Source of the DNA: Eubacteriales bacterium
Lineage (GTDB): Bacteria; Bacillota; Clostridia; Oscillospirales; QAKW01
Length of the DNA stretch: 64,000 bases
Direction of reading: 5' to 3'
NCBI GenBank assembly: GCA_045636365.1
Contig: JAZTXG010000012.1
Coordinates: forward strand, 6,559-70,558
This document shows, in pieces, positions 1 through 64,000 of this stretch. A program made the translations under genes and the position numbers. The notes beneath the pieces are model-generated. The model did no database searches. It was not told where the DNA came from and worked only from the letters and a program-made list of their open reading frames with translations. How positions within the stretch are numbered: the stretch's first letter is position 1; each line of letters begins with the position of its first letter.

Positions 1-3000
1 TCAAGATCTCGCTAAAGGCAAAATCGAATTCCGCAATACCTCCATCGAGCACCTTAAAGACCAGAACGATTGCATCGAACTCACTGTTTGCCGCAATGTT
101 GGCTGCATTGCTCCAAGCGGCGGTGAAGGTACCGTCTTCTTCATTTACTGTTTGATTTTTGTTCGCGCCGAAGGCGTCGGTCAGAGTGATGGACTCCAGC
201 TTCAACAAGTTCTTATTATAAGAACCGTTGATGGTCATACCGCTCCACGCATTCAGATAATCCTTGACCGAAACGGTCACAGTGACGGTATCGCCAATCT
301 TCGCATCGGTCTTATCAGCAGTAGCAATCAAATGGGGCTGCGCCTTGACATTGACAACAACCGTTTCGCTGCGCTCCTCATAATCCCAGACAGAAACCAT
401 CGGCTCTTCGTCGAAGGCGATTGCCTGATCGATCTCTGCATAGAAGGAAATTTCACCTTCGACCTTCGGGCTATAATAGAGATTCATTAAGGTGAGGGCC
501 GTCTCTGTTGAGATGTAGTCTGTGGACACCAAAATGAAATGAACGTATCCTTCGTCCTCATTCAGGAAAACCACTCCGGTCACATCGTCCCTATCGCTCT
601 GCCACTCATCGATATCCTCTTGGTCGATGGTAACCTCGCTCTTATCATAGTACAACTTCACCGAAAGCGCTTGCACGCGATTGTTGAGGTTGTTGACAGT
701 GAGTGTCAGGGCCTCTTTCCTATTCTTGATCGCAGCATCCGCAGTGCCGATCGACAGGAACATCGGATCCATATTTTCATATTGGTTTGCGATCGTGATG
801 ATTTGATCCTCTGCCTTGGGAGCGTAGGTTTGGGTATCGACTACGGTAAAGCCGCCGTTCGAATCGGGGGTCTTAACACTGTCTGTTACAAACCCTGCAC
901 CGAATTTGGCTTCGCCGTCTTGGTATGCTTTGAAGGGGATGGAAGCAAGCAAGATCTGCTCGCGGTCATCCTGAATGTTCTCAAGGGAGATCCAGGTAAA
1001 GACAATCTTGCCGTCTCCGGAGCGGAGCAATACCTGAGCGTCCTCTCCGCCCAGCGGATTGCAGACGATATCGCTCTCTTTGATGCGGATCCGCTCTTTA
1101 TCAAATTCCAAAACGACCGGAACGGTGCACCATTCGCTGCTATATTCATTCAGATAAAGATGGAGAACACTGTCGTCGCCTTCATCCATCGCGTTGCCCT
1201 TTTCGAGGACCATGGTCAGATGAGGGAATCTTATTTTTTTAGCGTCAACGATGAGCGCCTCGGCATCCGCCACATACTCATAGGGGTCCACATCGACATT
1301 CGCGTTGCCGTCGAAGGTCTTGACCTCGGTCAACGCTGCATCGAACTGCACATCGTCTTTAAATCCGTTTGTCTTGAAGGTGATGCTCAGAAGGGTGTTG
1401 TCCTTTTCGGCATCGATATTCGCGGCGCCTGCGGGGAAGACCAAAGAGATCTTACCGTCGACCGAAGTATCTACCGTCGGGGTAATTCCGCCAAAGGCCT
1501 TGGGAACAACCTCCTCGATGGTAAATACGCTTGCATCGTAGCTCAGCTCTGCGCTGAAGGAAGACCACAGATCGCTGTAGTCCTTCAGTTTCAGCTCCAC
1601 AGTGTACTCTTCACCCTCTTGAGCTTTGCTTTCGCCGACAATCTCCAAGAAGGTAGGAGCAAACAAAACAACCGGCGCGGACACAGGCGCTTCAGAGTAA
1701 GAACCTTCCGGCGCATACATTCCGCCATCGGTGGCAGGATCTTCCACAATGATACCGTTCTCGGGGAACGCGAAGGAAACGTTGGGATCGCCTTCATCAA
1801 GAACCTCAAAGACGAGTGTCATCGCTTCAAAGTTTCTACCCAAAGCAACAGCCTCATCGTTCATCCAGGCAGCCTGGATCGTACCAGGCTTGGTTTCGTC
1901 TGCCTCGAAGTACGCGAAGCCGTCGACCGAAGAAGTTGCTTCGATGAACTTCAGCTTCGTTTGATCGTAGTTTGCGAAGATGGACATTCCCAGCCAATTG
2001 TCTTGATATTCCGAGACATTGACGGTGTATGTAATTTGCTCGCCGACCTTGACGCGATCCTTAGAAACCGTTGCTCCCAAATGAGCTTTGGAGTTATCGA
2101 TTTCCAAAATAACCGTATCGCTCACTTCAGTCGCATCGTACCAACTCTCGGGAGCGTACTCTCCGTTGGCATCCAGAATTCCGTCGGGAACAAAGGAGAA
2201 GTTGAAACTTGCTTCGCCTTCCGCCAAAACGTCGAAGACGATTACCAATGCCTCAAAATTCGGATTTTCGGTCACGATCGCATCAGCATGTGCCCAGCAG
2301 ACCTTGATCTCGCCGTTTTCGTTTTTGATCTCCGGCTCGATGACCTCGTCCTGGAAATTTTTAGGAGTGATGGTCTTCACCGCGAGCTTGGCGGGATCAT
2401 AAGTTCCTTGAATGGTCATCGCGGACCAAAGATTTGCATAATCCTTAACGTTTACACGAACGGTAACTGTCTTGCCGACATAAGCGCTGTCTTCATCCAC
2501 TTTGACTTCCAAAGAGGTTGTGACATCGTTATAAAGCAACTCTACCGTATCGGATACCTTTGCATCGGCGGCATAGGTCTCGGTGGGGACCTTATCGCCG
2601 TTTTCGTCCAGAACTCCGTCGGGGATAAAGGAGAATTCAAATTTCTCTGTAGTGTTTTCGCCGGACAAGACCTTAAAGGTCAGTTCCATTGCGGTAAACG
2701 TATCGTCTGCCATAACAACGGTATCGTCGTTGAGCCAGTTCACCGCTATTTTACCGTTTTCATCTGCAATGACCGGCTCTCCGGCAATTCCGCCATCGCT
2801 GAAAGCGGCAAATTTGCTTTCTTCTTCAATCAGTTCAAATTTTTTGGCGTCATAAGTACCCATGATGGTCATGACCGCCCAATTATCTTTGTAGTCCACT
2901 ACGTCGACCTTGACGGTGATGGTCTCGCCGAGCTTGGCGGAGTCTTCCACTACATCGACGTTCAGCATCGTTCCCTGCACAGAAGGAGCGATCGCGATGG

Positions 3001-4399
3001 TCGCTGTTTTTTCTGCGCTGTCAAAATTGGAAACGAACTCGCCGTTGGCATCTGCAATACCGTCGGGAACAAAGGAGAAGGAAAGGTTGGCATCGCCTTC
3101 TTCCTTCACCTTGAAGGTCAGGGTCAGCGCGGAGAACTCCGGCTCCATATCGACTGCGTCGACATTAATCCAGGTCACACCCAGAACGCCGTCGATGCTA
3201 TCTTCAATCACCGCTTCGGTGCCGGAGATGGTATCTTTAAAGTCGATCGGCTCGACCTTTTGCAAGTCTAATTTATCTTTATCGTAGGATCCCTTGATGG
3301 TCATGGTCGACCAGGCATCTGCATAGTCCTTGACATTGACGATGACGGTAATTTCGCCGCCGACTGTCGCGGTAGAAGGAGCAACCACTTCCAGCCCCAC
3401 AAGGGTGGTGGACTCGCTGATGACGATCTCTTTTTCTACAGGCTCTTTGGAAAAACCGGTGGTAATTTGATCCGTTTCGTTTTCGCCGAAGATGCCGTCC
3501 TCTATGAAGGAGAAGGAGAGGTTGGCATCGCCCAGCGCTTTGACATTAAAGGTCAGAGTTAAGGCTTTGAATTCTGCATCTACGTCATCGACAATATTCT
3601 CATTGACCCAGACCGCCGAGATGGTTCCGTTTTCGACCTTAAAGATGGAGTCTTCCATGATTTCGCTGTTCTTAAACGTACCCTTGACGGACCGTTCTTC
3701 GTCCAGCTCCAATACATCCTTGTTGTAAGAACCGCGGATGGAGAGGGTCGACCAATTCTTGGCATAATCCTTGACCCAGACTTCGACGGTAATTTCATCG
3801 CCGACCACCGCAGTAGACGGAACAACCACGTCCAGATAAGTGGGAGTGGCCGTATCGATCGTGATGGTTTCGGTCGCCGGCTCTACACTGTATTTCGCTG
3901 TATCCAGCGGAGCAGAACCGCCTTCGGCCGCGACCAACATTTCGCTTTCCACAAAGTTGAAAGAGATCTCCGCCTCGCCCAACGCAGCATCCGCCTTGAC
4001 GGTCAGAGGAACAACCATTAAGGTCGCACCCTCTTCCGGAGCCACATCCGAAGTGGCAACCCAACCCGCAAGGATCTTGCCGCCCGAAATATCTGCGTCC
4101 TTGACCGTCAGCTCGGTATCGCCGACGTTAAAATCATATGTCTCCGGTTCGCCATCGGGCGCGAAGAGGTCGGTGCTGTATGTACCTGCAACCGCCATCC
4201 CGCTGAGAGCGACCGTATTATGAATCGTGACAACAGCGTTGACCGCATCCCCGGGCGCGACAGAAGTCAGCGGATTGCCTTCGCCATCCACCAATTCCAC
4301 CTTCAGTTCCATCGGGTCAGAAAGCGCCGAGGAAAAGACGGACGCCATAGAAAGCAGCATAACGATTGTCACAATTGTTGCTCCTATACGTTTGAACAT
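1..4399 (-). CDS. Secreted scaffoldin-like protein with a signal peptide and about ten tandem cohesin-like modules. The 3-prime end is cut by the window edge, so it is at least 1466 aa.
   Basis: Absent from the supplied ORF track because it runs off the window. The reverse complement of 4380-4415 reads GGAGGAtctctATGTTCAAACGT. Hand translation gives MFKRIGATIVTIVMLLSMASVFSSA (signal peptide). This is followed by repeated units of about 150 aa such as VVVPSTAVVGDEITVEVWVKDYAKNWSTLSIRGSYNKDVLEL...LTLTFNVKALGDANLSFSF. I checked the frame as open at 4399-2900, 2460-2390 and 190-119. The plus-strand ORFs here (for example 539..3271) look like antisense shadows. Confidence 0.8.
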   Translation of the reverse strand, partial: MFKRIGATIVTIVMLLSMASVFSSALSDPMELKVELVDGEGNPLTSVAPGDAVNAVVTIHNTVALSGMAVAGTYSTDLFAPDGEPETYDFNVGDTELTVKDADISGGKILAGWVATSDVAPEEGATLMVVPLTVKADAALGEAEISFNFVESEMLVAAEGGSAPLDTAKYSVEPATETITIDTATPTYLDVVVPSTAVVGDEITVEVWVKDYAKNWSTLSIRGSYNKDVLELDEERSVKGTFKNSEIMEDSIFKVENGTISAVWVNENIVDDVDAEFKALTLTFNVKALGDANLSFSFIEDGIFGENETDQITTGFSKEPVEKEIVISESTTLVGLEVVAPSTATVGGEITVIVNVKDYADAWSTMTIKGSYDKDKLDLQKVEPIDFKDTISGTEAVIEDSIDGVLGVTWINVDAVDMEPEFSALTLTFKVKEEGDANLSFSFVPDGIADANGEFVSNFDSAEKTATIAIAPSVQGTMLNVDVVEDSAKLGETITVKVDVVDYKDNWAVMTIMGTYDAKKFELIEEESKFAAFSDGGIAGEPVIADENGKIAVNWLNDDTVVMADDTFTAMELTFKVLSGENTTEKFEFSFIPDGVLDENGDKVPTETYAADAKVSDTVELLYNDVTTSLEVKVDEDSAYVGKTVTVRVNVKDYANLWSAMTIQGTYDPAKLAVKTITPKNFQDEVIEPEIKNENGEIKVCWAHADAIVTENPNFEALVIVFDVLAEGEASFNFSFVPDGILDANGEYAPESWYDATEVSDTVILEIDNSKAHLGATVSKDRVKVGEQITYTVNVSEYQDNWLGMSIFANYDQTKLKFIEATSSVDGFAYFEADETKPGTIQAAWMNDEAVALGRNFEAMTLVFEVLDEGDPNVSFAFPENGIIVEDPATDGGMYAPEGSYSEAPVSAPVVLFAPTFLEIVGESKAQEGEEYTVELKLKDYSDLWSSFSAELSYDASVFTIEEVVPKAFGGITPTVDTSVDGKISLVFPAGAANIDAEKDNTLLSITFKTNGFKDDVQFDAALTEVKTFDGNANVDVDPYEYVADAEALIVDAKKIRFPHLTMVLEKGNAMDEGDDSVLHLYLNEYSSEWCTVPVVLEFDKERIRIKESDIVCNPLGGEDAQVLLRSGDGKIVFTWISLENIQDDREQILLASIPFKAYQDGEAKFGAGFVTDSVKTPDSNGGFTVVDTQTYAPKAEDQIITIANQYENMDPMFLSIGTADAAIKNRKEALTLTVNNLNNRVQALSVKLYYDKSEVTIDQEDIDEWQSDRDDVTGVVFLNEDEGYVHFILVSTDYISTETALTLMNLYYSPKVEGEISFYAEIDQAIAFDEEPMVSVWDYEERSETVVVNVKAQPHLIATADKTDAKIGDTVTVTVSVKDYLNAWSGMTINGSYNKNLLKLESITLTDAFGANKNQTVNEEDGTFTAAWSNAANIAANSEFDAIVLVFKVLDGGIAEFDFAFSEIL

Positions 4400-4488
4400 A
4401 GAGATCCTCCTTCAAATACGCACTTATAAAATAACCAAAAAAGGGTATAAATACCCCTAACGGTACGTATCCATTATTAGTTATTAAT

Positions 4489-4552
4489 ATTATAACAGAG
4501 CCGTTGTCAAATTGACATTACCTTATGTGTCTTTTTTAACACACTTTGCGTA
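4489..4552 (-). promoter_or_regulatory. Putative promoter of the scaffoldin-like gene: extended -10 (TGtTATAAT), a weak -35-position hexamer GTCAAT, and a conserved 36-nt upstream element (copy A).
   Basis: On the minus strand, TATAAT is at 4494-4489, preceded by TGt. A 16-nt spacer follows, then a hexamer at 4516-4511. The element at 4517-4552 (plus strand ATTACCTTATGTGTCTTTTTTAACACACTTTGCGTA) recurs with the same spacing at 11405-11440 and 52646-52681. Confidence 0.45.
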
Positions 4553-4620
4553 ATTTTAAAATTTATTTTGCCGCGCATAAATCGCCCCGCTTTGCCCCTT
4601 TCGCCCCCCATTTTGCAGCT

Positions 4621-4766
4621 ATATCATCACCGCAAGGTGTATATCATCACGCGCCAGCGTGTATGAAATCAACCGAAGGTTGAATGTAACCACCGTAGGT
4701 GTATGTAATCACCGCAAGGTGTATGTAACCACCGTAGGTGTATGCCATTTGCCCTGCACGGGCAAA
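4621..4766. repeat. Tandem array of seven mini-hairpins of about 20 nt each (array A).
   Basis: The units are atcaCACCgcaaGGTGtat, atcaCACGCgccaGCGTGtat, aaaTCAACCgaaGGTTGAat, gtaacCACCgtaGGTGtat, gtaatCACCgcaaGGTGtat, gtaacCACCgtaGGTGtat and TTTGCCCtgcacGGGCAAA. The AT-rich flanks are conserved. The stems vary but remain complementary. Confidence 0.7.
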
Positions 4767-4799
4767 AAAAGTGCGTCAGGAGTTCCTGACGCACTTTTT
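4766..4799 (-). terminator. Rho-independent (bidirectional-looking) terminator downstream of the 4801-5640 gene.
   Basis: AAAAAGTGCGTCAGGagttCCTGACGCACTTTTT: a perfect 10-bp GC-rich stem flanked by an A-run and a T-run, immediately after the TAA stop at 4801. Confidence 0.75.
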
Positions 4800-4800
4800 A

Positions 4801-5640
4801 TTATTCTTCTTTGGATTTTTTGCGCAGCAGCAATGCGATGGCAAAGGCGCTGGCGCTGGCAACCATCAAGGAGATCCAGAGGATCAGGTCAAAATGGTCG
4901 CCGGTATCGGCGTTATCGGAATCGGGCTTGGTTTCGGGCTTTTGCTCCGGCTTGGGTTCCGGCTCCGGCTCTGTCTCGCCCTCTCCGCCGGGCTGGCCCG
5001 GTTGCTCGGGTTCCGGTTCGGGATCGGGGGTGGGCTCGGGATCGGGGGTGGGGTCGGGATCAGGCTCGGGTCCGGGGGCAGGCTCTCCCTGCTTTTTTGC
5101 CAAAGCAAAATAGCATTTGCTGCCGCCCGCCTTAAAGATCAGTTCTCCGTCTTTGATTTCGGAGGGAATCAAGGATTTTTGACTATCGGTAGTCAGGCGG
5201 TAGACCTCTAAATCCTCGGAGGAGACCTTGATGCGAATCTCGTCCCCTTCCTCTAATTCGATGCGCTGACCGGTGGTCTTATCGCGATAATAGACCTCAA
5301 AGGGCATGGCATCTTGGGTATCCAAGCCCTCGATGCACTCTTTAAACCAATCCAATGCTTCTTTATGATCGGGTTCAAAAAACCGCACCACCAGCTCCAG
5401 CTCCCCATTGGGCTCTGCGGGAGTGACAGCTAAAGCGCCCTCTTCTACCTCAATCTTATACAAATCGTCTTGCAGAGGGGCAGTATGCTGATTGGGTTCT
5501 TCCGCAGGAACATAGGTACCCTGCACTTGGATGGGAACCTCGCCCGGCAGTTGGGTAATGGTCGTCGAATTATCCGCTTGGGCGACGATGCCCAAAGCAA
5601 GCAGCATACATATTAAAATTGCGCCGATCCTTCGCTTCAT
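4801..5640 (-). CDS. Secreted protein with a Pro/Glu/Asp-rich linker and a C-terminal tail resembling a cell-wall sorting signal.
   Basis: ORF track 4801..5646. GGAGG abuts the first ATG, so the start is more likely the MKRR ATG at 5640. Features: signal peptide [22 protein letters not shown]; linker [28 protein letters not shown]...[11 protein letters not shown]; tail NADTGD, a hydrophobic stretch [21 protein letters not shown], then RKKSKEE. Confidence 0.8.
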
Positions 5641-5670
5641 GCTCATCCTCCAACTAAATTATTGTCGCTA

Positions 5671-6192
5671 TTACTTATTCTTTACCGCGGGCTTCAAGGA
5701 GACCGAGCCGCTGCTCAAATAGGTTTCCGGCTCATAGCCCATCACCTTAAAGGCCAGCGGTTCATCGTCCGCTACCGCGCGGGAAAATTCAATGGTCTGC
5801 AGATATTCGCCGGGCTTAATTAAGCCGGTCTCGGCGATGATTTCACCCTGCGCATCCAATACACGCAATTTCAGCCAGCTTTCGTTTTTGGGAACGTTAT
5901 AGAACCAGATATCCGCTTGGTTTTGCTCATTGATCAAAACACCGCCGCAAATGTATACGGTATAGGGCAACCCCTCTTGATGGATTTTCGACCATAACAG
6001 CCCTTTTAATTCATCGGTTTCTTCCAATTTTCCCGCCACCGCCGCTTCATCAAAGGCGGGGGGGACAAATTGGGGTTGCGCTCCGGGCTTAAAATGAATC
6101 AACGCCGCAACCATCGCGCAAACCGAGACGATACAAACCGCCCCGATGACGATCAAAGCAATTTTCAGTTCTTTTCTTGAGATTCTTCGCAC
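5671..6192 (-). CDS. Single-pass (N-terminal anchor) membrane protein with an extracytoplasmic domain; paralogue of 8243..8794.
   Basis: A 173-aa ORF with a GTG start and a weak RBS. The TM segment is IALIVIGAVCIVSVCAMVAALI. The C-terminal region ADIWFYNVPKNESWLKLRVLDAQGEIIAETGLIKPGEYLQTIEF aligns with GMVYFSFTNPYESNQDMVLQVFVKDKLIAQSKLLPPGNALSQLPL of the 8243..8794 product. Confidence 0.7.
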   Translation of the reverse strand: MRRISRKELKIALIVIGAVCIVSVCAMVAALIHFKPGAQPQFVPPAFDEAAVAGKLEETDELKGLLWSKIHQEGLPYTVYICGGVLINEQNQADIWFYNVPKNESWLKLRVLDAQGEIIAETGLIKPGEYLQTIEFSRAVADDEPLAFKVMGYEPETYLSSGSVSLKPAVKNK

Positions 6193-6285
6193 GTTTTTTG
6201 ATACCTGTTCTTTCTTTTTCCCTTGGTTTCTTTCGTCAAAAACGGCTGCAGGCGGAAATTCGCCGGCAGCCGCCTAAAAATTCAT

Positions 6286-7347
6286 TTATGAAATGGTGAC
6301 AGTAAAGATACCCAGAATGCCAGCCTCTTCTTCAGTAATTCTGCCGTCAACAGTAACCGTACCGGAAATAGCACCTTTGGTGCCATCGGGATTTTCCACA
6401 TTAGCCTCATTCACAGTAGCTTTATTAACGGTAACATCTTCTACAGCTGCCTTCAATGCGGTCTCAGCACCGCCTTCAGTGTCTTTATAGGAAAGGGAAG
6501 CCTTAACATCTTGGCTGGAATGATTCTCAATATTAACGGTAAGAGTAGCTTCTTTGACAGACCATGCGCCACTCTCAGAAACATCCCACTTATGTGTTTT
6601 GGTGTTCCACTCGTTAGTATCGGCATCTATAAAGGTAAATACCGCCAAGTCATTCCAAGATAAACCAACCTTATAAGCGTGGGAATCACGAGATTCATCA
6701 ATATACTCGCTCCCCACATCGATTTTTACTTCATTGCCGGGTGCTTTATTGGTAGTAATAGTCGCTTTATTGGAAGCAGGTTCTTCGGGATCTTGAGGTT
6801 GGTCGGGGTCTTCTTCCGGCTGGACTTCGATCGGGGCGGACTCCACCTCCGCGGAACTAAACGCACTGCCATCTGTATTTACAATGGGTTCCTCTGAACC
6901 AAGTTCCGCCTGACCGTCCGGGGTGAAACCGGCAGAGATGATTGCGTTTGTCGTTTCGGCAAGTGCGGTAAATTGCAGTTGAACCAAATAATCGGCGGCG
7001 GGAACACCATCGGAGCTGATCCAGTTGATCAGAATGGTACCCTCACCGTTTTTTACATCGGCAACGACCGTTTGAATATCCTCCAAGGCAGCATTGCCGA
7101 GAACGCCGGTCTCTTTATCAAAGGACAGATAGGCGGGGTCATAGGTGACTTTTACCGTCATCGCAGACCAGGTGTTCGCGGTATAATTCAATGCATTTAC
7201 GGTGGCTGTCACCGTTTCGCCTTCCTTTACCGCAGTTTGATCTACGGTGATCGCCAAAGAGGGAGCGGTTCCTTCCGCGCTCACAAAGGCGGCCAGCCCT
7301 GCCAACAGCAGGGCGCAGATCATCAAAATGCTGAATACTCGCTTCAT
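6286..7347 (-). CDS. Secreted protein: signal peptide, one cohesin-like module, an acidic Pro-rich linker and the shared C-terminal domain (CTD).
   Basis: ORF track 6286..7362 has a TTG start that overlaps the RBS. GGAGGatatatctATG places the start at 7347 (MKRVFSILMICALLLAGLAAFVSA). The cohesin-like stretch is ITVDQTAVKEGETVTATVNALNYTANTWSAMTVKVTYDPAYLSF. The CTD at 6289-6678 is highly similar to that of 7585..8151. Confidence 0.85.
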   Translation of the reverse strand: MKRVFSILMICALLLAGLAAFVSAEGTAPSLAITVDQTAVKEGETVTATVNALNYTANTWSAMTVKVTYDPAYLSFDKETGVLGNAALEDIQTVVADVKNGEGTILINWISSDGVPAADYLVQLQFTALAETTNAIISAGFTPDGQAELGSEEPIVNTDGSAFSSAEVESAPIEVQPEEDPDQPQDPEEPASNKATITTNKAPGNEVKIDVGSEYIDESRDSHAYKVGLSWNDLAVFTFIDADTNEWNTKTHKWDVSESGAWSVKEATLTVNIENHSSQDVKASLSYKDTEGGAETALKAAVEDVTVNKATVNEANVENPDGTKGAISGTVTVDGRITEEEAGILGIFTVTIS

Positions 7348-7584
7348 AGATATATCCTCCAAAAACTATATTTGGGGTTTATTGCTCAAATATCGCCGGT
7401 CTTTTTTTGCAGGCCGGAGATAGTTCAGCCATAAACCAAAACAAATGTTTTTCGGGGCGCGGCGGCTGCAAGGATGCTCGCCGCGCCGATTTTTCATGAA
7501 AAACGAATTCGCTTAATGTAAGCTTGGCAGCATGCCAAGGGCGGATTGCCGCCCTTGGCAAACTGCTTTAGATTAAAGGATTAA

Positions 7585-8151
7585 TTAGCCCTCAACAGGA
7601 GCAGTATACTCGGCAACGGTAACAGTGAAGGTACCCATAACGCCAGCTTCTGCTTCAGTGATTCTGCCGCCAACAGTAACGGTACCGGAGATAGAACCTT
7701 CAGTGCCTTTGGGAGCTTCTTCTTCAGTCTCATTCACAGCAGCTTTATCAACAATAACATCTTCTACAGCAGCCTTCAATGCGGTTTCAGCGCCACCTGC
7801 AGCATCTTCATAGCCAAGGCTAACTTTAACATCTACGCAAGAATGGTTCTCGATATTAACGGTAAGAGCAACTTCTTCAGCAGACCAAGAACCACCCTCA
7901 GTAACATCCCACTTGTGTGTTTCGACATTCCACTCGTTTTCGTTGGCATCAGTAAAGGTGATTGCAGCCAAGGCGTCCCAAGTCAGAACAACTTTGTAGT
8001 TAGGAACATCAGTTTGCTCATCGGAGTATGCACCGGTAACTTCGATCTTAGTATTGGCATCGGGAAGAGCGGTGATATCAGCAGCAAAAGCAACAGCGGA
8101 CATAGAGGCGATCATCGCGATCGCGAGAACGATAGATAATACCTTTTTCAT
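7585..8151 (-). CDS. Small secreted protein consisting essentially of a signal peptide plus the shared CTD.
   Basis: A 188-aa ORF. RBS AAGGAG lies 9 nt before the ATG. Signal peptide MKKVLSIVLAIAMIASMSAVAFA. The CTD is YKVVLTWDALAAITFTDANENEWNVETHKWDV...LTVNIENHS...GGAETALKAAVEDV...GTFTVTV. Confidence 0.85.
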   Translation of the reverse strand: MKKVLSIVLAIAMIASMSAVAFAADITALPDANTKIEVTGAYSDEQTDVPNYKVVLTWDALAAITFTDANENEWNVETHKWDVTEGGSWSAEEVALTVNIENHSCVDVKVSLGYEDAAGGAETALKAAVEDVIVDKAAVNETEEEAPKGTEGSISGTVTVGGRITEAEAGVMGTFTVTVAEYTAPVEG

Positions 8152-8242
8152 TTTTTAAGTCTCCTTAAAATAATTTTTTATATTTGACCGCTTAACGCTC
8201 CTTGCAGCGCAAAAGCGGCTAAATACCTTAAATAAGTTTGAT

Positions 8243-8794
8243 TTATTCCTGCACCTTAACGATGAGAGGAATATCGGTTTGAAGGATGGCTTTTTCGCCG
8301 GTTTCATAATAATAGGCGGCGGTATATTTGCCATCATAGCCGCCGGCGGAAAGCTTCACACCATCCCGCAAGGGAAGCTGGGAAAGGGCATTTCCCGGGG
8401 GCAATAATTTGGATTGGGCAATCAACTTATCCTTAACAAACACCTGCAGGACCATATCCTGATTGGATTCATAGGGGTTGGTGAAGGAAAAATAGACCAT
8501 CCCATCGGAAAGATCCACACGGACCTCTTTTTGATATTGAATACTCACCGAGCCGCCGCCCTGCTCCTGCTCCAATTTCTCGTTTTCCTTATCGGAATCG
8601 GGGGTGGGGGTAGCGTTCGGTTCGATCTCCTGCGGGGCATAGTCCGGCGCAAGAGTGGGGGTGGTATCGCGGAAGAAGATGGACCAGATGGTGACACTGC
8701 AGCTGGTAATCAACAGCAACAGCAGCAAGATCAGCGCAGCAAGCATCCAGCGTTTCTTTTTGCGATTATTTTCTTGATTGACGTGCTTACTCAA
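8243..8794 (-). CDS. Single-pass (N-terminal anchor) membrane protein; paralogue of 5671..6192.
   Basis: A 183-aa ORF. RBS AGGAGG lies 6 nt before the TTG start. A basic N-terminus is followed by the TM segment WMLAALILLLLLLITS. The extracytoplasmic domain aligns with the 5671..6192 product. The gene lies 21 nt after the upstream stop, so it is probably co-transcribed. Confidence 0.75.
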   Translation of the reverse strand: MSKHVNQENNRKKKRWMLAALILLLLLLITSCSVTIWSIFFRDTTPTLAPDYAPQEIEPNATPTPDSDKENEKLEQEQGGGSVSIQYQKEVRVDLSDGMVYFSFTNPYESNQDMVLQVFVKDKLIAQSKLLPPGNALSQLPLRDGVKLSAGGYDGKYTAAYYYETGEKAILQTDIPLIVKVQE

Positions 8795-8815
8795 CGGGGA
8801 CCTCCTGCGTTATTC

Positions 8816-11296
8816 TTAAACTGCTTTATCAATAGTCACTGTAATGGTGCCGAGCACCGTCTTCGTATCGGTCGAAAGTTCTGCGCCGGCGGGCAGGTCG
8901 CCCAACTCAAATTGAACCGTTGCCGAATTATATGCATCGCCTTCGGCCTTATCGACTGTCAACGACGATACTGCAGTTCCATCCTGCTCGAATGTATGGG
9001 TCAGCCCGACAAGGTCGGTCTTCTCCGGGTTTACAGCAAATTCAAACGTCGCTGTAATATCAACCTTACCTTGGTTGGTGACGGTGATCCAATTTTCGGC
9101 TTCGCTGTCTGCATTTAAGCAGGTCCAACCGCGGCCATCCCAAATATGGTTTTGGGGATCCCAGGTGCCGAAAGAATAGGTAAATGCCATTGCGCCCCAT
9201 TCGATTTTCACCGAAATTTCCGACGCGGCCGTTTCGATCTTGACTTCGACTTCGGCGGGAGTATCTGTATAGTTATCGCCATCCAGCTCTGCGCCGTTTT
9301 GATAGTTTCCGCCTTCAAGAAACGCTACAGAAACGAACCGGCGAAGTTGCTCTTCGGTCAGGTCTTCCTGCCTTACTTTCAGCGTAAATACCATAATGTC
9401 TTGATTCGGCAAGTACATTGGCAAAGGATCGCCGTTGAACCAGCAGGCAAGCAACGTTCCTTTGGCGTGTTCGGTGATGAACTCGGAATGAGCGCCTTCA
9501 CCATCGTCGTTAAACGCGTTCTTATCTTCGACAGAAACAAACTCGAATACGTCGGAATCAAACAACGCCTTGAGGGTCATTACTTCCCAAGCGCTTGTAA
9601 AATCCTTGATCGAGACAGCAAAACGAACTTCTTTGCCCTGCTCAATAGCGCCGATTTCTTCCCCTTCGGGAACATCCACGCCGTCGATCTGATCGATCCG
9701 GATGGAGAGTTCGGGCTTGCCACGAACGGTTATGGGCTTCACGGCAGACGTTTCGATATAACCGGCAACATCATCGCCGGAAAGGTTACCCCCCGCCAGG
9801 AAAGAGGCGGTGATGGGGAATTCGGATCCGTCTACCGTATAATCACTTTTAATTGTTATGGGGATCTCAAGGATCGTTCCGCTTGAGGCGCCCAGCTTGA
9901 GATCATCGCCTTCTTCAGAGAAAATGGTGATACCAAGTTTGTTTCCGCTAATCACCGGCACAACGGCGACATCACTGTCGCCTAATGCAACGATATTATC
10001 CGTATCTACCTCAAAAACGTTTTTATTGAGGTTGACAAGGATACTCATCATCGACCACGGATCAACATAATCAGTGATGTTCACTTGAAGAGTGAATTTC
10101 TCACCGCGAGAAAAGGCGGGTTTATCTTCCTCAACCACTACAGATAAGTAGGGGAACACCTTCTGCGTTACCTTGACTTCAGCTGTACCCTCTTCGTGCT
10201 CTTCAACATAATCGTCGGCGGAGGTCAGCAGTTCTTCTTCGCCTGTCGCGGCATCGTATTTAAAGTTGCCTTCTTGCTGGAAAGAGGTCCCGATTTCGAG
10301 CGCGCTTCCCGCGCCTTGGGCTTCCAAGGTCAGCTCCAGAATATCTGCATCGGATGCACCGTCTTTCAGAATCATATTGCCCAAAGAGGGGCTGAAGAAG
10401 CAGATTGAAAGCGGTTTTGCAGCATCTTCGGTCTCTGCCACCAGCATGGAGACGGGATCCGAAGTTTCGGAGTCAACAAGATTTCCTAAGTCTTCCGAAC
10501 TTATATACTTGAATTTATTGCCATTGTATTGAAGGTCCAGAGTCATCATCATCCAGCCTTCGTAGAAATTGTTCAGGCAAACGATTGCTTTGACTTTTTC
10601 CCCTTGCTCAATTTCGGTAACCGGATTTCCGCTCTCATCCACCAACCGCATGGTCAGATGCGGCTGATACACACGGACCTCTCTTTCAAAATCGGAGGTG
10701 GCGGCATAAGCTTCGGTAGCGATGAACTCCGGTTCGTCACCAACATACCCCGCGACACTATCGTCTACAAAGGTAAAAGAGAGTTTCGCGTTATCGGTCT
10801 CCGCAATTGCTTTGAATTTCAAATCCATCAATGCGGCAGTTCCCTCTACGGCAGGGAGGTTGGTGCCTTGATTGCTCATCATAAAAACCATCAAGGAACC
10901 GCTTGCTTTATTAGACTCATCAATCGAGAGGGTGAACTCCTCGCCGATCTTCGTTTCAAAACCCTTATATTCCAGCTCCGCCGGATCATAGGTCAATTCG
11001 GCAACAAAGATCGCCCAATCGCCCCTATAATTTTCCAGCGAGACAGAAATATCAAACTCTTCGTCCAGCGAAAGATGCTCTTTCTCTGTACTCATCACCA
11101 CGGAAGTCGGCTCAGAGCCGCCTTCGGTGTTTAACAATGCGGGCTGCTCGGAAGCGTAATTATTCAGTTGAACTGTTGCATCCAACGCATCGCTCTCAAG
11201 TACGCTTTCGTCGGCAGCAGAGACGACAAAGACCGAGCATACCATGGAGCAGAGCATTGCCAGCGCAACAGCGATTGACCATACACGCTTATTCAC
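8816..11296 (-). CDS. Secreted protein with four cohesin-like modules and a divergent copy of the shared CTD.
   Basis: ORF track 8816..11365. GGAGGtatttcGTG makes GTG at 11296 the likely start (VNKRVWSIAVALAMLCSMVCSVFVVSA signal peptide). The module signatures are ISVSLENYRGDWAIFVAELTYDPAELEY, AIVCLNNFYEGWMMMTLDLQYNGNKFKY, LQVNITDYVDPWSMMSILVNLNKNVFEV and FAVSIKDFTSAWEVMTLKALFDSDVFEF. The CTD at 8819-9217 reads ISVKIEWGAMAFTYSFGTWDPQNHIWDGRGW...ITVTNQG...GTITVTI. Confidence 0.85.
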   Translation of the reverse strand: MNKRVWSIAVALAMLCSMVCSVFVVSAADESVLESDALDATVQLNNYASEQPALLNTEGGSEPTSVVMSTEKEHLSLDEEFDISVSLENYRGDWAIFVAELTYDPAELEYKGFETKIGEEFTLSIDESNKASGSLMVFMMSNQGTNLPAVEGTAALMDLKFKAIAETDNAKLSFTFVDDSVAGYVGDEPEFIATEAYAATSDFEREVRVYQPHLTMRLVDESGNPVTEIEQGEKVKAIVCLNNFYEGWMMMTLDLQYNGNKFKYISSEDLGNLVDSETSDPVSMLVAETEDAAKPLSICFFSPSLGNMILKDGASDADILELTLEAQGAGSALEIGTSFQQEGNFKYDAATGEEELLTSADDYVEEHEEGTAEVKVTQKVFPYLSVVVEEDKPAFSRGEKFTLQVNITDYVDPWSMMSILVNLNKNVFEVDTDNIVALGDSDVAVVPVISGNKLGITIFSEEGDDLKLGASSGTILEIPITIKSDYTVDGSEFPITASFLAGGNLSGDDVAGYIETSAVKPITVRGKPELSIRIDQIDGVDVPEGEEIGAIEQGKEVRFAVSIKDFTSAWEVMTLKALFDSDVFEFVSVEDKNAFNDDGEGAHSEFITEHAKGTLLACWFNGDPLPMYLPNQDIMVFTLKVRQEDLTEEQLRRFVSVAFLEGGNYQNGAELDGDNYTDTPAEVEVKIETAASEISVKIEWGAMAFTYSFGTWDPQNHIWDGRGWTCLNADSEAENWITVTNQGKVDITATFEFAVNPEKTDLVGLTHTFEQDGTAVSSLTVDKAEGDAYNSATVQFELGDLPAGAELSTDTKTVLGTITVTIDKAV

Positions 11297-11376
11297 GAAA
11301 TACCTCCACACAAAACTTTCAAAATGAATGAACCCCCGCGCCATATTGCAAAGGGGATACTTCAACCATTGACTTT

Positions 11377-11440
11377 ATTATAGCAGAGCGAAAAACAAAT
11401 TTACATTGCTTTATGTTGCTTTTTTTAAACGATTTGCGTC
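11377..11440 (-). promoter_or_regulatory. Putative promoter of the 8816-11296 / 8243-8794 unit, with the conserved upstream element (copy B).
   Basis: On the minus strand, TGcTATAAT has its -10 at 11382-11377. A 16-nt spacer follows, then the hexamer GTAAAT at 11404-11399. The element at 11405-11440 is ATTGCTTTATGTTGCTTTTTTTAAACGATTTGCGTC. Confidence 0.45.
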
Positions 11441-11511
11441 TTTTTTTAAAAAATTAGTGCATTTTATACATTTTTTTGCATCATTCTTTATTTCAGTCGT
11501 CGAAATAGACT

Positions 11512-11553
11512 ATGAAAAAAGAAGGCTTGCTTTACCCCATAGCAAAGCAAGCC
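11512..11553 (-). terminator. Rho-independent terminator downstream of murA.
   Basis: Stem GGCTTGCTTT / AAAGCAAGCC with a 10-nt loop. On the minus strand it is followed by ttcTTTTTTc. Confidence 0.65.
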
Positions 11554-11584
11554 CTATATATTAAATATGAAAGGTTTTGAAAAA

Positions 11585-12841
11585 TCAATCGGGGACGATA
11601 CGGATATCGGCGCCCAGCGCGGAGAATTTTTCCACAATCCGCTCATAACCGCGGCGGATATGGTCAATATCCTCAATGGCGGTGGTTCCCTGCGCCGCCA
11701 GACCCGCGATGACCATCGCCGCTCCCGCCCGCAGGTCGCAAGCCCGCACCGGCGCGCCCAGCAGCTTGCCGCCGCCCTTGACGGTGGCGATCTTGCCCGC
11801 GACCGCAATATCGGCGCCCATACGGATCAGCTCTTCGGTATATTTGAAGCGGCTTTCCCAGATGCTTTCATCGATTTTGCTGGTGCCTTCTGCCCGCAGC
11901 ATAACGATTGCCATCTGCGGCTGCATATCGGTGGGGAAGCCGGGGTAGGGCATCGTCTTAATATTGGTTTTTTTCAGCGGTGCGGTGGCATCCACTAAAA
12001 TGCTATCGTCGTATTCCTCGATATGGACACCCATCTCCTCCAATTTGGCGGTGATACATTCCATATGCTTGGGGATGACATTTTTGACCAGCACCTTTCC
12101 GCCGGTCGCCGCCGCGGCAGCCATATAGGTGCCCGCTTCGATCTGGTCGGGGATGACCGCATAAGAGCCGCCCCGCAGCTCGGCCACACCCTGCACCTTG
12201 ATGACATCGGTACCCGCGCCGCGGATATTGGCGCCCATCGAGTTCAAAAAGTTTGCCACATCGACGATATGGGGCTCTTTGGCGACGTTTTCAATCACCG
12301 TCTGCCCTTCGGCCTTGACCGCCGCCAGCATCGCATTGATGGTGGCGCCCACCGAGACCATATCCAGATAGATGCCCGAGCCTTCCAGCTTTTCGGCATG
12401 GCAATGGACATTTCCGTGCAGAATATCCACCTGCGCACCCAGCTGCTCAAAGGCTTTGATATGCTGATCCATCGGGCGCGCGCCCAGATGCCAGCCGCCG
12501 GGCAACGCCACTGTGGCATTGCCGAACCGCCCCAAAAGCGCGCCCAAAAAATAATAGGAAGCGCGGAACTTGCGGGCATATTCATAGGGGACCTCGGTGC
12601 AGCGCACCGCCGAGCAATCCACTTCCAAGCAGTTTCCGCCCGACCGACGCACCTTCGCGCCCATGGCAATCAAAATATTGCAGATATTTTCCACATCGCT
12701 GATCTGGGGGACGTTTTCAATTCTGCAAACGCCGTTGACCAGCATCGCGGCAGGCAAAATCGCCACAATGGCGTTCTTTGCGCCCGCAATATCTACCTCA
12801 CCTTCCAGCCGGCAAGGTCCGTTGATGATGATTCGATCCAT
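11585..12841 (-). CDS. murA: UDP-N-acetylglucosamine 1-carboxyvinyltransferase (MurA family); the catalytic-loop Cys position is Trp.
   Basis: A 418-aa ORF that aligns end to end with E. coli MurA from memory: GAKNA (Lys22), LPGG-x-x-x-GARP loop, PTDMQ, DLRAGAAMV and HIRRGYERI. The loop reads LPGGWHLGARPMD, against LPGGCTIGARPVD in E. coli. Confidence 0.85.
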   Translation of the reverse strand: MDRIIINGPCRLEGEVDIAGAKNAIVAILPAAMLVNGVCRIENVPQISDVENICNILIAMGAKVRRSGGNCLEVDCSAVRCTEVPYEYARKFRASYYFLGALLGRFGNATVALPGGWHLGARPMDQHIKAFEQLGAQVDILHGNVHCHAEKLEGSGIYLDMVSVGATINAMLAAVKAEGQTVIENVAKEPHIVDVANFLNSMGANIRGAGTDVIKVQGVAELRGGSYAVIPDQIEAGTYMAAAAATGGKVLVKNVIPKHMECITAKLEEMGVHIEEYDDSILVDATAPLKKTNIKTMPYPGFPTDMQPQMAIVMLRAEGTSKIDESIWESRFKYTEELIRMGADIAVAGKIATVKGGGKLLGAPVRACDLRAGAAMVIAGLAAQGTTAIEDIDHIRRGYERIVEKFSALGADIRIVPD

Positions 12842-12904
12842 TTCTTCTCCTATCTTAAATGATACTCTATATATAATGTATCACACGCAAACGAAAAAAT
12901 AAAG

Positions 12905-13936
12905 TTATTCTTTCACAAATTTTTCGGGGCGGTATTTTTTGATTGCCTTTTTATTGATCTTTACCTTAAATTGCTGCTCCCATTCCGAAAGCAGCGCCTC
13001 GATCTCTTCGGCGCGGATCTCTTCCAGGGTCTGCTGCCGCAGGGTGGCGGTAAACAGCTCGTCGGTGGTGCCGTCGTACCGCTTTAGGATCATCAGCGCG
13101 CCCTCGGTCTCCACCAAGGTCACCTCGCCAAGCTCCAACTTAAAGGCGGCTTCCTCCACCTTTTTATTAAAAGTACCGTCGTTGGTAATCACCATTCCGT
13201 CCGCCTCGTCGGCTTTCATATCCGAATGGGTTTCGATCAGGTCGGGGAAATAGTCCTTTTCGCTCTCCCGCTGCGCCGACTCCAGCACCGCCTGCGCGCG
13301 GTCGCGGGCGTCCTGCAATTCTTTGCCCACAAAAAAGTTGCCGTCCTCATCCTGCTTGGTGATATAGATGAATTTGACATAAATATGGTTCAGCGCATAA
13401 TAATTTTTCAAATCCTGCAAGGAGACGGGTTTTTCCCCTTTTTCGCCGAAATAATGGCTTAAAACCTTGGTTTTCTTGGCGGCATCGTAATATTCGGTCA
13501 AAAATTCATCGTAGGTATAATATCCGTCGGCAAGGGCGTTATTGAACTCGGTCATACTGCCATAGGATTCCGCAATCTGCGCCACCGCTTCGGTAATCGC
13601 CTGCTCCTCTTCGGCGGAAAAGGAAAGACCCAACGCTTCAAATTGCTCGGCGTAAAGCTTCTTTTCAATCAGTTCCTGCTGCAGGGTTTCGGTCAGCATT
13701 GCGGATAAAGTGCCGCCTTGCTCATCCTCGGTGGTCCAGAGTTCCTTGGTGTCCTCTTCGCCCGATTCCTGCAGATAATTCTGCCGCAGGGTGGCAACGT
13801 TCCGCTTATAATCGTTCTCGGAAACGATGGAATTGCCCACCTTGATGGCATAGTCCGGCCCGCTGCAGGCGGCAAGTGTTGTTATCAATAAAGCAACCAT
13901 CATTCCAACAACGATGGTGCGACAAAAGTTTCTCAT
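12905..13936 (-). CDS. PrsA/SurA-like foldase lipoprotein (degenerate parvulin-type PPIase region).
   Basis: ORF track 12905..14053. AAGGAGaatctcaATG places the start at 13936. Signal and lipobox: MRNFCRTIVVGMMVALLITTLAAC. The product is a long helical, acidic chaperone-like region with a parvulin-like C-terminal half. The family call is from overall architecture only. Confidence 0.55.
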   Translation of the reverse strand: MRNFCRTIVVGMMVALLITTLAACSGPDYAIKVGNSIVSENDYKRNVATLRQNYLQESGEEDTKELWTTEDEQGGTLSAMLTETLQQELIEKKLYAEQFEALGLSFSAEEEQAITEAVAQIAESYGSMTEFNNALADGYYTYDEFLTEYYDAAKKTKVLSHYFGEKGEKPVSLQDLKNYYALNHIYVKFIYITKQDEDGNFFVGKELQDARDRAQAVLESAQRESEKDYFPDLIETHSDMKADEADGMVITNDGTFNKKVEEAAFKLELGEVTLVETEGALMILKRYDGTTDELFTATLRQQTLEEIRAEEIEALLSEWEQQFKVKINKKAIKKYRPEKFVKE

Positions 13937-14027
13937 TGAGATTCTCCTTAATTTATATGTGTTTTCAGTATAACATAGGAAGATATTTTTGTAAATAGAG
14001 TTGTTAATCCGATAAAATCGTGTTAAA

Positions 14028-15398
14028 ATGGGATTTATGAAGAAAAACGACATTTTAAAAGTAAAAATTGAAGATTATACCGAAGAAGGCTTTGGTGTCG
14101 CCCGCGCGGATGGGTATGTTCTGTTCATTCCCAATACCATCGCGGGGGAAGAAGCGGAAGTGTTGGTGGTCAAGGCGGGCAAGCGCTTTGGGTATGCCAA
14201 GGTTTTGAAATTGCTCACCCGTTCCCCCCATCGCATCGAAACCGAATGTCCCTTGGGCAATCGCTGCGGCGGGTGCGCCTTCTGGCATCTTTCCTATGAG
14301 GAAGAATTGCGCCTAAAGGCAAGCCGCGTGCAGGCGCAGCTGCAGCGCATCGGCGGGCTTTCTTTGCAATGCGAGCCGCCCATCGGCGCGCCCACCCCCT
14401 TTGGGTACCGCAATAAAGCGCAGTTTCCCATTCGCCAGGTGAAGGGCGAGCCGCAGGCAGGATTTTATGCGGCGGGCAGCCATAGCATTGTATCGGGTGC
14501 GCCCTGCGTCATCCAACCGCCCATCTTCAACGCGATTTTGGAAGAAACCTTAAACTTTATGAAAACGCGGGGCATCCCCGCCTATGAAGAGCAGGGCTAC
14601 AGCGGCTTGGTGCGGCATCTTTATCTCCGCCGCGGCGAAGCCGCCGAGGAAATTTTGGTTTGCCTGGTGGTCAACGCCCAAGAGTTCCCGCTCAAGCAGG
14701 AGTTTGCCGCCGCTCTGCAGCAAAAATTTTCCCAAATCCAAACTGTCTGCATCAATTATAATGATAAAAACACCAACGTGGTGCTGGGCAAGCGGACCGA
14801 GACGGTCTGCGGCAAGGGCTATATCGAAGATATCTTATTGGGCAAGCGGTATCGCATCGCGCCCCAATCCTTCTATCAGGTCAACCGCGCCCAGACCGAG
14901 GTTCTTTATAAAAAAGCCATCGAATTGGCAGATCTTTCGGGCGACGAGCGGGTGCTGGACCTCTATTGCGGCATCGGCACCATCGGGCTTTCGCTGGCAG
15001 AAAAATGCAAAGAGCTGATTGGGGTGGAAATCGTCCCCCAAGCCATCGAAAACGCCAAAATCAATGCCCAAATCAACGGCATTGAAAACGCCGAGTTTTT
15101 CTGCGCCGATGCCAAGGATGCCGCCCAAAAATTTGCCGCCGAAGGCAAGCAATTCGATGTCATCATCGTCGACCCGCCCCGCAAAGGCTGCGACCAAAAA
15201 ACGCTGGATGCCATTATCCAAATGGCACCGCCCACCTTGGTCTATGTCTCCTGCAACCCCGCCACCTTGGCGCGGGATTTGAAAATTTTAGAAGCGAATG
15301 GATTTGAAACCCAACGCGCTGTTCCCATTGACCTTTTCCCAAAAACGCACCATTGCGAAACCGTCGCGCTTTTGAAGCGGAGAGAAGCCGATGTTTGA
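14028..15398 (+). CDS. rlmD: 23S rRNA (uracil-C5)-methyltransferase, RlmD/RumA family (TRAM domain, Fe-S Cys cluster, SAM methyltransferase).
   Basis: A 456-aa ORF. Motifs: TRAM-like N-terminus KVKIEDYTEEGFGVAR, Cys cluster CPLGNRCGGCAFWH, SAM motif LDLYCGIGTIGL, DPPRKG, and catalytic VSCNPATLARD. Confidence 0.8.
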   Translation: MGFMKKNDILKVKIEDYTEEGFGVARADGYVLFIPNTIAGEEAEVLVVKAGKRFGYAKVLKLLTRSPHRIETECPLGNRCGGCAFWHLSYEEELRLKASRVQAQLQRIGGLSLQCEPPIGAPTPFGYRNKAQFPIRQVKGEPQAGFYAAGSHSIVSGAPCVIQPPIFNAILEETLNFMKTRGIPAYEEQGYSGLVRHLYLRRGEAAEEILVCLVVNAQEFPLKQEFAAALQQKFSQIQTVCINYNDKNTNVVLGKRTETVCGKGYIEDILLGKRYRIAPQSFYQVNRAQTEVLYKKAIELADLSGDERVLDLYCGIGTIGLSLAEKCKELIGVEIVPQAIENAKINAQINGIENAEFFCADAKDAAQKFAAEGKQFDVIIVDPPRKGCDQKTLDAIIQMAPPTLVYVSCNPATLARDLKILEANGFETQRAVPIDLFPKTHHCETVALLKRREADV

Positions 15399-16269
15399 TT
15401 TGAAGCATTGCAATCTTTGCCCGCGGCAATGCGGTATCGACCGCGCCCAAGCGCGGGGCGTCTGCCGCGCAGACGGGGAAATGAAAATTGCCCGCGCCGC
15501 CCTGCATTTTTGGGAAGAGCCCTGCCTTTCGGGGGAGCGGGGGTCGGGAACGGTCTTTTTCAGCGGCTGTAATCTGGGTTGCATCTATTGCCAAAACCAA
15601 GCCATCAGCCGCGCCGATTGCGGCAAGGCGGTTTCCCCCGCAGAATTGGCAGAAATTTTTGCCGATTTGGAGCGGCAGGGAGCGCATAATATCAACTTGG
15701 TCACCCCCACCCACCATTGGCTGCAAATCAAAGAGGCGGTCGGGCTTTACCAAGGGAACCTGCCCATCGTTTATAATACCAGCGGGTACGAGCGCCCCGA
15801 AGCCATCGATGCGCTGGCGGATACGGTGGATATTTATCTGACCGACCTGAAATATGCGGAACGCGATTCCGCCGCCCGCTTCAGCCACGCCGCCGATTAT
15901 CCGCAGGTGGCAAGAGCCGCGCTGGAGCGGATGGTTCAAACCGTCGGAGTGCCTCAATTTGATAAAAGCGGACTATTGCAAAAAGGCGTTATTGCGCGGC
16001 TTTTGGTATTGCCCTCCATCGAGCACGAAGCAATGATGAACCTGAAATTTCTCAAGGAGCAATTTGGGAATCAAATCATCATCAGCATTATGAACCAATA
16101 TACCCCGATGGGCGAGGATTTGCCCGAAGAATTGCGGCATCCGCTGCCGCCCGCCGCCTACCAAACGGTGGTGGACTATGCCCGCGCTTTAGATTTTAAA
16201 TATGCCTATATTCAAGAAGGGGAAACGGCGAAAGAAAGCTTTATACCGCCCTTTAGAAAGGAATTGTAA
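15391..16269 (+). CDS. Radical SAM protein, PflX-like (homologue of pyruvate formate-lyase activating enzymes).
   Basis: A 292-aa ORF with CNLCPRQC and the canonical GCNLGCIYCQN CxxxCxxC motif. It overlaps rlmD by 8 nt. Confidence 0.7.
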   Translation: MFDLKHCNLCPRQCGIDRAQARGVCRADGEMKIARAALHFWEEPCLSGERGSGTVFFSGCNLGCIYCQNQAISRADCGKAVSPAELAEIFADLERQGAHNINLVTPTHHWLQIKEAVGLYQGNLPIVYNTSGYERPEAIDALADTVDIYLTDLKYAERDSAARFSHAADYPQVARAALERMVQTVGVPQFDKSGLLQKGVIARLLVLPSIEHEAMMNLKFLKEQFGNQIIISIMNQYTPMGEDLPEELRHPLPPAAYQTVVDYARALDFKYAYIQEGETAKESFIPPFRKEL

Positions 16270-17052
16270 ATGCGTATTTTATGCTTGGGGGACGTGGTGT
16301 CCCAAAGCGGCATCACCGCCTTGGAAAAGGTATTGCCTCGCCTCAAAAGAGAATACCGCCCCGACCACATTTTGATTAACGGGGAGAACAGCGCTCTCGG
16401 CAACGGTATCGACCGCCGCAGCGCCGAAGCGTTGTTTGCCTTAGGCGCCGATGTTCTCACCGGCGGCAACCATTCCTTCCAGCGCAAGGATGCCGCCGAA
16501 ATTCACGAAGAATTCCCCTTCCTGCTCCGCCCCGCCAATTGGAGCGGCGACCCCTTCGGCCGCGGAAGCTGCCGCTTGGAAGGGACCCGCTATGACCTGC
16601 GGGTCATCTCCCTGCAGGGAACCCTTTATATGAGCAAATGCGAAAACCCCTTCCTTGCCTTGGAAGAGCTGCTCAAGGAGCAGACCCCGCGGGATATCAC
16701 CATTGTGGATTTCCACGCCGAAGCCACCGCTGAAAAGCAAGCGCTGGCGCGGCATTTCGACGGAAAGGTTTCCCTGATTTTCGGTAGCCACACCCATGTC
16801 CAGACCAACGATGCCCAGATCCTCCCCCAAGGGACAGGGTACCTTACCGACCTTGGAATGTGCGGTGCGCAGGAGAGCATTTTAGGCAAGGGCATCGAGC
16901 CCTGTGTCCATAATTTTATCGACCCCGAACATCGGATGAAGATTACCGATGCCGATGCGCCTTATATCATCAACGGCTTTCTGGCAGAAATCGACGAAAA
17001 AACCAAGCGCTGCACCAAAATTGAACTGATAAATCTGCGGGAAATCAATTGA
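16270..17052 (+). CDS. ymdB: YmdB-family metallophosphoesterase (2',3'-cyclic-nucleotide phosphodiesterase type).
   Basis: A 260-aa ORF. Motifs: MRILCLGDVVSQSG, INGENSALGNGI, GGNH, VDFHAEATAEK and GSHTHVQTND. It starts immediately after the upstream stop. Confidence 0.75.
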   Translation: MRILCLGDVVSQSGITALEKVLPRLKREYRPDHILINGENSALGNGIDRRSAEALFALGADVLTGGNHSFQRKDAAEIHEEFPFLLRPANWSGDPFGRGSCRLEGTRYDLRVISLQGTLYMSKCENPFLALEELLKEQTPRDITIVDFHAEATAEKQALARHFDGKVSLIFGSHTHVQTNDAQILPQGTGYLTDLGMCGAQESILGKGIEPCVHNFIDPEHRMKITDADAPYIINGFLAEIDEKTKRCTKIELINLREIN

Positions 17053-17116
17053 CAAACCACTGCCAATGTGTTAAAATTGCTTTTGTTCTGAAACCTTGCA
17101 ATAAGGAAACGAACAT

Positions 17117-17205
17117 GCCGGTGTGGCGGAACTGGCAGACGCCCGGGACTTAAAATCCCGTGGGTAGCGATACCCGTACCGGTTCGATCCCGGTCACCGG
17201 CACCA
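17117..17205 (+). tRNA. tRNA-Leu (anticodon UAA), class II with a long variable arm and an encoded CCA.
   Basis: Acceptor GCCGGTG/CACCGGC. Anticodon stem CGGGA/TCCCG with loop CTTAAAA (anticodon TAA). Variable arm TGGGTAGCGATACCCGTA. T-arm CCGGTTCGATCCCGG. The 3-prime end is ACCA. Confidence 0.9.
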
Positions 17206-17238
17206 AAAAAAGAGAACCCATTCGGGTTCTCTTTTTTT
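17206..17238 (+). terminator. Rho-independent terminator after tRNA-Leu.
   Basis: AGAGAACCCattcGGGTTCTCT followed by TTTTTT. Confidence 0.8.
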
Positions 17239-17244
17239 GTGTTT

Positions 17245-17409
17245 GTGTCTGCCAAGACACAACATCGTTTGACCGCTCGCGGTCAACATCATTTCGTGCA
17301 CCGCACGAACACCGTTTCTATACACAAAACGAGGTTGCCTAACGGCAAACAGTGTTGCGCCCTGCGCAAACGATGTGGGCTTTGCCCAACGATGTTGCGC
17401 TTCGCGCAA
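17245..17409. repeat. Tandem array of eight mini-hairpins (array B) between the tRNA-Leu terminator and gpsA.
   Basis: The units are GTGTCTgccaAGACAC, TTGACCGCtcGCGGTCAA, TTCGTGcaccgCACGAA, CGTTTctatacacaAAACG, GTTGCCtaacGGCAAC, TTGCGCcctGCGCAA, TGGGCtttGCCCA and TTGCGCttcGCGCAA. Flanks of the form (a/c)gatGTTG...CAAAcga recur, and the inner stems covary. Confidence 0.7.
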
Positions 17410-17487
17410 ATGAAACCGCCCACTTTGATTTGACTTTTTCAACAATCTTTTATATAATTATTAAAAATGCACCTCAGGAGAACATTT

Positions 17488-18465
17488 ATGGCAATTCATC
17501 CCAATAAAAAAGATATCTTTGTCATCGGCTGCGGGCGATGGGGAACCTTTATTGCTTGGTATCTGGATAAAATCGGGCATACTGTGGCACTCTACGGGCG
17601 GGAAAGCTCCGCGCGGATGCAAACGCTGATGGCCGAGCGCAAAAATGAGCAGCTCACCCTTTCCGACTCTATGGAGCTGACCACCGACCTGCGCGGTTGC
17701 CTGGATGCCGAGATTATCGTCATCTCCATCGGCGCGCAGCAGCTGGCGGATTTAGCGGAGCAGCTTCAATCCTTGGGATTGAGCGGCAAGACCATCGTCC
17801 TTTGCATGAAAGGGATCGAGATCGGCTCGGGGCGGCGGCTTTCGGAAATTTGCGCCGAGGCGCTGGCGCCCGCCAACAAGATCGCTGTCTGGCTGGGACC
17901 GGGGCATGTGCAGGAATTTTACCGCGGTGTTCCCAACTGCATGGTCATCGACAGCGAAGATGAGCAGGTAAAAGAGCAGCTGATCCAAGCCTTTTCGGGC
18001 GATCTGATCCGTTTTTACTACGGCACCGATCTGATCGGAAACGAGATCGGCGGCGCCGCCAAAAACGTCATCGGCATCGCAGCAGGAATGTTGGAAGGTG
18101 CCGGCCTTGGCTCCCTGAAGGGCGCCTTGATGGCGCGGGGGACGCGAGAGGTCGGGCGCTTGATCCAAGCCATGGGCGGGCAAGAAAACACCGCCTACGG
18201 TCTTTGCCATCTGGGCGACTACGAAGCCACCTTGTTCTCCCCCCACAGCCAAAATCTGGCCTTCGGAAGAGCCTTTATCCGCGGCGAGCAATACAGCAAA
18301 TTGGCAGAAGGATACTATACCGCCAAGGCGCTGAAGGAGCTTTCGGAAAAGTATCAGGTGGAACTGCCGATCTGCGAGGCGGTCTACCGCATTTTATATG
18401 ATAATACCAACCCCGACGAAATGCTGCAGCAGCTCTTCCGCCGCAGCCTGAAGAACGAATTTTGA
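17488..18465 (+). CDS. gpsA: NAD(P)H-dependent glycerol-3-phosphate dehydrogenase.
   Basis: ORF track 17467..18465. AGGAGAacatttATG favours a start at 17488. Motifs: FVIGCGRWGT Rossmann-like N-terminus, GAAKNVIGIAAG, and LCHLGDYEATLFSPHSQN. Confidence 0.8.
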   Translation: MAIHPNKKDIFVIGCGRWGTFIAWYLDKIGHTVALYGRESSARMQTLMAERKNEQLTLSDSMELTTDLRGCLDAEIIVISIGAQQLADLAEQLQSLGLSGKTIVLCMKGIEIGSGRRLSEICAEALAPANKIAVWLGPGHVQEFYRGVPNCMVIDSEDEQVKEQLIQAFSGDLIRFYYGTDLIGNEIGGAAKNVIGIAAGMLEGAGLGSLKGALMARGTREVGRLIQAMGGQENTAYGLCHLGDYEATLFSPHSQNLAFGRAFIRGEQYSKLAEGYYTAKALKELSEKYQVELPICEAVYRILYDNTNPDEMLQQLFRRSLKNEF

Positions 18466-18557
18466 TTTTTTGTTTACAATTCCTAACTAATATGTTATAT
18501 TAATATTTAATAGCTTTACAATTTTTTGGTATTAAAACCGTAAGGAAGGTCAAATAA

Positions 18558-20432
18558 ATGACAAAGAAATTTTCGTCTTGGTTTTCTGCTCCCATTCTGC
18601 AGAAAACAATCTTAGTGGTTTTATTGGATATTTTCTCCATCGCCGCCTCCTTTTTTATGGGGCTTTGGCTGCGGTTTGATTTCCGCTTCAATTCCATCAA
18701 TAAGCAATTCCTCGACGGCTACCTTTCCTCCATCCTCGTCTGGTGCGCTGTCGCGGTGGTGGTCTTTGCCTTTTTCCGGCTATACAACAGCATTTGGCTG
18801 TTTGTCAGCACCGATGAGTTTTTCCGCATATTGGGGGCCTACGGTGTTTTAGCCGCTGTGGGGCTGATTTATATCAACATTGTCGACCTGCAAATGCCCC
18901 GCTCTTATTTTGTTCTGGGGTTTGTGTTCAGCTTCTTCTGCACCATCGGGATCCGCTTTTCCTATCGATTGTTGCGGCTGATCGCCAAGCAATTTACCCA
19001 TTTCGGCGCAATGAACAAGAGCAAAAATATTATGCTGGTGGGCGCCGGTGAAGCAGGGCGGGTCTTAGCCAAGGAGTTTGCAGCAAGTTCCTATCTTCAT
19101 GGGCATATTGTCTGCGCCATCGACGATAATCCGGTCAAGCTCAATAAGCGGCTTTGCGGGATTCCCATTGTCGGCGGCAGGGATGAGATTCCTGCGGCGG
19201 TGGAAAAATATAAGATCGAAAAGATCATCTATGCCATTCCGTCCGGTTCTCCCGCCACCCGCAAAGAGATTTTGGATATCTGCACCAAAACCGGATGCGC
19301 TGTCCAAGCGCTGCCCGGTGTTTATCAGCTCATCAATGAAGAAGTCAGTGTCAGCCAGCTGCGGGATGTGGATGTGCAGGACCTGCTGGGCAGAGAGCCC
19401 ATCCGCGTTAATAACGATGAAATTTTAAGTTATGTCTCCGATAAAGTGGTTATGGTCACCGGCGGCGGTGGTTCCATCGGCAGCGAGCTTTGCCGCCAGA
19501 TCGCCCGCGCCAAGCCCAAAAAACTGATCATCTTTGATATCTACGAAAACAATGCTTACGATATTCAGTTGGAATTGCTTCGCAAATACCCCGACCTACA
19601 TCTGGAAGCGCTGATCGGTTCGGTGCGCAATACCGCGCGGTTGGATGATATTTTGGCCACCCATCGGCCCGAGTTGGTCTTCCACGCGGCCGCCCATAAG
19701 CATGTTCCTCTGATGGAGGACAGCCCCAACGAAGCCATCAAAAACAATGTCTTCGGCACCTTCAAAATGGCAAAAGCCGCCGCCAAATACGGCGTCAAGC
19801 GGTTTGTCCTGATCTCCACCGATAAGGCGGTCAACCCCACCAACATTATGGGCGCCTCCAAGCGGCTTTGCGAGATGGTGGTGCAGATGATGAACCGCAA
19901 GACCGAGACCGAATTTGTCGCGGTTCGGTTCGGCAACGTTTTGGGGAGCAACGGCAGCGTGATTCCGCTCTTTAAAAAGCAAATCGAAAAGGGCGGGCCG
20001 GTCACTGTTACCCACCCCGATATTATCCGCTATTTTATGACCATTCCCGAGGCGGTCAGCCTGGTTCTGCAGGCGGGCTACTATGCCAAGGGCGGTGAAA
20101 TCTTTGTTCTGGATATGGGCAAGCCGGTCAAGATCGATGCCATGGCGCGCAATTTGATCCGCCTTTCCGGTTTTGAGCCGGATGTGGATATCAAGGTCGA
20201 ATATACCGGCCTGCGCCCCGGCGAAAAGCTCTTTGAAGAGCTGCTGATGGAAGAAGAAGGCTTGCAGGAAACCAATAACAAGCTGATTCATATCGGCAAG
20301 CCCATCGAAATGGACGATGAGCTTTTTGCAAAACAGCTGGCTCTGCTGGAAAAAGCCTGCACCGGCGAATCCGCCGATATTAAAGAAATTGTGGCAAAAA
20401 TTGTCCCCACCTATAAACGAAACGAAGAATAA
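18558..20432 (+). CDS. capD: Membrane-bound polysaccharide biosynthesis protein, CapD/WbpM/PglF family (UDP-GlcNAc 4,6-dehydratase type).
   Basis: A 624-aa ORF with four N-terminal TM segments. Motifs: MVTGGGGSIGSELCRQI, HAAAHKHVPLME, STDKAVNPTNIMGASKR, and FGNVLGSNGSVIPLF. Confidence 0.85.
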   Translation: MTKKFSSWFSAPILQKTILVVLLDIFSIAASFFMGLWLRFDFRFNSINKQFLDGYLSSILVWCAVAVVVFAFFRLYNSIWLFVSTDEFFRILGAYGVLAAVGLIYINIVDLQMPRSYFVLGFVFSFFCTIGIRFSYRLLRLIAKQFTHFGAMNKSKNIMLVGAGEAGRVLAKEFAASSYLHGHIVCAIDDNPVKLNKRLCGIPIVGGRDEIPAAVEKYKIEKIIYAIPSGSPATRKEILDICTKTGCAVQALPGVYQLINEEVSVSQLRDVDVQDLLGREPIRVNNDEILSYVSDKVVMVTGGGGSIGSELCRQIARAKPKKLIIFDIYENNAYDIQLELLRKYPDLHLEALIGSVRNTARLDDILATHRPELVFHAAAHKHVPLMEDSPNEAIKNNVFGTFKMAKAAAKYGVKRFVLISTDKAVNPTNIMGASKRLCEMVVQMMNRKTETEFVAVRFGNVLGSNGSVIPLFKKQIEKGGPVTVTHPDIIRYFMTIPEAVSLVLQAGYYAKGGEIFVLDMGKPVKIDAMARNLIRLSGFEPDVDIKVEYTGLRPGEKLFEELLMEEEGLQETNNKLIHIGKPIEMDDELFAKQLALLEKACTGESADIKEIVAKIVPTYKRNEE

Positions 20433-20436
20433 ACCA

Positions 20437-20466
20437 AAAGCCGAGATGCAAAAGCATCTCGGCTTT
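20437..20466. terminator. Bidirectional terminator between the convergent capD-like and 2-epimerase genes.
   Basis: AAAGCCGAGATGCaaaaGCATCTCGGCTTT. Confidence 0.75.
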
Positions 20467-20470
20467 ATTA

Positions 20471-21577
20471 TTATATCTCGGTCTTGCCAAATTCTAAAAT
20501 GTCGGCAATGCGGCGGGATGCCTTTCCGTCGCCATAAGGGTTGCTGGCTTCCGCCATCGCCGCATAAGCGGCGGGGTCTTCCAGCAGCAGCTTAAAGTTG
20601 CTGTAGATCACCTCTTCGTCGGTACCCACCAATTTCAGGGTCCCCGCGGCGATGCCTTCGGGGCGCTCGGTGGTATCCCGCATCACCAAAACCGGCTTAC
20701 CTAAAGAGGGTGCTTCCTCCTGAATCCCGCCCGAATCGGTGAGGATCATATAGCTGCGCGCCATAATATTATGGCAATCCAACACCTCCAGCGGCTCAAT
20801 AATATGGATGCGGTCGCATCCGCCCAGCTCCTCCTCCGCTGCTGCGCGGACAATCGGGTTCATATGAATGGGGTAGAGCGCTTTGACATCGGGATGCTCC
20901 TCCAACACTCTGCGGATGGCGCGGAACATCTGGTGCATCGGCTCGCCCAGATTTTCGCGGCGATGGGCGGTAATCAAAATCAGGCGGCTGTCTTTGGCCC
21001 AATCCAGCTCGGGATGGGTGAAATCCTCCCGCACCGTGGTCTGCAACGCGTCGATGGCGGTGTTGCCTGTGACATAAATGTTCTCGGCGGGGCGCCCTTC
21101 ATTGAGCAGGTTTTCCTTCGCCTTCGGGGTGGGCGCAAAATTGTAGCGAGAGACGATGGAGACCGCCTGCCGATTGAATTCCTCGGGGAAGGGGCTATAA
21201 ATATCATAGGTCCGCAAGCCCGCTTCCACATGCCCGACCGGAATCTGCAGATAGAAGCACGCCAGCGCGGTGACAAAGGTGGTAGAGGTGTCGCCGTGGA
21301 CCAAAACCACATCGGGAGCGACTTCTTCCAGCACACCCTTGATCCGCTCTAAAATATTGGTAGTAATATCAAACAGCGTCTGCTTTGCCTTCATGATCGA
21401 AAGGTCATAATCGGGCACCACATCAAACGCTTCCAACACCTGCGTCAGCATCTCGCGGTGCTGACCGGTGACGCAAACGATGGTTTCCAGCCCCTTGCGC
21501 TTTTTCAGCTCATTGACCAAAGGGCACATTTTAATTGCTTCGGGACGCGTCCCGAAGACAAGCATGACTTTTTTCAT
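20471..21577 (-). CDS. wecB: UDP-N-acetylglucosamine 2-epimerase (non-hydrolysing), WecB/MnaA/CapP type.
   Basis: ORF track 20471..21610. The likely start is MKKVMLVFGTRPEAIKM at 21577. Motifs: VHGDTSTT, HVEAGLRT, and DSGGIQEEAPSLGKPVLVMR. Confidence 0.85.
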   Translation of the reverse strand: MKKVMLVFGTRPEAIKMCPLVNELKKRKGLETIVCVTGQHREMLTQVLEAFDVVPDYDLSIMKAKQTLFDITTNILERIKGVLEEVAPDVVLVHGDTSTTFVTALACFYLQIPVGHVEAGLRTYDIYSPFPEEFNRQAVSIVSRYNFAPTPKAKENLLNEGRPAENIYVTGNTAIDALQTTVREDFTHPELDWAKDSRLILITAHRRENLGEPMHQMFRAIRRVLEEHPDVKALYPIHMNPIVRAAAEEELGGCDRIHIIEPLEVLDCHNIMARSYMILTDSGGIQEEAPSLGKPVLVMRDTTERPEGIAAGTLKLVGTDEEVIYSNFKLLLEDPAAYAAMAEASNPYGDGKASRRIADILEFGKTEI

Positions 21578-21794
21578 ATCCTTATTTCTCCGTCGTCGAA
21601 ATGAAATCATATATAGGCATTATAGCAATTTTTGTAATTAAAGTCAAATGATATTCATAAAAACTGTATACTATATTATATAGATTATAATTATATAAAT
21701 AAATGTTGCAATAAATGTTGACTTATGATACAATTTACTCATAATGTATCATTGCGTCTTTTTTGACCTTATTATCGACATGGAGGGGATTTCT

Positions 21795-22412
21795 ATGTAT
21801 CAAAAATTTTTCAAGCGCATCATCGATCTGATCGTTTCCGGCCTTGGAATCTTAATCCTTTCGCCGATCCTTTTAATATTAGTGATCGTCATCAAATTGG
21901 ATTCCCCCGGCCCGATTTTATTCAAGCAAAAGCGCGTGGGGTTGCACAAAAAGCATTTCAACATTTTGAAATTCCGCACCATGCGGATCGATACCCCCAA
22001 GGATACCCCCACCCATCTGCTGGAAAACCCCGAGCAATGGATCACCAAAGTGGGCGGCTTCCTGCGTAAGACCAGCCTGGATGAACTGCCCCAGATCTTC
22101 AATATTTTTGCAGGGCAGATGTCCATCATCGGTCCCCGCCCTGCCCTTTGGAACCAATACGACCTGATTGAAGAGCGGGACCAATACGGCGCCAACGATG
22201 TGCTTCCCGGTCTGACCGGCTGGGCGCAGATCAACGGGCGGGATGAGCTGGAAATCCCGGTCAAAGCCAAGCTGGACGGCGAATATGTCCAAAAAATGAG
22301 CCTTTGGTTCGATATCAAGTGCTTCTTCGGCACCATCGCTTCGGTTTTGAAGAGCGACGGTGTGGTGGAAGGCGGAACCGGCCAAATGGAAAAGGAGAAT
22401 TCTAAGGAATGA
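21795..22412 (+). CDS. Small monotopic phosphoglycosyl transferase (bacterial sugar transferase, PglC/CapM type), the initiating enzyme.
   Basis: ORF track 21744..22412. GGAGGGgatttctATG places the start at 21795. Motifs: KRIIDLIVSGLGILILSPILL re-entrant helix, LFKQKRVG, KFRTM, DELPQ and GPRP. Confidence 0.85.
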   Translation: MYQKFFKRIIDLIVSGLGILILSPILLILVIVIKLDSPGPILFKQKRVGLHKKHFNILKFRTMRIDTPKDTPTHLLENPEQWITKVGGFLRKTSLDELPQIFNIFAGQMSIIGPRPALWNQYDLIEERDQYGANDVLPGLTGWAQINGRDELEIPVKAKLDGEYVQKMSLWFDIKCFFGTIASVLKSDGVVEGGTGQMEKENSKE

Positions 22413-23287
22413 AGAAAATCCTGATTACCGGCGCCAATAGCTATATTGGTACATCCTTTGAAAACTATATGGCTCAATGGCCCGATCAATACCAAATCGA
22501 TACCGTTGATATGATCGACGGCAGCTGGCGGGAGAAAAGCTTTGCCGGCTACGATGCCATCTTCCATGTGGCAGGAATTGCTCATTCCGATACCGGCAAT
22601 GTTTCGGAAGAGCGCAAGGCGTTTTATTATAAAATCAATACCGACCTCACCATCGAGACCGCCCAAAAGGCAAAGGCAGAGGGTGTCGGTCAGTTTATCT
22701 TTATGAGCAGCGCCATCGTTTACGGCGATAGCGCGCCCATCGGCAAAGAAAAAATCATCACCGCCGAGACCCCCACCGCTCCCGCCAATTTCTATGGCGA
22801 CAGCAAGGTGCAGGCGGAAAACGGCATCCTTCCCTTAAACGATGCATCGTTTAAAGTGGTTGTCCTGCGGCCGCCGATGATCTATGGGCCCCAAAGCAAA
22901 GGCAATTATCCCATTCTTGCTAAATTGGCGCAAAAGCTACCCATCTTCCCCGCAGTGCAAAACCGGCGCTCGATGCTGTTTGTCGAAAATCTGGCCGAGT
23001 TCATCCGCCTGATGGTCGAGAACAACGAAAGCGGTATTTTCCATCCCCAAAACAATGAATATTCCAATACCGCGGAGCTGGTCAAGCTCATCGCTGCCGC
23101 CCATGGAAAAAAGATTTTGTTGATCAAAGGCTTCGGCTGGGCGTTGAAATTAATGAGCCGCTGCACCGGTCTGGTCAATAAAGCCTTCGGCAGTTTATCC
23201 TACGACTCTTCCATCAGCGCATATCAGCAAGACTATTGCGTCTGCTCGCTGGGAGAATCCATCCAAAAAACCGAGGAATGCAAATGA
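22409..23287 (+). CDS. NAD-dependent epimerase/dehydratase family protein (CapN-like).
   Basis: A 292-aa ORF. Motifs: ILITGANSYIG and YGDSK (the YxxxK motif). It overlaps the upstream gene by 4 nt. Confidence 0.75.
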   Translation: MKKILITGANSYIGTSFENYMAQWPDQYQIDTVDMIDGSWREKSFAGYDAIFHVAGIAHSDTGNVSEERKAFYYKINTDLTIETAQKAKAEGVGQFIFMSSAIVYGDSAPIGKEKIITAETPTAPANFYGDSKVQAENGILPLNDASFKVVVLRPPMIYGPQSKGNYPILAKLAQKLPIFPAVQNRRSMLFVENLAEFIRLMVENNESGIFHPQNNEYSNTAELVKLIAAAHGKKILLIKGFGWALKLMSRCTGLVNKAFGSLSYDSSISAYQQDYCVCSLGESIQKTEECK

Positions 23288-24468
23288 AGATTTTAGTCTT
23301 TTCTCAATACTTTTATCCCGAAAATTTCCGCATCAATACCCTCTGCAAAGAGTTGGTCGCGCGGGGAAATGAAGTGACGGTCGTCACCGGTTATCCCCAA
23401 TATCCCATCGGCGAGATCTACGAAGGGTATGGTTTTGACCTCCCTTATGAAAAAGAATGGAACGGCGTAAAGATCGAACGTGTTAAGGTCCACCCGCGCG
23501 GTCATAACGCTTTGGGATTGCTTCGCAACTGCATTGACTATGTGGTAGCGGGCAACCGCTGGGTGCGGCAGTGTACCGAAAAATTCGACGCTGTTTTCGT
23601 ATTTGAAGTTTCTCCGGTGACTGTCGGCTTGCCTGCGGTTACCTATAAAAAGAAATTTGGTACTCCCATCTTTTTCAATCTTCAGGACCTCTGGCCCGAA
23701 AATGTCCACGAAGTGCTGGGGCTTCGCTTCCCGCCGCTCACCTGGGTAATCAATAAAATTGTGGACAAGATTTATACCAACAGCGATAAAATTCTTTGCG
23801 CATCCAACGGATTTGTCAAAAATCTCAAGGAGCGCGGTGTGCCGGATGAAAAACTGATCTTTTGGCCGCAATTTTGCCCCGAACCCAATTTTGAAGGGGT
23901 TTCAAAGCCCGAGATCTATTCCGATGAGCAGTTCAACATGGTCTTTACCGGCAACATCGGCGATGCCCAAGGGCTGGATTTAATGATCGAGGCCGCCAAA
24001 GAACTCAAGGGCCGCGGCATCCGCTGGCATCTGGTGGGCGATGGGCGCGCGAAAGAACGGCTACAAAAGCTCGCCGAAGAATATCAAGTGACCGACGAAG
24101 TCCGCTTTGTCGGGCGGGTGAGCGAAGAAGAGGCCAACCGCTATGTTCATTTTGCCGATTGCGCCTATCTTTCTTTCCAAGATAATGTCCTCTTTAATAT
24201 GACGCTTCCCGCCAAGCTCCAGACCTATCTGGCCTGCGGCGCCCCGATTCTGGCGGCTGCCGGCGGCGAAAGCGCCGAACTGATCGAATCGGTGCAATGC
24301 GGCATTGCCACCCCACCCCGATTAAAGGAACTTACTGCGGCCGTTGAAAAAATGCTCGCTCTTTCAACGGAAGAGAAAAAAGCTTTTTCCATCAACGCCA
24401 TCAATCACTATCAAAAGAATTTCACTCTCAGCCAATTGGCAGATGCGCTTGAATCTATGATGCAATAA
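23284..24468 (+). CDS. GT4 glycosyltransferase, WbuB/CapL-like (candidate L-FucNAc transferase).
   Basis: ORF track 23236..24468. GAGGAAtgcaaATG favours a start at 23284. The N-terminus MKILVFSQYFYPENFRINTLCKELVARGNEVTVVTGYPQYP is typical of the WbuB/WcaI-type subfamily. Confidence 0.75.
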   Translation: MKILVFSQYFYPENFRINTLCKELVARGNEVTVVTGYPQYPIGEIYEGYGFDLPYEKEWNGVKIERVKVHPRGHNALGLLRNCIDYVVAGNRWVRQCTEKFDAVFVFEVSPVTVGLPAVTYKKKFGTPIFFNLQDLWPENVHEVLGLRFPPLTWVINKIVDKIYTNSDKILCASNGFVKNLKERGVPDEKLIFWPQFCPEPNFEGVSKPEIYSDEQFNMVFTGNIGDAQGLDLMIEAAKELKGRGIRWHLVGDGRAKERLQKLAEEYQVTDEVRFVGRVSEEEANRYVHFADCAYLSFQDNVLFNMTLPAKLQTYLACGAPILAAAGGESAELIESVQCGIATPPRLKELTAAVEKMLALSTEEKKAFSINAINHYQKNFTLSQLADALESMMQ

Positions 24469-24477
24469 GGAGTCTTT

Positions 24478-25596
24478 ATGAACGTATTGTTGATCAATTC
24501 CGTCTGCGGCATCGGCAGCACCGGCAAAATCTGCGGTGCCATTGCTCAAGCCTACGAACAAGACGGTCATACGGTTAAAATCGCCTACGGGCGCGATCCC
24601 TTTGTTCCCGAACAATTTAAAAAGTTTGCCGTTCGCATCGGAAGCGATCTCGATGTTAAGCTCCACGCGCTGCGTACCCGCCTATTCGACGATCACGGAT
24701 TTGGCTCCAAAGCGGCCACAAAGAAATTCTTAAAATGGGCGGAGGAATTTAACCCCGATATTCTTTGGCTCCATAACATCCATGGTTATTATATCCATAT
24801 CGGCTTGCTTTTCGATTGGATCAAATCCCGCCCGCAGATGCAAGTCCGATGGACCCTGCACGATTGCTGGGCGTTCACCGGCCATTGCTCCCATTTTTCT
24901 TTTGTTCAATGCGATAAATGGAAAGGCGAATGTCGGCAGTGCTGCCAAAAGAAGGAATATCCTTCCAGCGCCTTGGCCGACCGCAGCCGCAAAAATTATC
25001 TCGATAAAAAGCGGCTGTTCACCGGTGTGAAAAATATGACCATCATCACGCCCTCCCAATGGCTTGCCGATCTGGTGGGGCAAAGCTTTTTGAAAGAATA
25101 TCCCGTTGAAGTTCAGTATAACGAGATCGACCGAGAGATCTTCAAGCCCACCCCGAGCGATTTCCGCGAAAGATACGGCTTATCTGATAAAAAAATCATT
25201 CTGGGCGTTTCGAACGTATGGACCGACCGAAAAGGGCTTTTTGATTTTTATGAACTTTCAAAAAAATTAAGCTCCGAATTCAAAATTGTTTTGGTGGGGC
25301 TTTCCGAGCAACAAATCGACGCGCTTCCCTCTGATATTTTAGGGCTTCCCCGCACCACCAGCGCTGAGGAATTGGCGGAGATCTATTCTGCCGCCGATCT
25401 GTTTGTCAACCCCAGCCGCGAGGAAACCTTCGGGCTGACCACATTAGAGGCTCTCGCCTGCGGCACGCCCGCCATTGTTTATAAAGGAACCGCCGGCGAT
25501 GAAATTATAGCCAAGCACGGCGGAAGCGCGGTGGATTTCAGCATCGATTCCCTTTACGCCGAAATCATCCGCCAACAAAACGAACAAGCCGAGTGA
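24478..25596 (+). CDS. Glycosyltransferase (GT1/GT4 fold) with a Cys-rich insertion.
   Basis: A 372-aa ORF. RBS TAAGGAG. The C-terminal motif is NPSREETFGLTTLEALACGTPAIV. The insertion is HDCWAFTGHCSHFSFVQCDKWKGECRQCCQ. Confidence 0.7.
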   Translation: MNVLLINSVCGIGSTGKICGAIAQAYEQDGHTVKIAYGRDPFVPEQFKKFAVRIGSDLDVKLHALRTRLFDDHGFGSKAATKKFLKWAEEFNPDILWLHNIHGYYIHIGLLFDWIKSRPQMQVRWTLHDCWAFTGHCSHFSFVQCDKWKGECRQCCQKKEYPSSALADRSRKNYLDKKRLFTGVKNMTIITPSQWLADLVGQSFLKEYPVEVQYNEIDREIFKPTPSDFRERYGLSDKKIILGVSNVWTDRKGLFDFYELSKKLSSEFKIVLVGLSEQQIDALPSDILGLPRTTSAEELAEIYSAADLFVNPSREETFGLTTLEALACGTPAIVYKGTAGDEIIAKHGGSAVDFSIDSLYAEIIRQQNEQAE

Positions 25597-25663
25597 CTGC
25601 AAAAACAAGCCATACAAAAAATATTTAGATCTTTATAAATCGCCTTGCTCAAGGAGAACTCTT

Positions 25664-27178
25664 ATGTTTAAAAAGAAACAAATACCGATCTCTCGTCTTA
25701 TATTTTTGGCGGCGACAGCGCTGATTCTGATTGCCATTGGGTTCATGATTGTCACCAGCCGCGAACCTGTCCAAAAAAATGGTTGGGTAATTGCAACGAA
25801 TGTTTTGAACATTTTGTTTTTCTTGGTGCAGCTGCTGCGCGCCATTTATTATCATCCGTTCAGCCTGGATATGATGTTCTGGGTCTTTCATCTGTTCTTT
25901 TTCGGCTATGCGCCGTTGCTGCAGCACCTTGTCGCCCGTTATAATTGGGGGGCGGACCCCACCTATGCCGAAGTGGTGGGTACAAATTTAATCATTCTCC
26001 TCTGGTCTGTTCTTTATGTTCTCATCAGAGATCGCGCTGTTATCGCCAAAACTTCTTTGGGCATTTATGTCAAAACCAAATGCGCCCCCATAAAAGAGTC
26101 CTGGATGAATTTTTATCAAAAAACACCGCTTTATAAAGCGACTTCTTCCCATAAATGTTCAAATGGCAAAGCCCATCTTCTGAAAAAACTTCAGAAATAC
26201 CAGCGGGGGAATATGAAATCCATTTTTATGAATACCCTTATGGTAGTTGCCATCCTTTTTGCCGGATTGGATTTATTGGTCAACGGCTTTGCCGCTCAAC
26301 TGACCCGCGCCTCCTCAGAGGCGTCGCTCGGCGGCTCTTCTTTTGATTTGATTTTTACGCACGGAGTCAATAATACACTGCTTTTCATCACATCCCTACA
26401 CATTTTTGATTCCTTTAAAAACCGCAAACTGAACATTCAAACCATTGTCGTATCCTTATGCTTTTTAATCGCCTGTTTCCCCACCGGCTTATCTCGAAAT
26501 ATGATGGCTGCTTTCTATGCCGGATTATTAATCGTCCTCTTTAAGCAAACCAAAAAAGGCCGCTGGTTCTCCTGGGCAGTCATCGGTGGGTTGGCGTTGG
26601 CATATCCCCTTCTTGAAATCTTTCGCTATGCCGCCACCTTATCCTCCGGAAACTTTTGGTCCACATTGACCTATATCTTCCGCAGTACCTACCTTGTGGG
26701 CCATTATGATGCTTTTTCCATGCTCACCACCATCTTTGACTATGTCCGAGAATTCGGAATCACATGGGGCGGGCAGCTTCTTGGCGCTTTGCTTTTCTTT
26801 GTTCCAAGAGCAATTTGGCCCGGAAAGCCTTCCGGCTCAGGGCACACCGCCATCAATGCGCTCGGGCAATATGATTTTTCCAATGTTTCTGCGCCTTTAT
26901 TGGCAGAAGGATATATTAATTTCGGTTTTTTAGGGATCATCCTCTTTGCCATCGCTCTCGGGGTAATCGTTCAAAAACTTGACCGTAGTTATTGGTCGGC
27001 CACAGATCAGGATTTCCGATTAATCGATTTCCTCTATCCGCATCTGATCTTTATGTTCTTTTTTATGCTCCGCGGTGATCTGCTCTCTTCCGGTGCGTAT
27101 GTGATCGCCCAATGCGTTATAGGAACCATATTGTTTAAATTATATCGTCTTAGCATTCACTTGAGTAAGGATAGCTAA
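25664..27178 (+). CDS. Polytopic membrane protein, oligosaccharide repeat-unit polymerase (Wzy)-like.
   Basis: A 504-aa ORF. RBS AAGGAG. It has at least 10 hydrophobic segments, lies in an AT-rich stretch, and sits among glycosyltransferase and flippase genes. Confidence 0.6.
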   Translation: MFKKKQIPISRLIFLAATALILIAIGFMIVTSREPVQKNGWVIATNVLNILFFLVQLLRAIYYHPFSLDMMFWVFHLFFFGYAPLLQHLVARYNWGADPTYAEVVGTNLIILLWSVLYVLIRDRAVIAKTSLGIYVKTKCAPIKESWMNFYQKTPLYKATSSHKCSNGKAHLLKKLQKYQRGNMKSIFMNTLMVVAILFAGLDLLVNGFAAQLTRASSEASLGGSSFDLIFTHGVNNTLLFITSLHIFDSFKNRKLNIQTIVVSLCFLIACFPTGLSRNMMAAFYAGLLIVLFKQTKKGRWFSWAVIGGLALAYPLLEIFRYAATLSSGNFWSTLTYIFRSTYLVGHYDAFSMLTTIFDYVREFGITWGGQLLGALLFFVPRAIWPGKPSGSGHTAINALGQYDFSNVSAPLLAEGYINFGFLGIILFAIALGVIVQKLDRSYWSATDQDFRLIDFLYPHLIFMFFFMLRGDLLSSGAYVIAQCVIGTILFKLYRLSIHLSKDS

Positions 27179-27199
27179 ATATCATTTTGGAGTTTTGCT

Positions 27200-28318
27200 A
27201 TGAACTTTAAATCTATCGTTAATAAAATCGAATATATTCTATGCCCCATTGCTCTTTTTTTATTGGCGGTCAATTATCTTCTTTTTTCTTTTTTTGAATA
27301 TGGCGCGTTAAAAAATATCATTCGTTTGGGTATTGTTTTGATTTTTGGGCTTATGCTCGCGGTTCAGTTTTATAAAAAAACATTTAAACGCACCCATATC
27401 GTTCTTTTTTTCATCTCGCTATTGCTCTTTTTGATTGATTCCTCCCTTGCATATAATTTACTTTTTCTTATTCTCTTGGTTTTGGCATTTCATACCGTCG
27501 ACGAACGCTATTTTTATAAGGTCGCCTTTTTCATCTCTTTTGCTCTAGCGCTTATCGTTCTTTTTAGTCTGCTGACCGGCTTGCAAACCCCATGGATCTA
27601 TACGGATGCAGACACATTGCGAACCCGCAATACATTAGGGTTCACCAATGTGAACAGCGCAAGCATCTTTTTCTTTTCGTTGATGGTATCCTTCTTATTT
27701 GCTCCAAAAAAGGTCACTTTTTGGCATTTGGGCGCTGTAACTGTCGGTTCTATTATTTTATTTATCATTACAGATTCTCGGACCCCTCTGCTCGGGATGT
27801 TGCTTTTGCTTTTTATTTATCTGCTTTTGCTGCGAATTCCCGAAAAATGGAGTTTGAGATGTTTCTATGCCGGCGTGATCCTTTTGTTTGCAACCGCCTT
27901 TCTTTGGACTCTTCCGTTCGTAAATACACCCATTATAAATTCCCTTCTGAGCGAAAGACCGCGCCATTTTGCAAATTATATTCAGCAACAAAATGTATGG
28001 ACCTTCTTTATCGGTGGAACCAACACGCCCGAAATTGATAATTTTTATCTGATTCTGCTTTATAACGTGGGGATCTTCTTATATGGTTTCATTTGCTGGA
28101 TTCTTTTAAAGGCGGGCCGCCAATTGATAAAAAACGGCCGATATTTAGAAATCTCGTTTGTTGCTTCTATGTTAATTTGCGGAGTGTTTGAAGCAACGCT
28201 TCTTCGCCCCGAGCTGATTTGCACCCCTCTTTTTTGGGTGATATGCTCTCGTGATATGCTCAATCGCAGCAAACCGCTTCTTTTTAAAAAGAAAGGCTGC
28301 GACGAACCTTTGAAATGA
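27200..28318 (+). CDS. Polytopic membrane protein, O-antigen ligase/polymerase (Wzy_C-like) family.
   Basis: A 372-aa, very hydrophobic ORF in AT-rich DNA. The segment ITDSRTPLLGMLLLLFIYLLLL resembles the Wzy_C core. The call rests on architecture and context. Confidence 0.55.
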   Translation: MNFKSIVNKIEYILCPIALFLLAVNYLLFSFFEYGALKNIIRLGIVLIFGLMLAVQFYKKTFKRTHIVLFFISLLLFLIDSSLAYNLLFLILLVLAFHTVDERYFYKVAFFISFALALIVLFSLLTGLQTPWIYTDADTLRTRNTLGFTNVNSASIFFFSLMVSFLFAPKKVTFWHLGAVTVGSIILFIITDSRTPLLGMLLLLFIYLLLLRIPEKWSLRCFYAGVILLFATAFLWTLPFVNTPIINSLLSERPRHFANYIQQQNVWTFFIGGTNTPEIDNFYLILLYNVGIFLYGFICWILLKAGRQLIKNGRYLEISFVASMLICGVFEATLLRPELICTPLFWVICSRDMLNRSKPLLFKKKGCDEPLK

Positions 28319-28340
28319 ACTTCTTTAAGGAGGGTTCCTT

Positions 28341-29564
28341 TTGAAAAATAAAATTGCCATCAATACGGCTATGCTTTATTTTATGAATATAGCCAAATTG
28401 ATCTTCCCGTTTCTGACACTGCCGTATCTCACCCGTGTCCTTTCGGTGGATAATTATGCCATGGTATCCTATGTCAAATCCACCATGCAATATATGCAGT
28501 TGATCGTCGACTTCGGATTCCTGCTTTCGGCCTCCTCTGCCATTGTTCTTGCGGCAGGGGATAAAAAGAAAATCGGCAGCATTGTCAGCAATACCGTTCT
28601 TGCCAAATTGATGTTGACCTTCTTTTCGTTGCTGACATTGGTTGTCCTTTCTTTCTCCATCCCGCTGCTGCGTCAAAATCTGCTTTTTGTTTTCCTTTCC
28701 TTTGTCACAGTGGCGCTTTCCGGTTTTTTGGTAGATTATCTCTTCCGCGGATTGGAGCAGATGCAAGAAATCACCTTCCGTTTTGTCTTAATGAAAGGGA
28801 TCTCCACCGCACTTACCTTTGTTTTTGTGCATAGTGATAAGGATATCTTATGGATTCCCATTCTGGATATTTTGGGTACGCTGGTTTCCTTGGTCTTGGT
28901 TTGGGCGCGGGTTAAAAAATATCAGCTTCCCTTTGTCTTGCCCAATCTGAAGGAAGCTTGGGTGCAACTGAAGATCTCCTTCACCTATTTTCTCTCCGAT
29001 ATTGCCACCACCGCCTTCGGGGCGTTGAATACCTTATTGATCGGCATTCTTTTGCCCACTGCCCAAGTGGCGTTATGGAGCGTTGCGCTGCAAATCATAT
29101 CGGCGGTGCAGGTAATGTATTCTCCCATCATCAACGGAATTCATCCCGAAATGGTGCGGAGCAAGAGCGCGCGCTTGCTCAAAAAGACCGCGTCGATATT
29201 TATGCCCATCGTTTTGGTCGGAAGCGTTGCCTTGTTCTTCCTCTCCGATACCGCCATTTTGATCGTTGGCGGAGCCAAATATCTGCAAGCATCCCCCATT
29301 TTGAGATTTCTCATCCCCATCTTGGTGTTCAGTTTCCCTGCGATGCTGATCGGTTGGCCGGGGCTGGGTGCGCTGGGTAAAATCAAAGAGACGACCGCCA
29401 CCACCATCTTTTCGGCCGTTTTCCAATGCGCCGGTCTTGGAATCTTGATTGCCTGCGGGCAATTTACCATTATCAATCTTGCCATATTGCGGGGGCTGAC
29501 AGAACTGATGCTCCTGCTTTCCAGACTCTTCTTCTGCTGGAAATATCGCAAACAATTTGCATAG
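28341..29564 (+). CDS. wzx: Polysaccharide flippase (Wzx, MOP superfamily).
   Basis: A 407-aa ORF. RBS AAGGAGGG lies 6 nt before the TTG start. It has about 12 TM segments and an N-terminus IAINTAMLYFMNIAKLIFPFLTLPYLTRVL typical of polysaccharide biosynthesis (Polysacc_synt) proteins. Confidence 0.7.
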   Translation: MKNKIAINTAMLYFMNIAKLIFPFLTLPYLTRVLSVDNYAMVSYVKSTMQYMQLIVDFGFLLSASSAIVLAAGDKKKIGSIVSNTVLAKLMLTFFSLLTLVVLSFSIPLLRQNLLFVFLSFVTVALSGFLVDYLFRGLEQMQEITFRFVLMKGISTALTFVFVHSDKDILWIPILDILGTLVSLVLVWARVKKYQLPFVLPNLKEAWVQLKISFTYFLSDIATTAFGALNTLLIGILLPTAQVALWSVALQIISAVQVMYSPIINGIHPEMVRSKSARLLKKTASIFMPIVLVGSVALFFLSDTAILIVGGAKYLQASPILRFLIPILVFSFPAMLIGWPGLGALGKIKETTATTIFSAVFQCAGLGILIACGQFTIINLAILRGLTELMLLLSRLFFCWKYRKQFA

Positions 29565-29579
29565 TATAAGGAGAATTTT

Positions 29580-30392
29580 ATGGATAACGAAACATTACGC
29601 AAAGTCCAGCTGGTGCAGCTGGAAATTGCCAAAGAAGTTCGCCGCGTCTGCGATGAAAACGGGATCGATTATTATCTCACCGCCGGCACCTGCTTGGGCG
29701 CCATTCGGCACAAGGGATTCATTCCTTGGGACGATGATCTGGACATCGGTATGCTGCGGGATCAATACGAAAAATTCTGCAAGATCGCGCCGGAAAAGCT
29801 GGACCCGAAATATAGTTTTCAAAATTGGCGCAACGACCCCACCTTTGCTGCGCCCTTTGGGAAGGTTCGCAAAAACGGAACCATCTATCAGGAGTCCAAG
29901 GCCAAGGAGGGTGGAATCAACGGCATTTATGTGGACATTATTGTTTATGATAACGCCCCCAAAATCAAGGAACGCGCTCATATCCTTAAATTATGGTTGC
30001 TGGAGCGGCTGATTTTGATGAAATGCCGCTATCGCCCTTGGAACAACGGCGATGCCATTGATTGGAAGCGTCGGCTTTTCTATCTTCCCTTCCAAATCCT
30101 CGCCTTATTCACCACCCAAAAAGGGCTGGTCGGCGCCTATGAACGCCTTGCCTGCCGCCCGAATGGCGATTCCGGCAATGTATACTGCCAGATCGGCGAA
30201 ACAAACTATTACCGTTTCAAAAAAGAATGGCTGGCCAACACCAAGGAGGTCCCCTTTGAAGATACCACCTTTAGAGTGCCTGCCTCTACCCACGAATATT
30301 TAACCGCCGCCTACGGCGATTATATGCAACTCCCGCCCGAAGATCAGCGGGAAAACCGCCATCAGATCCAAGTTCTTGATTTTGGCGAATGA
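29580..30392 (+). CDS. licD: LicD-family phosphotransferase (phosphocholine or similar CDP-alcohol-derived group onto glycan).
   Basis: A 270-aa ORF. Motifs: LQLEIAKEVRRVCDENGIDYYLTAGTCLGAIRHKGFIPWDDDLDIGM and YGDYMQLPP. Confidence 0.8.
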   Translation: MDNETLRKVQLVQLEIAKEVRRVCDENGIDYYLTAGTCLGAIRHKGFIPWDDDLDIGMLRDQYEKFCKIAPEKLDPKYSFQNWRNDPTFAAPFGKVRKNGTIYQESKAKEGGINGIYVDIIVYDNAPKIKERAHILKLWLLERLILMKCRYRPWNNGDAIDWKRRLFYLPFQILALFTTQKGLVGAYERLACRPNGDSGNVYCQIGETNYYRFKKEWLANTKEVPFEDTTFRVPASTHEYLTAAYGDYMQLPPEDQRENRHQIQVLDFGE

Positions 30393-30437
30393 GAACAATA
30401 CCTCGCATCACCTTCAATTCAGTTCAAGGAGTTTATT

Positions 30438-32222
30438 ATGCTAACAAAGAATGAATTTCTGGTGCTTCGCTGCATCTGCGAAGCCCATTGCCCCATCAAA
30501 GCGCACGCAATTTCCGAGCAAACACAGGTGCCTTTGGAAGAAGTAACGACCATTCTGAACGCCCTTTTGGAGCGCAACTTTATTTCAGAGGGCTATCTGA
30601 TCACCGAAAGCGGTGTTGCCGCGCTGGCACCCTACCGCGTAAACAACGCCATCATTCTGGCCGCCGGTATGAGCACCCGCTTTGTCCCTGTTTCCTATGA
30701 ATTGCCCAAAGGGCTGATTTCGGTCAAAGGGGATGTTCTGGTCGAGCGTCTGATCGAGCAACTGCAGGAAGCCGGCGTTCCGGAAATTGTCTTGGTGGTC
30801 GGCTATATGATGGAAAAGTTTTTCTATCTGCGGGAAAAATATAATGTCAAATTGGTTGTCAACAACGAATTCGCTGTGAAGAACACCCATTCCAGCATCT
30901 ATGCCGCGCGGGATTATTTGAGCAACACCTATATTGTTTGCTCCGATAACTACTATCCGAAAAATATGTTCCATCAATATGAATACCGCGCATTTTACTG
31001 TTCCATTTATCTGCCCGGCACCAGCTATGTGGAGCGCGCTTTTACCTTTGATTCCGATCATTTGATCACCGATACCAATAAACCCTCCCATGATCAATGG
31101 ATCATGTATGGCCATGCATACTATGACCAGACCTTTACCGATAAATTCAAGCCCATTCTGGAAAGCTACTACGGGCGTCCCGGCATTGAATATATGTATT
31201 GGGAAACCATTTACGCTGAAAATGTAAAAGAACTGCCCATGTATGTCTTGCCATGCACCGATCAGGACATCTTGGAATTCGATAGCATGGAAGAACTCAA
31301 AACTTTCGATCCCGATTTCATTGCCCATAACCGCGTTCGCGTTTTTGAGCATATCTGCACCACGCTGCAATGCGAACCTTCGGATATCAAGGAAATTGAA
31401 ATCATCAAAAAGGGGCTGAACAACCGCTCCTTCAAATTCACCTGCAAGGATACCACCTATGTTTACCGCCATCCCGGTGTCAACGCTTCCAATGTGATCG
31501 ACCGCAAAAACGAGGCCTTTTCACTGCGGGCTGCCAAGGAGCTGGGCATCGATGATACTTTGATCTATGCCGATTCCGAAGAAGGTTGGAAAATCTCCCG
31601 CTTTATCTGTACTACAGACACCTTTGATTTTGCAAACGAAGCGCATATCCGCCTGCTGGCAGGGCATCTGAAGAAGCTGCACCAAGCCGATATCAAAGCA
31701 GGCTTCCGGTTCGACTACGCGCAGGAAGCCCAGCGCCTGATTGAAATTGTCAAACGAATGGACGGCATTTCCTACCGCAAATTGGTGGCTGAATCCGAAA
31801 CGATACAGCCGATTCTGAACCTTTTAGAAAAAGAGGTCTGGCAGGTAAGCCTTTGCCACAATGATATTTATGAACCCAATCTCCTGCTGGAAAACGATCG
31901 CCTTTATCTGATCGATTGGGAATTTGCGGGGGATTCTGATATTGGCTTTGATATTTGCAAGCTCTTTTCGGTGCATAACCCTGCATACGAAGAGATCGAT
32001 AAATATCTTTTCAGTTATTATGGCCGAGAAACCACTCCCACCGAAAAATTGCATCTGCTTTCTTGCGCCGCTGTCATTTATTATTATTGGTTCGTTTGGG
32101 GCGTTTATGCCAGCAAGAACGGCGAGGAAGTTTCGGAGTATATCATGACATGGTATGATAAAATGTGCCATTTCCGCAATGAAGTTTTAAATCGCTTAGA
32201 GAAAGGAAGAAAAGAATCATGA
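30438..32222 (+). CDS. Fusion protein: N-terminal winged-helix-like segment, LicC-like nucleotidyltransferase, and LicA-like choline/aminoalcohol kinase.
   Basis: A 594-aa ORF. The nucleotidyltransferase motif is NAIILAAGMSTRF. The kinase motif is LCHNDIYEPNLLLENDRLYLIDWEFAGDSDIGFD (an APH/choline-kinase Brenner-type motif). Confidence 0.75.
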   Translation: MLTKNEFLVLRCICEAHCPIKAHAISEQTQVPLEEVTTILNALLERNFISEGYLITESGVAALAPYRVNNAIILAAGMSTRFVPVSYELPKGLISVKGDVLVERLIEQLQEAGVPEIVLVVGYMMEKFFYLREKYNVKLVVNNEFAVKNTHSSIYAARDYLSNTYIVCSDNYYPKNMFHQYEYRAFYCSIYLPGTSYVERAFTFDSDHLITDTNKPSHDQWIMYGHAYYDQTFTDKFKPILESYYGRPGIEYMYWETIYAENVKELPMYVLPCTDQDILEFDSMEELKTFDPDFIAHNRVRVFEHICTTLQCEPSDIKEIEIIKKGLNNRSFKFTCKDTTYVYRHPGVNASNVIDRKNEAFSLRAAKELGIDDTLIYADSEEGWKISRFICTTDTFDFANEAHIRLLAGHLKKLHQADIKAGFRFDYAQEAQRLIEIVKRMDGISYRKLVAESETIQPILNLLEKEVWQVSLCHNDIYEPNLLLENDRLYLIDWEFAGDSDIGFDICKLFSVHNPAYEEIDKYLFSYYGRETTPTEKLHLLSCAAVIYYYWFVWGVYASKNGEEVSEYIMTWYDKMCHFRNEVLNRLEKGRKES

Positions 32223-32329
32223 TGGAAATAATTATCGCAATTGGCCTTGGCGCCTGGTTTTTGCTCTGCGGCGCAGTTTCTCTGATTGCTTTTTCCAAAG
32301 ATTTCAAGAATAAGGAGGATAAAAAGTGA
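32219..32329 (+). CDS. 36-aa membrane micro-protein, a putative small subunit of the downstream symporter.
   Basis: Not in the ORF track. Sequence MMEIIIAIGLGAWFLLCGAVSLIAFSKDFKNKEDKK. Its ATG overlaps the upstream TGA (ATGA), and its TGA overlaps the downstream GTG (GTGA). An AAGGAGGA motif inside its 3-prime end serves the symporter start. Confidence 0.5.
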   Translation: MMEIIIAIGLGAWFLLCGAVSLIAFSKDFKNKEDKK

Positions 32330-33918
32330 ACATTTATTTAATAGGAATGTTGATTACGCTCTTAGCCTATGTTGTTGTGGGCGCGATCATCAGCCGCGGC
32401 GTTAAAAACGCCAACGACTACTATGTGGCGGGGCGTAATTCCCCCACCCTTTTGATCACCGGCTCGCTGGTGGCCTCCTTTATCGGCGTCGGCCTGTTTA
32501 TGGGCGATGTGGGAGAAGCATATAGCGGCTTTTTTGCCCCCATCTTAGTGGCGGTCGGTGTGCTTTCCACCGGCTATATTGTCGGTTCGGTCTTTTTTGG
32601 GCGCTACCTGCGCCGCTCCAACGCACTGACCATCCCGCAATTTTTCGGCAAACGGTTTGATTCCAAGCCGATGCAGTTGCTCGCCACCATCACCGGCACC
32701 TTTATTATGCTGGTTTATAGCCTCTCCTGCGTGCAGGGCATCGGAACGCTGATGTCGGTCGTCACCGGCTTAAACTATAAGCTTTGCGTCATTCTGGCGG
32801 TCATCGCCTTCACGCTGATTTCCGCCGCTTCCGGCGCCAAGGGCGTTTTGATTACCGATACCATTATGTTCGGCGTCTTTTCGGTTGCAACCATCATCGG
32901 TGCCGTTGCTGTCGCGGGCAAGGCGGGCGGCTGGCTGGAAACCGTTACCGAAATGGCCAACTATTCCGAAATCCCCGGCATCCTTTCGGGCAGCGGGAAT
33001 CTGGATTATTTCTACCCCACCGGAACCGAGAATATGATTTGGGCGGTGGGCTATGGAATTGCCTGGATGTCTGTTCTGATGGTTGCTCCCTGGCAATCCA
33101 GCCGCTATCTGATGGCCAAAAACGAGCATACCGTCATCCGTTCCAGCATCATTGCTTCCTTCAGCGTATTTGTGATTGAATTTTTAATGTGTATGGCAGG
33201 CGTTTTCGCCAATAAGCTCAACCCCGGAATGGAGGCTCCTTCCCATGCGCTGATCTGGGCATCGATGCACGCAATGCCGATCCTTTTGGGCATCGTTGTT
33301 CTCTCGGGTGTGTTGGCTTCGGGTATCTCTTCGGCCACCACCTTCTTATCCCTGATCGCCTCCAATATCACCAACGATATTCTTCCCATCAAAGAGGACC
33401 GCAAAAAGCTGAATCTGGGCCGCATGGTCACCTTGATCGCCGCAGTCATTATCTGCCTGCTCTGCGTTTATAATCCGCCCCAGATCTTCTGGATCACTTA
33501 TCTGGGCGCAACGATTGTTTCCTGCTCTTGGTTGCCTGTGGCCATCGCCAGCATCTGGAGCAAGCGCGTCACCAAGCACGGCGCTTTTTGGGGGATGTTG
33601 GTCGGCTTTATTGTCAGTGCAGTAATGAAGATCTATACCGCAATGAACAGCATTTCTTTGCCGATCTATTTCGATCCCTTCTTTATCGGAATTATCGCCA
33701 GCATCCTCACCTTGGTTATCGTTTCCGCCTGCACCAAAGTTACAGAAAAGGAAAAGGAAGAACGCGCGCTTCTCTTTGTTATCCCCGAAGAAGAAAAGGA
33801 TGCCAAAGAGGTTAAGAAAACCAAGCTGATGCTCCTGATCACCCTGCCTTTGGGCGCTTTGGTCACCGTTGTCTTGCTGGTTTTATGGGTCATTCCGTAC
33901 CTGCAAGGTTTAGTCTAA
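32326..33918 (+). CDS. Sodium:solute symporter (SSS) family transporter; substrate unknown, with choline-type uptake suggested by context only.
   Basis: A 530-aa ORF with a GTG start and about 13 TM segments. The N-terminus is typical of the SSS family: ISRGVKNANDYYVAGRNSPTLLITGSLVASFIG. Confidence 0.7.
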   Translation: MNIYLIGMLITLLAYVVVGAIISRGVKNANDYYVAGRNSPTLLITGSLVASFIGVGLFMGDVGEAYSGFFAPILVAVGVLSTGYIVGSVFFGRYLRRSNALTIPQFFGKRFDSKPMQLLATITGTFIMLVYSLSCVQGIGTLMSVVTGLNYKLCVILAVIAFTLISAASGAKGVLITDTIMFGVFSVATIIGAVAVAGKAGGWLETVTEMANYSEIPGILSGSGNLDYFYPTGTENMIWAVGYGIAWMSVLMVAPWQSSRYLMAKNEHTVIRSSIIASFSVFVIEFLMCMAGVFANKLNPGMEAPSHALIWASMHAMPILLGIVVLSGVLASGISSATTFLSLIASNITNDILPIKEDRKKLNLGRMVTLIAAVIICLLCVYNPPQIFWITYLGATIVSCSWLPVAIASIWSKRVTKHGAFWGMLVGFIVSAVMKIYTAMNSISLPIYFDPFFIGIIASILTLVIVSACTKVTEKEKEERALLFVIPEEEKDAKEVKKTKLMLLITLPLGALVTVVLLVLWVIPYLQGLV

Positions 33919-33950
33919 TATACGAATATTGGAATATAGGAGAAAAAACA

Positions 33951-34997
33951 ATGTCCTCATTCAAAAACAAAACTTTAATGATCACCGGTGGTACCGGTTC
34001 GTTCGGTAATGCAGTATTAAATCGCTTTTTGCAGACCGATATCGGCGAAATTCGTGTCTTTTCCCGCGATGAAAAGAAGCAGGACGATATGCGCCATGAA
34101 TTTCAGGCCAAGATGCCCGAAGTGGCCAATAAGATCAAGTTCTTTATCGGCGATGTGCGGGATCTCAATTCCGTTCGCTATGCGATGCACGGCGTCGATT
34201 ATATCTTCCACGCCGCTGCCTTAAAGCAGGTTCCCTCTTGCGAATTCTTCCCCATCGAAGCGGTCAAGACCAATGTCATCGGCACCGAGAATGTGCTGAC
34301 CGCCGCCATCGAAGCAGGGGTGAAGAACATTGTCTGCCTTTCCACCGATAAAGCGGCATACCCGGTCAACGCGATGGGTACGTCCAAGGCGATGATGGAA
34401 AAGGCCATTGTGGCCAAAAGCCGCACGGTCACGCCCGAAAAATCCAAAATTTGCTGCACCCGCTACGGCAACGTTATGTGCAGCCGCGGCAGCGTCATTC
34501 CCCTTTGGATCGAGCAGATCAAGGCAGGCAACCCCATCACCATCACTGAGCCTTCCATGACCCGCTTCATTATGTCTTTGGACGAAGCGGTGGATCTGGT
34601 GCTCTTTGCTTATGAAAACGGCGTCAGCGGCGATATTCTGGTCCAAAAAGCCCCCGCTTGCACCATCGAAACCTTGGCCAAGGCGGTTACCGGCCTCTTT
34701 GCTCCCGAACACGAGATCAAGGTCATCGGCATTCGCCACGGCGAAAAAATGTATGAAACCCTCTTGACCAACGAAGAATGTGCCAACGCCATCGATCTGG
34801 GCGATTTCTATCGTGTGCCTGCCGATAAGCGCGACCTGAACTACGATAAGTATTTCAAGGACGGCGATGTGGAGCGCAACCCGCTCACCGAGTTCAACAG
34901 CAACAACACCGATCTGCTGAATGTGGAGCAAGTTCAAGAAAAACTGCTCTCTTTGCAATATATCCGCGATGAACTCGCCGCATGGGAGAATAAATAA
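33951..34997 (+). CDS. fnlA: UDP-GlcNAc 4,6-dehydratase/5-epimerase, FnlA/CapE type (L-FucNAc pathway step 1).
   Basis: ORF track 33885..34997. AGGAGAaaaaacaATG places the start at 33951. Motifs: KTLMITGGTGSFGNAVLNRF, VFSRDEKKQ, HAAALKQVPSCEF, and STDKAAYPVNAMGTSKAMME. Confidence 0.85.
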   Translation: MSSFKNKTLMITGGTGSFGNAVLNRFLQTDIGEIRVFSRDEKKQDDMRHEFQAKMPEVANKIKFFIGDVRDLNSVRYAMHGVDYIFHAAALKQVPSCEFFPIEAVKTNVIGTENVLTAAIEAGVKNIVCLSTDKAAYPVNAMGTSKAMMEKAIVAKSRTVTPEKSKICCTRYGNVMCSRGSVIPLWIEQIKAGNPITITEPSMTRFIMSLDEAVDLVLFAYENGVSGDILVQKAPACTIETLAKAVTGLFAPEHEIKVIGIRHGEKMYETLLTNEECANAIDLGDFYRVPADKRDLNYDKYFKDGDVERNPLTEFNSNNTDLLNVEQVQEKLLSLQYIRDELAAWENK

Positions 34998-36199
34998 TGA
35001 TGAATATTCTCATTACCGGCGCGGCGGGCTTTGTGGGAAAAAATCTCACTGCCGCGCTGCAATCCATCAAGGACGGTAAGGACCGCACCCATCCCGCCTT
35101 GGAGATCGGCGAGCTTTATCTCTATGATATCGATACCCCCCAAGCTGTTTTGGAAGAAGCCTGCCAAAAGGCCGACTTTGTCTTTAACCTTGCCGGTGTC
35201 AATCGTCCGCAGGACCCCAAGGAGTTTATGGAAGGAAACTTTGGTTTTGCTTCCACCTTGCTGGACCTTCTGAAAAAATATAAAAACACCTGCCCGATCC
35301 TACTTTCTTCCTCCATTCAGGCCACCTGCATCGGCCGCTACGACAGCGACTACGGCCGGAGCAAAAAAGCAGGGGAAGAGTTGTTCTTTTCCTATGCCGA
35401 AGAAACCGACGCCAAGGTGCTGGTCTATCGGTTCCCCAATCTTTTCGGCAAGTGGTGCCGCCCCAACTATAATTCGGCGGTCGCCACCTTCTGCAACAAT
35501 ATTGCCAACGATCTGGAGATCACTGTCAATGATCCTGCCATCGAGCTGGAGCTGCTCTATATCGATGACCTGATCGATGAGATGCTTTGCGCGTTGGAAG
35601 GAACACCCCACCGTTGCGAGTTCGATGGGATCCAAACGGTGCTGACCGAAAACGGCCGCTATTGCGCTGCGCCCATCACCCATAAGGTGACCCTTGGGGA
35701 GATTGTGGACCTGCTGCATTCCTTCAAGGAGCAGCCCAATACCCTGATGATCCCCGAAATTCCCCATCATTCTTTTGCCAAGAAGCTCTATTCCACCTAT
35801 CTTTCCTATCTGCCGAAGGAAAAGGTTTCCTTCCCCTTAAAGATGAATGTGGACGAGCGGGGCAGCTTTACCGAGCTGCTGCGGACCGCCAACTGCGGGC
35901 AGGTCAGCATCAATATCTCCAAGCCCGGCATCACCAAAGGCCAGCATTGGCACCATACCAAATGGGAGTTCTTTATCGTCGTTTCGGGCAAAGGCTTGAT
36001 CCAGATGCGTAAGATCGGCTCGGATGAGGTTCTGAACTTTGAGGTTTCGGGCGAGAAGATCGAGGCGGTACATATGCTGCCCGGCTATACCCATAACATT
36101 ATCAACCTGAGCGATACCGAAGATCTGGTCACCGTTATGTGGGCCAACGAACTGTTTGACCCCAATAAACCCGATACATTTTTTGAGGTGGTAGAATGA
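34997..36199 (+). CDS. fnlB: FnlB/CapF-type bifunctional 3-epimerase/4-reductase (SDR domain plus C-terminal cupin).
   Basis: A 400-aa ORF. Motif ILITGAAGFVGKNL. The C-terminal cupin-like region is ERGSFTELLRT...SKPGITKGQHWHHTKWEFFIVVSG. It lies between the fnlA-like and fnlC-like genes. Confidence 0.8.
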   Translation: MMNILITGAAGFVGKNLTAALQSIKDGKDRTHPALEIGELYLYDIDTPQAVLEEACQKADFVFNLAGVNRPQDPKEFMEGNFGFASTLLDLLKKYKNTCPILLSSSIQATCIGRYDSDYGRSKKAGEELFFSYAEETDAKVLVYRFPNLFGKWCRPNYNSAVATFCNNIANDLEITVNDPAIELELLYIDDLIDEMLCALEGTPHRCEFDGIQTVLTENGRYCAAPITHKVTLGEIVDLLHSFKEQPNTLMIPEIPHHSFAKKLYSTYLSYLPKEKVSFPLKMNVDERGSFTELLRTANCGQVSINISKPGITKGQHWHHTKWEFFIVVSGKGLIQMRKIGSDEVLNFEVSGEKIEAVHMLPGYTHNIINLSDTEDLVTVMWANELFDPNKPDTFFEVVE

Positions 36200-36702
36200 G
36201 ACTGGTAATTCTCGGCGCGGGCGGTTACGGCCGCAATATTGCCGATCTAGCGGAACAGTCCGGTCGATATGATGAGATCTTTTTTTTGGACGACGGTGAT
36301 ACAAATACCGCCGGAAAATGCGCGGAGTTTCCGCGTTTTTCCAATGAAAACACCGAATTTTATGCCGCTTTCGGCAATAACGCTCTACGCATGAGCTGGC
36401 TGAAACAGTTTGATGACTGCGGCTGTGCCGTTGCGACCATTGTGCACCCTGCCGCTTATGTCAGCCCCAAGGCGACTGTGGGCCGCGGGGTTGCCATTCT
36501 TCCCGGAGCAATCGTGAATACCGGCACAGTGATCGGTGACGGCTGTATCATTAACTGCGGCTGTATTGTGGATCACGACTGTGTGGTAAGCGAAGGCGTC
36601 CACGTCAGTCCGGGCGCCATTGTCAAGGCCGAGAACCGCATCCCTGCTCTTGAAAAGATCGAAGCAGGGCAGGTCATTGCCAACCGAACCTATCCCTTAT
36701 AA
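36196..36702 (+). CDS. Hexapeptide-repeat sugar acetyltransferase (NeuD/PglD family).
   Basis: A 168-aa ORF with a Rossmann-like N-terminus LVILGAGGYGRNIADLA and left-handed beta-helix repeats VGRGVAILPGAIVNTGTVIGDGCIINCGCIVDHDCVV. Confidence 0.75.
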   Translation: MRLVILGAGGYGRNIADLAEQSGRYDEIFFLDDGDTNTAGKCAEFPRFSNENTEFYAAFGNNALRMSWLKQFDDCGCAVATIVHPAAYVSPKATVGRGVAILPGAIVNTGTVIGDGCIINCGCIVDHDCVVSEGVHVSPGAIVKAENRIPALEKIEAGQVIANRTYPL

Positions 36703-36731
36703 AACACAAAAAAGAGAAAGAGGAAACTACT

Positions 36732-37916
36732 ATGGATATCAAACTGGACTATTCCGATGTCTCCTTTCAGGAAAACGGAAAGCTGAAGCTTTTGATCATC
36801 GTCGGCACCCGCCCCGAGATCATCCGCTTGGCGGCGGTCATCAATAAATGCCGCCAATATTTCGATTGCATTTTAGCCCATACCGGCCAGAACTATGATT
36901 ATAATCTCAACGGCATCTTCTTCCGCGATCTGGGCCTTGCCGATCCCGAAGTTTATATGGATGCGGTGGGGGACGATCTGGGCGCCACCGTAGGCAACAT
37001 CATCAACTGCTCTTATAAGCTGATGGATCAGATCAAGCCCGACGCACTGCTGATTTTGGGCGATACCAACTCCTGCCTTTCCGCCATTTCCGCCAAGCGG
37101 CTGCATATCCCCATCTTCCATATGGAAGCGGGCAACCGCTGCAAGGATGAATGTCTGCCGGAGGAAACTAACCGCCGCATTGTAGACATTATTTCCGATG
37201 TCAATCTGGCCTATTCCGAACACGCCCGCCGCTATCTCGCCGATTGCGGTCTGCCCAAGGAGCGTACCTATGTCACCGGCTCGCCGATGGCAGAAGTGTT
37301 ACACAATAATCTGGACTCCATTATGGCATCCGACGTCCATCAACGGCTGGGTCTGGAAAAGGGCAAATACATTCTGCTTTCCGCCCATCGGGAAGAAAAT
37401 ATCGATACCGAAAAGAATTTCCTTTCCCTCTTCACCGCCATCAATAAGATGGCAGAAAAATACGATATGCCGATCCTTTATTCCTGCCATCCCCGCTCCA
37501 AAAAGCGGCTGGAGGCGAGCGGATTTAAGCTGGATCCCCGCGTTATCCAAAACGAGCCGCAGGGCTTCCACGATTATAACTGCCTGCAGATGAACGCATT
37601 TTGCTGCGTTTCCGATTCGGGGACTCTGCCCGAGGAGAGCAGCTTCTTCACCAGCGTGGGCCATCCCTTCCCCGCGGTTTGCATCCGCACCTCCACCGAG
37701 CGCCCCGAGGCGCTGGACAAGGCTTGCTTTGTTCTGGCAGGTATTGATGAAAAATCCCTGCTGCAAGCGGTGGATACCGCTATCCAAATGAATGTGGACG
37801 GCTGTTACGGCATTCCCGTTCCCGACTATGTGGAAGAAAATGTTTCCACCAAGGTGGTCAAGCTGATTCAAAGCTACACCGGCGTGGTGGATAAAATGGT
37901 CTGGAGAAAATATTGA
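36732..37916 (+). CDS. fnlC: UDP-2-acetamido-2,6-dideoxy-L-talose 2-epimerase, FnlC/CapG type.
   Basis: A 394-aa ORF of the 2-epimerase family. Motifs: LLIIVGTRPEIIRLAAVI, ILGDTNS, HMEAGNR, and DSGTLPEES. Its position after fnlA/fnlB supports the call. Confidence 0.8.
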   Translation: MDIKLDYSDVSFQENGKLKLLIIVGTRPEIIRLAAVINKCRQYFDCILAHTGQNYDYNLNGIFFRDLGLADPEVYMDAVGDDLGATVGNIINCSYKLMDQIKPDALLILGDTNSCLSAISAKRLHIPIFHMEAGNRCKDECLPEETNRRIVDIISDVNLAYSEHARRYLADCGLPKERTYVTGSPMAEVLHNNLDSIMASDVHQRLGLEKGKYILLSAHREENIDTEKNFLSLFTAINKMAEKYDMPILYSCHPRSKKRLEASGFKLDPRVIQNEPQGFHDYNCLQMNAFCCVSDSGTLPEESSFFTSVGHPFPAVCIRTSTERPEALDKACFVLAGIDEKSLLQAVDTAIQMNVDGCYGIPVPDYVEENVSTKVVKLIQSYTGVVDKMVWRKY

Positions 37917-37925
37917 TTTCATAAC

Positions 37926-37958
37926 AAAAGCGAGGTGCTGATGCACCTCGCTTTTTTT
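37926..37958. terminator. Bidirectional terminator (twin of 39282-39312).
   Basis: AAAAGCGAGGTGCtgaTGCACCTCGCTTTTTTT, between the convergent fnlC-like and transporter genes. Confidence 0.75.
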
Positions 37959-37977
37959 GCAGAAATATATAAGAATA

Positions 37978-39189
37978 TTATGATAAGAAGAGGATTAGGA
38001 ATTGGTTTACCAGCACCACAGAGATTAGCGCGATGGGGTAGGTAGCCGCATAGGCGGAAGCCACATCCTCGGTGCCGGTCACATGGATCAGCGTCCCCAG
38101 AGCGGGGGTGGAGGTCATGCCGCCGGTGATGGAGCCCAGATTATTGAACAGGGGCAGCTTCAGCAAATACTTTGCGATCAGGAACCCAACGAACATAGGC
38201 ACAATGGTCATAACCATACCATACAAGAAATATATCGGCTGGAACAGCTCGATGAAACGGGAGCCGCCGGAGATGCCGGCGCCCATAAGGAAGAACACCA
38301 AGCCCAGTTCCCGCAAGGACTTGAGGACCGTCGTCTTGGGCATAATATTCACCGGTCCGATGTGCAAGAAATGACCAAACAGCAGGCCGGCCAGCAAGCA
38401 GCCTCCGGTGGCGGTCAGGGAGAAATTGCCGAACTTTAAGTTCCCGATGACAATACCGATTAATACCGCCAAAGCAAAGGGCATAAAGCCGAAGTCGTCC
38501 ATATCGATGAGCTTGCCCTCGTAGGTTTTTTTCTTGCCCGTATCGGCAACGGCAATCTTTTGGCGTTCCGTTTCCACATCCACACGCATCAACTTGGGCA
38601 TCAGCTGCACAAACAACACGACGCCCACAACGCCAAACAGGTAGGCAATGCCGTAGCCGGTGGAAACATAATCCACAAGCTCTGCTGCCACAGTTCCCTT
38701 GGCGGCGGAGAAGGCAGGGGTGGAGGTGAGGGCGCCGGAGAAGAGGCCGGACATCATGGCGGTCAGCTCGCTGTTGGCAAGCTCGGTAAAGTTTCTGCCT
38801 ACCAGGATGCAGCCCATGCAGGTCAGACCTCCGGACACGATAATTATTAGTCCTATAAGGATATAGGATTTGAAATTCTTTTTAAAGTTCGCGACAAAAC
38901 TGGGGCCTGCGATAAAGCCAACAGCGGTGACAAAGAACATAAGACCCAGATTCTCCACAATCTTCAGCGCTTCGCTGACAAAGGTCTGCTCTTTCACAGT
39001 AAGGGCAGCGGCCAAGTCCTTATAGAAGACGCAGCCAAACACCAGCGCCATGATGAAAACACCGGCAGTACCCAGATTGATGCCCTTAATGGTGATACGG
39101 CCGAGCAGGTACCCCACAGCAATCACAGCAAATAAGCAAAGCATCATAAAGGCAACGCCGGTAGATGCGGTAAATGTAAACATATCCAT
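37978..39189 (-). CDS. AAE-type (Asp-Al_Ex / YidE-YbjL-like) permease lacking TrkA_C domains.
   Basis: ORF track 37978..39207 with a GTG start. AAGGAGcaaATGgatATG favours an ATG at 39189 or 39183. A duplicated motif is present: LGRITIKGINLGTAGVFIMALVFG, and GNLKFGNFSLTATGGCLLAGLLFG. Confidence 0.65.
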   Translation of the reverse strand: MDMFTFTASTGVAFMMLCLFAVIAVGYLLGRITIKGINLGTAGVFIMALVFGCVFYKDLAAALTVKEQTFVSEALKIVENLGLMFFVTAVGFIAGPSFVANFKKNFKSYILIGLIIIVSGGLTCMGCILVGRNFTELANSELTAMMSGLFSGALTSTPAFSAAKGTVAAELVDYVSTGYGIAYLFGVVGVVLFVQLMPKLMRVDVETERQKIAVADTGKKKTYEGKLIDMDDFGFMPFALAVLIGIVIGNLKFGNFSLTATGGCLLAGLLFGHFLHIGPVNIMPKTTVLKSLRELGLVFFLMGAGISGGSRFIELFQPIYFLYGMVMTIVPMFVGFLIAKYLLKLPLFNNLGSITGGMTSTPALGTLIHVTGTEDVASAYAATYPIALISVVLVNQFLILFLS

Positions 39190-39281
39190 TTGCTCCTTCA
39201 ATTTCACTCATTTTCTAAAGAATTATAGCATTTTTGTGTTTTTGCGTCAATAAGTGGAAGAAAAATATATCAAAGAAACGC

Positions 39282-39312
39282 AAAAGCGAGGTGAATTTCA
39301 CCTCGCTTTTTT
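39282..39312. terminator. Bidirectional terminator (twin of 37926-37958).
   Basis: AAAAGCGAGGTGaatttCACCTCGCTTTTTTT, directly after the TGA of the M20 peptidase gene. Confidence 0.75.
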
Positions 39313-40452
39313 TCATCCTGCAAAATAGGCAGATAATATCTTGGCCCGCAAGGGGATGCTTTCGGCGTTCAGGAATTCAGCAGGGGTATGTTGTTTGCCG
39401 CCGCTGGCGCCCATACTGCAGATGGAGGGGATCCCCGCCATCTGGGTAAAGCAAGAATCCGAGCCGCCGCCGGATTCCACCGGCGTCAGGGTACCCAGCC
39501 CATGTTTCTGGCAAGCATCCAAAAGATCTTGCAGCAATGCCATCGTTTCGGGTGTTTTCTCCATCGGCGGGCGAATCCCCAGCAGGGTAACCTCGCAGGA
39601 AGTGCCGGAGATGAATTCGGTTTTTGCCACCTTATCCACCACTTCTTTGGCGCGTTCCACCGCCTCGACCGTACGGGCACGGACATCGATCATCACCGAG
39701 CAATGGTCGGGGATGATATTCAACACCGAACCGCCCTCGATGATATTACAGCTATAGGTTGTTCCCTCCGGCTCACTCTTTTGGCTCAGAGCGACGATCT
39801 TATGGGCAGCTTCCACCACCGCATTTTTTGAGGTAAAGACCGCCTTGCCCGCGTGGCCCGATACGCCCTTGACATCCAATTTGAATTTGAGGATCGCCTT
39901 ACGGGCGACCACCACCTGATCGCCTTCGGTAGTCTCGCAGTTGATGGCGCAAGGGAAGCCTGCGGAGCGTTCCCGATAGAATTCCTGCTCCCGCTCACCG
40001 CCAAGGACGTTGGAGATCTCCTCATCGGAGGTAAGAACCAAACGCAGATGTTTATCAAAGCCCTTTTCCTTCAGCGCCTTCATCGTCAAAAGCGCGATGG
40101 CGATGCCGCCCTTGCAATCGATGACACCGGGACCATAGATTCGATTCCCTTCTCTACGCACCGCAGGGGAACCAAAGACGCCCTTATCAAAGACGGTATC
40201 CATATGCGCCATCATAAGACCGGCCTTTTCCGCGCCGGGGTTGATCTCAATGGTGAGAAAATCGCCGCATTGTTCCATCGGTGTCCGCGTCACCTGCAGG
40301 CCTTCGCCTTGGGCAAAATCGGCGATATAATCCACCATTTGGTCGATGGTCTCCTTATCGTAGGCGCGCGCCTCGAAGAAACAGATCTTGCATAAGAAAT
40401 CGATATATTTTTCTGCTGTATTATCAATAAATTGAAATGCTTGCTCTACCAT
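39313..40452 (-). CDS. M20-family metallopeptidase (carboxypeptidase G2 / glutamate carboxypeptidase-like).
   Basis: A 379-aa ORF. Motifs: MAHMDTVF, GPGVIDCKGG, TSDEEI and GGGSD. Confidence 0.7.
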   Translation of the reverse strand: MVEQAFQFIDNTAEKYIDFLCKICFFEARAYDKETIDQMVDYIADFAQGEGLQVTRTPMEQCGDFLTIEINPGAEKAGLMMAHMDTVFDKGVFGSPAVRREGNRIYGPGVIDCKGGIAIALLTMKALKEKGFDKHLRLVLTSDEEISNVLGGEREQEFYRERSAGFPCAINCETTEGDQVVVARKAILKFKLDVKGVSGHAGKAVFTSKNAVVEAAHKIVALSQKSEPEGTTYSCNIIEGGSVLNIIPDHCSVMIDVRARTVEAVERAKEVVDKVAKTEFISGTSCEVTLLGIRPPMEKTPETMALLQDLLDACQKHGLGTLTPVESGGGSDSCFTQMAGIPSICSMGASGGKQHTPAEFLNAESIPLRAKILSAYFAG

Positions 40453-40476
40453 AAAATTATCTCCTAATTATATTCC

Positions 40477-41145
40477 TTATCCGTAATATTCACCGGTCAG
40501 TTCCTCTACCTCGGTTTTCTTCCGCTCGCTGGTAAAGGAGAGCAGCCAATCGTAGTTGCTCTCATCGGAATAGACGGTGCTCCAGCAATTATGGGCACAT
40601 TCGGGGAAGAGAATCAGCTCCGCATAGCCGCCGTTTCGGTTGACCGCCTTGACCATCTCCAAACTTTCGATGGGATCGACCAGCGTATCCTTCAAGCCAT
40701 GGAAGGCGCGGATGGGGAGGTCTACCATCCCTCTGGTGAAGGCAGGAACCCCGCCGCCGCAGACCGGCATCGCCGCCGCAAACCAATCGGGATGGTGGGT
40801 GGCAAGCATCCATGTACCGTAACCGCCCATGCTGTTGCCGGTCAGATAAATGCGGGTTTTATCGATATAGGGGATTGCGCGGTAGTGTTCTACCAAGCCG
40901 ACCAACGGCTTCATCCATTCGTTCCAATCAGCGCTTTGGCAAAGGGGCGCTATGAGAATATAGCCTCTGGCATCCTGCCGCTCCAGCAGCCTGCCCACAT
41001 TGGCATTTCTCCCCAAGCGCTCCAAGGAATCGCTGCGGGTTCCCGCGCCGTGTAAAAATATAATCAACGGATATTTTTGCTCTTGCTGAAAACCCTTCGG
41101 AAAGGAGATCAGATATTTGAGCCCTTCAAATATTTTTTCTTCCAC
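40477..41145 (-). CDS. Alpha/beta hydrolase (carboxylesterase / prolyl-oligopeptidase-type serine hydrolase).
   Basis: A 222-aa ORF with a GTG start after GGAGAA. Motifs: PLIIFLHGAGTR, nucleophile elbow GNSMGG, and a late HGLKD...H. Confidence 0.7.
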   Translation of the reverse strand: MEEKIFEGLKYLISFPKGFQQEQKYPLIIFLHGAGTRSDSLERLGRNANVGRLLERQDARGYILIAPLCQSADWNEWMKPLVGLVEHYRAIPYIDKTRIYLTGNSMGGYGTWMLATHHPDWFAAAMPVCGGGVPAFTRGMVDLPIRAFHGLKDTLVDPIESLEMVKAVNRNGGYAELILFPECAHNCWSTVYSDESNYDWLLSFTSERKKTEVEELTGEYYG

Positions 41146-41148
41146 GTT

Positions 41149-42150
41149 TTATTCTCCTTTTTTTAATGAACGCGCTTTGGACCGTTGCACCATTCCGTAT
41201 GCAAGGGCGGTCGATGCCACGCAAACAATAATAGGATGGGCAAATTGAAGAAGGATAGAGCCCTCATAATTTATGGCAAACAGTTTATATATTCCGAGAA
41301 TTACCGTAGACAGCATCACATGGAAGATATAAATATAGGTACTGCATCCCGAAAGGGCATTTATAAACAAAGGGTATTGGACGTTTGCGTACTTAATAAA
41401 CCAAACAACCAGCGCAAACAAAATCAGCATGGAACCGATATACATCTCATTTCTGCCAAAGAAATGCCGAGAGATCAAGGCTTCGATCCCGCCGATGACC
41501 GCTAAAAGAATAAGCGCGTAATTGGGGATGTTGTGTAGTTTGTTTTCATGTTTTCTTGTAAATAGACCCAACAGGAAAAACGGCATTCCCATCAAGGCGA
41601 AATTCCGCACCCACCAAAGCGGGATTCGGATTCCGACCATCGAAAGACCCTCGCCAAGCAAAAGATGCCCGCCCAACAGCAAAAACGAAAGGATAAACAT
41701 CGCTTTTTCGTTGAACCGAGAAACCGTCATCCAATAAAAAACAAGATAGACATAAATCAGCGCCAACAAAAACCATAAATGACCGGCACTGATGGGAACA
41801 TTGAATATAAAGAGTTTACCCAACCTTGTAACATCCAGATACTTCGCAAAATAGAGAAAAACTCTTCCCACTTTCCCTTTTAAAAGGTAGGTCACGATGT
41901 TAAACACCGTGTAACTAACGACCGCAAGGATCGATAAATTCAGTATGTTTTTTGCTCTTTTCAGGATTTTTTCGGGCTTGATCTGATAAGAATAATAACC
42001 GGATATCAAAAAGAAAAGAGGCACCGCAAATCGCGCCAACGTCTCTATGGCAATGCCCAATCCCCCATAAAACTTTACATGGATAAACACCACCATATAA
42101 GATGCAAACAATTTTAATAATTCCAGTGTGTAATTTTTTTGATCGCTCAT
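41149..42150 (-). CDS. Acyltransferase-3 family integral membrane protein.
   Basis: A 333-aa ORF with about 10 TM segments. The N-terminus LLKLFASYMVVFIHV and FFLISGYY are typical of the family. Confidence 0.7.
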   Translation of the reverse strand: MSDQKNYTLELLKLFASYMVVFIHVKFYGGLGIAIETLARFAVPLFFLISGYYSYQIKPEKILKRAKNILNLSILAVVSYTVFNIVTYLLKGKVGRVFLYFAKYLDVTRLGKLFIFNVPISAGHLWFLLALIYVYLVFYWMTVSRFNEKAMFILSFLLLGGHLLLGEGLSMVGIRIPLWWVRNFALMGMPFFLLGLFTRKHENKLHNIPNYALILLAVIGGIEALISRHFFGRNEMYIGSMLILFALVVWFIKYANVQYPLFINALSGCSTYIYIFHVMLSTVILGIYKLFAINYEGSILLQFAHPIIVCVASTALAYGMVQRSKARSLKKGE

Positions 42151-42270
42151 CCCCTCACCGCCTTTTATTTATTTTAACACATCTTATTTCAAAAGTAAAT
42201 TATCGCAGTATAAATCTCCTCAAAATACAGATAATAACAACACGATTTGAAATTAAAAGGAGATTTATAT

Positions 42271-42810
42271 ATGAAAGCCACTGGAATAGTTCGAAGAATC
42301 GACGATTTAGGTCGTGTGGTTATACCAAAAGAGATTAGAAGGACTTTGCGGATTCGGGAAGGAGATCCGCTGGAGATATTTACAGGAAAAGAAGGGGAGG
42401 TTGTTTTTAAGAAATACTCGCCCTTCAGCGAGCTGGGGACTTTTGCGGGGGAATATGTTTCGGCGCTGCAGACGGTGAGCGGGTTTGGCTGCGCCATTGC
42501 CGACCGCGACAATGTCATCGCCTATGCGGGGAGCGGCAAGCGGGAGATTTTAGATCGGCCGCTTTCGGAGCAGGCGGAGGAGCTGATCGCCAGCCGCCGT
42601 GCCTTTATCACCGGCGCCGATACCGCCAGCATTCCGCTGCTGCGGGAGAGCGACAAGCACCGCATCGCCGCCGCCCGCCCCATCCTGGCGAGCGGGGACA
42701 TTTTGGGGATGGTCTGCTTTTTGATGACCGACGGCAGCACCATCTCTTCCACCGAAGAAAAGCTCTTGCAAGCCGCAGCTCTATTCTTAGGCAAACAAAT
42801 GGAAACCTAA
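42271..42810 (+). CDS. spoVT: Stage V sporulation protein T (AbrB-type SpoVT domain plus GAF-like C-terminal domain).
   Basis: ORF track 42247..42810. AAAGGAGatttatatATG places the start at 42271. The N-terminus is MKATGIVRRIDDLGRVVIPKEIRRTLRIREGDPLEIF. Confidence 0.85.
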   Translation: MKATGIVRRIDDLGRVVIPKEIRRTLRIREGDPLEIFTGKEGEVVFKKYSPFSELGTFAGEYVSALQTVSGFGCAIADRDNVIAYAGSGKREILDRPLSEQAEELIASRRAFITGADTASIPLLRESDKHRIAAARPILASGDILGMVCFLMTDGSTISSTEEKLLQAAALFLGKQMET

Positions 42811-42854
42811 GGCGGGCTTTAAAAATCGCCTGAAACTTCCAACCCTCGCCACTC

Positions 42855-43050
42855 GGCGTATTTTTATACGCCTTCGGGTGCCCTATCGGCGCGGTTTGAA
42901 ACTTTCAAACAATTTTTATGCGCCCTTAAATGAAACAACAAAATTAAAAGACCGATCAAATCGGATGCAGATTTTGTTTTCTCTTACCGAAGGCGTATGT
43001 CGATACGTCGAGGGAAGAAAAACGGAAGCTGCGCCGATTTCATCGGTCTT
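42855..43050. repeat. Loose array of mini-hairpins (array D) in the spoVT / M23-peptidase intergenic region.
   Basis: The units are GGCGTATttttATACGCC, GTTTGAAAcTTTCAAAC, AAGACCGATcaaATCGG, CGTATgtcgATACG and CCGATttcATCGGTCTT. The third and fifth are inverted copies of each other. Confidence 0.6.
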
Positions 43051-43056
43051 ATTTGT

Positions 43057-44664
43057 TTAGAAAATAAATCTTGCGGGGTTGACCTGCGATCCGTTGATAA
43101 TAATTTCAAAATGGACATGGGGGCCGGTACTGTTACCGGTGGACCCGATGCGGGCGATTTGCTGCCCTTGAGTGACGCTCTGGCCGGCACTGACCAGCAG
43201 CGAGCTGCAGTGGGCATAGAGGGTGACATAGCCGTTGCTATGGCGGATCTTGACACAGTTGCCGTAGCCGCCGCTCCAGCCTGCGCTGATGACGGTTCCG
43301 CTGGCGGAAGCGTAGATGGCGCGGCCGTAAGCGCCGCCGCGATAGGTCAGGTCGATACCTCTATGACCGGGGTAGCCCCCATAGGGGCAGGAGGTAAATC
43401 CACCGCTGATGGGGCGGATAAATGCGCCGGTTCCCGCCAAGGACGAGAAGGATTCGGGATAATCCTTGGTACCGACATAAAGCTCTCTGGTGACCGGCTC
43501 CTTGGTGACCACCGAGGAAATGATGTTGGTGGCCGACTTAACGCCGTCGATATAGGTGATCTCCGCGGTGACCACGCGGTTGCCCTTCTGGCCCGCCTTT
43601 TTCACCTTGGTCTGGTTGACATAGAGGGAGCTATCCTTATGACGGATGGTATTATATTGGATCTCTTCATCATAGGTAACGGTACGAACCACCTTGACCC
43701 CCAGATAGACATCCGGCTCGCTGATCAGCACCTTTTTGCCCGGCACCAATCGCCGCTCATCCAGATCGGGGTTGAGGAAATAGATCATACTGCGGGAAAC
43801 GCCGGTCTTTTCGACGATATCGCTGAGATAATCGTCCTCTTCGATGGTGTAATAGCGCGGGTCGGTAGACCCTTCAAACAACGCGCGCAACTGCGCTTTA
43901 TTAAGCATGGCATCGGGGGCAAACAAGCCGGTCCGCACCTCGACATTGCTCAAAAATTCGATCCGCTCGTCCTTCGCGCCGGTCTCATAGGGCGCTTTCA
44001 GCTCGTTGAGAACGGTCTCGATGGTTTCGCGCTTTTCAGCGGCGGCGATCAGCTCGCCATCCACATATAAGCCAAAATGATGGCCGATCTCTTCGGTGAC
44101 TGCGCGATACGCCTGCGCAAACAAGGTCTCTTCGCTGGCAAGCTGATTTTTCTTGACAATGGCAAACCGATACTCCGGCGCAGTGAACATACAATAGTTT
44201 TCGCCAATAGTCTCCGAAAGGCTTTGCTCCACCTCGGTGACCGCACCGGCGAACCGCGTTTCATTTTCCACATAGGTGACGGTGTTGCCGTTGATAGAAA
44301 CCTCCAGCGCGATGGCATGGGAATGGAAAAAGATTGCCGCGCCGATCAGCATCGCTGCGCCGAAAAAGGGCGCCCACATACAAAAGTCGGAGACAATACT
44401 GTGCGCCGCCCAGGAAAAGAACCGAACCAAGTGCAGATAGAGCCATTGGGAGACAGAGATGACCTTCTCACCAACCGCGCAGACCCATTCAAAAACTCGG
44501 ACAGGGGTGCATTTACTTAAAAGACGGATGATCGGCCAAAGCGTAAATCGGAAGATCCCGATGAAGATCTGCTCGATCACCCAACCGGTATTATAGATAA
44601 ATTTGCCGATGCCCCAAAGCACCGAAAAAATCACATTCCATACGCTCTTTACCGCGCGGTCCAT
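43057..44664 (-). CDS. Membrane-anchored LysM / G5 / M23 metallopeptidase (peptidoglycan hydrolase type).
   Basis: ORF track 43057..44673. GGAGGtgcatggATG favours a start at 44664. The LysM-like stretch is YYTIEEDDYLSDIVEKTGVSRSMIYFLNP. The G5-like stretch is VRTVTYDEEIQYNTIRHKDSSLYVNQTKVKKAGQKGNRVVT. The M23 domain shows HRGIDL and GSTGNSTGPHVHFEI. Confidence 0.8.
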   Translation of the reverse strand: MDRAVKSVWNVIFSVLWGIGKFIYNTGWVIEQIFIGIFRFTLWPIIRLLSKCTPVRVFEWVCAVGEKVISVSQWLYLHLVRFFSWAAHSIVSDFCMWAPFFGAAMLIGAAIFFHSHAIALEVSINGNTVTYVENETRFAGAVTEVEQSLSETIGENYCMFTAPEYRFAIVKKNQLASEETLFAQAYRAVTEEIGHHFGLYVDGELIAAAEKRETIETVLNELKAPYETGAKDERIEFLSNVEVRTGLFAPDAMLNKAQLRALFEGSTDPRYYTIEEDDYLSDIVEKTGVSRSMIYFLNPDLDERRLVPGKKVLISEPDVYLGVKVVRTVTYDEEIQYNTIRHKDSSLYVNQTKVKKAGQKGNRVVTAEITYIDGVKSATNIISSVVTKEPVTRELYVGTKDYPESFSSLAGTGAFIRPISGGFTSCPYGGYPGHRGIDLTYRGGAYGRAIYASASGTVISAGWSGGYGNCVKIRHSNGYVTLYAHCSSLLVSAGQSVTQGQQIARIGSTGNSTGPHVHFEIIINGSQVNPARFIF

Positions 44665-44758
44665 CCCATGCACCTCCTTTCAAAAGTTACAAATTAGTTA
44701 CAATGTGTAACAATCATACCATTTTTCGGTCAATTTGTCAATGGTAAATATTGTATTA

Positions 44759-44989
44759 TTAATGATGGTAATTCTTCATTAAATCGGTATAATATCGAAC
44801 TTCTTCCCGATACTTGCGGTATTGCGCCTTATTAAGCTTGCCTGCGGCATACAGCTCCTCGGCGCGCTTGCCCAAAAGCTTGCGGCAATCGTGGGCCTGA
44901 TCTTTATAGTTATTGGAAAGGAAGTTTTTCAGCTCCTGCAGAATGAAATCCAGCTCCTTTTGGGCTTTTGAACGAAAAAACAGCATCAT
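44759..44989 (-). CDS. Small basic helical hypothetical protein (76 aa).
   Basis: ORF with an ATGA overlap to the upstream DUF362 gene. I recognised no motif. Confidence 0.5.
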   Translation of the reverse strand: MMLFFRSKAQKELDFILQELKNFLSNNYKDQAHDCRKLLGKRAEELYAAGKLNKAQYRKYREEVRYYTDLMKNYHH

Positions 44990-46089
44990 TTCATCCTCAC
45001 AAGCTCATATTGTTGCGTCCCGATCCCCAGCTTTTCCGCGTGCTGGACGCAGGTGCGCCAATCGGTATTGGGATGGTTGGCGATAAAATGGTCGTGGTGG
45101 TGGGGGACTTCCGCCAGCTTGCTATTGGGCAGGATGGGCTGGTCATTGCAAAGGTCGGCGCAGGCGACATCCAGCGCCACAGGGTCGAAAGAAGCCAGCA
45201 TTCCCACATCCGAGATGATGGGCGCATCGTTCTCGCTATGGCAATCGCATTGGGGGGAAACGTCGCAGATCAGAGAAATATGGAAATGGGGGCGGCCGTC
45301 CAAAACCGCCTTGGTATATTCGGCGATCTTATAGTTGAGCAGCTTGCCGTCGCTATCGTGGGCGGCGACAATGGCATCCGCAGGGCATTCCCCAAGGCAT
45401 CTGCCGCAGCCGACGCACTTTTCGGGGTCGATGACCGCCTTGCCGCTATCAAACTGCGGCGCATCATGGGCGCACACCTTGGCGCAGACCTTGCAGGCGA
45501 TGCAATTTTTTGCCAACACCCGCGGCTTGCCGCTGCTATGCATCTCCATTTTGCCGGCGCGGGAACCGCAGCCCATCCCGATATTCTTCAGCGCGCCGCC
45601 GAACCCTGCCAGCTCGTGCCCCTTGAAATGATTGAGGGAAATGATGATATCGGCATCCATGATCGCTCTGCCGATTTTGGCCTCTTTAACATATTCCCCG
45701 CCGACCACAGGGACATAGGCTTCATCGGTCCCCTTCAAGCCGTCGCCGATCAGCACTTGGCAGCCGGTGGCAAAGGGGAAAAAGCCGTTGGCATAGGCGG
45801 TATCCAGATGCTCCAAGGCATCCTTGCGGCAGCCAACATAGAGGGTGTTGCAATCGGTGAGGAAGGGTTTGCCGCCCCGCTCCTTGATTAAATCCGCCAA
45901 GGCTTTGGCGTATTGATGGCGCAAAAAGGAAAGGTTGCCGTATTCCCCGAAATGCAGCTTAATTGCCACATACTTATTGTTGAAATCGATTTGATTTATA
46001 CCCGCTGTATTTGCCAGCCGTTGCAATTTGTGCATCAGCCCCTCGCTGCCGGTGCGAAAATCAGTAAAATAAACTTTCGATGTTTTCAT
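44986..46089 (-). CDS. DUF362-domain protein with a 2x[4Fe-4S] ferredoxin insertion.
   Basis: A 367-aa ORF. The N-terminus is VYFTDFR...VAIKLHFGE...FLTDCNTLY. The Cys motifs are CIACKVCAKVC and CVGCGRCLGEC. Confidence 0.7.
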   Translation of the reverse strand: MKTSKVYFTDFRTGSEGLMHKLQRLANTAGINQIDFNNKYVAIKLHFGEYGNLSFLRHQYAKALADLIKERGGKPFLTDCNTLYVGCRKDALEHLDTAYANGFFPFATGCQVLIGDGLKGTDEAYVPVVGGEYVKEAKIGRAIMDADIIISLNHFKGHELAGFGGALKNIGMGCGSRAGKMEMHSSGKPRVLAKNCIACKVCAKVCAHDAPQFDSGKAVIDPEKCVGCGRCLGECPADAIVAAHDSDGKLLNYKIAEYTKAVLDGRPHFHISLICDVSPQCDCHSENDAPIISDVGMLASFDPVALDVACADLCNDQPILPNSKLAEVPHHHDHFIANHPNTDWRTCVQHAEKLGIGTQQYELVRMK

Positions 46090-46101
46090 CCTTTTTTCCT
46101 C

Positions 46102-47049
46102 TCAAACAATTCTATTTTGCGGTGTTCCCGCAAAGAAACAACGGATATTTTCCGCGATGGTGGCAACGCACCGCGCGCGGGATTCAAAGCTGCCCCAGGC
46201 GTTATGGGGCGTCAGAATAACATTATCGCAGTCCAAAAGCGCATAAAAGGGATGGTTTTCGCTGAAGGGCTCCTCAGTATAGACATCGCAGCCCAGCCCG
46301 CCCAGCTTGCCCTGCAGGATGGCATCGGCGAGCGCTTGCTCATCGGTCTCGGCGCCCCGCGCGGTGTTGACGACAATGGCGGTAGGCTTCATCATCCCGA
46401 TCCGCTCGCGATTAATAAGGTTGCGGGTCTCCTCAGTCAGCGGCAGATGAATGGAGATAATATCACATTCGCGGCAGATGGTATCGATATCCGCCAAGGG
46501 GAATTCCCCCTCCTGCTTGCGGCGGTAGACCATCACCTCGCAGCCCAGCGCTTTGGCGATCTGCGCCACTCTGCCGCCGATGCCGCCGCCACCCAAAACG
46601 CCCCATTTCATCGAGGCGATATCGTGGAAGACCGGCTCTAGCCGATTGGCGACCCCGCCGGCGGAGTACCCGCCCGAATGGACAAAATCGCGGTATTCCT
46701 TCAGGTGGGTGACCAGCGCCAGCGCCATGCTGACCGAAAGCTGCGCCACACTCTCGCTGGAATAGCCGGGGACATTGCAAAGGGCGATTCCGCGGGACTG
46801 CGCGTAGGCGGTATCAATATTATCGTAGCCGGTGGCGGCCTCGCAGATGAGCTTTAGGTTCTTGGCTTGCGCCAAGTTCTCACCGTTCAGCCGCACCTTG
46901 TTCTGGCAAACGACATCCGCCTCCGCGACCCGCTCTGCCACCAGCGCGGGCGGGGTATTCTCATAGGCGACCACCTCGCCCAGCGCCTCAATGGGAGAAA
47001 GGTCGATATCTCTCCCCAACGTTTCTTTATCTAAAATGACAATCTTCAT
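46102..47049 (-). CDS. D-isomer-specific 2-hydroxyacid dehydrogenase (glycerate dehydrogenase / hydroxypyruvate reductase type).
   Basis: ORF track 46102..47199. AAGGAGaacctATG places the start at 47049 (MKIVILDKETL). Motifs: WGVLGGGGIGGRVAQIAKALG, and the LINRERIGMMKPTAIVVNTARG...TPHNAW region. Confidence 0.75.
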   Translation of the reverse strand: MKIVILDKETLGRDIDLSPIEALGEVVAYENTPPALVAERVAEADVVCQNKVRLNGENLAQAKNLKLICEAATGYDNIDTAYAQSRGIALCNVPGYSSESVAQLSVSMALALVTHLKEYRDFVHSGGYSAGGVANRLEPVFHDIASMKWGVLGGGGIGGRVAQIAKALGCEVMVYRRKQEGEFPLADIDTICRECDIISIHLPLTEETRNLINRERIGMMKPTAIVVNTARGAETDEQALADAILQGKLGGLGCDVYTEEPFSENHPFYALLDCDNVILTPHNAWGSFESRARCVATIAENIRCFFAGTPQNRIV

Positions 47050-47197
47050 AGGTTCTCCTTCATCACGCGTCCGTAGCATCGAAACGTGTTCGGTTCTGAA
47101 TTCTGATTCCTTATCTTTATTATACTTGATTTCAAACGGAAATTCAATCCTTGCATTCCGCGAGAAAAAATATCGAATTGCGGAGCAATATATCGAC

Positions 47198-47231
47198 AAA
47201 AAGGCACCTTCCTTGCGGAAGGTGCCTTTTT
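47198..47231 (-). terminator. Rho-independent terminator after the giant dockerin-protein gene.
   Basis: AAAAAGGCACCTTCCttgcGGAAGGTGCCTTTTT, 14 nt after the TAA at 47245. Confidence 0.8.
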
Positions 47232-47244
47232 ATTTGTTTAATTA

Positions 47245-50200
47245 TTATGCTGCGAGGGTGCGAACAAGCCATTCGTGAACGATTGCATAAACGTCAGCAA
47301 TCGCGAATTCGCCGTCCTCATTCATATCAGCATTCTTCATATTGATGGGTTTTGCATCAAGCTTTTCAGCCTTGACATACAATGCTGCGAGAGCATCGGC
47401 CAAATTAACATCGCCGTCACCGTTTGCATCGCCCAGGACACCGTCGAAACCAATGGTCGCAGTTGCGCCCGGAATTTCGATGGTGGTGCCTTCGGCATCG
47501 TTTGCTTTAGCACTCGCCACCTCAACTTTGAAGGTACCGCCCACGGCAGTAACATCTGCTGCGATGGTAACAGTTACGTCATCGCCATTGGAAACTGCAT
47601 ACTCGCCGCCGTTCCACTCAACACCATTGACATGGGTAATGGTATATGCGCCTTCGATGGTGAAGGTCAATACAGCAGTCGCCAGATTTTCAGGCAGGTC
47701 GATGACGATATCGCCATTTCCCTTGGGATTCAAGGTGATACCTGCTGCAGAAGCAGTGCCATGAATCTTATACTCTTTGACCAAGCAGCCTTCGTGTGCA
47801 CACTGTCTGTAAGACTTATTTGCATCGTCATCGTCTTCTTTCCAGCCTTCGCCGCCTTCGAAGTCATGGCCATTCTCTTTAGTTTCTTCGGCCTCTACCA
47901 TTGTGGGGTGAATCTCACAATCGAATTTCCAGAAATCGTTTTCGGTACAGTCTTCGTTGTGGACTTTTTTACCTTGGCAGGTTTCCTCATAATCGGCCCC
48001 ACAAGGTTCGCAATGAGCTACGTGTTTGCTCTCGCCGGTTGCCGAAATGGCGGAATCGTAATCCCAGTCTCTGGTGCAGCTTTCGGTCTTGGTATAACCG
48101 CAATCACCGCAAGCATAGGTATGCTTGTTTGTTTCATCCACATGGTTGCACTCGAGATTGGGATGTTCACAGACATCGATGGTTACAACGATAGCTGCAT
48201 CTTCGGTAACGGTCAGCGCGGTACCATCATATGCACCGCCCGAAGCGACTTCAACATTGACGATGGTTGTCTCGACACCATAGCCGAGTGCATCGCGCAG
48301 TTCCGCGTTTGTATATGCCTGGTTGGCATTGATATAGATGGTCTTGGTTTCCTCGCCAATGGTGGCTTCAACCTTGACAATCTTATCGGTTTCTGTACCG
48401 GTCGGGCGGATACCGCCATCCGCGGCCAGTTTGAAGTAGACGTCGCCTTCTGCTCCGGTGTTGGTTTTGTTGATCTCATAAGCTGCTGCACCTTCGGTCA
48501 TATCGCTATGAACCCAAGGATTATTTGCGCCGGCACCTGCGGTTGCACTTGTTCCAACACGATAGGATTGGGTGATATCCCCTACACCGTATACATTGCT
48601 TATATTCGCCGAGGCTGCAGTAAAGGCATCCTCGTCGGTAAAGCCAAACAGGTAAGCGGTCGCATTATCGGGATTTTTATTTGTCAGATTGATAACAATG
48701 TTTTTGAAAGAACCATTATCAGCCTGACCGGTGCTACGTCCGCCGTAAACACCATAGGCAACGTTTCTGTTGAAACCAGATTCATGGGGGTCTGTTTTAT
48801 TCACCGTTCCGTAGAAAGTAAAGCCGTCTACATTTACTACGGTTTCAGCATTGTCTGCATAAGCGCCTGCCAATGCACTAATATGATTACCTTTCACAGC
48901 CACAAGTGTTGCGCCGGACCAGACCTTATTAAAGGTCACAGTAGCTTCTTCATTAACAGCACCAAAGGTCGAAACGTTGGACGAAGCGGTGCCGGTAGTT
49001 CCGCGCATTGTACCGCTGTTGATACCAAATTCGGTAATAGTAGCTCCATCGAGAAGCGCAAACAGACCGACGTGGTTGTTTATATAATCAGCCTTGGCTC
49101 CCGGCTCGCCAACCTTAATGTTTTTAATATAAACATTCTCAAAGCCATAGCCATGACCGTTGATGGTACCGGCGAAAAATCTCAATGTACCGGCATCATC
49201 AGCATTACCCTTGCTACCCAGAGGCCACATATAGTCTGTATTTATTTCAGCCTCTTCGTCTTCGGTTGCAGCCGTATTATCTTGCGCGAAGTCGATATCA
49301 TCGATCAGGTGGAAGGTGGTATTTTCGAAATATGCACCTGCTTCGCCATCATTTGCTGCTTTATCCATTGCAAACCAGTCGGCTTTGTCTACGATCAGCC
49401 AGTTGGCTTTTGCGGGTTGATAATTCTTATATACATCGTAATCTTTGAAAGCGGGGATGCTATTCAAATATGTGGTCTCATCGAATGTCGCGGGCGCATC
49501 GTTGATCTCGATGAGCAAAGTGCCGCCGTTCATATGAGCAACTGCAGCTTCCAGCTCGGCCTTTTCTTCGCTCGTTGCCAACTCAAGCCATGCGTCCATA
49601 CCGATTTGGCCTTCGCCGGGAGTCTTGAAGTATTTAGCGTCGAATTTGGCGTTTGCCTGCAAAGCTTCGATTTCAGCAATCTTAGCTTCCAGTTGAGCTT
49701 TCAGATTGTTGATTTCTTGTTCATCATCGCCGATGGTGTAGGAAACGGTTACATCGCCTTCGATGAGATAGTTGCCTTCGCCATCCGGGTCGATCGGAGT
49801 AGGAGTTTCTTCTACGAGTTTAGAAACCACAATGTCTGTTGCACCGTTGGGAAGCAGCGCCGCTACGTCAACTGCAGCGCCAGCATTCGCATAGATGGGA
49901 TCTGCCTCTGCGTTGTTTTCCATAATGGCATACTTCACAATGCGGTCTGCTTTATCACCAAAGCGGATATCGCCGTTTTTGTTGATGGTGAAGTAGACCT
50001 CACCAATACCGCTTGCAGCGGGTTGGGCGTTGTTGATCTCCCATGCACCGATCTTATCGGAGTCAACTTCTCTATTGTTGACAGTTGTTCCTCCTGAAGT
50101 ATCGCCGCCATTTCGATAGATCGGGGCGCCTACGCTAAAATTATTGATCGCCACATAGTCCGAATACTTACTATCCGAAACATACAACGACATTGTGTCT

Positions 50201-52539
50201 GCAGGGGTACCCAGGAAAGTGGGCTTACTCAATGTGTTGTAAACATATACCGTTCTCAAGTACTGCATAATGCCGATCGCACTAGAGGATGTACTCAGCT
50301 TGCCAAAGAAATAAGCACCATTGATAGTAACCGATTGCTGCTGAGCGCGGCATACGATACCGGCAACCAAGTTGCCAGAAGATGTAATTGTTGCTCCGGA
50401 CCAGACTTTGTTAAAGGTGGGGCCGACCGAGCCGGATTTATTCGGGGCACCGAAGGTGGCAACATATCCTTCACCAGTGATACTACCGCTATCCACACCG
50501 AATTCATTGATGACCGCAGCCCCAGTCGGTGTATTGATCAAACCGAGTTCTGCGTCGTTGGAAGTAATGCTGATGTTTTGGAAGGCATTAAAATGCCCTT
50601 CAATGGTACCAGCAAAGGCACCGGTCACCGGTTTCATCGGCACTTCATTGAAATTGATATTGTCGGTTACGTGGAAGGTGTAACCTGCGAAGGTCTCTCC
50701 ATCTTCAGAAGCGTCAATCACCGCCAACCAGTCGTCGTCCTCGTTGATTGCCCAAACGTCGTTTTCGTTGTACTCGCCGAGGACATCAACCAAAGAATAG
50801 CCGGGGATCCGGTTCTCGGTTTCATTATAGGTTTCGTAGGTCTTCAGGGACAATTCATTGATTGCCTTAAGTTTTTCAGAAGCCGGAGCATTGCCGCTTA
50901 CTGTGCCTGCGACAGTTCCCAGATCAGCAGCCGACTCATTGGTCAGATAGGTCTCGTAACCATTATCCAAAATGGTTTGGTATTTTGCCCAAGCTTCAGT
51001 CACCTGCGTATTTTCATCGATGGTGACGGTGAATGTTGCATCACCTGTCAGCTTCCATCCTTCACCCTCTACAGTGGCACCGGTGATGTCACCAACAGTA
51101 ACCGCTTCTGCAGGAAGAGCACTATCAACGAGCTTAGCCAGATCGTCTTTTTTCAGTGTGTCGCCGTTGTTGACGTAGTCGAAATAATTATTCGTGCCGT
51201 CAGTCACCTTCACCTGAACGATTCTATTAGATTCTTTACCGGTCGGGCGGATGACAATGTTTTCGTTGGAGTCTTTCGTCCAGGTGTAGTAGACGGGAGA
51301 CATTGCTTCGCCCTTGGTATAGGATTTAGATACATATATATATTTTTTTACCGACGCAGTGTTACTATTGATCTTCCATGCGCCTTCTTCGGGGGAGCTA
51401 ACCGTCTCGCAACGTTCACCCAAATTTCTATCTGCAGTACAAGCCGGGTCAGTAAGGCTATAACAGTTTTCCAGCACACCATTGCCGTTTGCATGAAAGC
51501 CCGCTTCAATTGTTTGTACGCCGCCCTCGCCGACTGTAGAAGCGTCCAGCGAGTTATAAGTGGTTGTCGTGTTAACGTAACTTTGAAGACCGTAATTGCC
51601 GTAACTACCGGTCAGCTTACCGGAGAAATAAGCACCATTGATAGCTATATGGGTGCTTGCTATATGCCCTACAATACCTGTGGGCATGCCTCTAGTGAAG
51701 TTTTTTGAGGTTGCTACAAGCTCTGCGTTGGACCAAACCTTGTTTAATTCGGCATGTTGGTCAGCGGTTCCTCCAACCGGCTCGCCGAAGGTGGCGACAA
51801 TTACATAGGCCGCCTTGCCGGTCGCTGTAATGGACCCGCTATCGACACCGAATTCATTGATCTTAGCCTTGGGGCCCAGCTTACCGATCATACCGAGGAC
51901 ATAGTTGATTTTTTTAGTGTCATCTTTCAACTCGTATGTTACCGTGATATTTTTAAAGGCATACCCATGGCCTTCGATGGTACCGTTGAACGGACAAGCA
52001 GCGGCGTCACGCGCATCAGATGCGCTCAAGTTCAAGGGAGCCACCGGATCCTCGCCGGTAAAGTCAATGTTTTTGGTTACGTGGAAGGTGTAACCTTCAA
52101 ATTCGTTGGTGGCAGAAACATTAACCATCTCCCGCCAGTCTGCAGGAGCAGAGATGGACCAATTATTCCCCTTCGCGGCACTATAGCCTACCAAATCAAA
52201 CTCTTCGTGAAAAGCATAACGGGGATATTTTACGGAATCACCGTCGAAGTTCTTCCACTCGATTTTTTCCTCATCAAAGAGGCTATTCATCAGTTCTTCG
52301 ACGCTATCTTCCCCGTCGACATTATCGTCTTTTTTGTATTTTCCGGCATAATAAGCGTCTAAAACAGCCCCCATGTCCGGATCTGTGTTGTAGTCGACGA
52401 TTGCTTGGACAACCTTTTTCCAAGCATCTTCTTGATCTGGAGCCGCTGCGCTTGCGGGGATAACAAAGCAAGCCAGCATCGAAACCAGCATCGCAACGAC
52501 AGCCAAGATCGAAAGGACTCTTGTTCTTGTTGTGATCAT
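47245..52539 (-). CDS. Giant secreted surface protein (1764 aa): three GLUG/beta-helix-like modules, a Cys/His-rich segment, an Ig/cohesin-like module and a C-terminal dockerin.
   Basis: RBS AAGGAGG lies 9 nt before the ATG. Signal peptide MITTRTRVLSILAVVAMLVSMLACFVIPASA. The three modules are marked by GYTFHVTKNIDF...FNGTIEGHGYAFKNITV, GYTFHVTDNINF...FAGTIEGHFNAFQNISI and TTFHLIDDIDF...FAGTINGHGYGFENVYI. Each is followed by (I/V)(N/T)EFG(V/I)(D/N)SG(S/T) and FNKVWS. Confidence 0.9.
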   Translation of the reverse strand: MITTRTRVLSILAVVAMLVSMLACFVIPASAAAPDQEDAWKKVVQAIVDYNTDPDMGAVLDAYYAGKYKKDDNVDGEDSVEELMNSLFDEEKIEWKNFDGDSVKYPRYAFHEEFDLVGYSAAKGNNWSISAPADWREMVNVSATNEFEGYTFHVTKNIDFTGEDPVAPLNLSASDARDAAACPFNGTIEGHGYAFKNITVTYELKDDTKKINYVLGMIGKLGPKAKINEFGVDSGSITATGKAAYVIVATFGEPVGGTADQHAELNKVWSNAELVATSKNFTRGMPTGIVGHIASTHIAINGAYFSGKLTGSYGNYGLQSYVNTTTTYNSLDASTVGEGGVQTIEAGFHANGNGVLENCYSLTDPACTADRNLGERCETVSSPEEGAWKINSNTASVKKYIYVSKSYTKGEAMSPVYYTWTKDSNENIVIRPTGKESNRIVQVKVTDGTNNYFDYVNNGDTLKKDDLAKLVDSALPAEAVTVGDITGATVEGEGWKLTGDATFTVTIDENTQVTEAWAKYQTILDNGYETYLTNESAADLGTVAGTVSGNAPASEKLKAINELSLKTYETYNETENRIPGYSLVDVLGEYNENDVWAINEDDDWLAVIDASEDGETFAGYTFHVTDNINFNEVPMKPVTGAFAGTIEGHFNAFQNISITSNDAELGLINTPTGAAVINEFGVDSGSITGEGYVATFGAPNKSGSVGPTFNKVWSGATITSSGNLVAGIVCRAQQQSVTINGAYFFGKLSTSSSAIGIMQYLRTVYVYNTLSKPTFLGTPADTMSLYVSDSKYSDYVAINNFSVGAPIYRNGGDTSGGTTVNNREVDSDKIGAWEINNAQPAASGIGEVYFTINKNGDIRFGDKADRIVKYAIMENNAEADPIYANAGAAVDVAALLPNGATDIVVSKLVEETPTPIDPDGEGNYLIEGDVTVSYTIGDDEQEINNLKAQLEAKIAEIEALQANAKFDAKYFKTPGEGQIGMDAWLELATSEEKAELEAAVAHMNGGTLLIEINDAPATFDETTYLNSIPAFKDYDVYKNYQPAKANWLIVDKADWFAMDKAANDGEAGAYFENTTFHLIDDIDFAQDNTAATEDEEAEINTDYMWPLGSKGNADDAGTLRFFAGTINGHGYGFENVYIKNIKVGEPGAKADYINNHVGLFALLDGATITEFGINSGTMRGTTGTASSNVSTFGAVNEEATVTFNKVWSGATLVAVKGNHISALAGAYADNAETVVNVDGFTFYGTVNKTDPHESGFNRNVAYGVYGGRSTGQADNGSFKNIVINLTNKNPDNATAYLFGFTDEDAFTAASANISNVYGVGDITQSYRVGTSATAGAGANNPWVHSDMTEGAAAYEINKTNTGAEGDVYFKLAADGGIRPTGTETDKIVKVEATIGEETKTIYINANQAYTNAELRDALGYGVETTIVNVEVASGGAYDGTALTVTEDAAIVVTIDVCEHPNLECNHVDETNKHTYACGDCGYTKTESCTRDWDYDSAISATGESKHVAHCEPCGADYEETCQGKKVHNEDCTENDFWKFDCEIHPTMVEAEETKENGHDFEGGEGWKEDDDDANKSYRQCAHEGCLVKEYKIHGTASAAGITLNPKGNGDIVIDLPENLATAVLTFTIEGAYTITHVNGVEWNGGEYAVSNGDDVTVTIAADVTAVGGTFKVEVASAKANDAEGTTIEIPGATATIGFDGVLGDANGDGDVNLADALAALYVKAEKLDAKPINMKNADMNEDGEFAIADVYAIVHEWLVRTLAA
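47248..47433 (-). other. Type-I-like dockerin module (two EF-hand-like Ca-binding repeats) at the C-terminus of the giant protein.
   Basis: GDANGDGDVNLADALAALYVKAEKLDAKPINMKNADMNEDGEFAIADVYAIVHEWL contains duplicated D-x-N-x-D-G-x-x-x-x-x-D loops, each followed by a helix. Confidence 0.75.
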
Positions 52540-52617
52540 AAGTCACATCCTCCTTAAAATTATTGATTTTGTATATTTTTTGCATATTTGCAGATACAAA
52601 ACCAGTATTCTGACTTC

Positions 52618-52682
52618 ATTATAATAAAGTTCCGCCGATTTGCAAATTACCTTATGTTGCTTTTTTCACACGATTTGCATAC
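52618..52682 (-). promoter_or_regulatory. Putative promoter of the giant dockerin-protein gene, with the conserved upstream element (copy C).
   Basis: On the minus strand, TTGCAA is at 52645-52640 and TATAAT at 52623-52618, separated by a 16-nt spacer. The element at 52646-52681 is ATTACCTTATGTTGCTTTTTTCACACGATTTGCATA. Confidence 0.5.
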
Positions 52683-52748
52683 TTTTGGGCATTTTTTGGG
52701 ATTTTTTTTGAATTCTTGGCACTCTTTTGACAATTCTATACAAAAATA

Positions 52749-52803
52749 CACGCTTCGCGTGATGACATACAACCTTCGGTTGATTCCATACCGCGCCGAG
52801 CGC
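52749..52803. repeat. Short mini-hairpin array (array C) of the same family as array A.
   Basis: The units are atACACGCttcGCGTGat, atACAACCttcGGTTGat and a weaker GCGCcgaGCGC. In reverse complement the first two match array A units 2 and 3 apart from the loops. Confidence 0.55.
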
Positions 52804-52851
52804 AGAGAAACGATGGTTGATGCTATATTATATCTTTATTATATAAAGGAA

Positions 52852-52881
52852 AAAATCCGTTCGGCGAACCGAACGGATTTT
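52852..52881 (-). terminator. Rho-independent (bidirectional-looking) terminator after pck.
   Basis: AAAATCCGTTCGGcgaaCCGAACGGATTTT. Confidence 0.75.
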
Positions 52882-52902
52882 GTTTTATTGGTTTGTGTGA
52901 TT

Positions 52903-54684
52903 TTATGCGTCGAGGCGGCTTTCGAACTTAGCCAGCTCTTCTGCCAATTCGCCGGGAAGAGTCTTATCCTCATCGAACTTGGCATAGAACTCTTTGATGC
53001 CGACGATATCTTCTTTCCAGAGATCCTTATCGACAGAGAGCAGACCCTTGACGGTATCGAGGTCGATATCCTTCAAGCCTTCGATGTTGATATCCTCAGC
53101 CTTGGGCAGGTAGCCGATGGCGGTCTCGACAGCGTCTGCCTTATCGGCGCAGCGGTCGAGGATCCATTCCAGAACGCGGAGGTTATCGCCGAAGCCCGGC
53201 CAGATGAAGTTGCCTTCATCGTCGGTACGGAACCAGTTGACATTGAAGATCTTGGGAGCGTGGGGGATCTTTTTGCCCATTTCAATCCAGTGTGCAAAAT
53301 AATCGCCCATATTATAGCCGCAGAAGGGCAGCATAGCCATGGGATCGCGGCGGACAACACCGACAGCGCCTGCAGCGGCAGCGGTGGTCTCGGAAGCCAT
53401 GATGGAGCCTACGAACACACCGTGGTTCCAATCGAAGGATTGATATACCAGCGGAGCGGTCTTGGCGCGGCGGCCACCGAAGACGATAGCATCGATGGGT
53501 ACACCGTTGGGGTTATTGAACTCCTTGGAGATGCAGGGGCAATTCTCGGCGGGAGCGGTGAAGCGGCTATTGGGATGAGCCGCGCAGGTGGACTTATCCT
53601 TCTTATCGAACTTGGCGGGATCCCAGGGTTGACCCTTCCAGTCGATGGCGTTTTCGGGCAGGTCTTTATTGAGGCCTTCCCACCATACGGTATTATCCGC
53701 AGTGTGGCAAACGTTGGTGAAGATGGTATCCTTCATGGTAGAAGCCAATGCGTTGGGGTTGGACTTATCGTTGGTACCGGGGGCAACACCGAAGAAGCCG
53801 TTCTCGGGGTTCATCGCATAGAGGCGGCCATCCTCGCCGACACGCAGCCAGGAGATATCGTCGCCGACGCACCATACTTTATAGCCTTTTTCGGCATAAA
53901 GCTCGGGGGGGATCAGCATGGCCAGATTGGTCTTACCGCAAGCGGAGGGGAAGGCGGCGCAGATATAGCGAACTTCGCCTTCGGGGTTTTCCACACCCAA
54001 GATCAGCATATGCTCAGCCATCCAGCCTTCCAGCTTACCCTGATAGGAAGCAATACGCAGAGCAAAGCACTTTTTGCCCAGCAGAACGTTGCCGCCGTAA
54101 CCGGAGTTGACAGACATAATGGTATTATCCTCGGGGAAATGCATGATATACTTCTTGGAAGCATCCATCTGAGCGCGGGAATGCAAGCCCTTAACGAACT
54201 CGCCATCGCCCAAAGCTTCCAGAACCTTCTTGCCGATGCGGGTCATGATGTGCATATTCAGCACAACATAGATGCTATCGGTCAGCTCAATACCGATCTT
54301 GGAGAAGGGAGAGCCGATGACACCCATGCTATAGGGGATGACATACATGGTTCTGCCTTCCATGGAGCCTTCAAAAAGTTCATACATCATTTTGTATGCT
54401 TCTTGGGGGTCCATCCAGTTGTTGGTGGGGCCGGCATCCTTCTTGGTCTTGGCGCAGATAAAGGTTCTATCCTCTACGCGGGCAACGTCCAAAGGATCGG
54501 TGCGGTGCAGGTAGCAGCCGGGCAGCTTTTCCTGATCCAGCTTCTCAATCTCGCCGGTGGCGCAAGCTTCGGCGCGCAGAGCTTCGAGTTGCTCCTCGCT
54601 GCCGTCGATCCAGACGATATTGGCAGGCTTGGTGATGGCTGCCATTTCGTCGACCCATTTGAGCAGTGCTTTGTTCTCAGTCAT
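52903..54684 (-). CDS. pck: Phosphoenolpyruvate carboxykinase (GTP-dependent).
   Basis: A 593-aa ORF. Motifs: IVWIDGSEEQ, GPTNNWMDP, AAFPSACGKTNLAML (kinase-1a), and WFRTDDEGNFIWPGFGDN. Confidence 0.9.
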   Translation of the reverse strand: MTENKALLKWVDEMAAITKPANIVWIDGSEEQLEALRAEACATGEIEKLDQEKLPGCYLHRTDPLDVARVEDRTFICAKTKKDAGPTNNWMDPQEAYKMMYELFEGSMEGRTMYVIPYSMGVIGSPFSKIGIELTDSIYVVLNMHIMTRIGKKVLEALGDGEFVKGLHSRAQMDASKKYIMHFPEDNTIMSVNSGYGGNVLLGKKCFALRIASYQGKLEGWMAEHMLILGVENPEGEVRYICAAFPSACGKTNLAMLIPPELYAEKGYKVWCVGDDISWLRVGEDGRLYAMNPENGFFGVAPGTNDKSNPNALASTMKDTIFTNVCHTADNTVWWEGLNKDLPENAIDWKGQPWDPAKFDKKDKSTCAAHPNSRFTAPAENCPCISKEFNNPNGVPIDAIVFGGRRAKTAPLVYQSFDWNHGVFVGSIMASETTAAAAGAVGVVRRDPMAMLPFCGYNMGDYFAHWIEMGKKIPHAPKIFNVNWFRTDDEGNFIWPGFGDNLRVLEWILDRCADKADAVETAIGYLPKAEDINIEGLKDIDLDTVKGLLSVDKDLWKEDIVGIKEFYAKFDEDKTLPGELAEELAKFESRLDA

Positions 54685-54733
54685 CGTTCAATTTTCCTTT
54701 CTTTTATGAAAATTCAATTTTTTCCTAATATAC

Positions 54734-54762
54734 ATTATATAGGCAGAATTGTCTCTTGACAA
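54734..54762 (-). promoter_or_regulatory. Putative sigma-A promoter of pck.
   Basis: On the minus strand, TTGTCA is at 54762-54757 and TATAAT at 54739-54734, separated by a 17-nt spacer. The -10 lies about 50 nt upstream of the ATG. Confidence 0.45.
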
Positions 54763-54782
54763 TCCCTATTTTTGCTAAAGTT

Positions 54783-55616
54783 TTAAATTTTATCCCTCAA
54801 ATTTTGTGCAAGATGGAAAAGGCGAATAAAATCTTGGGGCGAAAAGGTTTCGGCGCGTGCGGTTTGGGGCAGGTCTGCCGCTTCCAAAAGGGCGCAAAGC
54901 CCCGCCTTATCGGTATGGAGCAAGCCCTGCACCGCCGAAGAGGAGGCAAACATCTTGCGCCGCGCCGCAAAGGCCGCCTGCACAAAGGCGATAAAGCCCT
55001 TGGGGTCGGGATGCTCCTTTTTGGGGGTCAGCCGCACCACCGCGCTATGGACATGGGGGGCGGGATGGAAGCAATGGGGCGGGACTTCAAACAAAAGTTC
55101 CCCCTCGCATAACCCCTGCACCCAGACCGAAGCGGCGCGATACTCCTTGCCCTTCTTGGCGAGCAGACGCTCGGCGACCTCCTGCTGGACCATCAAAACA
55201 GCGGAATCCCAGCAATCGATATTCTTTAAAAGAAGCAGCAAAATCTCGGTCGTTATATAATAAGGTAGATTTCCCACAATGGTACACTTGCCGCCAAACG
55301 CTTCCTCGGCGATTTTCGGCAGGTCGCATTTCAAAACATCCTGCCAGATAAACCGATGGTTCTCAAAGGGAACCTGCTCCATAAGCAACGGCTCCAAGCT
55401 GCGGTCGATTTCGATGGTGACCGCTTTTTTTGCCCTTTGGCAGAGCAGGCTTGTCAGCGAGCCGATGCCTGCGCCAATCTCCAGAATATGCTCCCCTTCG
55501 GCGGCAGCGGCGATGCCCGCCAGCACCGAGGAATCCTTCAGAAAATTCTGCCCTAAACTTTTGGTGGTGCAAAGACCATACTGCGCCAAAACAGCGCGAA
55601 CATCAATATCATTCAT
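54783..55616 (-). CDS. rsmA: 16S rRNA (adenine1518/1519-N6)-dimethyltransferase.
   Basis: A 277-aa ORF. Motifs: KSLGQNFL, ILEIGAGIGSLT, and VGNLPYYITT. It overlaps lexA by 8 nt (ATGAATGA). Confidence 0.85.
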   Translation of the reverse strand: MNDIDVRAVLAQYGLCTTKSLGQNFLKDSSVLAGIAAAAEGEHILEIGAGIGSLTSLLCQRAKKAVTIEIDRSLEPLLMEQVPFENHRFIWQDVLKCDLPKIAEEAFGGKCTIVGNLPYYITTEILLLLLKNIDCWDSAVLMVQQEVAERLLAKKGKEYRAASVWVQGLCEGELLFEVPPHCFHPAPHVHSAVVRLTPKKEHPDPKGFIAFVQAAFAARRKMFASSSAVQGLLHTDKAGLCALLEAADLPQTARAETFSPQDFIRLFHLAQNLRDKI

Positions 55617-56211
55617 AACTTCTTGTTAGCCCTATCAAGCGTCCTAAAATTTGGCAATCTTGGGTATAAATCGGCTCCATTGCATCGTTTTCGGGCTGCA
55701 GGCGCATCCGCCCATCCTCCCGATAGACCCGCTTGAGGGTGGCTTCCTCCTCCAGCAAAACTGCGGCGATCTCTCCGTCCTCAACGACGGAAGTCTGCTC
55801 CAGCAGGACGATATCTTGGGGCAAAATCCCCGCGTTTATCATGCTCTCGCCCCGCACCTTCAGCGCAAAAAGGCTGCGCCCTCTTGCCACCGCGGGGTCG
55901 ACCGGCAAATACCCTTCAATCTGCTCCGCCGCCAGCAGCGGCGCGCCTGCGGCAATGGTCCCCAATACCGCCACAGGGATGCTCCCCTTGGCGCCTGCCA
56001 GCCGCCGATATCGGCCATCCCGCTCAAGGGCGCCCTGCTGCTCCAGCCGGTCCAGCAACGCTGCCGCCTGACTGGTGGAGGAAAGGCCCATCGCCTGCTG
56101 CAGCGCCCGAACGGTGGGGAACCGCCCCTGCTGCTCCACCGCATCGCGAAGCCATTGCAGCGCCCGCGCATCGCGTTCTATGATTTTTTTGGTGGTGTTT
56201 CTCTTGCTCAT
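55609..56211 (-). CDS. lexA: LexA repressor (winged HTH plus S24 autopeptidase).
   Basis: A 200-aa ORF. The cleavage-site region is IAAGAPLLAAE. The catalytic motifs are VRGESMINAGI (Ser) and LKRVY (Lys). Confidence 0.85.
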   Translation of the reverse strand: MSKRNTTKKIIERDARALQWLRDAVEQQGRFPTVRALQQAMGLSSTSQAAALLDRLEQQGALERDGRYRRLAGAKGSIPVAVLGTIAAGAPLLAAEQIEGYLPVDPAVARGRSLFALKVRGESMINAGILPQDIVLLEQTSVVEDGEIAAVLLEEEATLKRVYREDGRMRLQPENDAMEPIYTQDCQILGRLIGLTRSYE

Positions 56212-56741
56212 TTTAAGAATTTAAAGGTTTCGAGCATCTTTTCGATGTCGGTCAGAAAATAGGTATAGCTTTCAAATTCGCCGATATAGGTCAACACATA
56301 GATTTTTTCCTTATACTCGACAAAAATCTGCATAAAGCGCAGGGCATTGGACCCATCCTTGGAGGAGCTTTCATAGACGATCTGGTATGCCTTTTGGCCC
56401 GAAAGGGTGGTCTCCTTTTCGCTGACCAGCTTATAGTTTTCCACGCTGCTCTCCAGATCGGCAACATAGCCGCGGACATAATCGGTATAGGCCATATCGG
56501 GGGTGAACCGCTGCACCGAAAGGCTCTCGTTATGCTGGTCGCTATAACCCTCGGTGGGGGTGACGAACACCGCAATGCCGTCTTTGTTACTCGAATTCTT
56601 TTGCCAGAATTCGGGGTACTCGATGGAAAAACCCAGCGGGGTGGAGCGGAAGAGCTTATAGCCCTCGTTGGTCGCCTTTTGGCAGCCCGCCAAACCGAGC
56701 AGTAAAAGTATGGATAAAAGAAATGCGATGATTCTTTTCAT
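56208..56741 (-). CDS. Lipoprotein of unknown function (PsbP/DUF1795-like fold suspected).
   Basis: ORF track 56208..56849. The likely start is MKRIIAFLLSILLLLGLAGC at 56741 (the LAGC lipobox). It has a 4-nt overlap with the lexA start. Confidence 0.65.
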   Translation of the reverse strand: MKRIIAFLLSILLLLGLAGCQKATNEGYKLFRSTPLGFSIEYPEFWQKNSSNKDGIAVFVTPTEGYSDQHNESLSVQRFTPDMAYTDYVRGYVADLESSVENYKLVSEKETTLSGQKAYQIVYESSSKDGSNALRFMQIFVEYKEKIYVLTYIGEFESYTYFLTDIEKMLETFKFLK

Positions 56742-56869
56742 TGCGATTTTCCCCTTTAATTGCATAATTAATTTTATATTAACATAAAAATGTCTTTTTG
56801 ACAATACAAAAGGTTGCCTTTGCCCGAAATTTGTGCTATCATTAAGCAATGAAAGGAAGTAATTGTTTT

Positions 56870-57883
56870 ATGGCTGAAAAAAAGCAATGTAATTATACAA
56901 GTATCGGCGGTTCGGCGCTGATCGAAGGCGTGATGATGCGGGGGAGCGATAAGCTCGCTATTGCCTGCCGCCGCGCCGACGGCGCTATCCAGATGAAAAT
57001 CGAGCCGCTGGACACCCAAAAGAAATGGTATGCCAAAATCCCTGTCCTGCGCGGGATTTTAGCCTTTGTCTCTTCGCTGACGGTGAGCTATAAATGCCTG
57101 ATGTATTCCGCCGATGTCTCGATGGAGGGGCTGGAAGAACCGGAAAATCCAAGCAAGTTGGATCAATTTCTGGAAAAGCTGATGGGCAAAACCGGTATGG
57201 CGATTCTCGGCGGCATCTCGATGGTGCTGGGGCTGGCGCTTTCCCTTTTCCTCTTTATGTATCTGCCCACCCTCTTTACCAGCTGGGCAATGTTCTGGGC
57301 GCCCGCGCCGCTCAAGGCGGTGGCGGAAGGGATTTTGAAGATCCTCATCTTTTTGGGGTATCTGCTCTCGGTCTCCTTGATGCCCGATATGCGCCGCACC
57401 TTCCAATACCACGGCGGCGAGCATAAATCCATCTTCTGCTTTGAGGCAGGGGAGGAGCTTAATACCGCAAACACCAAAAAGCAAAAGCGGCTGCATCCCC
57501 GCTGCGGGACCTCCTTTATGTTCTTCACCCTTTTGATCAGCATTGTATTTGCCATGTTTATCCCTTGGGGCAACCGCTTGGTGCGGACCTTTTTGAAGAT
57601 CATCTTCATCCCGCTGGTGATGGGAATCGCCTATGAATTCATCCGCTATGCGGGCAAGCGGGATAATTGGTTTACCCGCATCCTCTCTGCCCCCGGCAAG
57701 TGGTTCCAGCTGATTACCACCAAGGAGCCGGACGAAAAACAAATCAATGTGGCGCTCTGCGCCTTAAAGGGCGTGCTGAACGATTACCCGCTCAATAAGG
57801 AATTCATTGTGGACGAAGAAGGAAACTATCTGAAGGATAAGGACGATGAGAACGAAGCTGAAGGACCTGCAACGGCAGGGTGA
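56870..57883 (+). CDS. DUF1385-family membrane protein (commonly found upstream of prmC).
   Basis: ORF track 56849..57883, with an ATG at 56870 after AAAGGAAG. Motifs: IGGSALIEGVMMRG and YHGGEHK. Four TM segments are present. Confidence 0.7.
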   Translation: MAEKKQCNYTSIGGSALIEGVMMRGSDKLAIACRRADGAIQMKIEPLDTQKKWYAKIPVLRGILAFVSSLTVSYKCLMYSADVSMEGLEEPENPSKLDQFLEKLMGKTGMAILGGISMVLGLALSLFLFMYLPTLFTSWAMFWAPAPLKAVAEGILKILIFLGYLLSVSLMPDMRRTFQYHGGEHKSIFCFEAGEELNTANTKKQKRLHPRCGTSFMFFTLLISIVFAMFIPWGNRLVRTFLKIIFIPLVMGIAYEFIRYAGKRDNWFTRILSAPGKWFQLITTKEPDEKQINVALCALKGVLNDYPLNKEFIVDEEGNYLKDKDDENEAEGPATAG

Positions 57884-58691
57884 GATCATATTAAAAGAGC
57901 GGGGGATCGAAAATTATCGCAACGATGTTTTCTGCCTGCTCAATAAGCATTTCGGCGCCTCCCGCGCTGATATCCTGCTCCAAGGGGAGCAGGATTTTGA
58001 AGAAGAAACGGTGCTCGCCTATATGCACGACCTGCAAAAGCGGGGCGACCGCACCCCCTTGCAGCACCTTTTGGGGAACTGGGAATTTATGGGCCTGCCC
58101 TTTATCGTTTCCCCCGATGTCCTGATTCCGCGGAGCGAGACCGAATGGCTGGTGGAATATGTGTTGAGTAAGTATGCCGACCGCCCCATCAAGGTGCTGG
58201 ACCTCTGCACCGGCAGCGGCTGCATCGGCATCGCGGTGAAGAAACTGCTGCCCCAGGCGCAGGTGACGATGGTGGACATCAGCGCTTTGGCGCTGGAGGT
58301 GGCCAAAAAGAACGCCAAGCAAAACGGCGCGGAGGTCACCATCGAAAAATGGGATATCCTGCAGGGCATTCCCTTCTTTTTGGAAAAGGAGCGGTTTGAT
58401 GTCATCCTCTCCAATCCGCCTTATATCAAGACCGAGGACTTAAAGGACCTGCAGCCCGAGGTTCAAAAAGAACCCGCCCTTGCCTTGGACGGCGGCGCCG
58501 ACGGTCTGCTTTATTACCACGCCCTCGCCAAGACCTGGAGCGATCTTCTCGCCGAGGGCGGCGAGCTGATTATCGAAGCAGGGGAGGATACCGCCGCAGG
58601 GGTGCGGGACATCTTCGAGCAACACCTCAAGAATGCCACATTGCATCACGACCTGGCAAATCTGCCCCGCTATGTTACGGCCACGAAATAA
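57846..58691 (+). CDS. prmC: Peptide chain release factor N5-glutamine methyltransferase.
   Basis: A 281-aa ORF. Motifs: PLQHLLGNWEFMGL, VLDLCTGSGCIG, and NPPYI. It overlaps the upstream gene by 38 nt. Confidence 0.85.
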   Translation: MRTKLKDLQRQGEIILKERGIENYRNDVFCLLNKHFGASRADILLQGEQDFEEETVLAYMHDLQKRGDRTPLQHLLGNWEFMGLPFIVSPDVLIPRSETEWLVEYVLSKYADRPIKVLDLCTGSGCIGIAVKKLLPQAQVTMVDISALALEVAKKNAKQNGAEVTIEKWDILQGIPFFLEKERFDVILSNPPYIKTEDLKDLQPEVQKEPALALDGGADGLLYYHALAKTWSDLLAEGGELIIEAGEDTAAGVRDIFEQHLKNATLHHDLANLPRYVTATK

Positions 58692-58695
58692 AATA

Positions 58696-58735
58696 AAATC
58701 TCTCAATCCGTTCTTCTTGGATTGAGAGATTTTTT
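58696..58735 (+). terminator. Rho-independent terminator after prmC.
   Basis: AAAATCTCTCAATCCgttcttcttGGATTGAGAGATTTTTT. Confidence 0.8.
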
Positions 58736-58793
58736 GTTTGAAAATCAAAATTTTTGTGTTTTTCGCAGTTATTTTATTACCAATGAAATTTTC

Positions 58794-58822
58794 TTGACTT
58801 TTAAAATACATTATTTTAAAAT
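58794..58822 (+). promoter_or_regulatory. Putative sigma-A promoter of the rnf operon.
   Basis: TTGACT is at 58794-58799 and TAAAAT at 58817-58822, separated by a 17-nt spacer, about 45 nt upstream of the rnfC ATG. Confidence 0.4.
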
Positions 58823-58867
58823 TGAAATGTATATATATTTAATATTAAAAGAGAAAGGTGATAAATT

Positions 58868-60184
58868 ATGTCAACTTATCTTCGCGGAATACACACGCCT
58901 CACCGAAAAGGCACCAAAAGCAAGCCGGTCCTTCGGATGGACATCCCCAAAAAGGTAACCATTCCGATGTCGATGCATATCGGCAAGCCGGCGACCCCCA
59001 TCGTCAAGGTCGGCGACCTTGTTCGGGTGGGGACCAAGATCGGCGAGGCCGACGGATATATTTCTTCGCCCGTTTTTTCTTCGGTTTCGGGCAAGGTGGT
59101 CAAGCTGGAGGAATACCGCCTCTCAAGCGGCGCCGCCACCACCGCCGTTGTCGTCGAATCGGATGGGGAGATGGCGGTGGATGAATCCATCGCTCCGCCG
59201 GTGGTGAGCAATAAGGAGGATTTGGTCGCTGCAATCAAAGCCTCCGGCATTGTCGGGCTGGGCGGCGCAGGCTTTCCCACCTTTGTCAAATTGGATGCGG
59301 ACCCTGCGCGAATCGATTATTTAATCATCAACGGCGCGGAATGTGAGCCCTATGTCACCAGCGACACCGTCACCATGCTGACCCGCGGCGAGGATATGCA
59401 GATTGCTCTGGAAGCGCTGCGTACCCATTTGGGAATCCAAAAGGTTCTCATCGGCGTGGAAAACAACAATAAAAAAGCCGCCGAGGCCATGAAGGAGCTG
59501 GCGGCAAACATCGAAGGGATGGACATCAAGGTGCTCTCCCTGCCCGCTGTTTATCCCCAGGGCGGTGAAAAGGTGCTGATCTATCATGCCACCGGCCGCA
59601 AGGTGCAGACCAATCAGCTTCCCATCGACCAAGGGTGCGTGGTCCTCAACTGCACCACCCTTGCCGCCATCGGCGCCTATCTGCAAAGCGGTATGCCGCT
59701 GGTGGAAAAATGCGTCACTGTCGACGGCGGCGCGGTTCGCCTCCCGCAAAATGTTCTGGCGCCCATCGGCGCCTCCTTCCAAGACCTCTTTGAGGTTTGC
59801 GGCGGGCTGACAAGCGAGCCTGCCAAGATGATCTACGGCGGGCCGATGATGGGAATCACTGTCCCCAACGCCACCGCACCGATCCTCAAGAACACCAACG
59901 CGATTTTGGCGTTGACCCAAAAAGAGGCGCGGTTGCCCAAAACCACCGCCTGCATCCGCTGCGGCGCCTGTGTCAATACCTGCCCCTTCGGGCTGGCGCC
60001 GGCGAGCATTGCCGCAGCCTATGATAAAAAAGATGCTGATGCGCTCAAGGACCTGCAGGTTCTCTCTTGCATGGAATGTGGTTGCTGCAGCTTTGTCTGC
60101 CCTGCCAACCGCCCCTTGGTGCAGCTGAATAAACTTTCCAAACAATTCCTTCGCGAAGAAGCAAGAAAGGAGGGCGGCAAATAA
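58868..60184 (+). CDS. rnfC: Rnf complex subunit C (NADH-binding, 2x[4Fe-4S]).
   Basis: A 438-aa ORF. Motifs: GIVGLGGAGFPT, NGAECEPY, CIRCGACVNTCP, and CMECGCCSFVCP. Confidence 0.9.
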   Translation: MSTYLRGIHTPHRKGTKSKPVLRMDIPKKVTIPMSMHIGKPATPIVKVGDLVRVGTKIGEADGYISSPVFSSVSGKVVKLEEYRLSSGAATTAVVVESDGEMAVDESIAPPVVSNKEDLVAAIKASGIVGLGGAGFPTFVKLDADPARIDYLIINGAECEPYVTSDTVTMLTRGEDMQIALEALRTHLGIQKVLIGVENNNKKAAEAMKELAANIEGMDIKVLSLPAVYPQGGEKVLIYHATGRKVQTNQLPIDQGCVVLNCTTLAAIGAYLQSGMPLVEKCVTVDGGAVRLPQNVLAPIGASFQDLFEVCGGLTSEPAKMIYGGPMMGITVPNATAPILKNTNAILALTQKEARLPKTTACIRCGACVNTCPFGLAPASIAAAYDKKDADALKDLQVLSCMECGCCSFVCPANRPLVQLNKLSKQFLREEARKEGGK

Positions 60185-61104
60185 TGAGCTCTTTATCTAA
60201 AGTTATGATTTCTCCCCATATCCATAGCGGCAGGTCCACTGCGCGGATTATGGCGGATGTTCTGATCGCCCTGCTTCCTGCCACCATCGCAGGAACGGTG
60301 ATCTTCGGCGAACGCGCCTTATTTGTCATCCTCGTTTGCGTGCTTTGCTCGATGGGCTTTGAGGCGCTGTTTAATCTCATCACCAAACGAGCGCAGACGG
60401 TCGGCGACCTTTCCGCCGCTGTTACCGGCCTGCTGCTGGCGCTGAACCTCAACGCCGAGACCCCCTTATGGCAATGCGCGGTCGGTTCGCTCTTTGCCAT
60501 CGTTATCGTCAAATGTCTGTTTGGCGGCATCGGGCAAAATCTGGTCAACCCCGCCATCGCCGCTCGTGTATTTATGATTGTCGCCTTTGCTTCCATTGCA
60601 AAGCCCTCTTTCCCGATCGATTCGGTCTCTACCGCCACTCCGCTGGCCGCGGATGCGATGCCCTCCTTTATGGACCTCTTTTTGGGCAACTACGGCGGCG
60701 CCATCGGCGAGACCTGCTCTGCAGCGTTGCTGCTGGGCGGCCTCTATCTGCTGGTTCGCCGTGTCATCAGCTGGCACGCCCCCGCCGCCTTTATGGGGAC
60801 CGTTTTTGTCTTTTCCTTCTTTATGGAAGGCTTCAGCGCTTATGATGCGCTGACCATGGTCTTGGCCGGCGGTGTCATCCTCGGCGCGCTCTTTATGGCC
60901 ACCGACTATACCACCACCCCGCCCACCGCGGGAGGCAAGCTGGTCTTTGGTCTGGGCTGCGGCCTGATCACCTGCTTGATTCGCTATTTCGGTGTTTATC
61001 CCGAGGGCGTTTCTTTCGCCATCCTCTTTATGAACATTCTCACTCCCTATATCAGCCGCTGGACACGGCGGAAGACCTTTACCGAAGGAGGGAAATGTTT
61101 ATGA
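60184..61104 (+). CDS. rnfD: Rnf complex subunit D (NqrB-like membrane subunit).
   Basis: A 306-aa polytopic ORF. Motifs: SPHIH, NPAIAARVF, and the flavinylation-type motif MATDYTTTP. Confidence 0.85.
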   Translation: MSSLSKVMISPHIHSGRSTARIMADVLIALLPATIAGTVIFGERALFVILVCVLCSMGFEALFNLITKRAQTVGDLSAAVTGLLLALNLNAETPLWQCAVGSLFAIVIVKCLFGGIGQNLVNPAIAARVFMIVAFASIAKPSFPIDSVSTATPLAADAMPSFMDLFLGNYGGAIGETCSAALLLGGLYLLVRRVISWHAPAAFMGTVFVFSFFMEGFSAYDALTMVLAGGVILGALFMATDYTTTPPTAGGKLVFGLGCGLITCLIRYFGVYPEGVSFAILFMNILTPYISRWTRRKTFTEGGKCL

Positions 61105-62270
61105 AAACCAACATTAAAAATCTGATAATCTTCGTCTGCATCTGCACCATCATCACCCTGCTGCTGGCAGCCACGAATTTTATCACCGCTCCTATCGTTG
61201 AGAAAAACCAAGCCGCTTCCGCCAATAAGGCATTGCTGGAAGTGTTCCCCGATGGCAACGGCTTTGAAGCGATGGACCTTTCCACCTTTGAGCTGCCCGC
61301 CACCGTCACCGAAGTCTATAAAGAATCCGACGCCAAAGGCTATGTGGTCAAATTGGTCACCACAGGCTACGGCTCCGATATGGTCATTATGTGCGGCGTG
61401 GATACCGCAGGGATGGTCACCGGTGCGGTCTGCTTATCCTCCAACGAGACCTTGAGCAAGGAAAAAACCTACGGCGCAAACTTTGCCGAAAAGGATGCCG
61501 CAGGGGTGGAGGCTGTGGAAATCATCAGCGGCGCCACCAAAACCACCGAAGCTTATAAGAATGCGGTCAAGGATGCCCTCAATACCGCCACCATTCTGGG
61601 CGGCGGCTCGGTAGACCTCCGCTCCGAAGAAGAAATTTTGGCCGATAATCTGAACGCTGCCCTGCCCGACGGCAATAAAGACTTTGAACCATGGTTCCAA
61701 GTTGAAAAGCTGGAGGGCATCGATGCGGTCTATGCGGCGAAAAACGGCGCGGGCTATGTCTTCACCGTCGGCGAGCAGTTCATCGGTGTCAAATCCGACG
61801 GCACAGTGGTCAGCGACGGAGTGACCGACCCCTCTCTCTTTACCGATGCGGCGGCAACGGTAAAAAATTCCGCTGTTGAAGAAATCACTGTTCCTGCCGA
61901 GCTGGAAGCCACCGTTACCAAGATTCAAAAGACCGCCAGCGGGAATTATATCATCGACGCCAAGGGTGCCGGCTACGGCATCAAGGGCGGCAGCGAATGG
62001 CATCCTGCGTCCAATGAATATATCATTGTTCGGGTCTGCATCAGCCCCGAAAATGAGATCCTCGATTGCCTGACTGTTTCCCAAGCGGAGACGCAAGGCA
62101 TCGGCGATGTCTGCGCCGAAGAAAGTTTCTACGGTCAGTTTGCAGGCAAGAATAATGAAAACTATAAAGAAATCGACGGCATCAGCGGCGCGACCATCAC
62201 CACCGACGGCTATACGCAAGCCATCGAACGCGCCTATGCGGCGGTCGACACTCTGAAAGGAGGAGCATAA
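61095..62270 (+). CDS. rnfG: Rnf complex subunit G, an unusually long form with two FMN_bind-like domains.
   Basis: A 391-aa ORF with an N-terminal TM anchor. It has two SGAT motifs, EIISGATKTTEAYKNAV and EIDGISGATITTDGYTQAI. The alternative start at 61101 (MKTN) is possible. Confidence 0.8.
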   Translation: MFMKTNIKNLIIFVCICTIITLLLAATNFITAPIVEKNQAASANKALLEVFPDGNGFEAMDLSTFELPATVTEVYKESDAKGYVVKLVTTGYGSDMVIMCGVDTAGMVTGAVCLSSNETLSKEKTYGANFAEKDAAGVEAVEIISGATKTTEAYKNAVKDALNTATILGGGSVDLRSEEEILADNLNAALPDGNKDFEPWFQVEKLEGIDAVYAAKNGAGYVFTVGEQFIGVKSDGTVVSDGVTDPSLFTDAAATVKNSAVEEITVPAELEATVTKIQKTASGNYIIDAKGAGYGIKGGSEWHPASNEYIIVRVCISPENEILDCLTVSQAETQGIGDVCAEESFYGQFAGKNNENYKEIDGISGATITTDGYTQAIERAYAAVDTLKGGA

Positions 62271-62272
62271 AT

Positions 62273-62962
62273 ATGAAACAAAAATCCTCCCTTTCCGTTC
62301 TGCTGAACGGAATTATTAAAGAAAACCCTGTTCTGGTTCTGATTTTGGGAACCTGCCCCACCTTGGCGACCACCAACACCGTCGACGGTGCCTTTGGTAT
62401 GGGTATTGCCGCCATGGTTGTCTTGCTTTGCTCCAATGTGTTTATCTCTCTGCTGCGCAAGGTGATTCCCGAGACCATGCGGATTCCCTGCTATATTGTC
62501 ATCATCGCAGGATTTGTCACCATTGTCAAAATGCTGGTGCAGGCCTATCTGCCCGCGCTTTATGAGACCTTGGGTGTCTATCTGGACCTCATCACCGTCA
62601 ACTGCATCATTTTGGGGCGCGCTGAAATGTTTGCCAATAAAAATGCAGTGGTCGCCTCCGCGCTGGACGGCATCGGGATGGGCCTCGGGTTCACCCTCGC
62701 GCTGACGGTGATGGCCACCATCCGCGAGGTCTTTGGCGCCGCTTCCTTTGCGGGCATCGCCATCCCCTTTATGCAAGACTTTAAGATCGAATTTTTGACC
62801 AAGGCCCCCGGCGGTCTGCTGGTCTATGGCTTGATGATCGCGCTGATTTACGCGGTCACCCACGGCAAGGCGCCGCTCAAGCAGTCCTTCTCCTGCGAAG
62901 GCTGCCCCCACGCAAGCACCTGCCGCCCCCAAGATTGCCAACTGGAAGGAGCTGAAAAATAA
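62273..62962 (+). CDS. rnfE: Rnf complex subunit E.
   Basis: A 229-aa ORF. Motifs: NPVLVLILGTCPTLATT and LITVNCIILGRAE. Confidence 0.85.
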   Translation: MKQKSSLSVLLNGIIKENPVLVLILGTCPTLATTNTVDGAFGMGIAAMVVLLCSNVFISLLRKVIPETMRIPCYIVIIAGFVTIVKMLVQAYLPALYETLGVYLDLITVNCIILGRAEMFANKNAVVASALDGIGMGLGFTLALTVMATIREVFGAASFAGIAIPFMQDFKIEFLTKAPGGLLVYGLMIALIYAVTHGKAPLKQSFSCEGCPHASTCRPQDCQLEGAEK

Positions 62963-63561
62963 TGGAATCTTTCAAACTTTTAATGATTATCCTGCTTTCT
63001 TCCGTTCTGGTCGATAACTATGTTCTCAGCCGCTTTTTGGGCATCTGCCCCTTCTTGGGCGTTTCTAAAAAATTGGACCAAGCCACCGGAATGGGTATGG
63101 CGGTCACCGCGGTGATGCTGATTGCCACCGCTGTGACTTGGCCGATCCAATATCTGATTCTCAACCCCTTGAATTTGGGCTATCTGCAAAACATTCTCTT
63201 CATCCTGATCATCGCATCGCTGGTGCAGATGCTGGAGCTGCTGCTCAAAAAGTTCTCGCCTGCGCTCTATAACGGGCTGGGTGTGTATCTCCCGCTCATC
63301 ACCACCAACTGCGCGGTGCTGGGTGTGACCATCAACAACATCAACGACGGATACAGCTTTATCGAATCGATGGTAAGCTCGCTGGGCTGCGGTTTGGGCT
63401 TCCTTTTGGCGATGGTGCTCTTTTCGGGGCTGCGCTCCCGCATCAACGATGCCAATATCCCCGCCCCCTTTAAAGGGCTGGGCGCCACCCTCATCGCTGC
63501 ATCCTTCATTTCGCTGGCCTTTATGGGCTTTAGCGGAATTGTTGAAAATATTTTTGCTTAA
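62962..63561 (+). CDS. rnfA: Rnf complex subunit A.
   Basis: A 199-aa ORF. Motifs: NYVLSRFLGICPFLGVS and LPLITTNCAVLG. Confidence 0.85.
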   Translation: MESFKLLMIILLSSVLVDNYVLSRFLGICPFLGVSKKLDQATGMGMAVTAVMLIATAVTWPIQYLILNPLNLGYLQNILFILIIASLVQMLELLLKKFSPALYNGLGVYLPLITTNCAVLGVTINNINDGYSFIESMVSSLGCGLGFLLAMVLFSGLRSRINDANIPAPFKGLGATLIAASFISLAFMGFSGIVENIFA

Positions 63562-63573
63562 GGAGGGCAGAGC

Positions 63574-64000
63574 ATGGATATCTTAATTGCAATTTCTATT
63601 GTTTTCGGCATCGCCATCGTTGTCGGCGTGCTGCTGCTTCTGTTCTCTCATTTCTTTAGGGTAGAGGTCGACCCCAAGGCGGTGGAAGTCCGCGCCCAGC
63701 TGCCCGGCATCAACTGCGGTGCCTGCGGCTATAAAGGGTGCGACGATTATGCCGCCGCGGTGGCGGCAGGCTCTGCCAAGCCCAACCTTTGCATCCCCGG
63801 CGCCCAAGCGGTTGCCGAGGAGATCGGCAAGATTATGGGTATGGAAGTGGAGCAGTTTGAACATAAAGTCGCCTATACCGCCTGCAACGGTCACTGCAAC
63901 GCCACCGACCATATCGCGGAATACGACGGAATTCAAACCTGCTATGCCGCATCGATGCTCTATGGCGGGACCAATTCCTGCCGCTTTGGCTGCTTGGGCT
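63574..64000 (+). CDS. rnfB: Rnf complex subunit B (ferredoxin-like); the 3-prime end is cut by the window edge.
   Basis: Not in the ORF track. AAGGAGGgcagagcATG places the start at 63574. Hand translation gives MDILIAISIVFGIAIVVGVLLLLFSHFF...LPGINCGACGYKGCDDYAAAV...CIPG. The listed minus ORF 63583..63936 is its antisense shadow. Confidence 0.85.
   Translation, partial: MDILIAISIVFGIAIVVGVLLLLFSHFFRVEVDPKAVEVRAQLPGINCGACGYKGCDDYAAAVAAGSAKPNLCIPGAQAVAEEIGKIMGMEVEQFEHKVAYTACNGHCNATDHIAEYDGIQTCYAASMLYGGTNSCRFGCLG

Follow-up and report, generated by a model that had tools for sequence, protein, structure and literature searches.

A cohesin-carrying version of a widespread clostridial surface-protein cassette and its possible assembly into a wall-anchored fibre

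Gene content and boundaries of the cluster

The analysed DNA (hereafter, the window) is a stretch of 64,000 nucleotides from an Eubacteriales bacterium (contig JAZTXG010000012.1). The six co-oriented minus-strand open reading frames that an earlier note had placed at 4801-11296 are all present there (Table 1), in the order G1 (four cohesins followed by a C-terminal domain, CTD), A1, G3 (CTD only), G4 (one cohesin and a CTD), A2 and G6. The cluster is bounded on both sides by terminator hairpins, the downstream one being a bidirectional terminator, and the leader with its TATAAT box might work as the promoter. The GTG proposed as the start of G1 is correct, with GGAGG lying 7 nt upstream; for G4, the ATG at 7347, also preceded by GGAGG, is the likelier start. 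The flanks are occupied by housekeeping genes (murA, a PrsA/SurA-like gene and an RNA methyltransferase), none of them related to sporulation. The six genes are best explained as one transcription-bounded cassette, and their clustering goes beyond chance, since the gene order is kept in dozens of species. The products had been described as non-enzymatic and exported: no enzymatic family is matched at E<=1 by any of them, and their signal peptides or N-terminal anchors are visible in the sequences (in the A1 model, as a helix at residues 3-40).

The modules read by eye as cohesin-like match Pfam Cohesin in four stretches of G1 (54.3 bits) and in one of G4 (31.1 bits). The adjacent scaffoldin-like gene is likewise borne out, its partial ORF reaching 137 bits with the same family; it has its own promoter-like site at 4489-4518, and its orthologue in locus L004 is a 1,909-aa protein with cohesins and three SLH repeats. 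The G1 and G4 cohesins share 25-36% identity with their homologues in the scaffoldin. The dockerin noticed near 47.3 kb is confirmed (Dockerin_1 scores 26.2 bits, the cut-off being 22.9), and the protein bearing it is a candidate ligand of the cohesins.

Table 1. Features of the cassette and of related genes in the window
Feature	Position (nt)	Strand	Description
Neighbouring scaffoldin	1..4399	-	partial ORF, >1,465 aa; many cohesin modules; runs off the window start
Downstream boundary	4766..4799	.	palindromic 15-bp hairpin with an A run and a T run on its flanks
G6, base protein	4801..5646	-	281 aa; signal peptide, N-terminal strand (PIQVQGTYV, 5509-5535), family-specific domain, Pro/Glu/Asp-rich stalk (4918-5088), sorting signal (NADTGD, 4897-4914), transmembrane helix, basic tail
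A2	5671..6192	-	173 aa; N-terminal transmembrane helix and Ig-like domain; remote A1 paralogue
G4, proposed cohesin-bearing shaft subunit	6286..7347	-	signal peptide, one cohesin (6865-7254), acidic/Pro linker, complete S-type module including N-terminal strand (6292-6756)
Two GC-rich hairpins directly 3' of G3	7452..7559	-	fold z-score -8.2
G3, proposed shaft subunit	7585..8151	-	188 aa; S-type, CTD only; near-invariant signal peptide, N-terminal strand (KIEVTGAY, 8026-8049), beta-sandwich core
A1	8243..8794	-	183 aa; basic N-terminus, one transmembrane helix, one Ig-like domain
G1, proposed tip	8816..11296	-	826 aa; four cohesin modules between a signal peptide and a T-type CTD at the very C-terminal end
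T-type CTD of G1	8831..9241	-	cargo passes directly into the 'SVKIEWGAMAFTY' strand
Cluster leader	11297..11420	-	AT-rich; TATAAT box near 11380; GGAGG ribosome-binding site before GTG 11296; read from sequence
Upstream boundary	11522..11555	-	terminator hairpin behind murA, with a T run next to its 15-bp stem
Dockerin protein	47245..52539	-	1,764 aa, secreted; C-terminal type I dockerin (47290-47436)

The cassette in other Clostridia

The co-occurrence of the gene set in relatives had been set beforehand as a check, and the set proved strongly syntenic. About 75 species, from the Oscillospiraceae, the Lachnospiraceae and their relatives, have the same order: a large variable protein ending in a CTD (T-type), A1, one to four small CTD proteins (S-type), A2 and a sortase-anchored base protein. 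Among the 47 loci of GTDB species representatives with enough flanking sequence, an S-type gene follows A1 in 42, A2 is present in 39, a T-type gene lies upstream of A1 in 32, and the cassette is complete in 20. CTD-only genes devoid of cargo are universal across the cassettes, in one to four tandem copies. The cargo of the T-type proteins is adhesin-like and variable, comprising cohesin, CBM26, PKD, Calx-beta and Listeria-Bacteroides repeats; G1 orthologues occupy the same cassette position in loci L001 and L004, while many loci, from dozens of species, combine non-cohesin cargo with the absence of a nearby scaffoldin. The cassette is modular, broader than a cellulosome accessory and not specific to cellulosomes, cohesin being one of several cargoes, and the six genes are the cohesin-carrying version of a widespread, unnamed cassette of gut Clostridia.

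Between the same genomes, the proteins are conserved to very different extents: 89-93% identity for A1, 82-87% for A2, 73-75% for the base, 38-65% for G1, 41-59% for G4 and 37-42% for G3. This gradient fits buried machinery and an exposed shaft. The CTD, A1, A2 and the base domain have no match in Pfam, NCBIfam or any PDB sequence; apart from the cohesin modules, the products thus map to no characterised family, in line with the undescribed complex that had been suspected.

Domain classes of the cassette proteins

The three CTD copies recognised earlier (in G1, G3 and G4) all match one HMM, with E-values from 6e-17 (G1) to 1e-33; G3 is 62% identical to G4 and 26% to G1. The family counts about 4,500 cluster representatives, mostly cargo-less proteins of 165-190 aa. 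Two classes can be told apart. In the small S-type subunits the HMM match starts at about position 10 and an N-terminal strand, D-V-x-[AG]-[TK]-Y, is present (V in 103/116 proteins, A or G in 107/116, Y or F in 106/116); in the large first-position T-type proteins the match starts only at about position 23-30, and the strand is missing. G4 (E 3e-27) is matched from position 5, and no D-V-x-[AG]-x-Y strand is found in the T-type CTD of G1. A natural fusion, P0308, contains a T-type CTD and a linker, followed by the strand and an S-type CTD. Within the cluster, G3 diverges most, and does so in its mature part, its signal peptide being near-invariant. In its AF2 model, which is only of moderate quality (pLDDT 70.6, from 31 sequences), the core is a beta-sandwich and the conserved strand is left unplaced (pLDDT 44-61). 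The top Foldseek matches of the CTD model include FimG, Caf1, the PapG pilin domain, FimA rods and TasA, all weak (E-values of at least 0.01), and Ig-like folds match one another easily. The hairpins directly downstream of G3 might be an attenuator or an mRNA stabiliser raising the dosage of the shaft subunit; across the loci, strong structures lie 3' of 35% of the S-type genes vs 7% of the T or A1 genes.

G6, previously described as a PEP-rich protein with a sorting-like tail, does carry a Pro/Glu/Asp-rich stretch, after which come NADTGD, a hydrophobic helix and RKKSKEE. Its sorting motif is without the usual proline; the tails of its orthologues contain a conserved [SPA]PxTGD sortase signal, and one of them exceeds the NCBIfam srtB_target cut-off (19.9 bits vs 18.15). 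No sortase gene occurs within the window or in most of the loci. Base and S-type proteins have only the leader and the strand in common (hhalign probability 95%, E 2e-8, confined to residues 1-48). When base proteins were scored with a strand PSSM, the median best score was 8.5 bits and 52% exceeded 8 bits, vs 1-2% of the controls (shuffles, other ORFs and T-type upstream regions).

A1 (519 homologues) has a conserved juxtamembrane motif, FFRDTTPxLAPDYAPQ. Chaperones of chaperone-usher systems (SafB, 3e-4; CsuC, Caf1M, FaeE, FimC, PapD, DraB) make up most of the top 50 Foldseek matches of its AF2 model (pLDDT 82.9), at E-values of 3e-4 to 4e-3 that are weak for Ig-like folds, which match one another easily; Pfam PapD_N is not matched in a search of the cluster products. 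A1 is proposed to be a membrane-tethered assembly chaperone or platform. The claim that A1 and A2 (367 homologues) are paralogues holds only as remote homology: BLASTP finds no similarity (E 16), and the relationship shows when the family profiles are compared (hhalign probability 97.6%, E 3.8e-12).

Possible assembly, competing explanations and related systems

The earlier reading of the cluster as an undescribed non-enzymatic surface complex is supported; the anatomy of the cluster, however, favours a fibre resembling a pilus over a wall-binding set of the WxL type, because of the tip, shaft and base classes, the shared N-terminal strand and the chaperone-like A1 and A2. The cassette most likely encodes a surface fibre anchored to the wall, a type of structure so far undescribed in Gram-positive bacteria; the chances are about even that this fibre is of the donor-strand type, does without an usher, and has a base anchored by sortase and a tip bearing cohesins. 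According to this model, all the cassette products would be exported by Sec. G1 would be the distal tip, its T-type CTD accepting a strand and having none to donate, while G3 and the cohesin-carrying G4 would each donate their N-terminal strand to the CTD of the preceding subunit, forming a head-to-tail chain. G6, with the same strand and without a CTD, might cap the proximal end; a sortase encoded elsewhere would join it to peptidoglycan via the xxxTGD signal, the Pro/Glu-rich stalk crossing the wall. A1 and A2, kept in the membrane by their N-terminal helix, might use their single Ig-like domain to hold subunits awaiting assembly, in the manner of the periplasmic chaperones of chaperone-usher pili; as the cell has no outer membrane, an usher would be dispensable. 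In this bacterium, the fibre would display five cohesin modules, recruiting dockerin-bearing proteins away from the cell and complementing the SLH-type scaffoldin next door. The strong hairpins after S-type genes are what would be expected of an over-expressed major subunit. Several points speak against the fibre. The N-terminal strand is separated from the first core strand by only some 7-10 residues and could simply form an intramolecular hairpin. Some S-type proteins bear long C-terminal extensions, and therefore a free C-terminus is not required. A1 and A2 have one Ig-like domain each, where PapD-like and Pam chaperones have two; and the moderate G3 model, the weak Foldseek E-values, the lack of a sortase gene in the window and in most loci, and the proline-less sorting motif of G6 likewise count against it.

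A non-polymeric anchoring complex comparable to the WxL/Csc clusters of Lactobacillales, in which the CTD docks non-covalently and one to one to the base, to A1/A2 or to a wall polymer, is a rather unlikely alternative. Cargo proteins would then be displayed singly, with the CTD-only proteins acting as competitors, caps or fillers. The components follow the logic of Csc clusters (one domain common to several non-enzymatic secreted proteins, small anchored partners, a single small sortase substrate), one base orthologue shows a sub-threshold EF0750/EF2685 (CscD-like) match over linker and anchor (E 2.3e-6), and polymerisation is inferred rather than directly demonstrated. On the other hand, Pfam WxL and DUF916 are unmatched by the CTD, A1, A2 and the base domain, the hosts are Clostridia, and single display leaves unexplained why tip proteins lack the strand common to small subunits and base, why cargo-less CTD-only genes are universal and in tandem, and why these genes evolve fastest and have expression-boosting hairpins at their 3' side. 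To our knowledge, Csc clusters do not have the tip, shaft and base polarity that the cassette components show.

The CTD might instead be a new dockerin-like module by which G1, G3 and G4 plug into the SLH scaffoldin at its cohesins, the cluster then being an extension of the cellulosome. The cluster adjoins a many-cohesin scaffoldin in the window, L001 and L004, and G1 and G4, being non-catalytic, cohesin-bearing and related to its modules, do recall cellulosome scaffoldins, in a genome with type I dockerins. This explanation is nevertheless improbable, as those ordinary dockerins would already serve the cohesins, no role is left for A1, A2 and the base protein, and both the cassettes with non-cohesin cargo and no scaffoldin in their vicinity and the mostly cargo-less CTD family fall outside it; moreover, the attachment module of G1 and G4 belongs to a separate five-part cassette and is none of the known anchoring types that a published survey lists. 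In Lactobacillus S-layer proteins, too, a near-invariant signal peptide precedes a divergent mature part, and the subunit gene appears to be highly expressed, yet a two-dimensional coat or sheath, or a spore appendage, of CTD-only subunits with embedded large CTD proteins as decorations is equally improbable, given the housekeeping flanks without sporulation genes, the absence of SLH, CWB2 or other lattice-anchoring domains from G3 in the Pfam search, and an asymmetry of tip, shaft and single sortase-anchored base that better suits a linear structure.

For the proposed fibre, the closest analogue is the Pam pilus of Candidate Phyla Radiation (CPR) bacteria, a precedent for the same logic in cells that lack an outer membrane (bioRxiv 10.64898/2026.03.03.709456). 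Both systems are encoded by one operon without an usher, and both comprise a pair of chaperone-like proteins anchored in the membrane, a tip subunit (in Pam, a pilin) that would only accept a strand, a terminator bearing an additional strand at its N-terminus and an anchor at its C-terminus, and Ig-like subunits joined by a donated strand, as seen by cryo-EM for Pam and inferred for the cassette. However, the chaperones of Pam are PapD-like, with two domains, and carry their helix at the C-terminus, unlike A1 and A2 with their N-terminal helix and single Ig-like domain; each Pam pilin consists of two domains and a linker strand; and the Pam terminator is only membrane-anchored, whereas the cassette base carries a sortase signal. 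Pam pilins are reported by their authors as exclusive to CPR (bioRxiv 10.64898/2026.03.03.709456).

The chaperone-usher pili of Gram-negative bacteria (Fim, Pap, Caf1, Csu) resemble the cassette in their tip adhesin, made of cargo and a pilin-like domain without N-terminal extension, in shaft subunits with a conserved N-terminal strand and in a terminator subunit, as well as in the model matches of A1 (best to chaperones) and of the CTD (weak, to pilins). They differ in having an usher, an outer membrane and two-domain PapD-like chaperones, those of the cassette being single-domain and membrane-tethered; the cassette base would be wall-anchored by sortase, and sequence similarity is absent, Pfam PapD_N and Fimbrial families being unmatched. 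Sortase-assembled SpaA-type pili also are Gram-positive fibres encoded by a locus for tip, shaft and base, the base being wall-linked by sortase, but in the cassette the sorting signal is confined to the base protein and missing from shaft and tip, and neither a pilin-specific sortase in the cluster nor matches to Gram_pos_anchor or pilin families were found. Finally, the TasA/TapA/SipW system of Bacillus differs from the cassette in its accessory proteins, the cluster containing no SipW-type signal peptidase and no Peptidase_M73/TasA match; it is nonetheless a donor-strand fibre of a Firmicute, with a secreted beta-sandwich subunit and an accessory anchoring or nucleating protein, and TasA itself is among the weak Foldseek matches of the CTD model.

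The six-gene cluster and its products

The earlier note had described a cluster of six co-oriented genes coding for non-enzymatic surface proteins, and six minus-strand ORFs are indeed present between positions 11296 and 4801 (see the table below). The first of them, G1, starts with the GTG at 11296, preceded by a GGAGG site; for G4, the ATG at 7347 is the more likely start. None of the six products matched an enzymatic family at E ≤ 1 in Pfam or NCBIfam. The cohesin-like stretches that had been read in two of the products are borne out by the Pfam Cohesin model (PF00963), which scored 54.3 bits in four stretches of G1 and 31.1 bits in one stretch of G4, both above the gathering score of 24.1 bits used as the threshold. 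Likewise, the three copies of the shared C-terminal domain (CTD) are homologous, since G3 (consisting of the CTD only) shares 62% identity with G4 and 26% with G1. In each of the two small membrane proteins, A1 and A2, a basic N-terminus precedes a single transmembrane helix, after which come a juxtamembrane segment of high conservation and one Ig-like domain. Their supposed paralogy holds as remote homology, the two family profiles aligning with a probability of 97.6% (E 3.8e-12), but not as a direct likeness, as BLASTP detected no similarity between them; judging from the sequences, this remoteness is the sole qualification to an otherwise confirmed observation.

Features of the cluster and associated genes in the window; identities are those between the window and the related loci L001 and L004
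Feature	Coordinates	Strand	Description	Identity (%)
Terminator hairpin	11522-11555		3' of murA; upstream limit of the cluster	
G1	8816-11296	-	Four cohesins + CTD	38-65
A1	8243-8794	-	Small membrane protein	89-93
G3	7585-8151	-	CTD only	37-42
G4	6286-7347	-	One cohesin + CTD	41-59
A2	5671-6192	-	Small membrane protein	82-87
G6	4801-5646	-	Base protein with sortase-type tail	73-75
Palindromic terminator	4766-4799		Downstream limit of the cluster	
Scaffoldin gene	Overruns window start		Next downstream; 1,470-aa open frame, >1,465 aa after the first ATG; cohesin-rich (Pfam Cohesin 137.2 bits)	
1,764-aa protein	47245-52539	-	Type I dockerin at the C-terminus (Dockerin_1)	

As for the sorting-signal-like tail attributed to G6, it belongs to a family of base proteins sharing the same build, i.e., a signal peptide, a strand resembling that of the small CTD proteins (PIQVQGTYV in G6), a family-specific domain, a linker of variable length, a conserved [SPA]PxTGD signal, a hydrophobic helix, and a basic tail. 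The proline-rich stretch of the original description is present as well, corresponding to a linker of ~57 aa rich in Pro, Glu, and Asp. In the clade of the window, the sorting motif is N[AP]DTGD, and one base orthologue lies above the cut-off of the NCBIfam sortase-B-target model. No dedicated sortase was found in the window or in most of the loci compared, a nearby sortase being confined to loci of the L006 type.

Conservation and distribution of the cassette

The co-occurrence of these genes in related genomes, proposed as a check, could be verified. In two relatives (L001 and L004) synteny extends over the entire neighbourhood, where a PrsA/SurA-like gene and murA are followed by a cohesin protein of 838-865 aa, A1 (181-183 aa), a CTD-only protein, a cohesin protein of 334-346 aa, A2 (173 aa), a base protein (261-268 aa), and finally a cohesin protein of 1,908-1,909 aa with SLH repeats. 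Between the base gene and this SLH scaffoldin, L001 harbors an extra 649-aa ORF with no Pfam match (13630-15579) and L004 an extra 175-aa ORF on the opposite strand (13354-13881), both absent from the window. The CTD-only protein has 43 relatives of 162-188 aa, all unnamed and none with a Pfam domain. Relatives from goat, deer, and human gut bear the label "Clostridia bacterium".

At least 519 relatives of A1 and at least 367 of A2 were retrieved. More distant carriers of A1 show the same arrangement with other cargo, as an example a protein of 1,203 aa and a CBM26 protein of 941 aa, both ending in the CTD. A scan with the A1 alignment of one genome per GTDB species disclosed 75 loci, belonging to Oscillospiraceae and to Lachnospiraceae (Mediterraneibacter, Blautia, Acetatifactor, and Marvinbryantia), with Ruthenibacterium lactatiformans, Bianquea renquensis NSJ-32, Congzhengia, and Emergencia among the further hosts. 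When HMMs constructed for CTD, A1, and A2 were run against all the ORFs of all loci, a recurrent order emerged: a large CTD-ended protein, A1, one to four small CTD proteins, and A2, with the gene 3' of A2 nearly always belonging to the family of G6. Flanking sequence was sufficient in 47 loci: a small CTD gene follows A1 in 42, A2 lies downstream in 39, and a large CTD protein precedes A1 in 32; a recognisable base gene follows A2 in 26 (an undercount, the detection pattern being strict), and the complete five-part order is found in 20. Loci L006, L007, and L030 (about 6375-17624), from one Oscillospiraceae lineage, encode a CTD-ended protein with the starch-binding CBM26. They lack a base gene after A2, and located 0.5-2 kb downstream are, instead, genes for an LRR-like membrane protein of 491 aa and for a sortase.

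When 1.84 billion cluster representatives were searched by profile, 4,529 CTD proteins were obtained at E ≤ 1e-3 (2,698 at E ≤ 1e-10), mostly of 165-190 aa, many of them consisting of an N-terminal module followed by a cargo domain. The cassette is much wider than a cellulosome accessory. The profile searches that the earlier note had called for assigned none of the four core families (CTD, A1, A2, and base) to a Pfam or NCBIfam family or to the sequence of a solved structure: the CTD, A1, and A2 profiles retrieved from PDB sequences only transmembrane-helix noise or designed proteins, and distant-lineage orthologues matched only sorting-signal models in Pfam and NCBIfam.

A mobile-element origin was considered and rejected, A1 being found in 0/72,556 plasmids, with a single match in one contig labelled "Bacteriophage sp." This unannotated record (MT837052.1; 7,861 bp, human faeces) carries at 2611-3063 an A1 homologue with 44% identity, and probably represents bacterial DNA wrongly labelled as phage.

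The membrane proteins and the base protein are the most similar between the window and L001 or L004, and the CTD-bearing proteins the least (see the table). The G3 gene has a strong ribosome-binding site (AAGGAG) and is followed by two GC-rich hairpins (fold z-score -8.2). Across the loci, the 100 nt after genes for small CTD proteins fold at ≤ -35 kcal/mol in 35% of the cases, vs. 7% after A1 genes or those of the large first-position proteins. The CTD-only family has a near-invariant signal peptide, MKKVLSIVLAIAMIATMSAVAFA, although the mature parts are only 30-45% identical, which points to selection acting on the leader, e.g., for a dedicated recognition, for translation or targeting signals, or through recombination at a conserved 5' end.

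CTD classes, strand motif, and structure models

Two classes of CTD can be distinguished. In the T-type, found in the large first-position proteins including G1, the cargo leads straight into the strand "ISVDITWGAMEFTY" and the HMM match starts from ~23-30; in the S-type, found in the small proteins and also in G4 and its orthologues, it starts from ~10 and includes a short N-terminal strand. The consensus of this strand is D-V-x-[AG]-[TK]-Y, with V in 103/116 sequences, A or G in 107/116, and Y or F in 106/116. A strict regular expression caught it in just 37% of the S-type proteins, and a PSSM built on the strand of S-type proteins was used instead. On the N-termini of base proteins the PSSM gave a median of 8.5 bits, 52% of them exceeding 8 bits, a value reached by 1-2% of the controls (shuffles, other ORFs, and regions upstream of T-type domains). 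The conserved N-terminal strand is carried by S-type and base proteins and missing from the T-type. Profile-profile comparison gave the same picture, base and S-type families aligning over residues 1-48 only, i.e., leader and strand (probability 95%, E 2e-8); beyond the leader, it detected no relationship of the base domain with the CTD or A1, nor of the CTD with A1.

The cargo of T-type proteins is variable and adhesin-like, including cohesin, PKD, Calx-beta, Listeria-Bacteroides repeats, and CBM26. Many S-type subunits (e.g., P0298, P0367, P0379, and P0408) carry at their C-terminus a cargo in which "LDLNGHTL..." segments are repeated and which is probably a beta-helix adhesin-like domain, with "GTYNFDPTDYVD...WTVT" at its end, so that cargo is possible at either end of the CTD module.

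The AF2 monomer of G3 is a beta-sandwich (pLDDT 70.6) whose conserved N-terminal strand is left unstructured (pLDDT 44-61). In the PDB, Foldseek gave it only weak matches (E ≥ 0.01), among which are FimG, Caf1, the PapG pilin domain, FimA rods, and TasA. The A1 model (pLDDT 82.9) retrieved, among its top 50 matches, mostly chaperones of chaperone-usher systems (SafB, CsuC, Caf1M, FaeE, SfaE, FimC, DraB, PapD, and YadV), with E-values from 3e-4 to 4e-3 and other Ig-like domains interspersed; likeness of this sort among Ig-like domains is weak evidence. The single scores are modest, and what appears worthy of note in the predicted models is the pairing of a chaperone-like A1 with a pilin-like CTD.

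A possible surface fibre and its rivals

It is very probable that the cassette specifies a dedicated, conserved multi-protein surface structure. Its simplest interpretation, of about even probability, is a linear fibre held by strand donation. What the sequences show is the gene content, the classes of proteins, the motif distribution, and the pattern of conservation; inferred from these are polymerisation and sortase anchoring, a role as chaperones for A1 and A2, and the binding of dockerins. According to such a model, T-type proteins would act only as acceptors of a strand, S-type proteins both as donors and acceptors, and base proteins only as donors provided with a wall anchor. G1 would represent the tip, and G3, together with G4 bringing an extra cohesin, the shaft; G6 would end the chain, a housekeeping sortase fixing it to peptidoglycan and its Pro/Glu-rich stalk spanning the wall. 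A1 and A2 might stabilise the subunits at the membrane ahead of their incorporation. A natural fusion, P0308 (421 aa), is composed of cargo, a T-type CTD, a linker of ~25 aa, the N-terminal-type strand AAIPITGNL, and an S-type CTD; the order of its parts, as read from the sequence, is the one predicted by the fibre model, and the protein looks like a tip fused to the first shaft subunit.

In chaperone-usher pili, the incomplete Ig fold of a subunit is completed by the N-terminal strand of the next one. A strand that might serve in this way is present on S-type and base proteins, absent from the T-type, and left unplaced in the monomer model. PapD-like periplasmic chaperones have two domains; A1 and A2 possess a single Ig-like domain after their N-terminal transmembrane helix and resemble these chaperones in fold only, with no match to PapD_N or PapD_C in Pfam, and no gene for an outer-membrane usher occurs in the cluster or in the related loci. 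Clostridia are mostly monoderm. The Pam pilus of CPR bacteria, described in a 2026 preprint and established by cryo-EM, has a pilin at the tip and others in the shaft, a pair of PapD-like chaperones anchored in the membrane, and a terminator that bears a strand at its N-terminus and an anchor at its C-terminus; the family is reported by its authors as CPR-exclusive (bioRxiv 10.64898/2026.03.03.709456). Its operon logic is matched by the conserved gene order of the cassette (T, A1, S(n), A2, base), the base having both strand and C-terminal anchor; the comparison is with the published description of Pam, the cassette being known here from genes and predicted models. SpaA-type pili would be expected to show an LPXTG-type sorting signal on every pilin and a class C sortase in the locus, whereas here the signal is on the base only and the window has no sortase. 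No match to TasA/camelysin (Peptidase_M73) or SipW was obtained in Pfam, NCBIfam, or PDB sequences.

The best surviving rival is a non-polymeric complex in which the secreted proteins would dock at the surface in the manner of WxL/Csc clusters, which we consider rather unlikely. A small sortase-anchored protein of the CscD type would be expected in such clusters. The base family has a conserved xPxTGD signal, and its match to NF053819 (EF0750/EF2685) reached 28.1 bits vs. a cut-off of 47, over linker and anchor only. G1, G3, and G4 have no match to the WxL domain (PF13731) at E ≤ 1, the sole WxL match (0.014) falling in the Pro-rich linker of one base orthologue, and the CscA-type DUF916 is unmatched by G6, A1, and A2. 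Besides these missing families, docking of this kind would leave unexplained the polarity of the strand motif and the universal presence of cargo-less subunits with their fast evolution. That the CTD might be a new dockerin for the neighbouring scaffoldin is very improbable, because the cassette is common where cohesins and scaffoldins are absent. A coat or spore appendage is equally improbable; the F-ENA (DUF4183) spore appendages were considered and set aside, as they are of another family, form trimeric rings, and are attached to the exosporium.

Returning to the strand-donation fibre, we tentatively advance the possibility that it is the first donor-strand pilus family (chaperone-assisted and usher-less) of Gram-positive Bacillota, with single-domain chaperones tethered to the membrane and a terminator anchored by sortase. 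It would be widespread in Oscillospiraceae and Lachnospiraceae of the gut and would act as a modular platform, the cargo of its tip and shaft being interchangeable, the cohesins of the window making it a "scaffoldin on a pilus". Strand-donation fibres and surface display clusters are kinds of system already known; the families involved here and their host range are uncharacterised, and searches of full texts retrieved no description of the cassette. The surface fibres currently recognised in Gram-positives are sortase-polymerised pili, type IV pili, TasA-like fibres, and spore appendages. If confirmed, the fibre model would define a new pilus class for these bacteria and a new assembly route, in which strand donation is combined with chaperone-like proteins tethered to the membrane and a base anchored by sortase. 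Its carriers would be abundant Clostridia of gut and rumen (a single scan gave ~75 GTDB species, and metagenomes thousands of protein clusters), and four sizeable families lacking a Pfam or NCBIfam model would receive a function. With its interchangeable cargo, the cassette would also be a natural display scaffold for engineering. Since cultured carriers exist (B. renquensis NSJ-32 and R. lactatiformans), the question is directly testable.

In fibre degraders, the cassette would provide a fifth means of holding cohesins (elsewhere CBM26 or adhesin modules) off the cell. [quoted passage not shown] The dockerin recognised by eye near 47.3 kb proved to be of type I and to end a 1,764-aa protein, which, judging from its sequence, is a candidate partner of the cohesins of the same organism. 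In this protein, whose sole Pfam match is Dockerin_1, a large repeat ("...GYTFHVT.NIDF...F.GTIEGHGYAFKNI...VWS.A...") is present three times, and a segment rich in Cys and His lies ahead of the dockerin; the T-type protein of L006 shows a comparable pattern of repeats. An adjoining 723-aa ORF (52588-54759, plus strand) matched no Pfam family at E ≤ 0.01.

Elsewhere in the window, a long polysaccharide-biosynthesis cluster (Polysacc_synt_2, glycosyltransferases, and a flippase) occupies about 16000-40000 on the plus strand (e.g., 29580-30392 and 30438-32222). It includes LicD and a fused nucleotidyltransferase/choline kinase, whose sequences suggest a phosphocholine decoration of a wall polymer. 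The GC content falls to 0.415 at 26-28 kb, where two ORFs (25664-27178 and 27200-28318) have no Pfam match.

Follow-up and report, generated by a model that had tools for sequence, protein, structure and literature searches.

A Trp-rich beta-sandwich domain marks a conserved six-gene operon, probably for the cell surface, of gut Clostridia

The locus and its gene cassette

The window analysed in this study, a stretch of 64,000 nucleotides on contig JAZTXG010000012.1 of a Eubacteriales bacterium, encodes three secreted proteins that share a Trp-rich domain, termed X here. Their genes were found to be part of a cassette of six, lying between 11365 and 4801 and which starts with a large protein that has X at its end and continues with p183, at least two X proteins, p173 and p281. 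X proteins encoded before p183 are referred to as class 1 and those encoded after it as class 2. The motifs and the three open reading frames (ORFs) quoted in an earlier, sequence-only reading of this DNA were all found on the minus strand. The parts of the unit are:

11522..11555, minus strand: hairpin (15-bp stem) resembling a terminator, following murA, where the transcription unit of the cassette has its upstream limit
8816..11365, minus strand: class-1 X protein gene, an ORF of 849 aa and the first gene of the cassette
8243..8794, minus strand: p183, with a short basic cytoplasmic tail, an N-terminal membrane helix, a PDYAPQ linker and an ectodomain
7585..8151, minus strand: class-2 X protein gene, 188 aa, signal peptide and X only
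6286..7362, minus strand: class-2 X protein gene, 358 aa, with signal peptide, cohesin, acidic linker and X
5671..6192, minus strand: p173, an N-terminal membrane helix and an ectodomain
4801..5646, minus strand: p281, in which a signal peptide and an N-terminal strand are followed by an approximately 150-aa domain, a stalk rich in Pro and Glu, and an anchor at the C-terminus
4804-4914, minus strand: C-terminal anchor of p281, made up of NADTGD, a hydrophobic helix and RKKSKEE
4766..4799, no strand assigned: palindromic hairpin with a 15-bp stem and A/T-run flanks directly after the p281 stop, the downstream limit

The probable true start of the 849-aa ORF is the GTG at 11296, and the orthologues in two related loci (L001 and L002) start at MNKRVWSI. 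Behind its signal peptide, this protein has four modules that resemble cohesins (Pfam Cohesin PF00963, E 2.2e-14, four stretches) and a C-terminal X, while the 358-aa protein has a single cohesin module (E 3.2e-7, aa 37-166, approximately nt 6865-7254). X proteins have a signal peptide, with sorting signal and membrane helix both absent; no LPXTG-type sorting signal was found on them, and their ends (...FTVTVAEYTAPVEG, ...FTVTIS and ...ITVTIDKAV) have no hydrophobic or basic tail. A crude scan for the TLxTC motif found no sortase gene in the window or the other loci.

The ectodomain of p183 is beta-rich and about 110 aa long, and p183 has no match in Pfam, NCBIfam or PDB. Family against family in hhalign, p173 is a remote homologue of p183 (probability 98.4%, E 4.6e-15). 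In hhalign, neither p183 and p173 nor the p281 domain proved homologous to X; of p281, only the N-terminal strand segment aligns. Most members of the p281 family end in [SP]PxTG[DE], a helix and a K/R tail, and two relatives (L114 and L097) exceed the curated cutoff of TIGR03063 for sortase-B targets. The signal of the window p281, NADTGD, is degenerate and matches none of the anchor models, so that this protein may have a plain membrane anchor only.

The gene order is kept in the window, in three further loci (L001, L002 and L081) and in about 80 metagenomic loci. Among the 25 loci with full context, that is, with a flank of at least 2.5 kb on both sides, all four families occur in 16 and X together with p183 in 21. 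The cassette is missing as a block from the sister species L003. Those of L163 and L100 are among the cassettes without p281 and p173, and one locus (L108-L110) has four tandem X genes with no partner genes.

The X family and its predicted fold

The three Trp-rich copies are true members of one large, unnamed family of beta-sandwiches. In pairwise BLAST, copies 1 and 2 share 63% identity over 151 aa (E 8e-64), and the similarity of copy 3 to them is marginal (E 0.03 and 7e-4). All three copies were nevertheless matched, at 81.3, 81.7 and 90.3 bits (E 1e-18 to 1e-20 for a database size of 1.84e9 proteins), by a profile of 36 unrelated family members from which every window sequence was left out; chance similarity and low complexity are therefore excluded. 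By this profile the copies lie as follows:

7609..8061, minus strand: X copy 1 (class 2), profile aa 31-181 of the 188-aa protein
6289..6744, minus strand: X copy 2 (class 2), profile aa 207-358 of the 358-aa protein, also delimited by BLAST alignment
8825..9241, minus strand: X copy 3 (class 1), profile aa 709-847, HMM positions 19-151, 90.3 bits

The family comprises 1487 representative clusters at 50% identity (E<=1e-3), and cluster look-ups gave 'hypothetical protein [Clostridia bacterium]' as the sole annotation. A word-index search for homologues returned only the query itself, and 10 proteins when a profile was used, in neither case with a name. X had no Pfam or NCBIfam match, whether in the window proteins or in 17 other members, and neither single-sequence nor profile searches of PDB gave a sequence match (the profile search had 0 hits); PDB entries 2x34 and 2x32 ('X158') were dismissed as relatives at E 0.6. 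Profiles for SLH, LysM, CWB1/2, dockerin and CBM had no match inside the X region, Pfam matches falling only outside it. A phage origin was rejected, no relative being found in IMG/VR contigs, and a literature search found no described Clostridial equivalent of the cassette.

AlphaFold2 with an alignment of 37 sequences gave an all-beta fold (mean pLDDT 79.3, pTM 0.66), as against a pLDDT of 36 when the three window copies alone were the alignment. Foldseek searches of PDB and BFVD with this model returned nothing at E<=1e-3, the best TM-scores being about 0.4 to generic sandwiches. The first 24 residues of the model, which include a conserved strand, are not packed on the domain (pLDDT about 60, which is low but not extremely so); this strand might instead fold in cis as an additional edge strand, left unplaced because the alignment was shallow. 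Both the family consensus and the window copies carry WG-M-F-Y, W-P--H and a third W. Residue periodicity suggests that the conserved Trp residues face the core side of the strands, and the Trp-rich character would thus be no evidence for a sugar-binding face.

Much of the sequence-only reading holds against these results. Its domain common to three neighbouring secreted proteins was borne out by the profile free of window sequences (81-90 bits), and the low-complexity or coiled region that it had offered as an alternative is not the case, given those scores and a folded all-beta model. It had placed the domain in no recognised family, in agreement with the Pfam, NCBIfam, PDB-sequence and Foldseek searches, the last of which it had itself proposed. 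It had also described the 188-aa protein as essentially this domain alone and the domain as an autonomous unit; that protein is indeed signal peptide and X only, as are 83 of the 150 best representatives among the 1487. The domain was rightly located, with an extent that proved too short, since the profile boundaries are somewhat wider and take in the conserved N-terminal strand of copies 1 and 2 that had been missed. The label "C-terminal" suits the copies in the window but not the whole family, where X is not always C-terminal. Overall the observation stands and the interpretation stands in part: the proposed anchoring or binding role agrees with the genomic context, as a putative role, and the duplication history is given up.

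Two classes of X and their divergence

The window copies represent two conserved classes tied to operon position. Copies 1 and 2 had been taken for a recent duplication beside one old copy, whereas copy 3 belongs to a separate class with a fixed slot before p183. Class 1 (here the 849-aa protein) is without the N-terminal strand I-x-V-x-G-x-Y that is present in class 2 (the 188- and 358-aa proteins), and copy 3 begins directly at the strand 'SVKIEWGAMAFTY' with no N-terminal extension. The strand motif occurs in three proteins of the window:

8026-8046, minus strand: IEVTGAY, strand motif in the N-terminal extension of copy 1
6703-6723, minus strand: IDVGSEY, strand motif in the N-terminal extension of copy 2
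5512-5532, minus strand: IQVQGTY, N-terminal strand of p281

Across the family, the match to the profile begins at position 15 or later in 26 of the 27 X genes that precede p183, which lack the extension, and at position 14 or earlier in 146 of the 147 that follow it, which have the extension. Among unique sequences, the motif lies upstream of the core in none of 21 class-1 and in 67 of 90 class-2 domains. Of 25 unique p281 proteins, 18 have it too; in a control set of 226 ORFs whose N-termini resemble signal peptides, 7 do. The idea that the extension is absent from all large X proteins was rejected, as operon position decides and protein size does not. Two class-2 subtypes, with I-x-V-x-A-K-Y and V-x-G-T-Y, occur together in most operons.

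X is the fastest-evolving part of the locus. Between strains the X proteins share 34-65% identity, whereas MurA of the same strains shares 97-98%; the flanking housekeeping genes show 87-98%, and p183 (compared with L001 and L002) and p173 show 78-88%. Within the 358-aa protein, compared with its L001 orthologue, the cohesin part is 80% identical and the X part only 40%. The likeness of copies 1 and 2 seems to reflect the concerted evolution of a hypervariable module: paralogous X domains of one genome are 59-63% identical, as against about 40% for orthologues between strains. This pattern of divergence would fit an exposed, co-evolving module.

The passengers joined to X across the family include cohesin, BspA-type LRR (LRR_5), GLUG, the Listeria-Bacteroides repeat, beta-helix, Calx-beta, CBM26 and ubiquitin-like modules, all typical of surface or adhesion proteins. 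All class-1 proteins have X at the C-terminus, and many class-2 proteins have bulky passengers on either side of it.

Likeness to known systems and a proposed assembly

The WxL or Csc clusters of Lactobacillales and Listeria encode small and large WxL proteins, a DUF916-DUF3324 membrane protein ('WxLIP') and a small LPxTG protein (PMC1534035, PMC9772566, PMC10599100). In the WxL domain, two adjacent strands each carry a conserved Trp-x-Leu motif, with about 68-106 residues between them, and Bacilli account for 99% of the Firmicute WxL proteins (PMC9772566). In an AlphaFold2 prediction for these clusters, the membrane-anchored partner supplies a strand that completes the WxL sandwich (PMC10599100). 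The X cassette has the organisation of such a cluster, an analogy that implies no homology. Shared features are domain-only small proteins of about 180 aa beside large proteins with adhesin-type passengers that end in the same domain, the small and large versions forming distinct classes; the want of a covalent anchor of their own; and an operon with a membrane-anchored beta-sandwich partner and a sortase-substrate protein, a putative one in the case of p281. The conserved Trp is probably buried in both, and the N-terminal strand of X recalls the partner-strand complementation proposed for WxL from AlphaFold2. The cassette differs in that it occurs in gut Clostridia, that its membrane partners are a paralogous pair anchored by an N-terminal helix whereas WxLIP has a C-terminal one, and that class-2 X is not confined to the C-terminus. 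None of the cassette proteins tested matched the WxL, DUF916 or DUF3324 models of Pfam and NCBIfam; for Pfam WxL (PF13731) there was no match at E<=1 in the three window proteins and none at E<=0.1 in 17 relatives. The W-x-L motif is absent from the window copies and the family consensus, the conserved C-terminal strand being GT(I/V)TVTI. The cassette resembles WxL clusters with no detectable relationship to them, and here probably fastens cohesin scaffolds of the cellulosome type to the cell.

The anchoring scaffoldins of cellulosomes, such as SdbA/OlpB of C. thermocellum and ScaE of Ruminococcus, are cohesin arrays that end in SLH modules or sortase signals. The 849-aa protein likewise has cohesins followed by a C-terminal module, for which a cell-attachment role is putative. 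In place of SLH or LPXTG, however, the terminal module is X, which has dedicated operon partners and bears entirely different passengers in other organisms. A dockerin-bearing protein of 1764 aa (47248-52539) is encoded within the same window, and as the passengers here are cohesins, the cassette would be an anchoring scaffold for dockerin-bearing proteins. Sortase-built pili are also encoded by operons of several secreted beta-sandwich proteins, among them a large protein that bears the adhesin and a base protein that is a sortase substrate; in the X cassette, unlike these, a signal of the sorting type is on p281 only and on none of the X proteins.

With a probability put slightly above even, X is a protein-protein assembly or tethering module of a Clostridial surface complex that displays passengers, here cohesins. 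The domain, a secreted beta-sandwich of about 150 aa, would serve as the common tethering module of this complex in gut Clostridia, and the X proteins, without an anchor of their own, would be held by non-covalent contacts of X with X, p281, p183 and p173. The likely mechanism is beta-strand complementation, in which the free N-terminal strand of one partner would be inserted into the next sandwich. The class-1 protein would then be outermost, followed by the class-2 proteins and by p281 as the base, which may be fixed to the wall or membrane via its C-terminal anchor of the sorting-signal type. The cassettes that lack p281 and p173 and the partnerless X genes at L108-L110 run against such an assembly. 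In class-2 proteins with an N-terminal passenger, the passenger precedes the putative donor strand, unlike in classical donor-strand pilins.

Direct binding of X to the wall, in the manner of SLH, WxL, CWB2 or LysM, is judged improbable. Each X protein would then hold on by itself, through non-covalent binding, to peptidoglycan or to a secondary polymer of the wall, and the partners would be accessory only. Secretion with no anchor, the C-terminal place of X in class 1 (the usual place of anchoring modules), the conserved aromatic, His and Asn residues in X and a weak, non-significant Foldseek similarity to CBM2 and CBM61 sandwiches all agree with this, as does the neighbouring multi-cohesin scaffoldin, whose orthologue does the same job with terminal SLH domains. 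WxL, the closest analogue, is itself reported to bind peptidoglycan (PMC9772566). Wall binding nevertheless leaves unexplained the bare, cargo-free domains (the 83 of 150 noted above), the strict dependence of the N-terminal strand on operon position and the presence of the same strand on the unrelated anchor protein p281. It predicts conservation against a conserved polymer, whereas X evolves fastest in the locus. The conserved Trp, Tyr, Val and Ile lie on one side that is probably core-facing. In protein P0023, moreover, X is fused to choline-binding wall repeats (a sub-threshold Pfam match), which would be redundant if X bound the wall itself.

A filament proper, in the form of a new pilus or fibre of Gram-positive bacteria joined head-to-tail by donor-strand exchange, is also considered doubtful, although all the evidence behind the tethering module applies equally to it. 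Class 1 would be the tip adhesin, class 2 the shaft and p281 a sortase-anchored terminator or base; p183 and p173 would be membrane-bound assembly chaperones of a new type, and the fibre would be built without sortase polymerisation and without a PapD-type chaperone. Chaperone-usher pili have acceptor-only (PapG/FimH), donor-plus-acceptor (PapA/FimA) and terminal (PapH) subunits, and the acceptor-only, donor-plus-acceptor and donor-only parts of the cassette mirror these. In comparison with donor-strand fibres generally (the Fim, Pap and Caf1 chaperone-usher pili, TasA fibres, archaeal threads and cannulae), X has the beta-sandwich fold, and the strand is on every subunit-like protein except the first-encoded one with adhesin-type passengers, while p281, as terminal anchor protein, has the strand and no acceptor domain. 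The pairing of two class-2 subtypes and the extension left unpacked in the monomer model point the same way. Caf1 and subunits of PapD complexes are among the weak Foldseek matches of X, but these are non-significant (E 0.05-0.1, TM 0.25-0.28), and no significant structural or sequence similarity to donor-strand systems was found. No cassette protein matched a PapD-like chaperone or usher in Pfam, NCBIfam or PDB, and no relation of p183 or p173 to chaperones of this kind could be detected. The X host has a Gram-positive-type envelope, polymerisation is putative here, the passengers beside X in many would-be shaft proteins are unusual for such subunits, and a small, defined hetero-oligomer would also fit the data.

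Soluble, secreted ligand-binders (lectin-like, substrate-capturing or host-binding) on a stable Ig-like scaffold, clustered for co-regulation with no physical assembly, would suit a generic sandwich with no specific structural match, a variability that could mirror changing ligands and the X genes without partners at L108-L110, but are very improbable in view of a gene order kept tightly, across very divergent sequences, with two membrane-anchored proteins and a third that is anchored in the wall or membrane, the strand motif common to X and p281, and the cohesin, LRR and GLUG passengers, which are typical cell-bound modules.

Returning to X as a tethering module, its significance lies first in the recognition that four families unnamed in Pfam and NCBIfam, annotated only as 'hypothetical', form one conserved operon. 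The operon is spread over many gut-metagenome contigs, mostly from human samples, with an X family of at least 1487 clusters at 50% identity, and it bears the kinds of module that mediate adhesion, polysaccharide capture and host interaction. The assembly model drawn from the pattern of no strand, strand with domain, and strand only can be tested directly, and phage or host antibody may target the hypervariable X domains. To SLH modules and sortase signals, the cassette would add a new means of attaching cohesin scaffolds to the cell. It is conceivable, though rather unlikely, that it builds a strand-complemented surface fibre or stalk of a previously unrecognised Gram-positive kind, joined head-to-tail; cellulosome-like complexes would then be mounted via cohesins on a strand-exchange appendage, and human-gut relatives would display LRR adhesins and secreted ubiquitin-like domains. 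The X cassette would be the Clostridial counterpart of the WxL clusters, for which a link to virulence and colonisation is known from enterococci and Listeria.

The Trp-rich domain X and its relatives

Six consecutive genes on the minus strand, from 4801 to 11365, encode three proteins carrying the Trp-rich domain X and three others, p183, p173 and p281, named by length in amino acids. X genes located before p183 are designated class 1 and those after it class 2; the strands quoted are short N-terminal segments considered below.

8816-11365, minus strand: 849-aa X protein, class 1, ORF with likely true start at GTG 11296 judging from orthologues; X copy 3 at 8825-9241, minus strand
8243-8794, minus strand: p183
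7585-8151, minus strand: 188-aa X protein, class 2, strand IEVTGAY; X copy 1 at 7609-8061, minus strand
6286-7362, minus strand: 358-aa X protein, class 2, strand IDVGSEY; X copy 2 at 6289-6744, minus strand
5671-6192, minus strand: p173
4801-5646, minus strand: p281, strand IQVQGTY

The sequence-only reading had described three C-terminal copies in adjacent proteins, the first two very similar, and this description was confirmed: a profile of 36 relatives, from which every window sequence was excluded, scored all three at 81-90 bits (E 1e-18 to 1e-20 at a size of 1.84 billion), and all of the motifs quoted were found. Copies 1 and 2 share 63% identity over 151 residues (E 8e-64, BLAST), and copy 3 matched the others only marginally in pairwise BLAST. 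The profile boundaries of copies 1 and 2 are wider than first proposed because both have a conserved N-terminal strand that had been omitted; those of copy 3 differ little. Building a profile from the three copies, as had been suggested, recovered from 1.84 billion representatives 1487 representative clusters at E<=1e-3, 253 of them also at E<=1e-10, with the family consensus vYSVDIxWGsMEFTYt..GTWNPxTHxY...aW....NkITVTNHSN..V...GT(I/V)TVTI. A word-index search missed the 63%-identical paralogue, which may be because the exact 358-aa, 849-aa and p281 ORF sequences as delimited, two of the three from doubtful upstream start codons, are absent from the 15-billion-protein collection; the 188-, 183- and 173-aa proteins are present in it.

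No curated Pfam or NCBIfam family covers X in the window proteins or 17 relatives, where matches fell in passenger parts only, and no PDB relative was found by sequence or profile search. AlphaFold2 gave a pLDDT of 36 from a three-sequence alignment and, from a 37-sequence alignment, an all-beta model with some ten strands (pLDDT 79.3, pTM 0.66). The recommended Foldseek search of this model returned nothing at E<=1e-3 in PDB or BFVD; the top matches were generic sandwiches with TM-scores of at most 0.44. On the model and these searches together, X is a predicted folded beta-sandwich, not the low-complexity region that had been the alternative, and is without recognisable relative. Hydrophobic residues, including Trp, alternate with polar ones along the conserved strands and on that pattern probably face the core, as the WxL papers conclude for the Trp residues of the WxL domain.

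Among the best 150 representatives, 83 consist of a signal peptide plus X only, and X is C-terminal in 40, N-terminal in 19 and internal in eight. The passengers found in family members, all of them modules typical of cell surfaces, are cohesin, BspA-type LRR, GLUG, Listeria-Bacteroides repeat, beta-helix, Calx-beta, CBM26 and ubiquitin-like domains. Several class-2 X proteins on human-gut contigs (L084:9665-11239, L114:8567-9871 and L092:9665-10978; proteins P0008 and P0050) begin with a signal peptide and then have a bona fide ubiquitin-family domain (PF00240, E 1e-19 to 1e-28), and by these predictions secreted, surface-displayed ubiquitin-like domains exist in gut Clostridia.

Gene order, distribution and divergence of the cassette

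The adjacent MurA (11585-12841) is 97-98% identical to that of the related loci L001 and L002 (two goat-gut and other 'Clostridia/Eubacteriales' MAGs), which have the same six genes beside murA, and 58-68% identical to that of more distant loci, many titled Oscillospiraceae. Two unrelated metagenomic contigs found via family members (L081 and L083) show the same arrangement with very different sequences. When all ORFs of 79 metagenomic loci, mostly from human gut, were scanned with profiles of X, p183, p173 and p281, a recurrent one-strand order was observed: first a large protein with X as its last domain, then p183, between two and five X proteins, p173 and p281, with p183 leading the cassette in some loci.

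Cassette content of the 25 loci flanked on each side by 2.5 kb or more
All four families: 16
X, p183 and p173: 4
X and p183: 1
X and p173: 1
X only: 3 (one locus seen three times)

Contigs L108, L109 and L110 (about 4.7-6.9 kb) represent one locus type, in which four X genes lie in tandem (134, 401, 338 and 269 aa) and the flanks contain no p183, p173 or p281. The cassette at L163:963-8537 is minimal, with p183, two small X proteins and a class-1 protein that contains Listeria-Bacteroides repeats. Both p173 and p281 are missing from it, and next to it lie the genes of a histidine kinase and a response regulator, a pair transcribed divergently. No relative was found in IMG/VR viral contigs.

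Two hairpins with 15-bp stems flank the window cassette, after murA and after p281. The window, L001 and L002 all have the cassette, which is missing as a block from the sister species locus L003 (MurA 90%); there the counterpart of the big cohesin scaffoldin of the window, its orthologue, comes directly after murA. The cassette is a block insertion or deletion between murA and the scaffoldin gene (L003:5454-5745 versus window 4400-11585).

Identity between the window and L001 or L002 is 87-98% for flanking housekeeping proteins, 78-88% for p183 and p173, 73-82% for p281 and 34-65% for the X proteins. Against the L001 orthologue of the 358-aa protein, identity is 80% in the cohesin part and only 40% in the X part. 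Within one genome, the pair of class-2 X domains shows 63% (window) or 59% (L001:14966-15466 and 15619-16719) mutual identity, compared with about 40% to their orthologues. By these comparisons X is the hypervariable module, its class-2 copies changing together, which fits an exposed module whose copies must keep their mutual fit, or gene conversion, and points to concerted evolution or cassette swapping.

Two classes of X, a shared strand and the partner proteins

The earlier view of a recent plus an old duplicate is to be replaced by one of two conserved functional classes inside a conserved operon. In class 2, whether small or large, a conserved strand (s-I-d-V-k-G-k-Y-v-a-G) precedes the X core, whereas in class 1 the core begins straight after the passenger. 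The profile match started at position 15 or later in 26 of 27 class-1 proteins and one of 147 class-2 proteins, and the motif [IV]x[IV]x[GAV]x[YFH] lay upstream of the core in 0/21 and 67/90 unique sequences, respectively. Of 25 unique p281 proteins, 18 have the same motif 8-20 residues past the point of signal-peptide cleavage, compared with 7 of 226 control ORFs with signal-peptide-like N-termini. Relationship between the p281 and X domains was rejected, as hhalign aligned the N-terminal strand alone. In the X monomer model this strand does not pack against the domain (pLDDT about 60). Two class-2 strand subtypes, I-x-V-x-A-K-Y/F...P-D/E-V and V-x-G-T/S-Y..G, co-occur (X genes after p183 in L081, L084, L103, L115, L117 and L135), and most p281 proteins resemble the A-K-Y subtype.

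By hhalign, p183 and p173 represent homologous families (probability 98.4%, E 4.6e-15), with no relatives in Pfam, NCBIfam or PDB. The two proteins share one layout: a short basic tail is followed by a single N-terminal membrane helix, and a Pro-rich linker then leads to a beta-rich ectodomain of about 110 aa. In p281 a signal peptide leads into a domain of about 150 aa, which is followed by a Pro/Glu-rich stalk and, at the C-terminus, by a hydrophobic helix and its basic tail. Most p281 relatives carry [SP]PxTG[DE] ahead of this helix, and two exceed the curated cutoff of a sortase-B-target model; the window p281 has NADTGD instead, matches no anchor model and may be only membrane-anchored. 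The X proteins contain no anchor of any kind. In P0023 (297 aa), X is fused to choline-binding-like (cell-wall-binding) repeats, whose Pfam match (E 0.0012) scores 19.2 bits against a curated cutoff of 27 and which could be an alternative anchor in place of p281.

A putative surface complex and its relation to known systems

Of the components, only the passenger-rich one that is encoded first has no such strand; the anchor protein p281 has it although it lacks X. Given anchorless secreted proteins, a membrane pair, an anchored partner and this distribution, the simplest model is that X serves as an assembly module: it would join the cassette proteins into a surface complex by beta-strand complementation, with class 1 outermost, then class 2 and p281 at the base, and the membrane-bound p183 and p173 would help in assembly or retention. 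The original proposal of an autonomous anchoring or binding unit was broadly right; contacts, order of parts and surface location are what we infer.

The pattern recalls the tip, shaft and terminator subunits of chaperone-usher pili, although no significant structural or sequence similarity to them and no chaperone or usher homologue in the cassette was found. A true donor-strand fibre, a new strand-exchange appendage, would be the most novel version of the assembly model and is considered rather improbable. Direct binding of X to the cell wall and a role of the X proteins as soluble binding proteins are rival explanations to assembly. Sortase-polymerised pilins were rejected because X proteins lack sorting signals.

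The closest known system, with the same logic, is the WxL/Csc cluster of Lactobacillales and Listeria, which encodes small proteins of about 180 aa that are WxL domain only, large ones that combine adhesin passengers with a C-terminal WxL domain, a DUF916-DUF3324 protein anchored in the membrane and, in the usual case, a small LPxTG protein, and in which AlphaFold2 predicts that a membrane-protein strand completes the WxL sandwich (PMC9772566, PMC10599100, PMC1534035). The X cassette was rejected as a member: X lacks WxL motifs, the profiles of WxL, DUF916 and DUF3324 matched no cassette protein tested, the topology of the membrane partners is reversed, and the host group differs from the Bacilli, to which 99% of Firmicute WxL proteins belong (PMC9772566). 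X and its three partner families appear undescribed, since no curated family covers any of the four, 'hypothetical protein' was the sole name encountered, and the literature search found no paper on any of them. The cassette is apparently a new, non-homologous variant of the WxL-type surface-complex theme.

The window passengers are cohesins, four on the 849-aa class-1 protein and one on the 358-aa protein, and X takes the position held by SLH or LPXTG in cellulosome anchoring scaffoldins. A multi-cohesin scaffoldin of at least 1466 aa (1-4399, minus strand), truncated at the window start, appears to be transcribed from a promoter of its own; its L003 orthologue (L003:5745-10598, 1618 aa) ends in SLH domains (PF00395, E 5e-23), which beside the X cassette suggests two anchoring solutions for cohesin scaffolds in the genome. 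The cohesins of both the X proteins and the big scaffoldin may have as their ligand a 1764-aa protein (47248-52539, minus strand) whose C-terminus carries a type I dockerin (PF00404, aa 1702-1750). With cohesin passengers and a dockerin protein in the window, the cassette would, in this organism, anchor dockerin-bearing proteins to the cell.

Follow-up and report, generated by a model that had tools for sequence, protein, structure and literature searches.

A secreted dockerin protein with three beta-helix modules, a putative cargo of a cohesin-dockerin complex in an uncultured gut Clostridia lineage

The locus and its genomic setting

The window, that is, the whole 64-kb stretch of DNA analysed here (64,000 nucleotides), derives from an uncultured Clostridia/Eubacteriales gut lineage, described as herbivore and gut Clostridia. 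It carries a gene for a large secreted protein that ends in a dockerin and, 41 kb away, three scaffoldin genes (2-11365) with at least 15 cohesins among them (Table 1). The dockerin gene starts with ATG behind a ribosome-binding site and stands as a singleton among housekeeping genes, its neighbors encoding a 2-hydroxyacid dehydrogenase and, upstream, PEPCK. A terminator scan places a hairpin (52852-52881) after the PEPCK gene, which implies that the dockerin gene has its own transcription unit; a likely bidirectional terminator follows the stop codon. The encoded protein begins with a predicted Sec-type signal peptide, called by inspection from its basic N-region, hydrophobic core and ASA-type cleavage site, and the N-termini of many family members conserve this peptide (phmmer E 1e-9 to 1e-15). 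An identical protein (P0001) is present in NCBI data, encoded on an 80.9-kb contig, and a scan of a genome collection returned only relatives, in other MAGs.

The genes that the initial annotation had called cohesin-like encode real cohesins according to both Pfam and a cohesin HMM. The 849-aa scaffoldin showed no sequence match to solved structures. A promoter element common to these genes and the dockerin gene had also been proposed, and this too was borne out: the pattern GCAAATCGTNTNAAAAAAGCAACATAA occurs in both places with zero mismatch at its 25 specified bases, and it was matched 0 times in 100 shuffles. Exactly 28 nt separate the core of the element, GCAACATAA, from the TATAAT box of the dockerin gene, and core and spacing recur upstream of homologs in five other MAGs. 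Exact matches of the element with fixed spacing numbered 0 in JGI metagenome contigs. Rfam detected no known RNA element in either leader, its sole match in the window being a tRNA. The dockerin and scaffoldin loci would be co-regulated by a factor that binds the shared element at about -41 to -67.

Table 1. Coordinates of the features at the dockerin and scaffoldin loci and the basis on which each was called.
Feature	Position	Strand	Basis
Gene for 1764-aa secreted multi-module dockerin protein (stop codon included)	47245..52539	-	ORF list
Promoter-proximal element GCAAATCGTGTGAAAAAAGCAACATAA, 27-nt pattern with 25 specified bases	52652..52678	-	identical to copy at 11411-11437(-)
Sigma-70-like promoter (TTTGCA, 17-nt spacer, TATAAT)	52618..52646	-	consensus scan 10/12, consensus match only
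Ribosome-binding site AAGGAGG	52549..52555	-	9 nt before ATG, read from sequence
Predicted signal peptide, aa 1-33, MITTRTRVLSILAVVAMLVSMLACFVIPASAAA	52441..52539	-	sequence inspection
Module 1, aa ~96-507: N-cap, beta-helix, small beta-grasp-like domain	51019..52254	-	module HMM envelope aa 98-474; homology to modules 2 and 3
Module 2, aa ~571-936: N-cap helices, right-handed beta-helix ~594-825, helix 828-837, beta-grasp-like 849-936	49732..50829	-	AF2 and Foldseek
Module 3, aa ~1021-1456: most divergent copy, with insertions	48172..49479	-	module HMM envelope aa 1019-1420; pairwise E
Cys/His-rich region, aa ~1457-1588, repeated H-x3-C-x2-C-x7-C knuckles	47776..48171	-	invariant H and C columns in 13 homologs
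Cohesin-fold beta-sandwich, aa ~1589-1700	47440..47775	-	directly upstream of dockerin; Foldseek
Type-I-like dockerin, aa 1702-1764, two intact Ca-binding loops	47248..47436	-	Pfam PF00404
G+C-rich palindromic hairpin with T-runs, likely bidirectional terminator	47198..47231	.	after stop codon; terminator scan, 15-bp stem, 7 G-C pairs
Second element copy, upstream of 4-cohesin scaffoldin gene	11411..11437	-	pattern match GCAAATCGTNTNAAAAAAGCAACATAA
Scaffoldin with 4 cohesins, 849-aa ORF, likely true start GTG near 11296	8816..11365	-	Pfam Cohesin 54.3 bits; four cohesin HMM domains
Single-cohesin protein, 358 aa	6286..7362	-	Pfam Cohesin 31.1 bits; cohesin HMM
Giant scaffoldin, at least 1470 aa, at least 10 cohesins, C-terminus cut by window start	2..4411	-	translated open frame; ten cohesin HMM domains

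Three copies of a beta-helix module

The body of the protein is made up of three copies of one module, and as judged by blastp between segments their similarity is far beyond chance (modules 1 and 2, E 4.3e-33 with 39% identity; modules 1 and 3, E 1.8e-21; modules 2 and 3, E 6.1e-23). The repeats were shown by segment-wise blastp and phmmer; self-blastp of the whole protein gave no off-diagonal HSPs. Marker motifs are TFH (aa 151, 621, and 1075), GTI(E/N)GH (186, 644, and 1124), EFG (229, 679, and 1170), NKVWS (266, 710, and 1204), GAWKIN/GAWEIN/AAYEIN (386, 831, and 1352), and IVQ/IVK/IVK (440, 867, and 1387). Each of the motifs quoted in the initial annotation recurs exactly three times with a period of ~450-470 aa. 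The module size of 450-500 aa given there fits the repeat period including linkers, not the module, which has a core of ~330-400 aa (~365-435 aa when the small C-terminal beta domain is counted).

The modules match no Pfam or NCBIfam model, NCBIfam giving zero hits. The GLUG HMM (PF07581) matches neither the whole protein at E<=1 nor 25 family modules at E<=10, and a Pfam scan of these 25 modules at E<=10 returned only scattered single matches, none of them GLUG; strictly speaking, the protein thus does not count as a GLUG-motif protein. Among PDB sequences, a module profile found no meaningful match, the top one being a MACROD2 fusion tag (E 0.94). The same profile matches 1153 proteins, the distant ones aligning over the N-cap and first rungs, and 13 of 42 distant matches carry Pfam GLUG somewhere along the protein. 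Of the earlier proposal of GLUG/beta-helix modules, the beta-helical fold and a putative distant GLUG-type relation (Foldseek, and the matches just mentioned) are supported, while the GLUG motif itself, as defined by the HMM, is not. Searching the literature for GLUG in combination with dockerin turned up no relevant work.

An AF2 model of aa 545-945, covering module 2 (pLDDT 84.1, pTM 0.84), was compared with known structures by Foldseek. The modules are each modelled with an N-cap, followed by a right-handed beta-helix that falls in the GLUG / IgA1-protease-NTD class and, last, a small domain resembling ubiquitin; the extent of the beta-grasp domain in module 1 was set by analogy with the module 2 model. 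The best Foldseek match is the beta-helix of IgA1 protease (6xja_P, prob 1.00, E 5.7e-3, TMq 0.33, 329 columns; the scores are modest), with 7uvl_P and 7uvk following at prob 0.98-0.99, and sequence identity between module and IgA1 protease is about 11-14%. The C-terminal subdomain of module 2 retrieves ubiquitin-like domains. A phage tailspike or depolymerase origin of the beta-helix was considered and rejected: the BFVD matches, the top ones of which include a phage 'putative IgA1 protease', are weak, the best is again IgA1-protease-like, and the gene lies among housekeeping genes.

With the N-terminal domain of the Gram-positive M26 IgA1 metalloproteases (Streptococcus pneumoniae 6XJA, Gemella haemolysans 7UVK) and with GLUG proteins, the modules share a right-handed beta-helix that is small (about 250-290 aa) and capped, and a motif of the N-cap and first rung (W.I...DW/..L, F.L..DIDF, F.GT(I/F).G.GH.(F/I).N). 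Unlike the IgA1 proteases, the protein lacks an M26 peptidase domain and any G5 or LPXTG context; its later rungs depart from the GG(L/I)xG pattern, a ubiquitin-like domain comes after every helix, and the whole unit is present three times. The IgA1 protease beta-helix is non-catalytic, binds the Fab of IgA1, and gates the active site (PMC7695701).

The C-terminal region

The initial annotation had recognized the three modules and the dockerin and had missed what lies between them, a Cys/His-rich region and a cohesin-fold module. The former is modelled as beta-hairpins (pLDDT about 80-90) and weakly resembles the Zn site of Fur/Zur proteins (E 0.1-0.4); its knuckles are putative Zn-ribbon-like hairpins, which would bind metal. 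The beta-sandwich that follows (AF2 pLDDT about 90) has almost exclusively cohesins among its top Foldseek matches (E 3.8e-7 to 1e-5, prob 1.00, TMt 0.45-0.59), led by 6kgf_A (E 3.8e-7) and 5n5p_A (1.2e-6), then 4dh2_C, 2vn6_A, 2xdh, and 2jh2, with Calx-beta and Ig-like folds also in the list. Pfam Cohesin (PF00963) did not match aa 1589-1700 at E<=1, and an HMM built from the 15 cohesins of the window gave iE 0.44 (hhalign P 0.051). Against the C-terminal cohesins of relatives, which occupy the same position, hhalign returned P 1.2e-4 (Prob 54%, 61 columns).

The dockerin is bona fide, as had been claimed: Pfam Dockerin_1 (PF00404) matches aa 1702-1750 with 26.2 bits against a GA of 22.9, and solved dockerins are recovered (CelS 2mte, E 8.5e-5; 1daq, 8.8e-5), the family profile matching 1daq at 1.3e-5 and the Ruminococcus flavefaciens group I dockerin 5m2o_B at 1e-4. 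The duplicated Ca-loop signature DANGDGDVNLAD...DMNEDGEFAIAD at 47293-47430 is the only one in the six frames of the window. Both loops, DANGDGDVNLAD and DMNEDGEFAIAD, are EF-hand-like, with D/N at positions 1, 3, 5, and 12, and each is followed by a helix. In the AF2 model the dockerin forms loop-helix pairs, with helices at model residues 274-284 and 308-324 and a short one at 295-298 (pLDDT about 90).

In X-module-dockerin dyads, such as those of Clostridium thermocellum CipA and of R. flavefaciens CttA and ScaB, the dockerins are of type II/III. The arrangement found here is similar in that a beta-sandwich directly precedes the dockerin, to which it could give support. It differs in that the sandwich resembles cohesins in Foldseek, not Ig-like X-modules, and in that the dockerin matches the Pfam model for type I and solved dockerins of type I / group I.

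Proposed function and relation to known systems

On balance, we think it probable that the protein is secreted, lacks catalytic activity, binds multivalently, and is carried as cargo by a surface complex of the cohesin-dockerin kind, similar to a cellulosome. Its reading as cargo has good support, attachment to the scaffold being predicted: the protein has a signal peptide and a dockerin, and the same genome encodes at least 15 cohesins. The Ca-dependent dockerin would insert into one of the cohesins of the genome, specificity for those of the window being assumed, and the three beta-helix modules would therefore be displayed on the scaffold. They would act as ligand-binding or targeting surfaces, as the beta-helix of IgA1 protease does for its protein substrate, and would attach the complex multivalently to a glycan or protein substrate; we infer from this a role in adhesion. 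The overall architecture is conserved among homologs. In close relatives the module is fused to a GDSL esterase (7/35) or to an EEP domain (12/35), a single module copy being followed by the dockerin and then the enzyme, a layout in which accessory binding modules are normally deployed. There the module would target the fused enzyme, and the protein studied here would therefore be an enzyme-less, multivalent version.

The initial annotation had started from the premise that dockerins usually tether enzymes and had read the locus as a repurposed system. The premise does not hold in R. flavefaciens FD-1, where only about 50% of the dockerins accompany CAZymes and 118 dockerin proteins contain unknown domains (PMC2930009); the dockerin proteins of R. 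bromii follow the same pattern (PMC4611034). Because non-CAZyme dockerins are so numerous in Ruminococcus, a repurposed system does not follow. That reading was overstated, the more so as the protein's own family is often fused to enzymes.

The modules could instead be enzymes themselves, of an undescribed polysaccharide lyase or hydrolase family or similar, which would make the protein an ordinary enzymatic subunit of a cellulosome, with the catalytic unit repeated three times. The right-handed beta-helix is indeed the scaffold of PL1, PL3, PL9, GH28, and CE8, and generic catalytic beta-helices, the pectate lyases 7xks, 1jta, and 1ee6, appear in the Foldseek list (prob 0.33-0.69); the fusion to GDSL esterases in relatives is a pairing typical of pectin or xylan degrading multi-enzymes, and about half of the Ruminococcus dockerins are carried by CAZymes (PMC2930009). 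However, the high-probability structural matches are to the non-catalytic helix of IgA1 protease, and among 25 modules (22-41% identity) no column of the helix rungs has Asp, Glu, Lys, or Arg at >=75%; what is conserved is an Asn ladder and structural Gly, Phe, and Trp, with Ser, Thr, and His in the cap. Searches of Pfam, NCBIfam, and PDB sequences gave no match to a catalytic family, in agreement with the earlier claim that a recognized catalytic domain is lacking, and 3-4 tandem copies with linkers are what one sees in binding repeats and not in catalytic domains. A non-canonical site may still permit catalysis where conserved charged residues are lacking; even so, the modules are probably non-enzymatic, and we regard the catalytic alternative as unlikely.

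Two further alternatives concern the C-terminal end. If the cohesin-fold module were functional and bound dockerins of its own family, the protein could form a head-to-tail daisy-chain or act as an adaptor scaffoldin, giving beta-helix fibers or branched assemblies on a primary scaffold. The cohesin fold is the top structural match of the sandwich, at least 20 relatives in the wider family have a sequence-detectable cohesin 26-49 aa before a C-terminal dockerin, and in R. bromii Amy4 the protein's own cohesin is bound by its own dockerin, a precedent for self-recognizing multimerization (PMC4611034). Against this, beta-sandwich folds converge easily, as the Calx-beta and Ig-like matches illustrate, and the cohesin sequence signal is essentially lost in the subfamily of the protein, so that the sandwich may be a degenerate cohesin that gives only an X-module-like support to the dockerin; this alternative seems improbable to us. 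Alternatively, the dockerin might not serve scaffold attachment at all, the protein being secreted but free, or anchored in some other way, and the likeness of the promoters only that of a common strong housekeeping-type promoter of this lineage. The isolated position of the gene between housekeeping genes would fit, as would the observations that in other MAGs the cohesin genes are never adjacent to module-family genes, that the element lies upstream of only 6/19 family genes there, and that the second Ca loop is degenerate in some homologs. Yet both loops are intact in the protein itself, bacteria that produce cellulosomes normally have their dockerin genes scattered (PMC2930009), and within the window the element is confined to the cohesin gene and the dockerin gene, and we consider this alternative very unlikely.

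Cargo of a cohesin-dockerin complex, the reading we prefer, has its closest counterparts in the SIGN-UNK-Doc and LRR-Doc proteins of R. flavefaciens FD-1 and the dockerin proteins of R. bromii, in which a signal peptide and a C-terminal dockerin likewise flank a large body that is not a CAZyme. As in the cellulosomes and amylosomes of Ruminococcus, the dockerin gene is dispersed from the scaffoldin cluster and multi-cohesin scaffoldins are encoded in the genome. Unlike the Ruminococcus components, the body consists of three copies of an unmodelled beta-helix plus beta-grasp module and is followed by a Cys/His-rich region and a cohesin-fold module before the dockerin; the systems also differ in that the cohesins of the window match no solved cohesin by sequence and in that the host belongs to uncultured Clostridia. 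Amy4, which joins GH13, cohesin, and dockerin, resembles the protein in having a cohesin-type module and a C-terminal dockerin on one polypeptide, which could self-associate or adapt, whereas Amy4 is an amylase whose cohesin is clear from its sequence and the present protein has no enzyme and a cohesin recognizable only by fold and position.

Cohesin-dockerin systems are usually read as enzyme-organizing machines. The lineage studied here has a very large scaffold, with at least 15 cohesins, and one abundant cargo family built from an unmodelled beta-helix module that is found either alone, in 3-4 copies, the case of the protein at this locus, or, in relatives, fused to GDSL esterases or EEP phosphodiesterase-type domains. 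A far-reaching and distinctly doubtful extension would see in this a previously unrecognized class of cohesin-dockerin cargo in uncultured gut Clostridia, in which the cohesin-dockerin tandem ends polymerize head-to-tail into beta-helix fibers on the scaffold while a dedicated activator at the A-tract-GCAACATAA drives both the dockerin gene and the scaffoldin operon; if true, cellulosome parts would build a self-assembling adhesive appendage, not an enzyme complex. The conserved promoter-proximal element offers a concrete handle on the regulon and its regulator. What is new here is the module family, whereas the kind of system is familiar, non-enzymatic dockerin proteins being already numerous in Ruminococcus, and a known theme is extended without overturning current understanding. 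Defining the ligand of the module would reveal what these complexes target, be it plant wall, mucin, other microbes, or host proteins, and would add a new family of accessory modules to cellulosome biology.

Beta-Helix Modules of the 1764-aa Protein

The sequence motifs described in the initial annotation are all found in the 1764-aa protein, where TFH, GTI(E/N)GH, EFG, NKVWS, (G/A)A(W/Y)(E/K)IN, and IV(K/Q) each occur exactly three times and in register. The three modules are indeed diverged copies (pairwise blastp E 4.3e-33, 1.8e-21, and 6.1e-23), although the size of 450-500 aa assigned to them is the repeat period including linkers, and the module core spans ~330-400 aa. The protein has few homologs: among 5.8 billion proteins, a word-indexed search returned only 14, all from uncultured Clostridia/Eubacteriales MAGs (e.g., from goat rectum and roe deer colon), and most of the closest hold three to four module copies according to an HMM of the three modules.

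An alignment of 25 module instances was used as input for an AlphaFold2 model of aa 545-945, which was confident (pLDDT 84.1, pTM 0.84) and consists of short N-terminal cap helices, a right-handed beta-helix (model residues ~50-280), one helix, and a small mixed beta domain (305-392). The best Foldseek match in the PDB is the IgA1 protease of Streptococcus pneumoniae (6xja_P; E 5.7e-3, prob 1.00, 329 columns), with 7uvl_P and 7uvk, the latter an enzyme of G. haemolysans, next (prob 0.98-0.99); below these come generic beta-helix enzymes with lower probability, and the C-terminal subdomain draws ubiquitin-like matches. A viral structure library agrees with the PDB and includes a phage "putative immunoglobulin A1 protease." In a profile search of 1.84 billion representatives, 1153 relatives were found at E<=1e-3, 74 of them reaching 1e-30. 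Alignment of the distant relatives is limited to the cap and first rungs, with the consensus Y.I.T..DL ... F.LT.DID ... F.GTFDG.GH.I.NL ... GLFG, and 13 of 42 carry Pfam GLUG. The GLUG model itself (PF07581) matches neither the protein at E<=1 nor the 25 family modules at E<=10. The proposed beta-helix kinship is thus supported while the strict GLUG motif is not, and the module appears to be a divergent, unmodelled branch of the GLUG / IgA1 protease-type beta-helix superfamily.

The statement that the protein lacks an enzyme domain agrees with the Pfam scan, in which Dockerin_1 is the sole match, and with NCBIfam, which gives none. We regard a catalytic role of the beta-helix modules as improbable. 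Neither the protein nor its modules match catalytic families by sequence in Pfam, NCBIfam, or the PDB, and no acidic or basic residue is conserved at >=75% in any column of the helix rungs of the 25 modules (22-41% identity to the second module). Polar conservation takes the form of an Asn ladder (module residues N196, N224, and N255), with conserved Ser, Thr, and His in the cap and first rung. Among 35 close relatives scanned, Dockerin_1 was found 16 times, Exo_endo_phos (EEP) 12, Lipase_GDSL_2 seven, and Cohesin four times, and single-module relatives show either a module, an internal dockerin, and a GDSL esterase (in one case also DUF4886), or a module, a dockerin, and an EEP domain. Such layouts are typical of accessory targeting modules, an argument for regarding the module as a binding unit and the 1764-aa protein as its enzyme-less, trivalent version. 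In the IgA1 protease, the beta-helix (residues 781-1070) is a small domain without catalytic function that binds the Fab portion of IgA1 and acts as a gate to the active site (PMC7695701). Beside homolog P0008, three EEP genes are clustered, one encoding a 1340-aa protein with a faint dockerin match; in this lineage, cohesin-dockerin cargo seems to include EEP enzymes repeatedly.

Dockerin and Cohesin-Fold Module of the C-Terminus

The C-terminus does carry the duplicated Ca-loop signature, for which translation of the window in all six frames gives no second instance. Dockerin_1 scores 26.2 bits over aa 1702-1750 (gathering cut-off 22.9), and solved dockerins are matched by sequence, namely CelS of Clostridium thermocellum (2mte, 1daq; E ~9e-5 alone, 1.3e-5 with the family profile) and the group I dockerin 5m2o_B of Ruminococcus flavefaciens (E 1e-4), making the dockerin assignment solid. 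In several homologs (P0004, P0005, P0029) the second Ca loop is degenerate or contains insertions (columns ~355-375 in an alignment of 13 homologous C-termini, e.g., NANVDNPTENPVASDITIADV) and the first remains canonical, a sign that some family members may have dockerins that are truncated or have a single binding mode.

The same alignment reveals features absent from the initial annotation: Cys and His residues in an invariant arrangement at aa ~1457-1588, where H-x3-C-x2-C-x7-C knuckles are repeated, and a conserved beta-rich domain between this region and the dockerin. An AlphaFold2 model of aa 1440-1764 (pLDDT 86.1) contains beta-hairpins, a beta-sandwich (model residues 149-259), and the dockerin helices. 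Its top Foldseek matches, all with prob 1.00, are cohesin modules from cohesin-dockerin complexes: CohA2 of C. acetobutylicum (6kgf_A, E 3.8e-7), ScaB Coh5 of R. flavefaciens (5n5p_A, E 1.2e-6), OlpC (4dh2_C), and those of C. cellulolyticum (2vn6_A), A. fulgidus (2xdh), and C. perfringens (2jh2). Pfam Cohesin has no match in the protein, and an HMM of the window's own cohesins matches the sandwich weakly, in the right place (iE 0.44; hhalign P 0.051). At least 20 wider-family relatives contain a sequence-detectable cohesin 26-49 aa ahead of a C-terminal dockerin, to which the sandwich aligns with P 1.2e-4 (Prob 54%). The modelled sandwich therefore has a predicted cohesin fold and is probably a degenerate cohesin module, which may merely support the dockerin or may still bind dockerins. 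There is a known precedent in Amy4 of R. bromii, whose dockerin binds its own cohesin so that the protein multimerises (PMC4611034). For the present protein, a more far-reaching reading, in which beta-helix proteins polymerise into fibres through their own cohesins and dockerins and are controlled by a dedicated regulator, is improbable.

Gene Setting, Scaffold, and Shared Promoter Element

The gene has a putative promoter of its own, and predicted terminators lie on both sides, one of them a hairpin 3' of the upstream PEPCK gene, so it is probably monocistronic (Table).

Table. Features of the window and of family loci (L numbers) in other MAGs
Feature	Position	Strand	Details
Dockerin protein ORF	47245-52539	-	1764 aa, ATG start
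Ribosome-binding site	9 nt upstream of ORF		AAGGAGG
Sigma-70-like promoter	52646-52618	-	TTTGCA-17-TATAAT
Palindromic terminator	47198-47231		after stop codon
Signal peptide	52441-52539	-	MITTRTR(V/I/L)LSILA.VAMLVSMLA
27-nt pattern GCAAATCGTNTNAAAAAAGCAACATAA	52652-52678; 11411-11437	-	0 mismatches at 25 specified bases
Giant scaffoldin	2-4411	-	at least 1470 aa; runs off window start
281-aa protein	4801-5646	-	signal peptide; Pro/Glu/Asp-rich linker
358-aa scaffoldin	6286-7362	-	Pfam Cohesin 31.1 bits
188-aa protein	7585-8151	-	
849-aa scaffoldin	8816-11365	-	Pfam Cohesin 54.3 bits
tRNA gene, single	17117-17202	+	sole Rfam match in window
Low-G+C block	26001-28000		G+C 0.415 vs ~0.50; AT skew -0.23; spans ORFs 25664-29564
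A(n)(G/A)CAACATAA(A/G)G	L001 280-292; L002 3719-3731; L003 7990-8002; L005 6080-6092		also upstream of L010 and L011 genes
Tandem arrays	L007 1242-13021; L009 642-13093		also L003, L005, L008, L013
EEP gene cluster	L014 1153-7640		

The gene is a singleton between a 2-hydroxyacid dehydrogenase and a DUF362/ferredoxin gene on one flank and the PEPCK and an rRNA adenine dimethylase gene (RrnaAD family) on the other. In other MAGs, homologs have housekeeping genes as neighbors or form tandem arrays with dockerin-bearing paralogs, and at the loci examined none adjoins cohesin genes; such dispersed siting is the normal arrangement for cellulosomal cargo genes. The arrays comprise two to three paralogous genes with one module and a dockerin each, and there are several paralogs per genome. 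The signal peptide is shared with the N-termini of P0002, P0005, P0009, P0029, and other homologs from different MAGs (phmmer E as low as 1e-15 across ~33 aa), an unusual conservation that exceeds the normal need of a signal peptide. Elsewhere in the window, the low-G+C block, with its strongly negative AT skew, may hold horizontally acquired or surface-polysaccharide genes.

The cohesin-like platform noticed earlier consists of real cohesins. All scaffoldin genes form one minus-strand cluster (2-11365), in which an iterated HMM counts 10 + 4 + 1 = 15 cohesins as a lower bound, at least 10 of them being repeats of the giant scaffoldin (translation of 1-4800). The C-terminus of the 281-aa protein of this cluster, a NADTGD motif with a hydrophobic stretch and an RKKSKEE tail after it, resembles a sortase-type cell-wall sorting signal whose motif is non-canonical; this protein is a candidate for anchoring the system to the surface. 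The 188-aa protein, the C-terminal half of the 358-aa scaffoldin, and the C-terminal ~170 aa of the 849-aa scaffoldin share a conserved domain (e.g., NEWN..THKWDV.E.G.WS...LTVNIENHS..DVK.SL.Y.D..GGAETALKAAVEDV) that has no Pfam match; the platform proteins may share it for attachment or assembly.

The promoter element reported to be common to the dockerin gene and the cohesin genes 41 kb away is borne out by identical specified bases in both copies and by the lack of any match in shuffled sequence, and the distance from the GCAACATAA core to the TATAAT box is exactly 28 nt in both. Six of 19 family genes in five other MAGs, all of them large multi-module genes, are preceded by an A-tract-(G/A)CAACATAA core whose distance to a TATAAT/TAAAAT box is also 28 nt. 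The element is kept in no fewer than six MAG lineages, where it precedes large multi-module dockerin genes and one scaffoldin gene. Rfam detects no RNA element at these leaders, and no exact copy was found in JGI metagenomes. Lying at ~-41 to -67 relative to the implied start, the element would be a candidate activator or UP-type site and not a -35 box, and its conservation suggests a lineage-specific regulator. Since the element occurs at scaffold and cargo genes and is kept in other MAGs, their co-regulation is plausible and would be evolutionarily conserved.

Comparison with Known Dockerin Systems

The initial annotation, noting that dockerins usually tether enzymes, suggested a system repurposed for surface display or adhesion. 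No more than about half of the dockerins in R. flavefaciens FD-1 are found alongside CAZymes; 118 of its dockerin proteins contain 155 domains without a known function, together with 28 LRR modules, serpins, and transglutaminases, and roles in cell-surface structuring have already been proposed (PMC2930009). Similarly, the majority of the 26 dockerin proteins of R. bromii are non-amylases (PMC4611034). A dockerin protein without an enzyme is therefore already known from these species and no evidence for a repurposed system. The observations of the annotation (ORF, modules, and dockerin) hold, and its interpretation is partly supported. What is new is a module family without any Pfam or NCBIfam model, a conserved tail that joins a Cys/His region, a cohesin-fold module, and a dockerin, and a lineage-conserved promoter element shared with a scaffoldin gene. 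On balance, we slightly favor a secreted protein whose three beta-helix modules would provide non-catalytic, trivalent binding, whose genuine dockerin would attach it to the multi-cohesin scaffold encoded by the same genome, and which would be expressed with that scaffold under common regulation.
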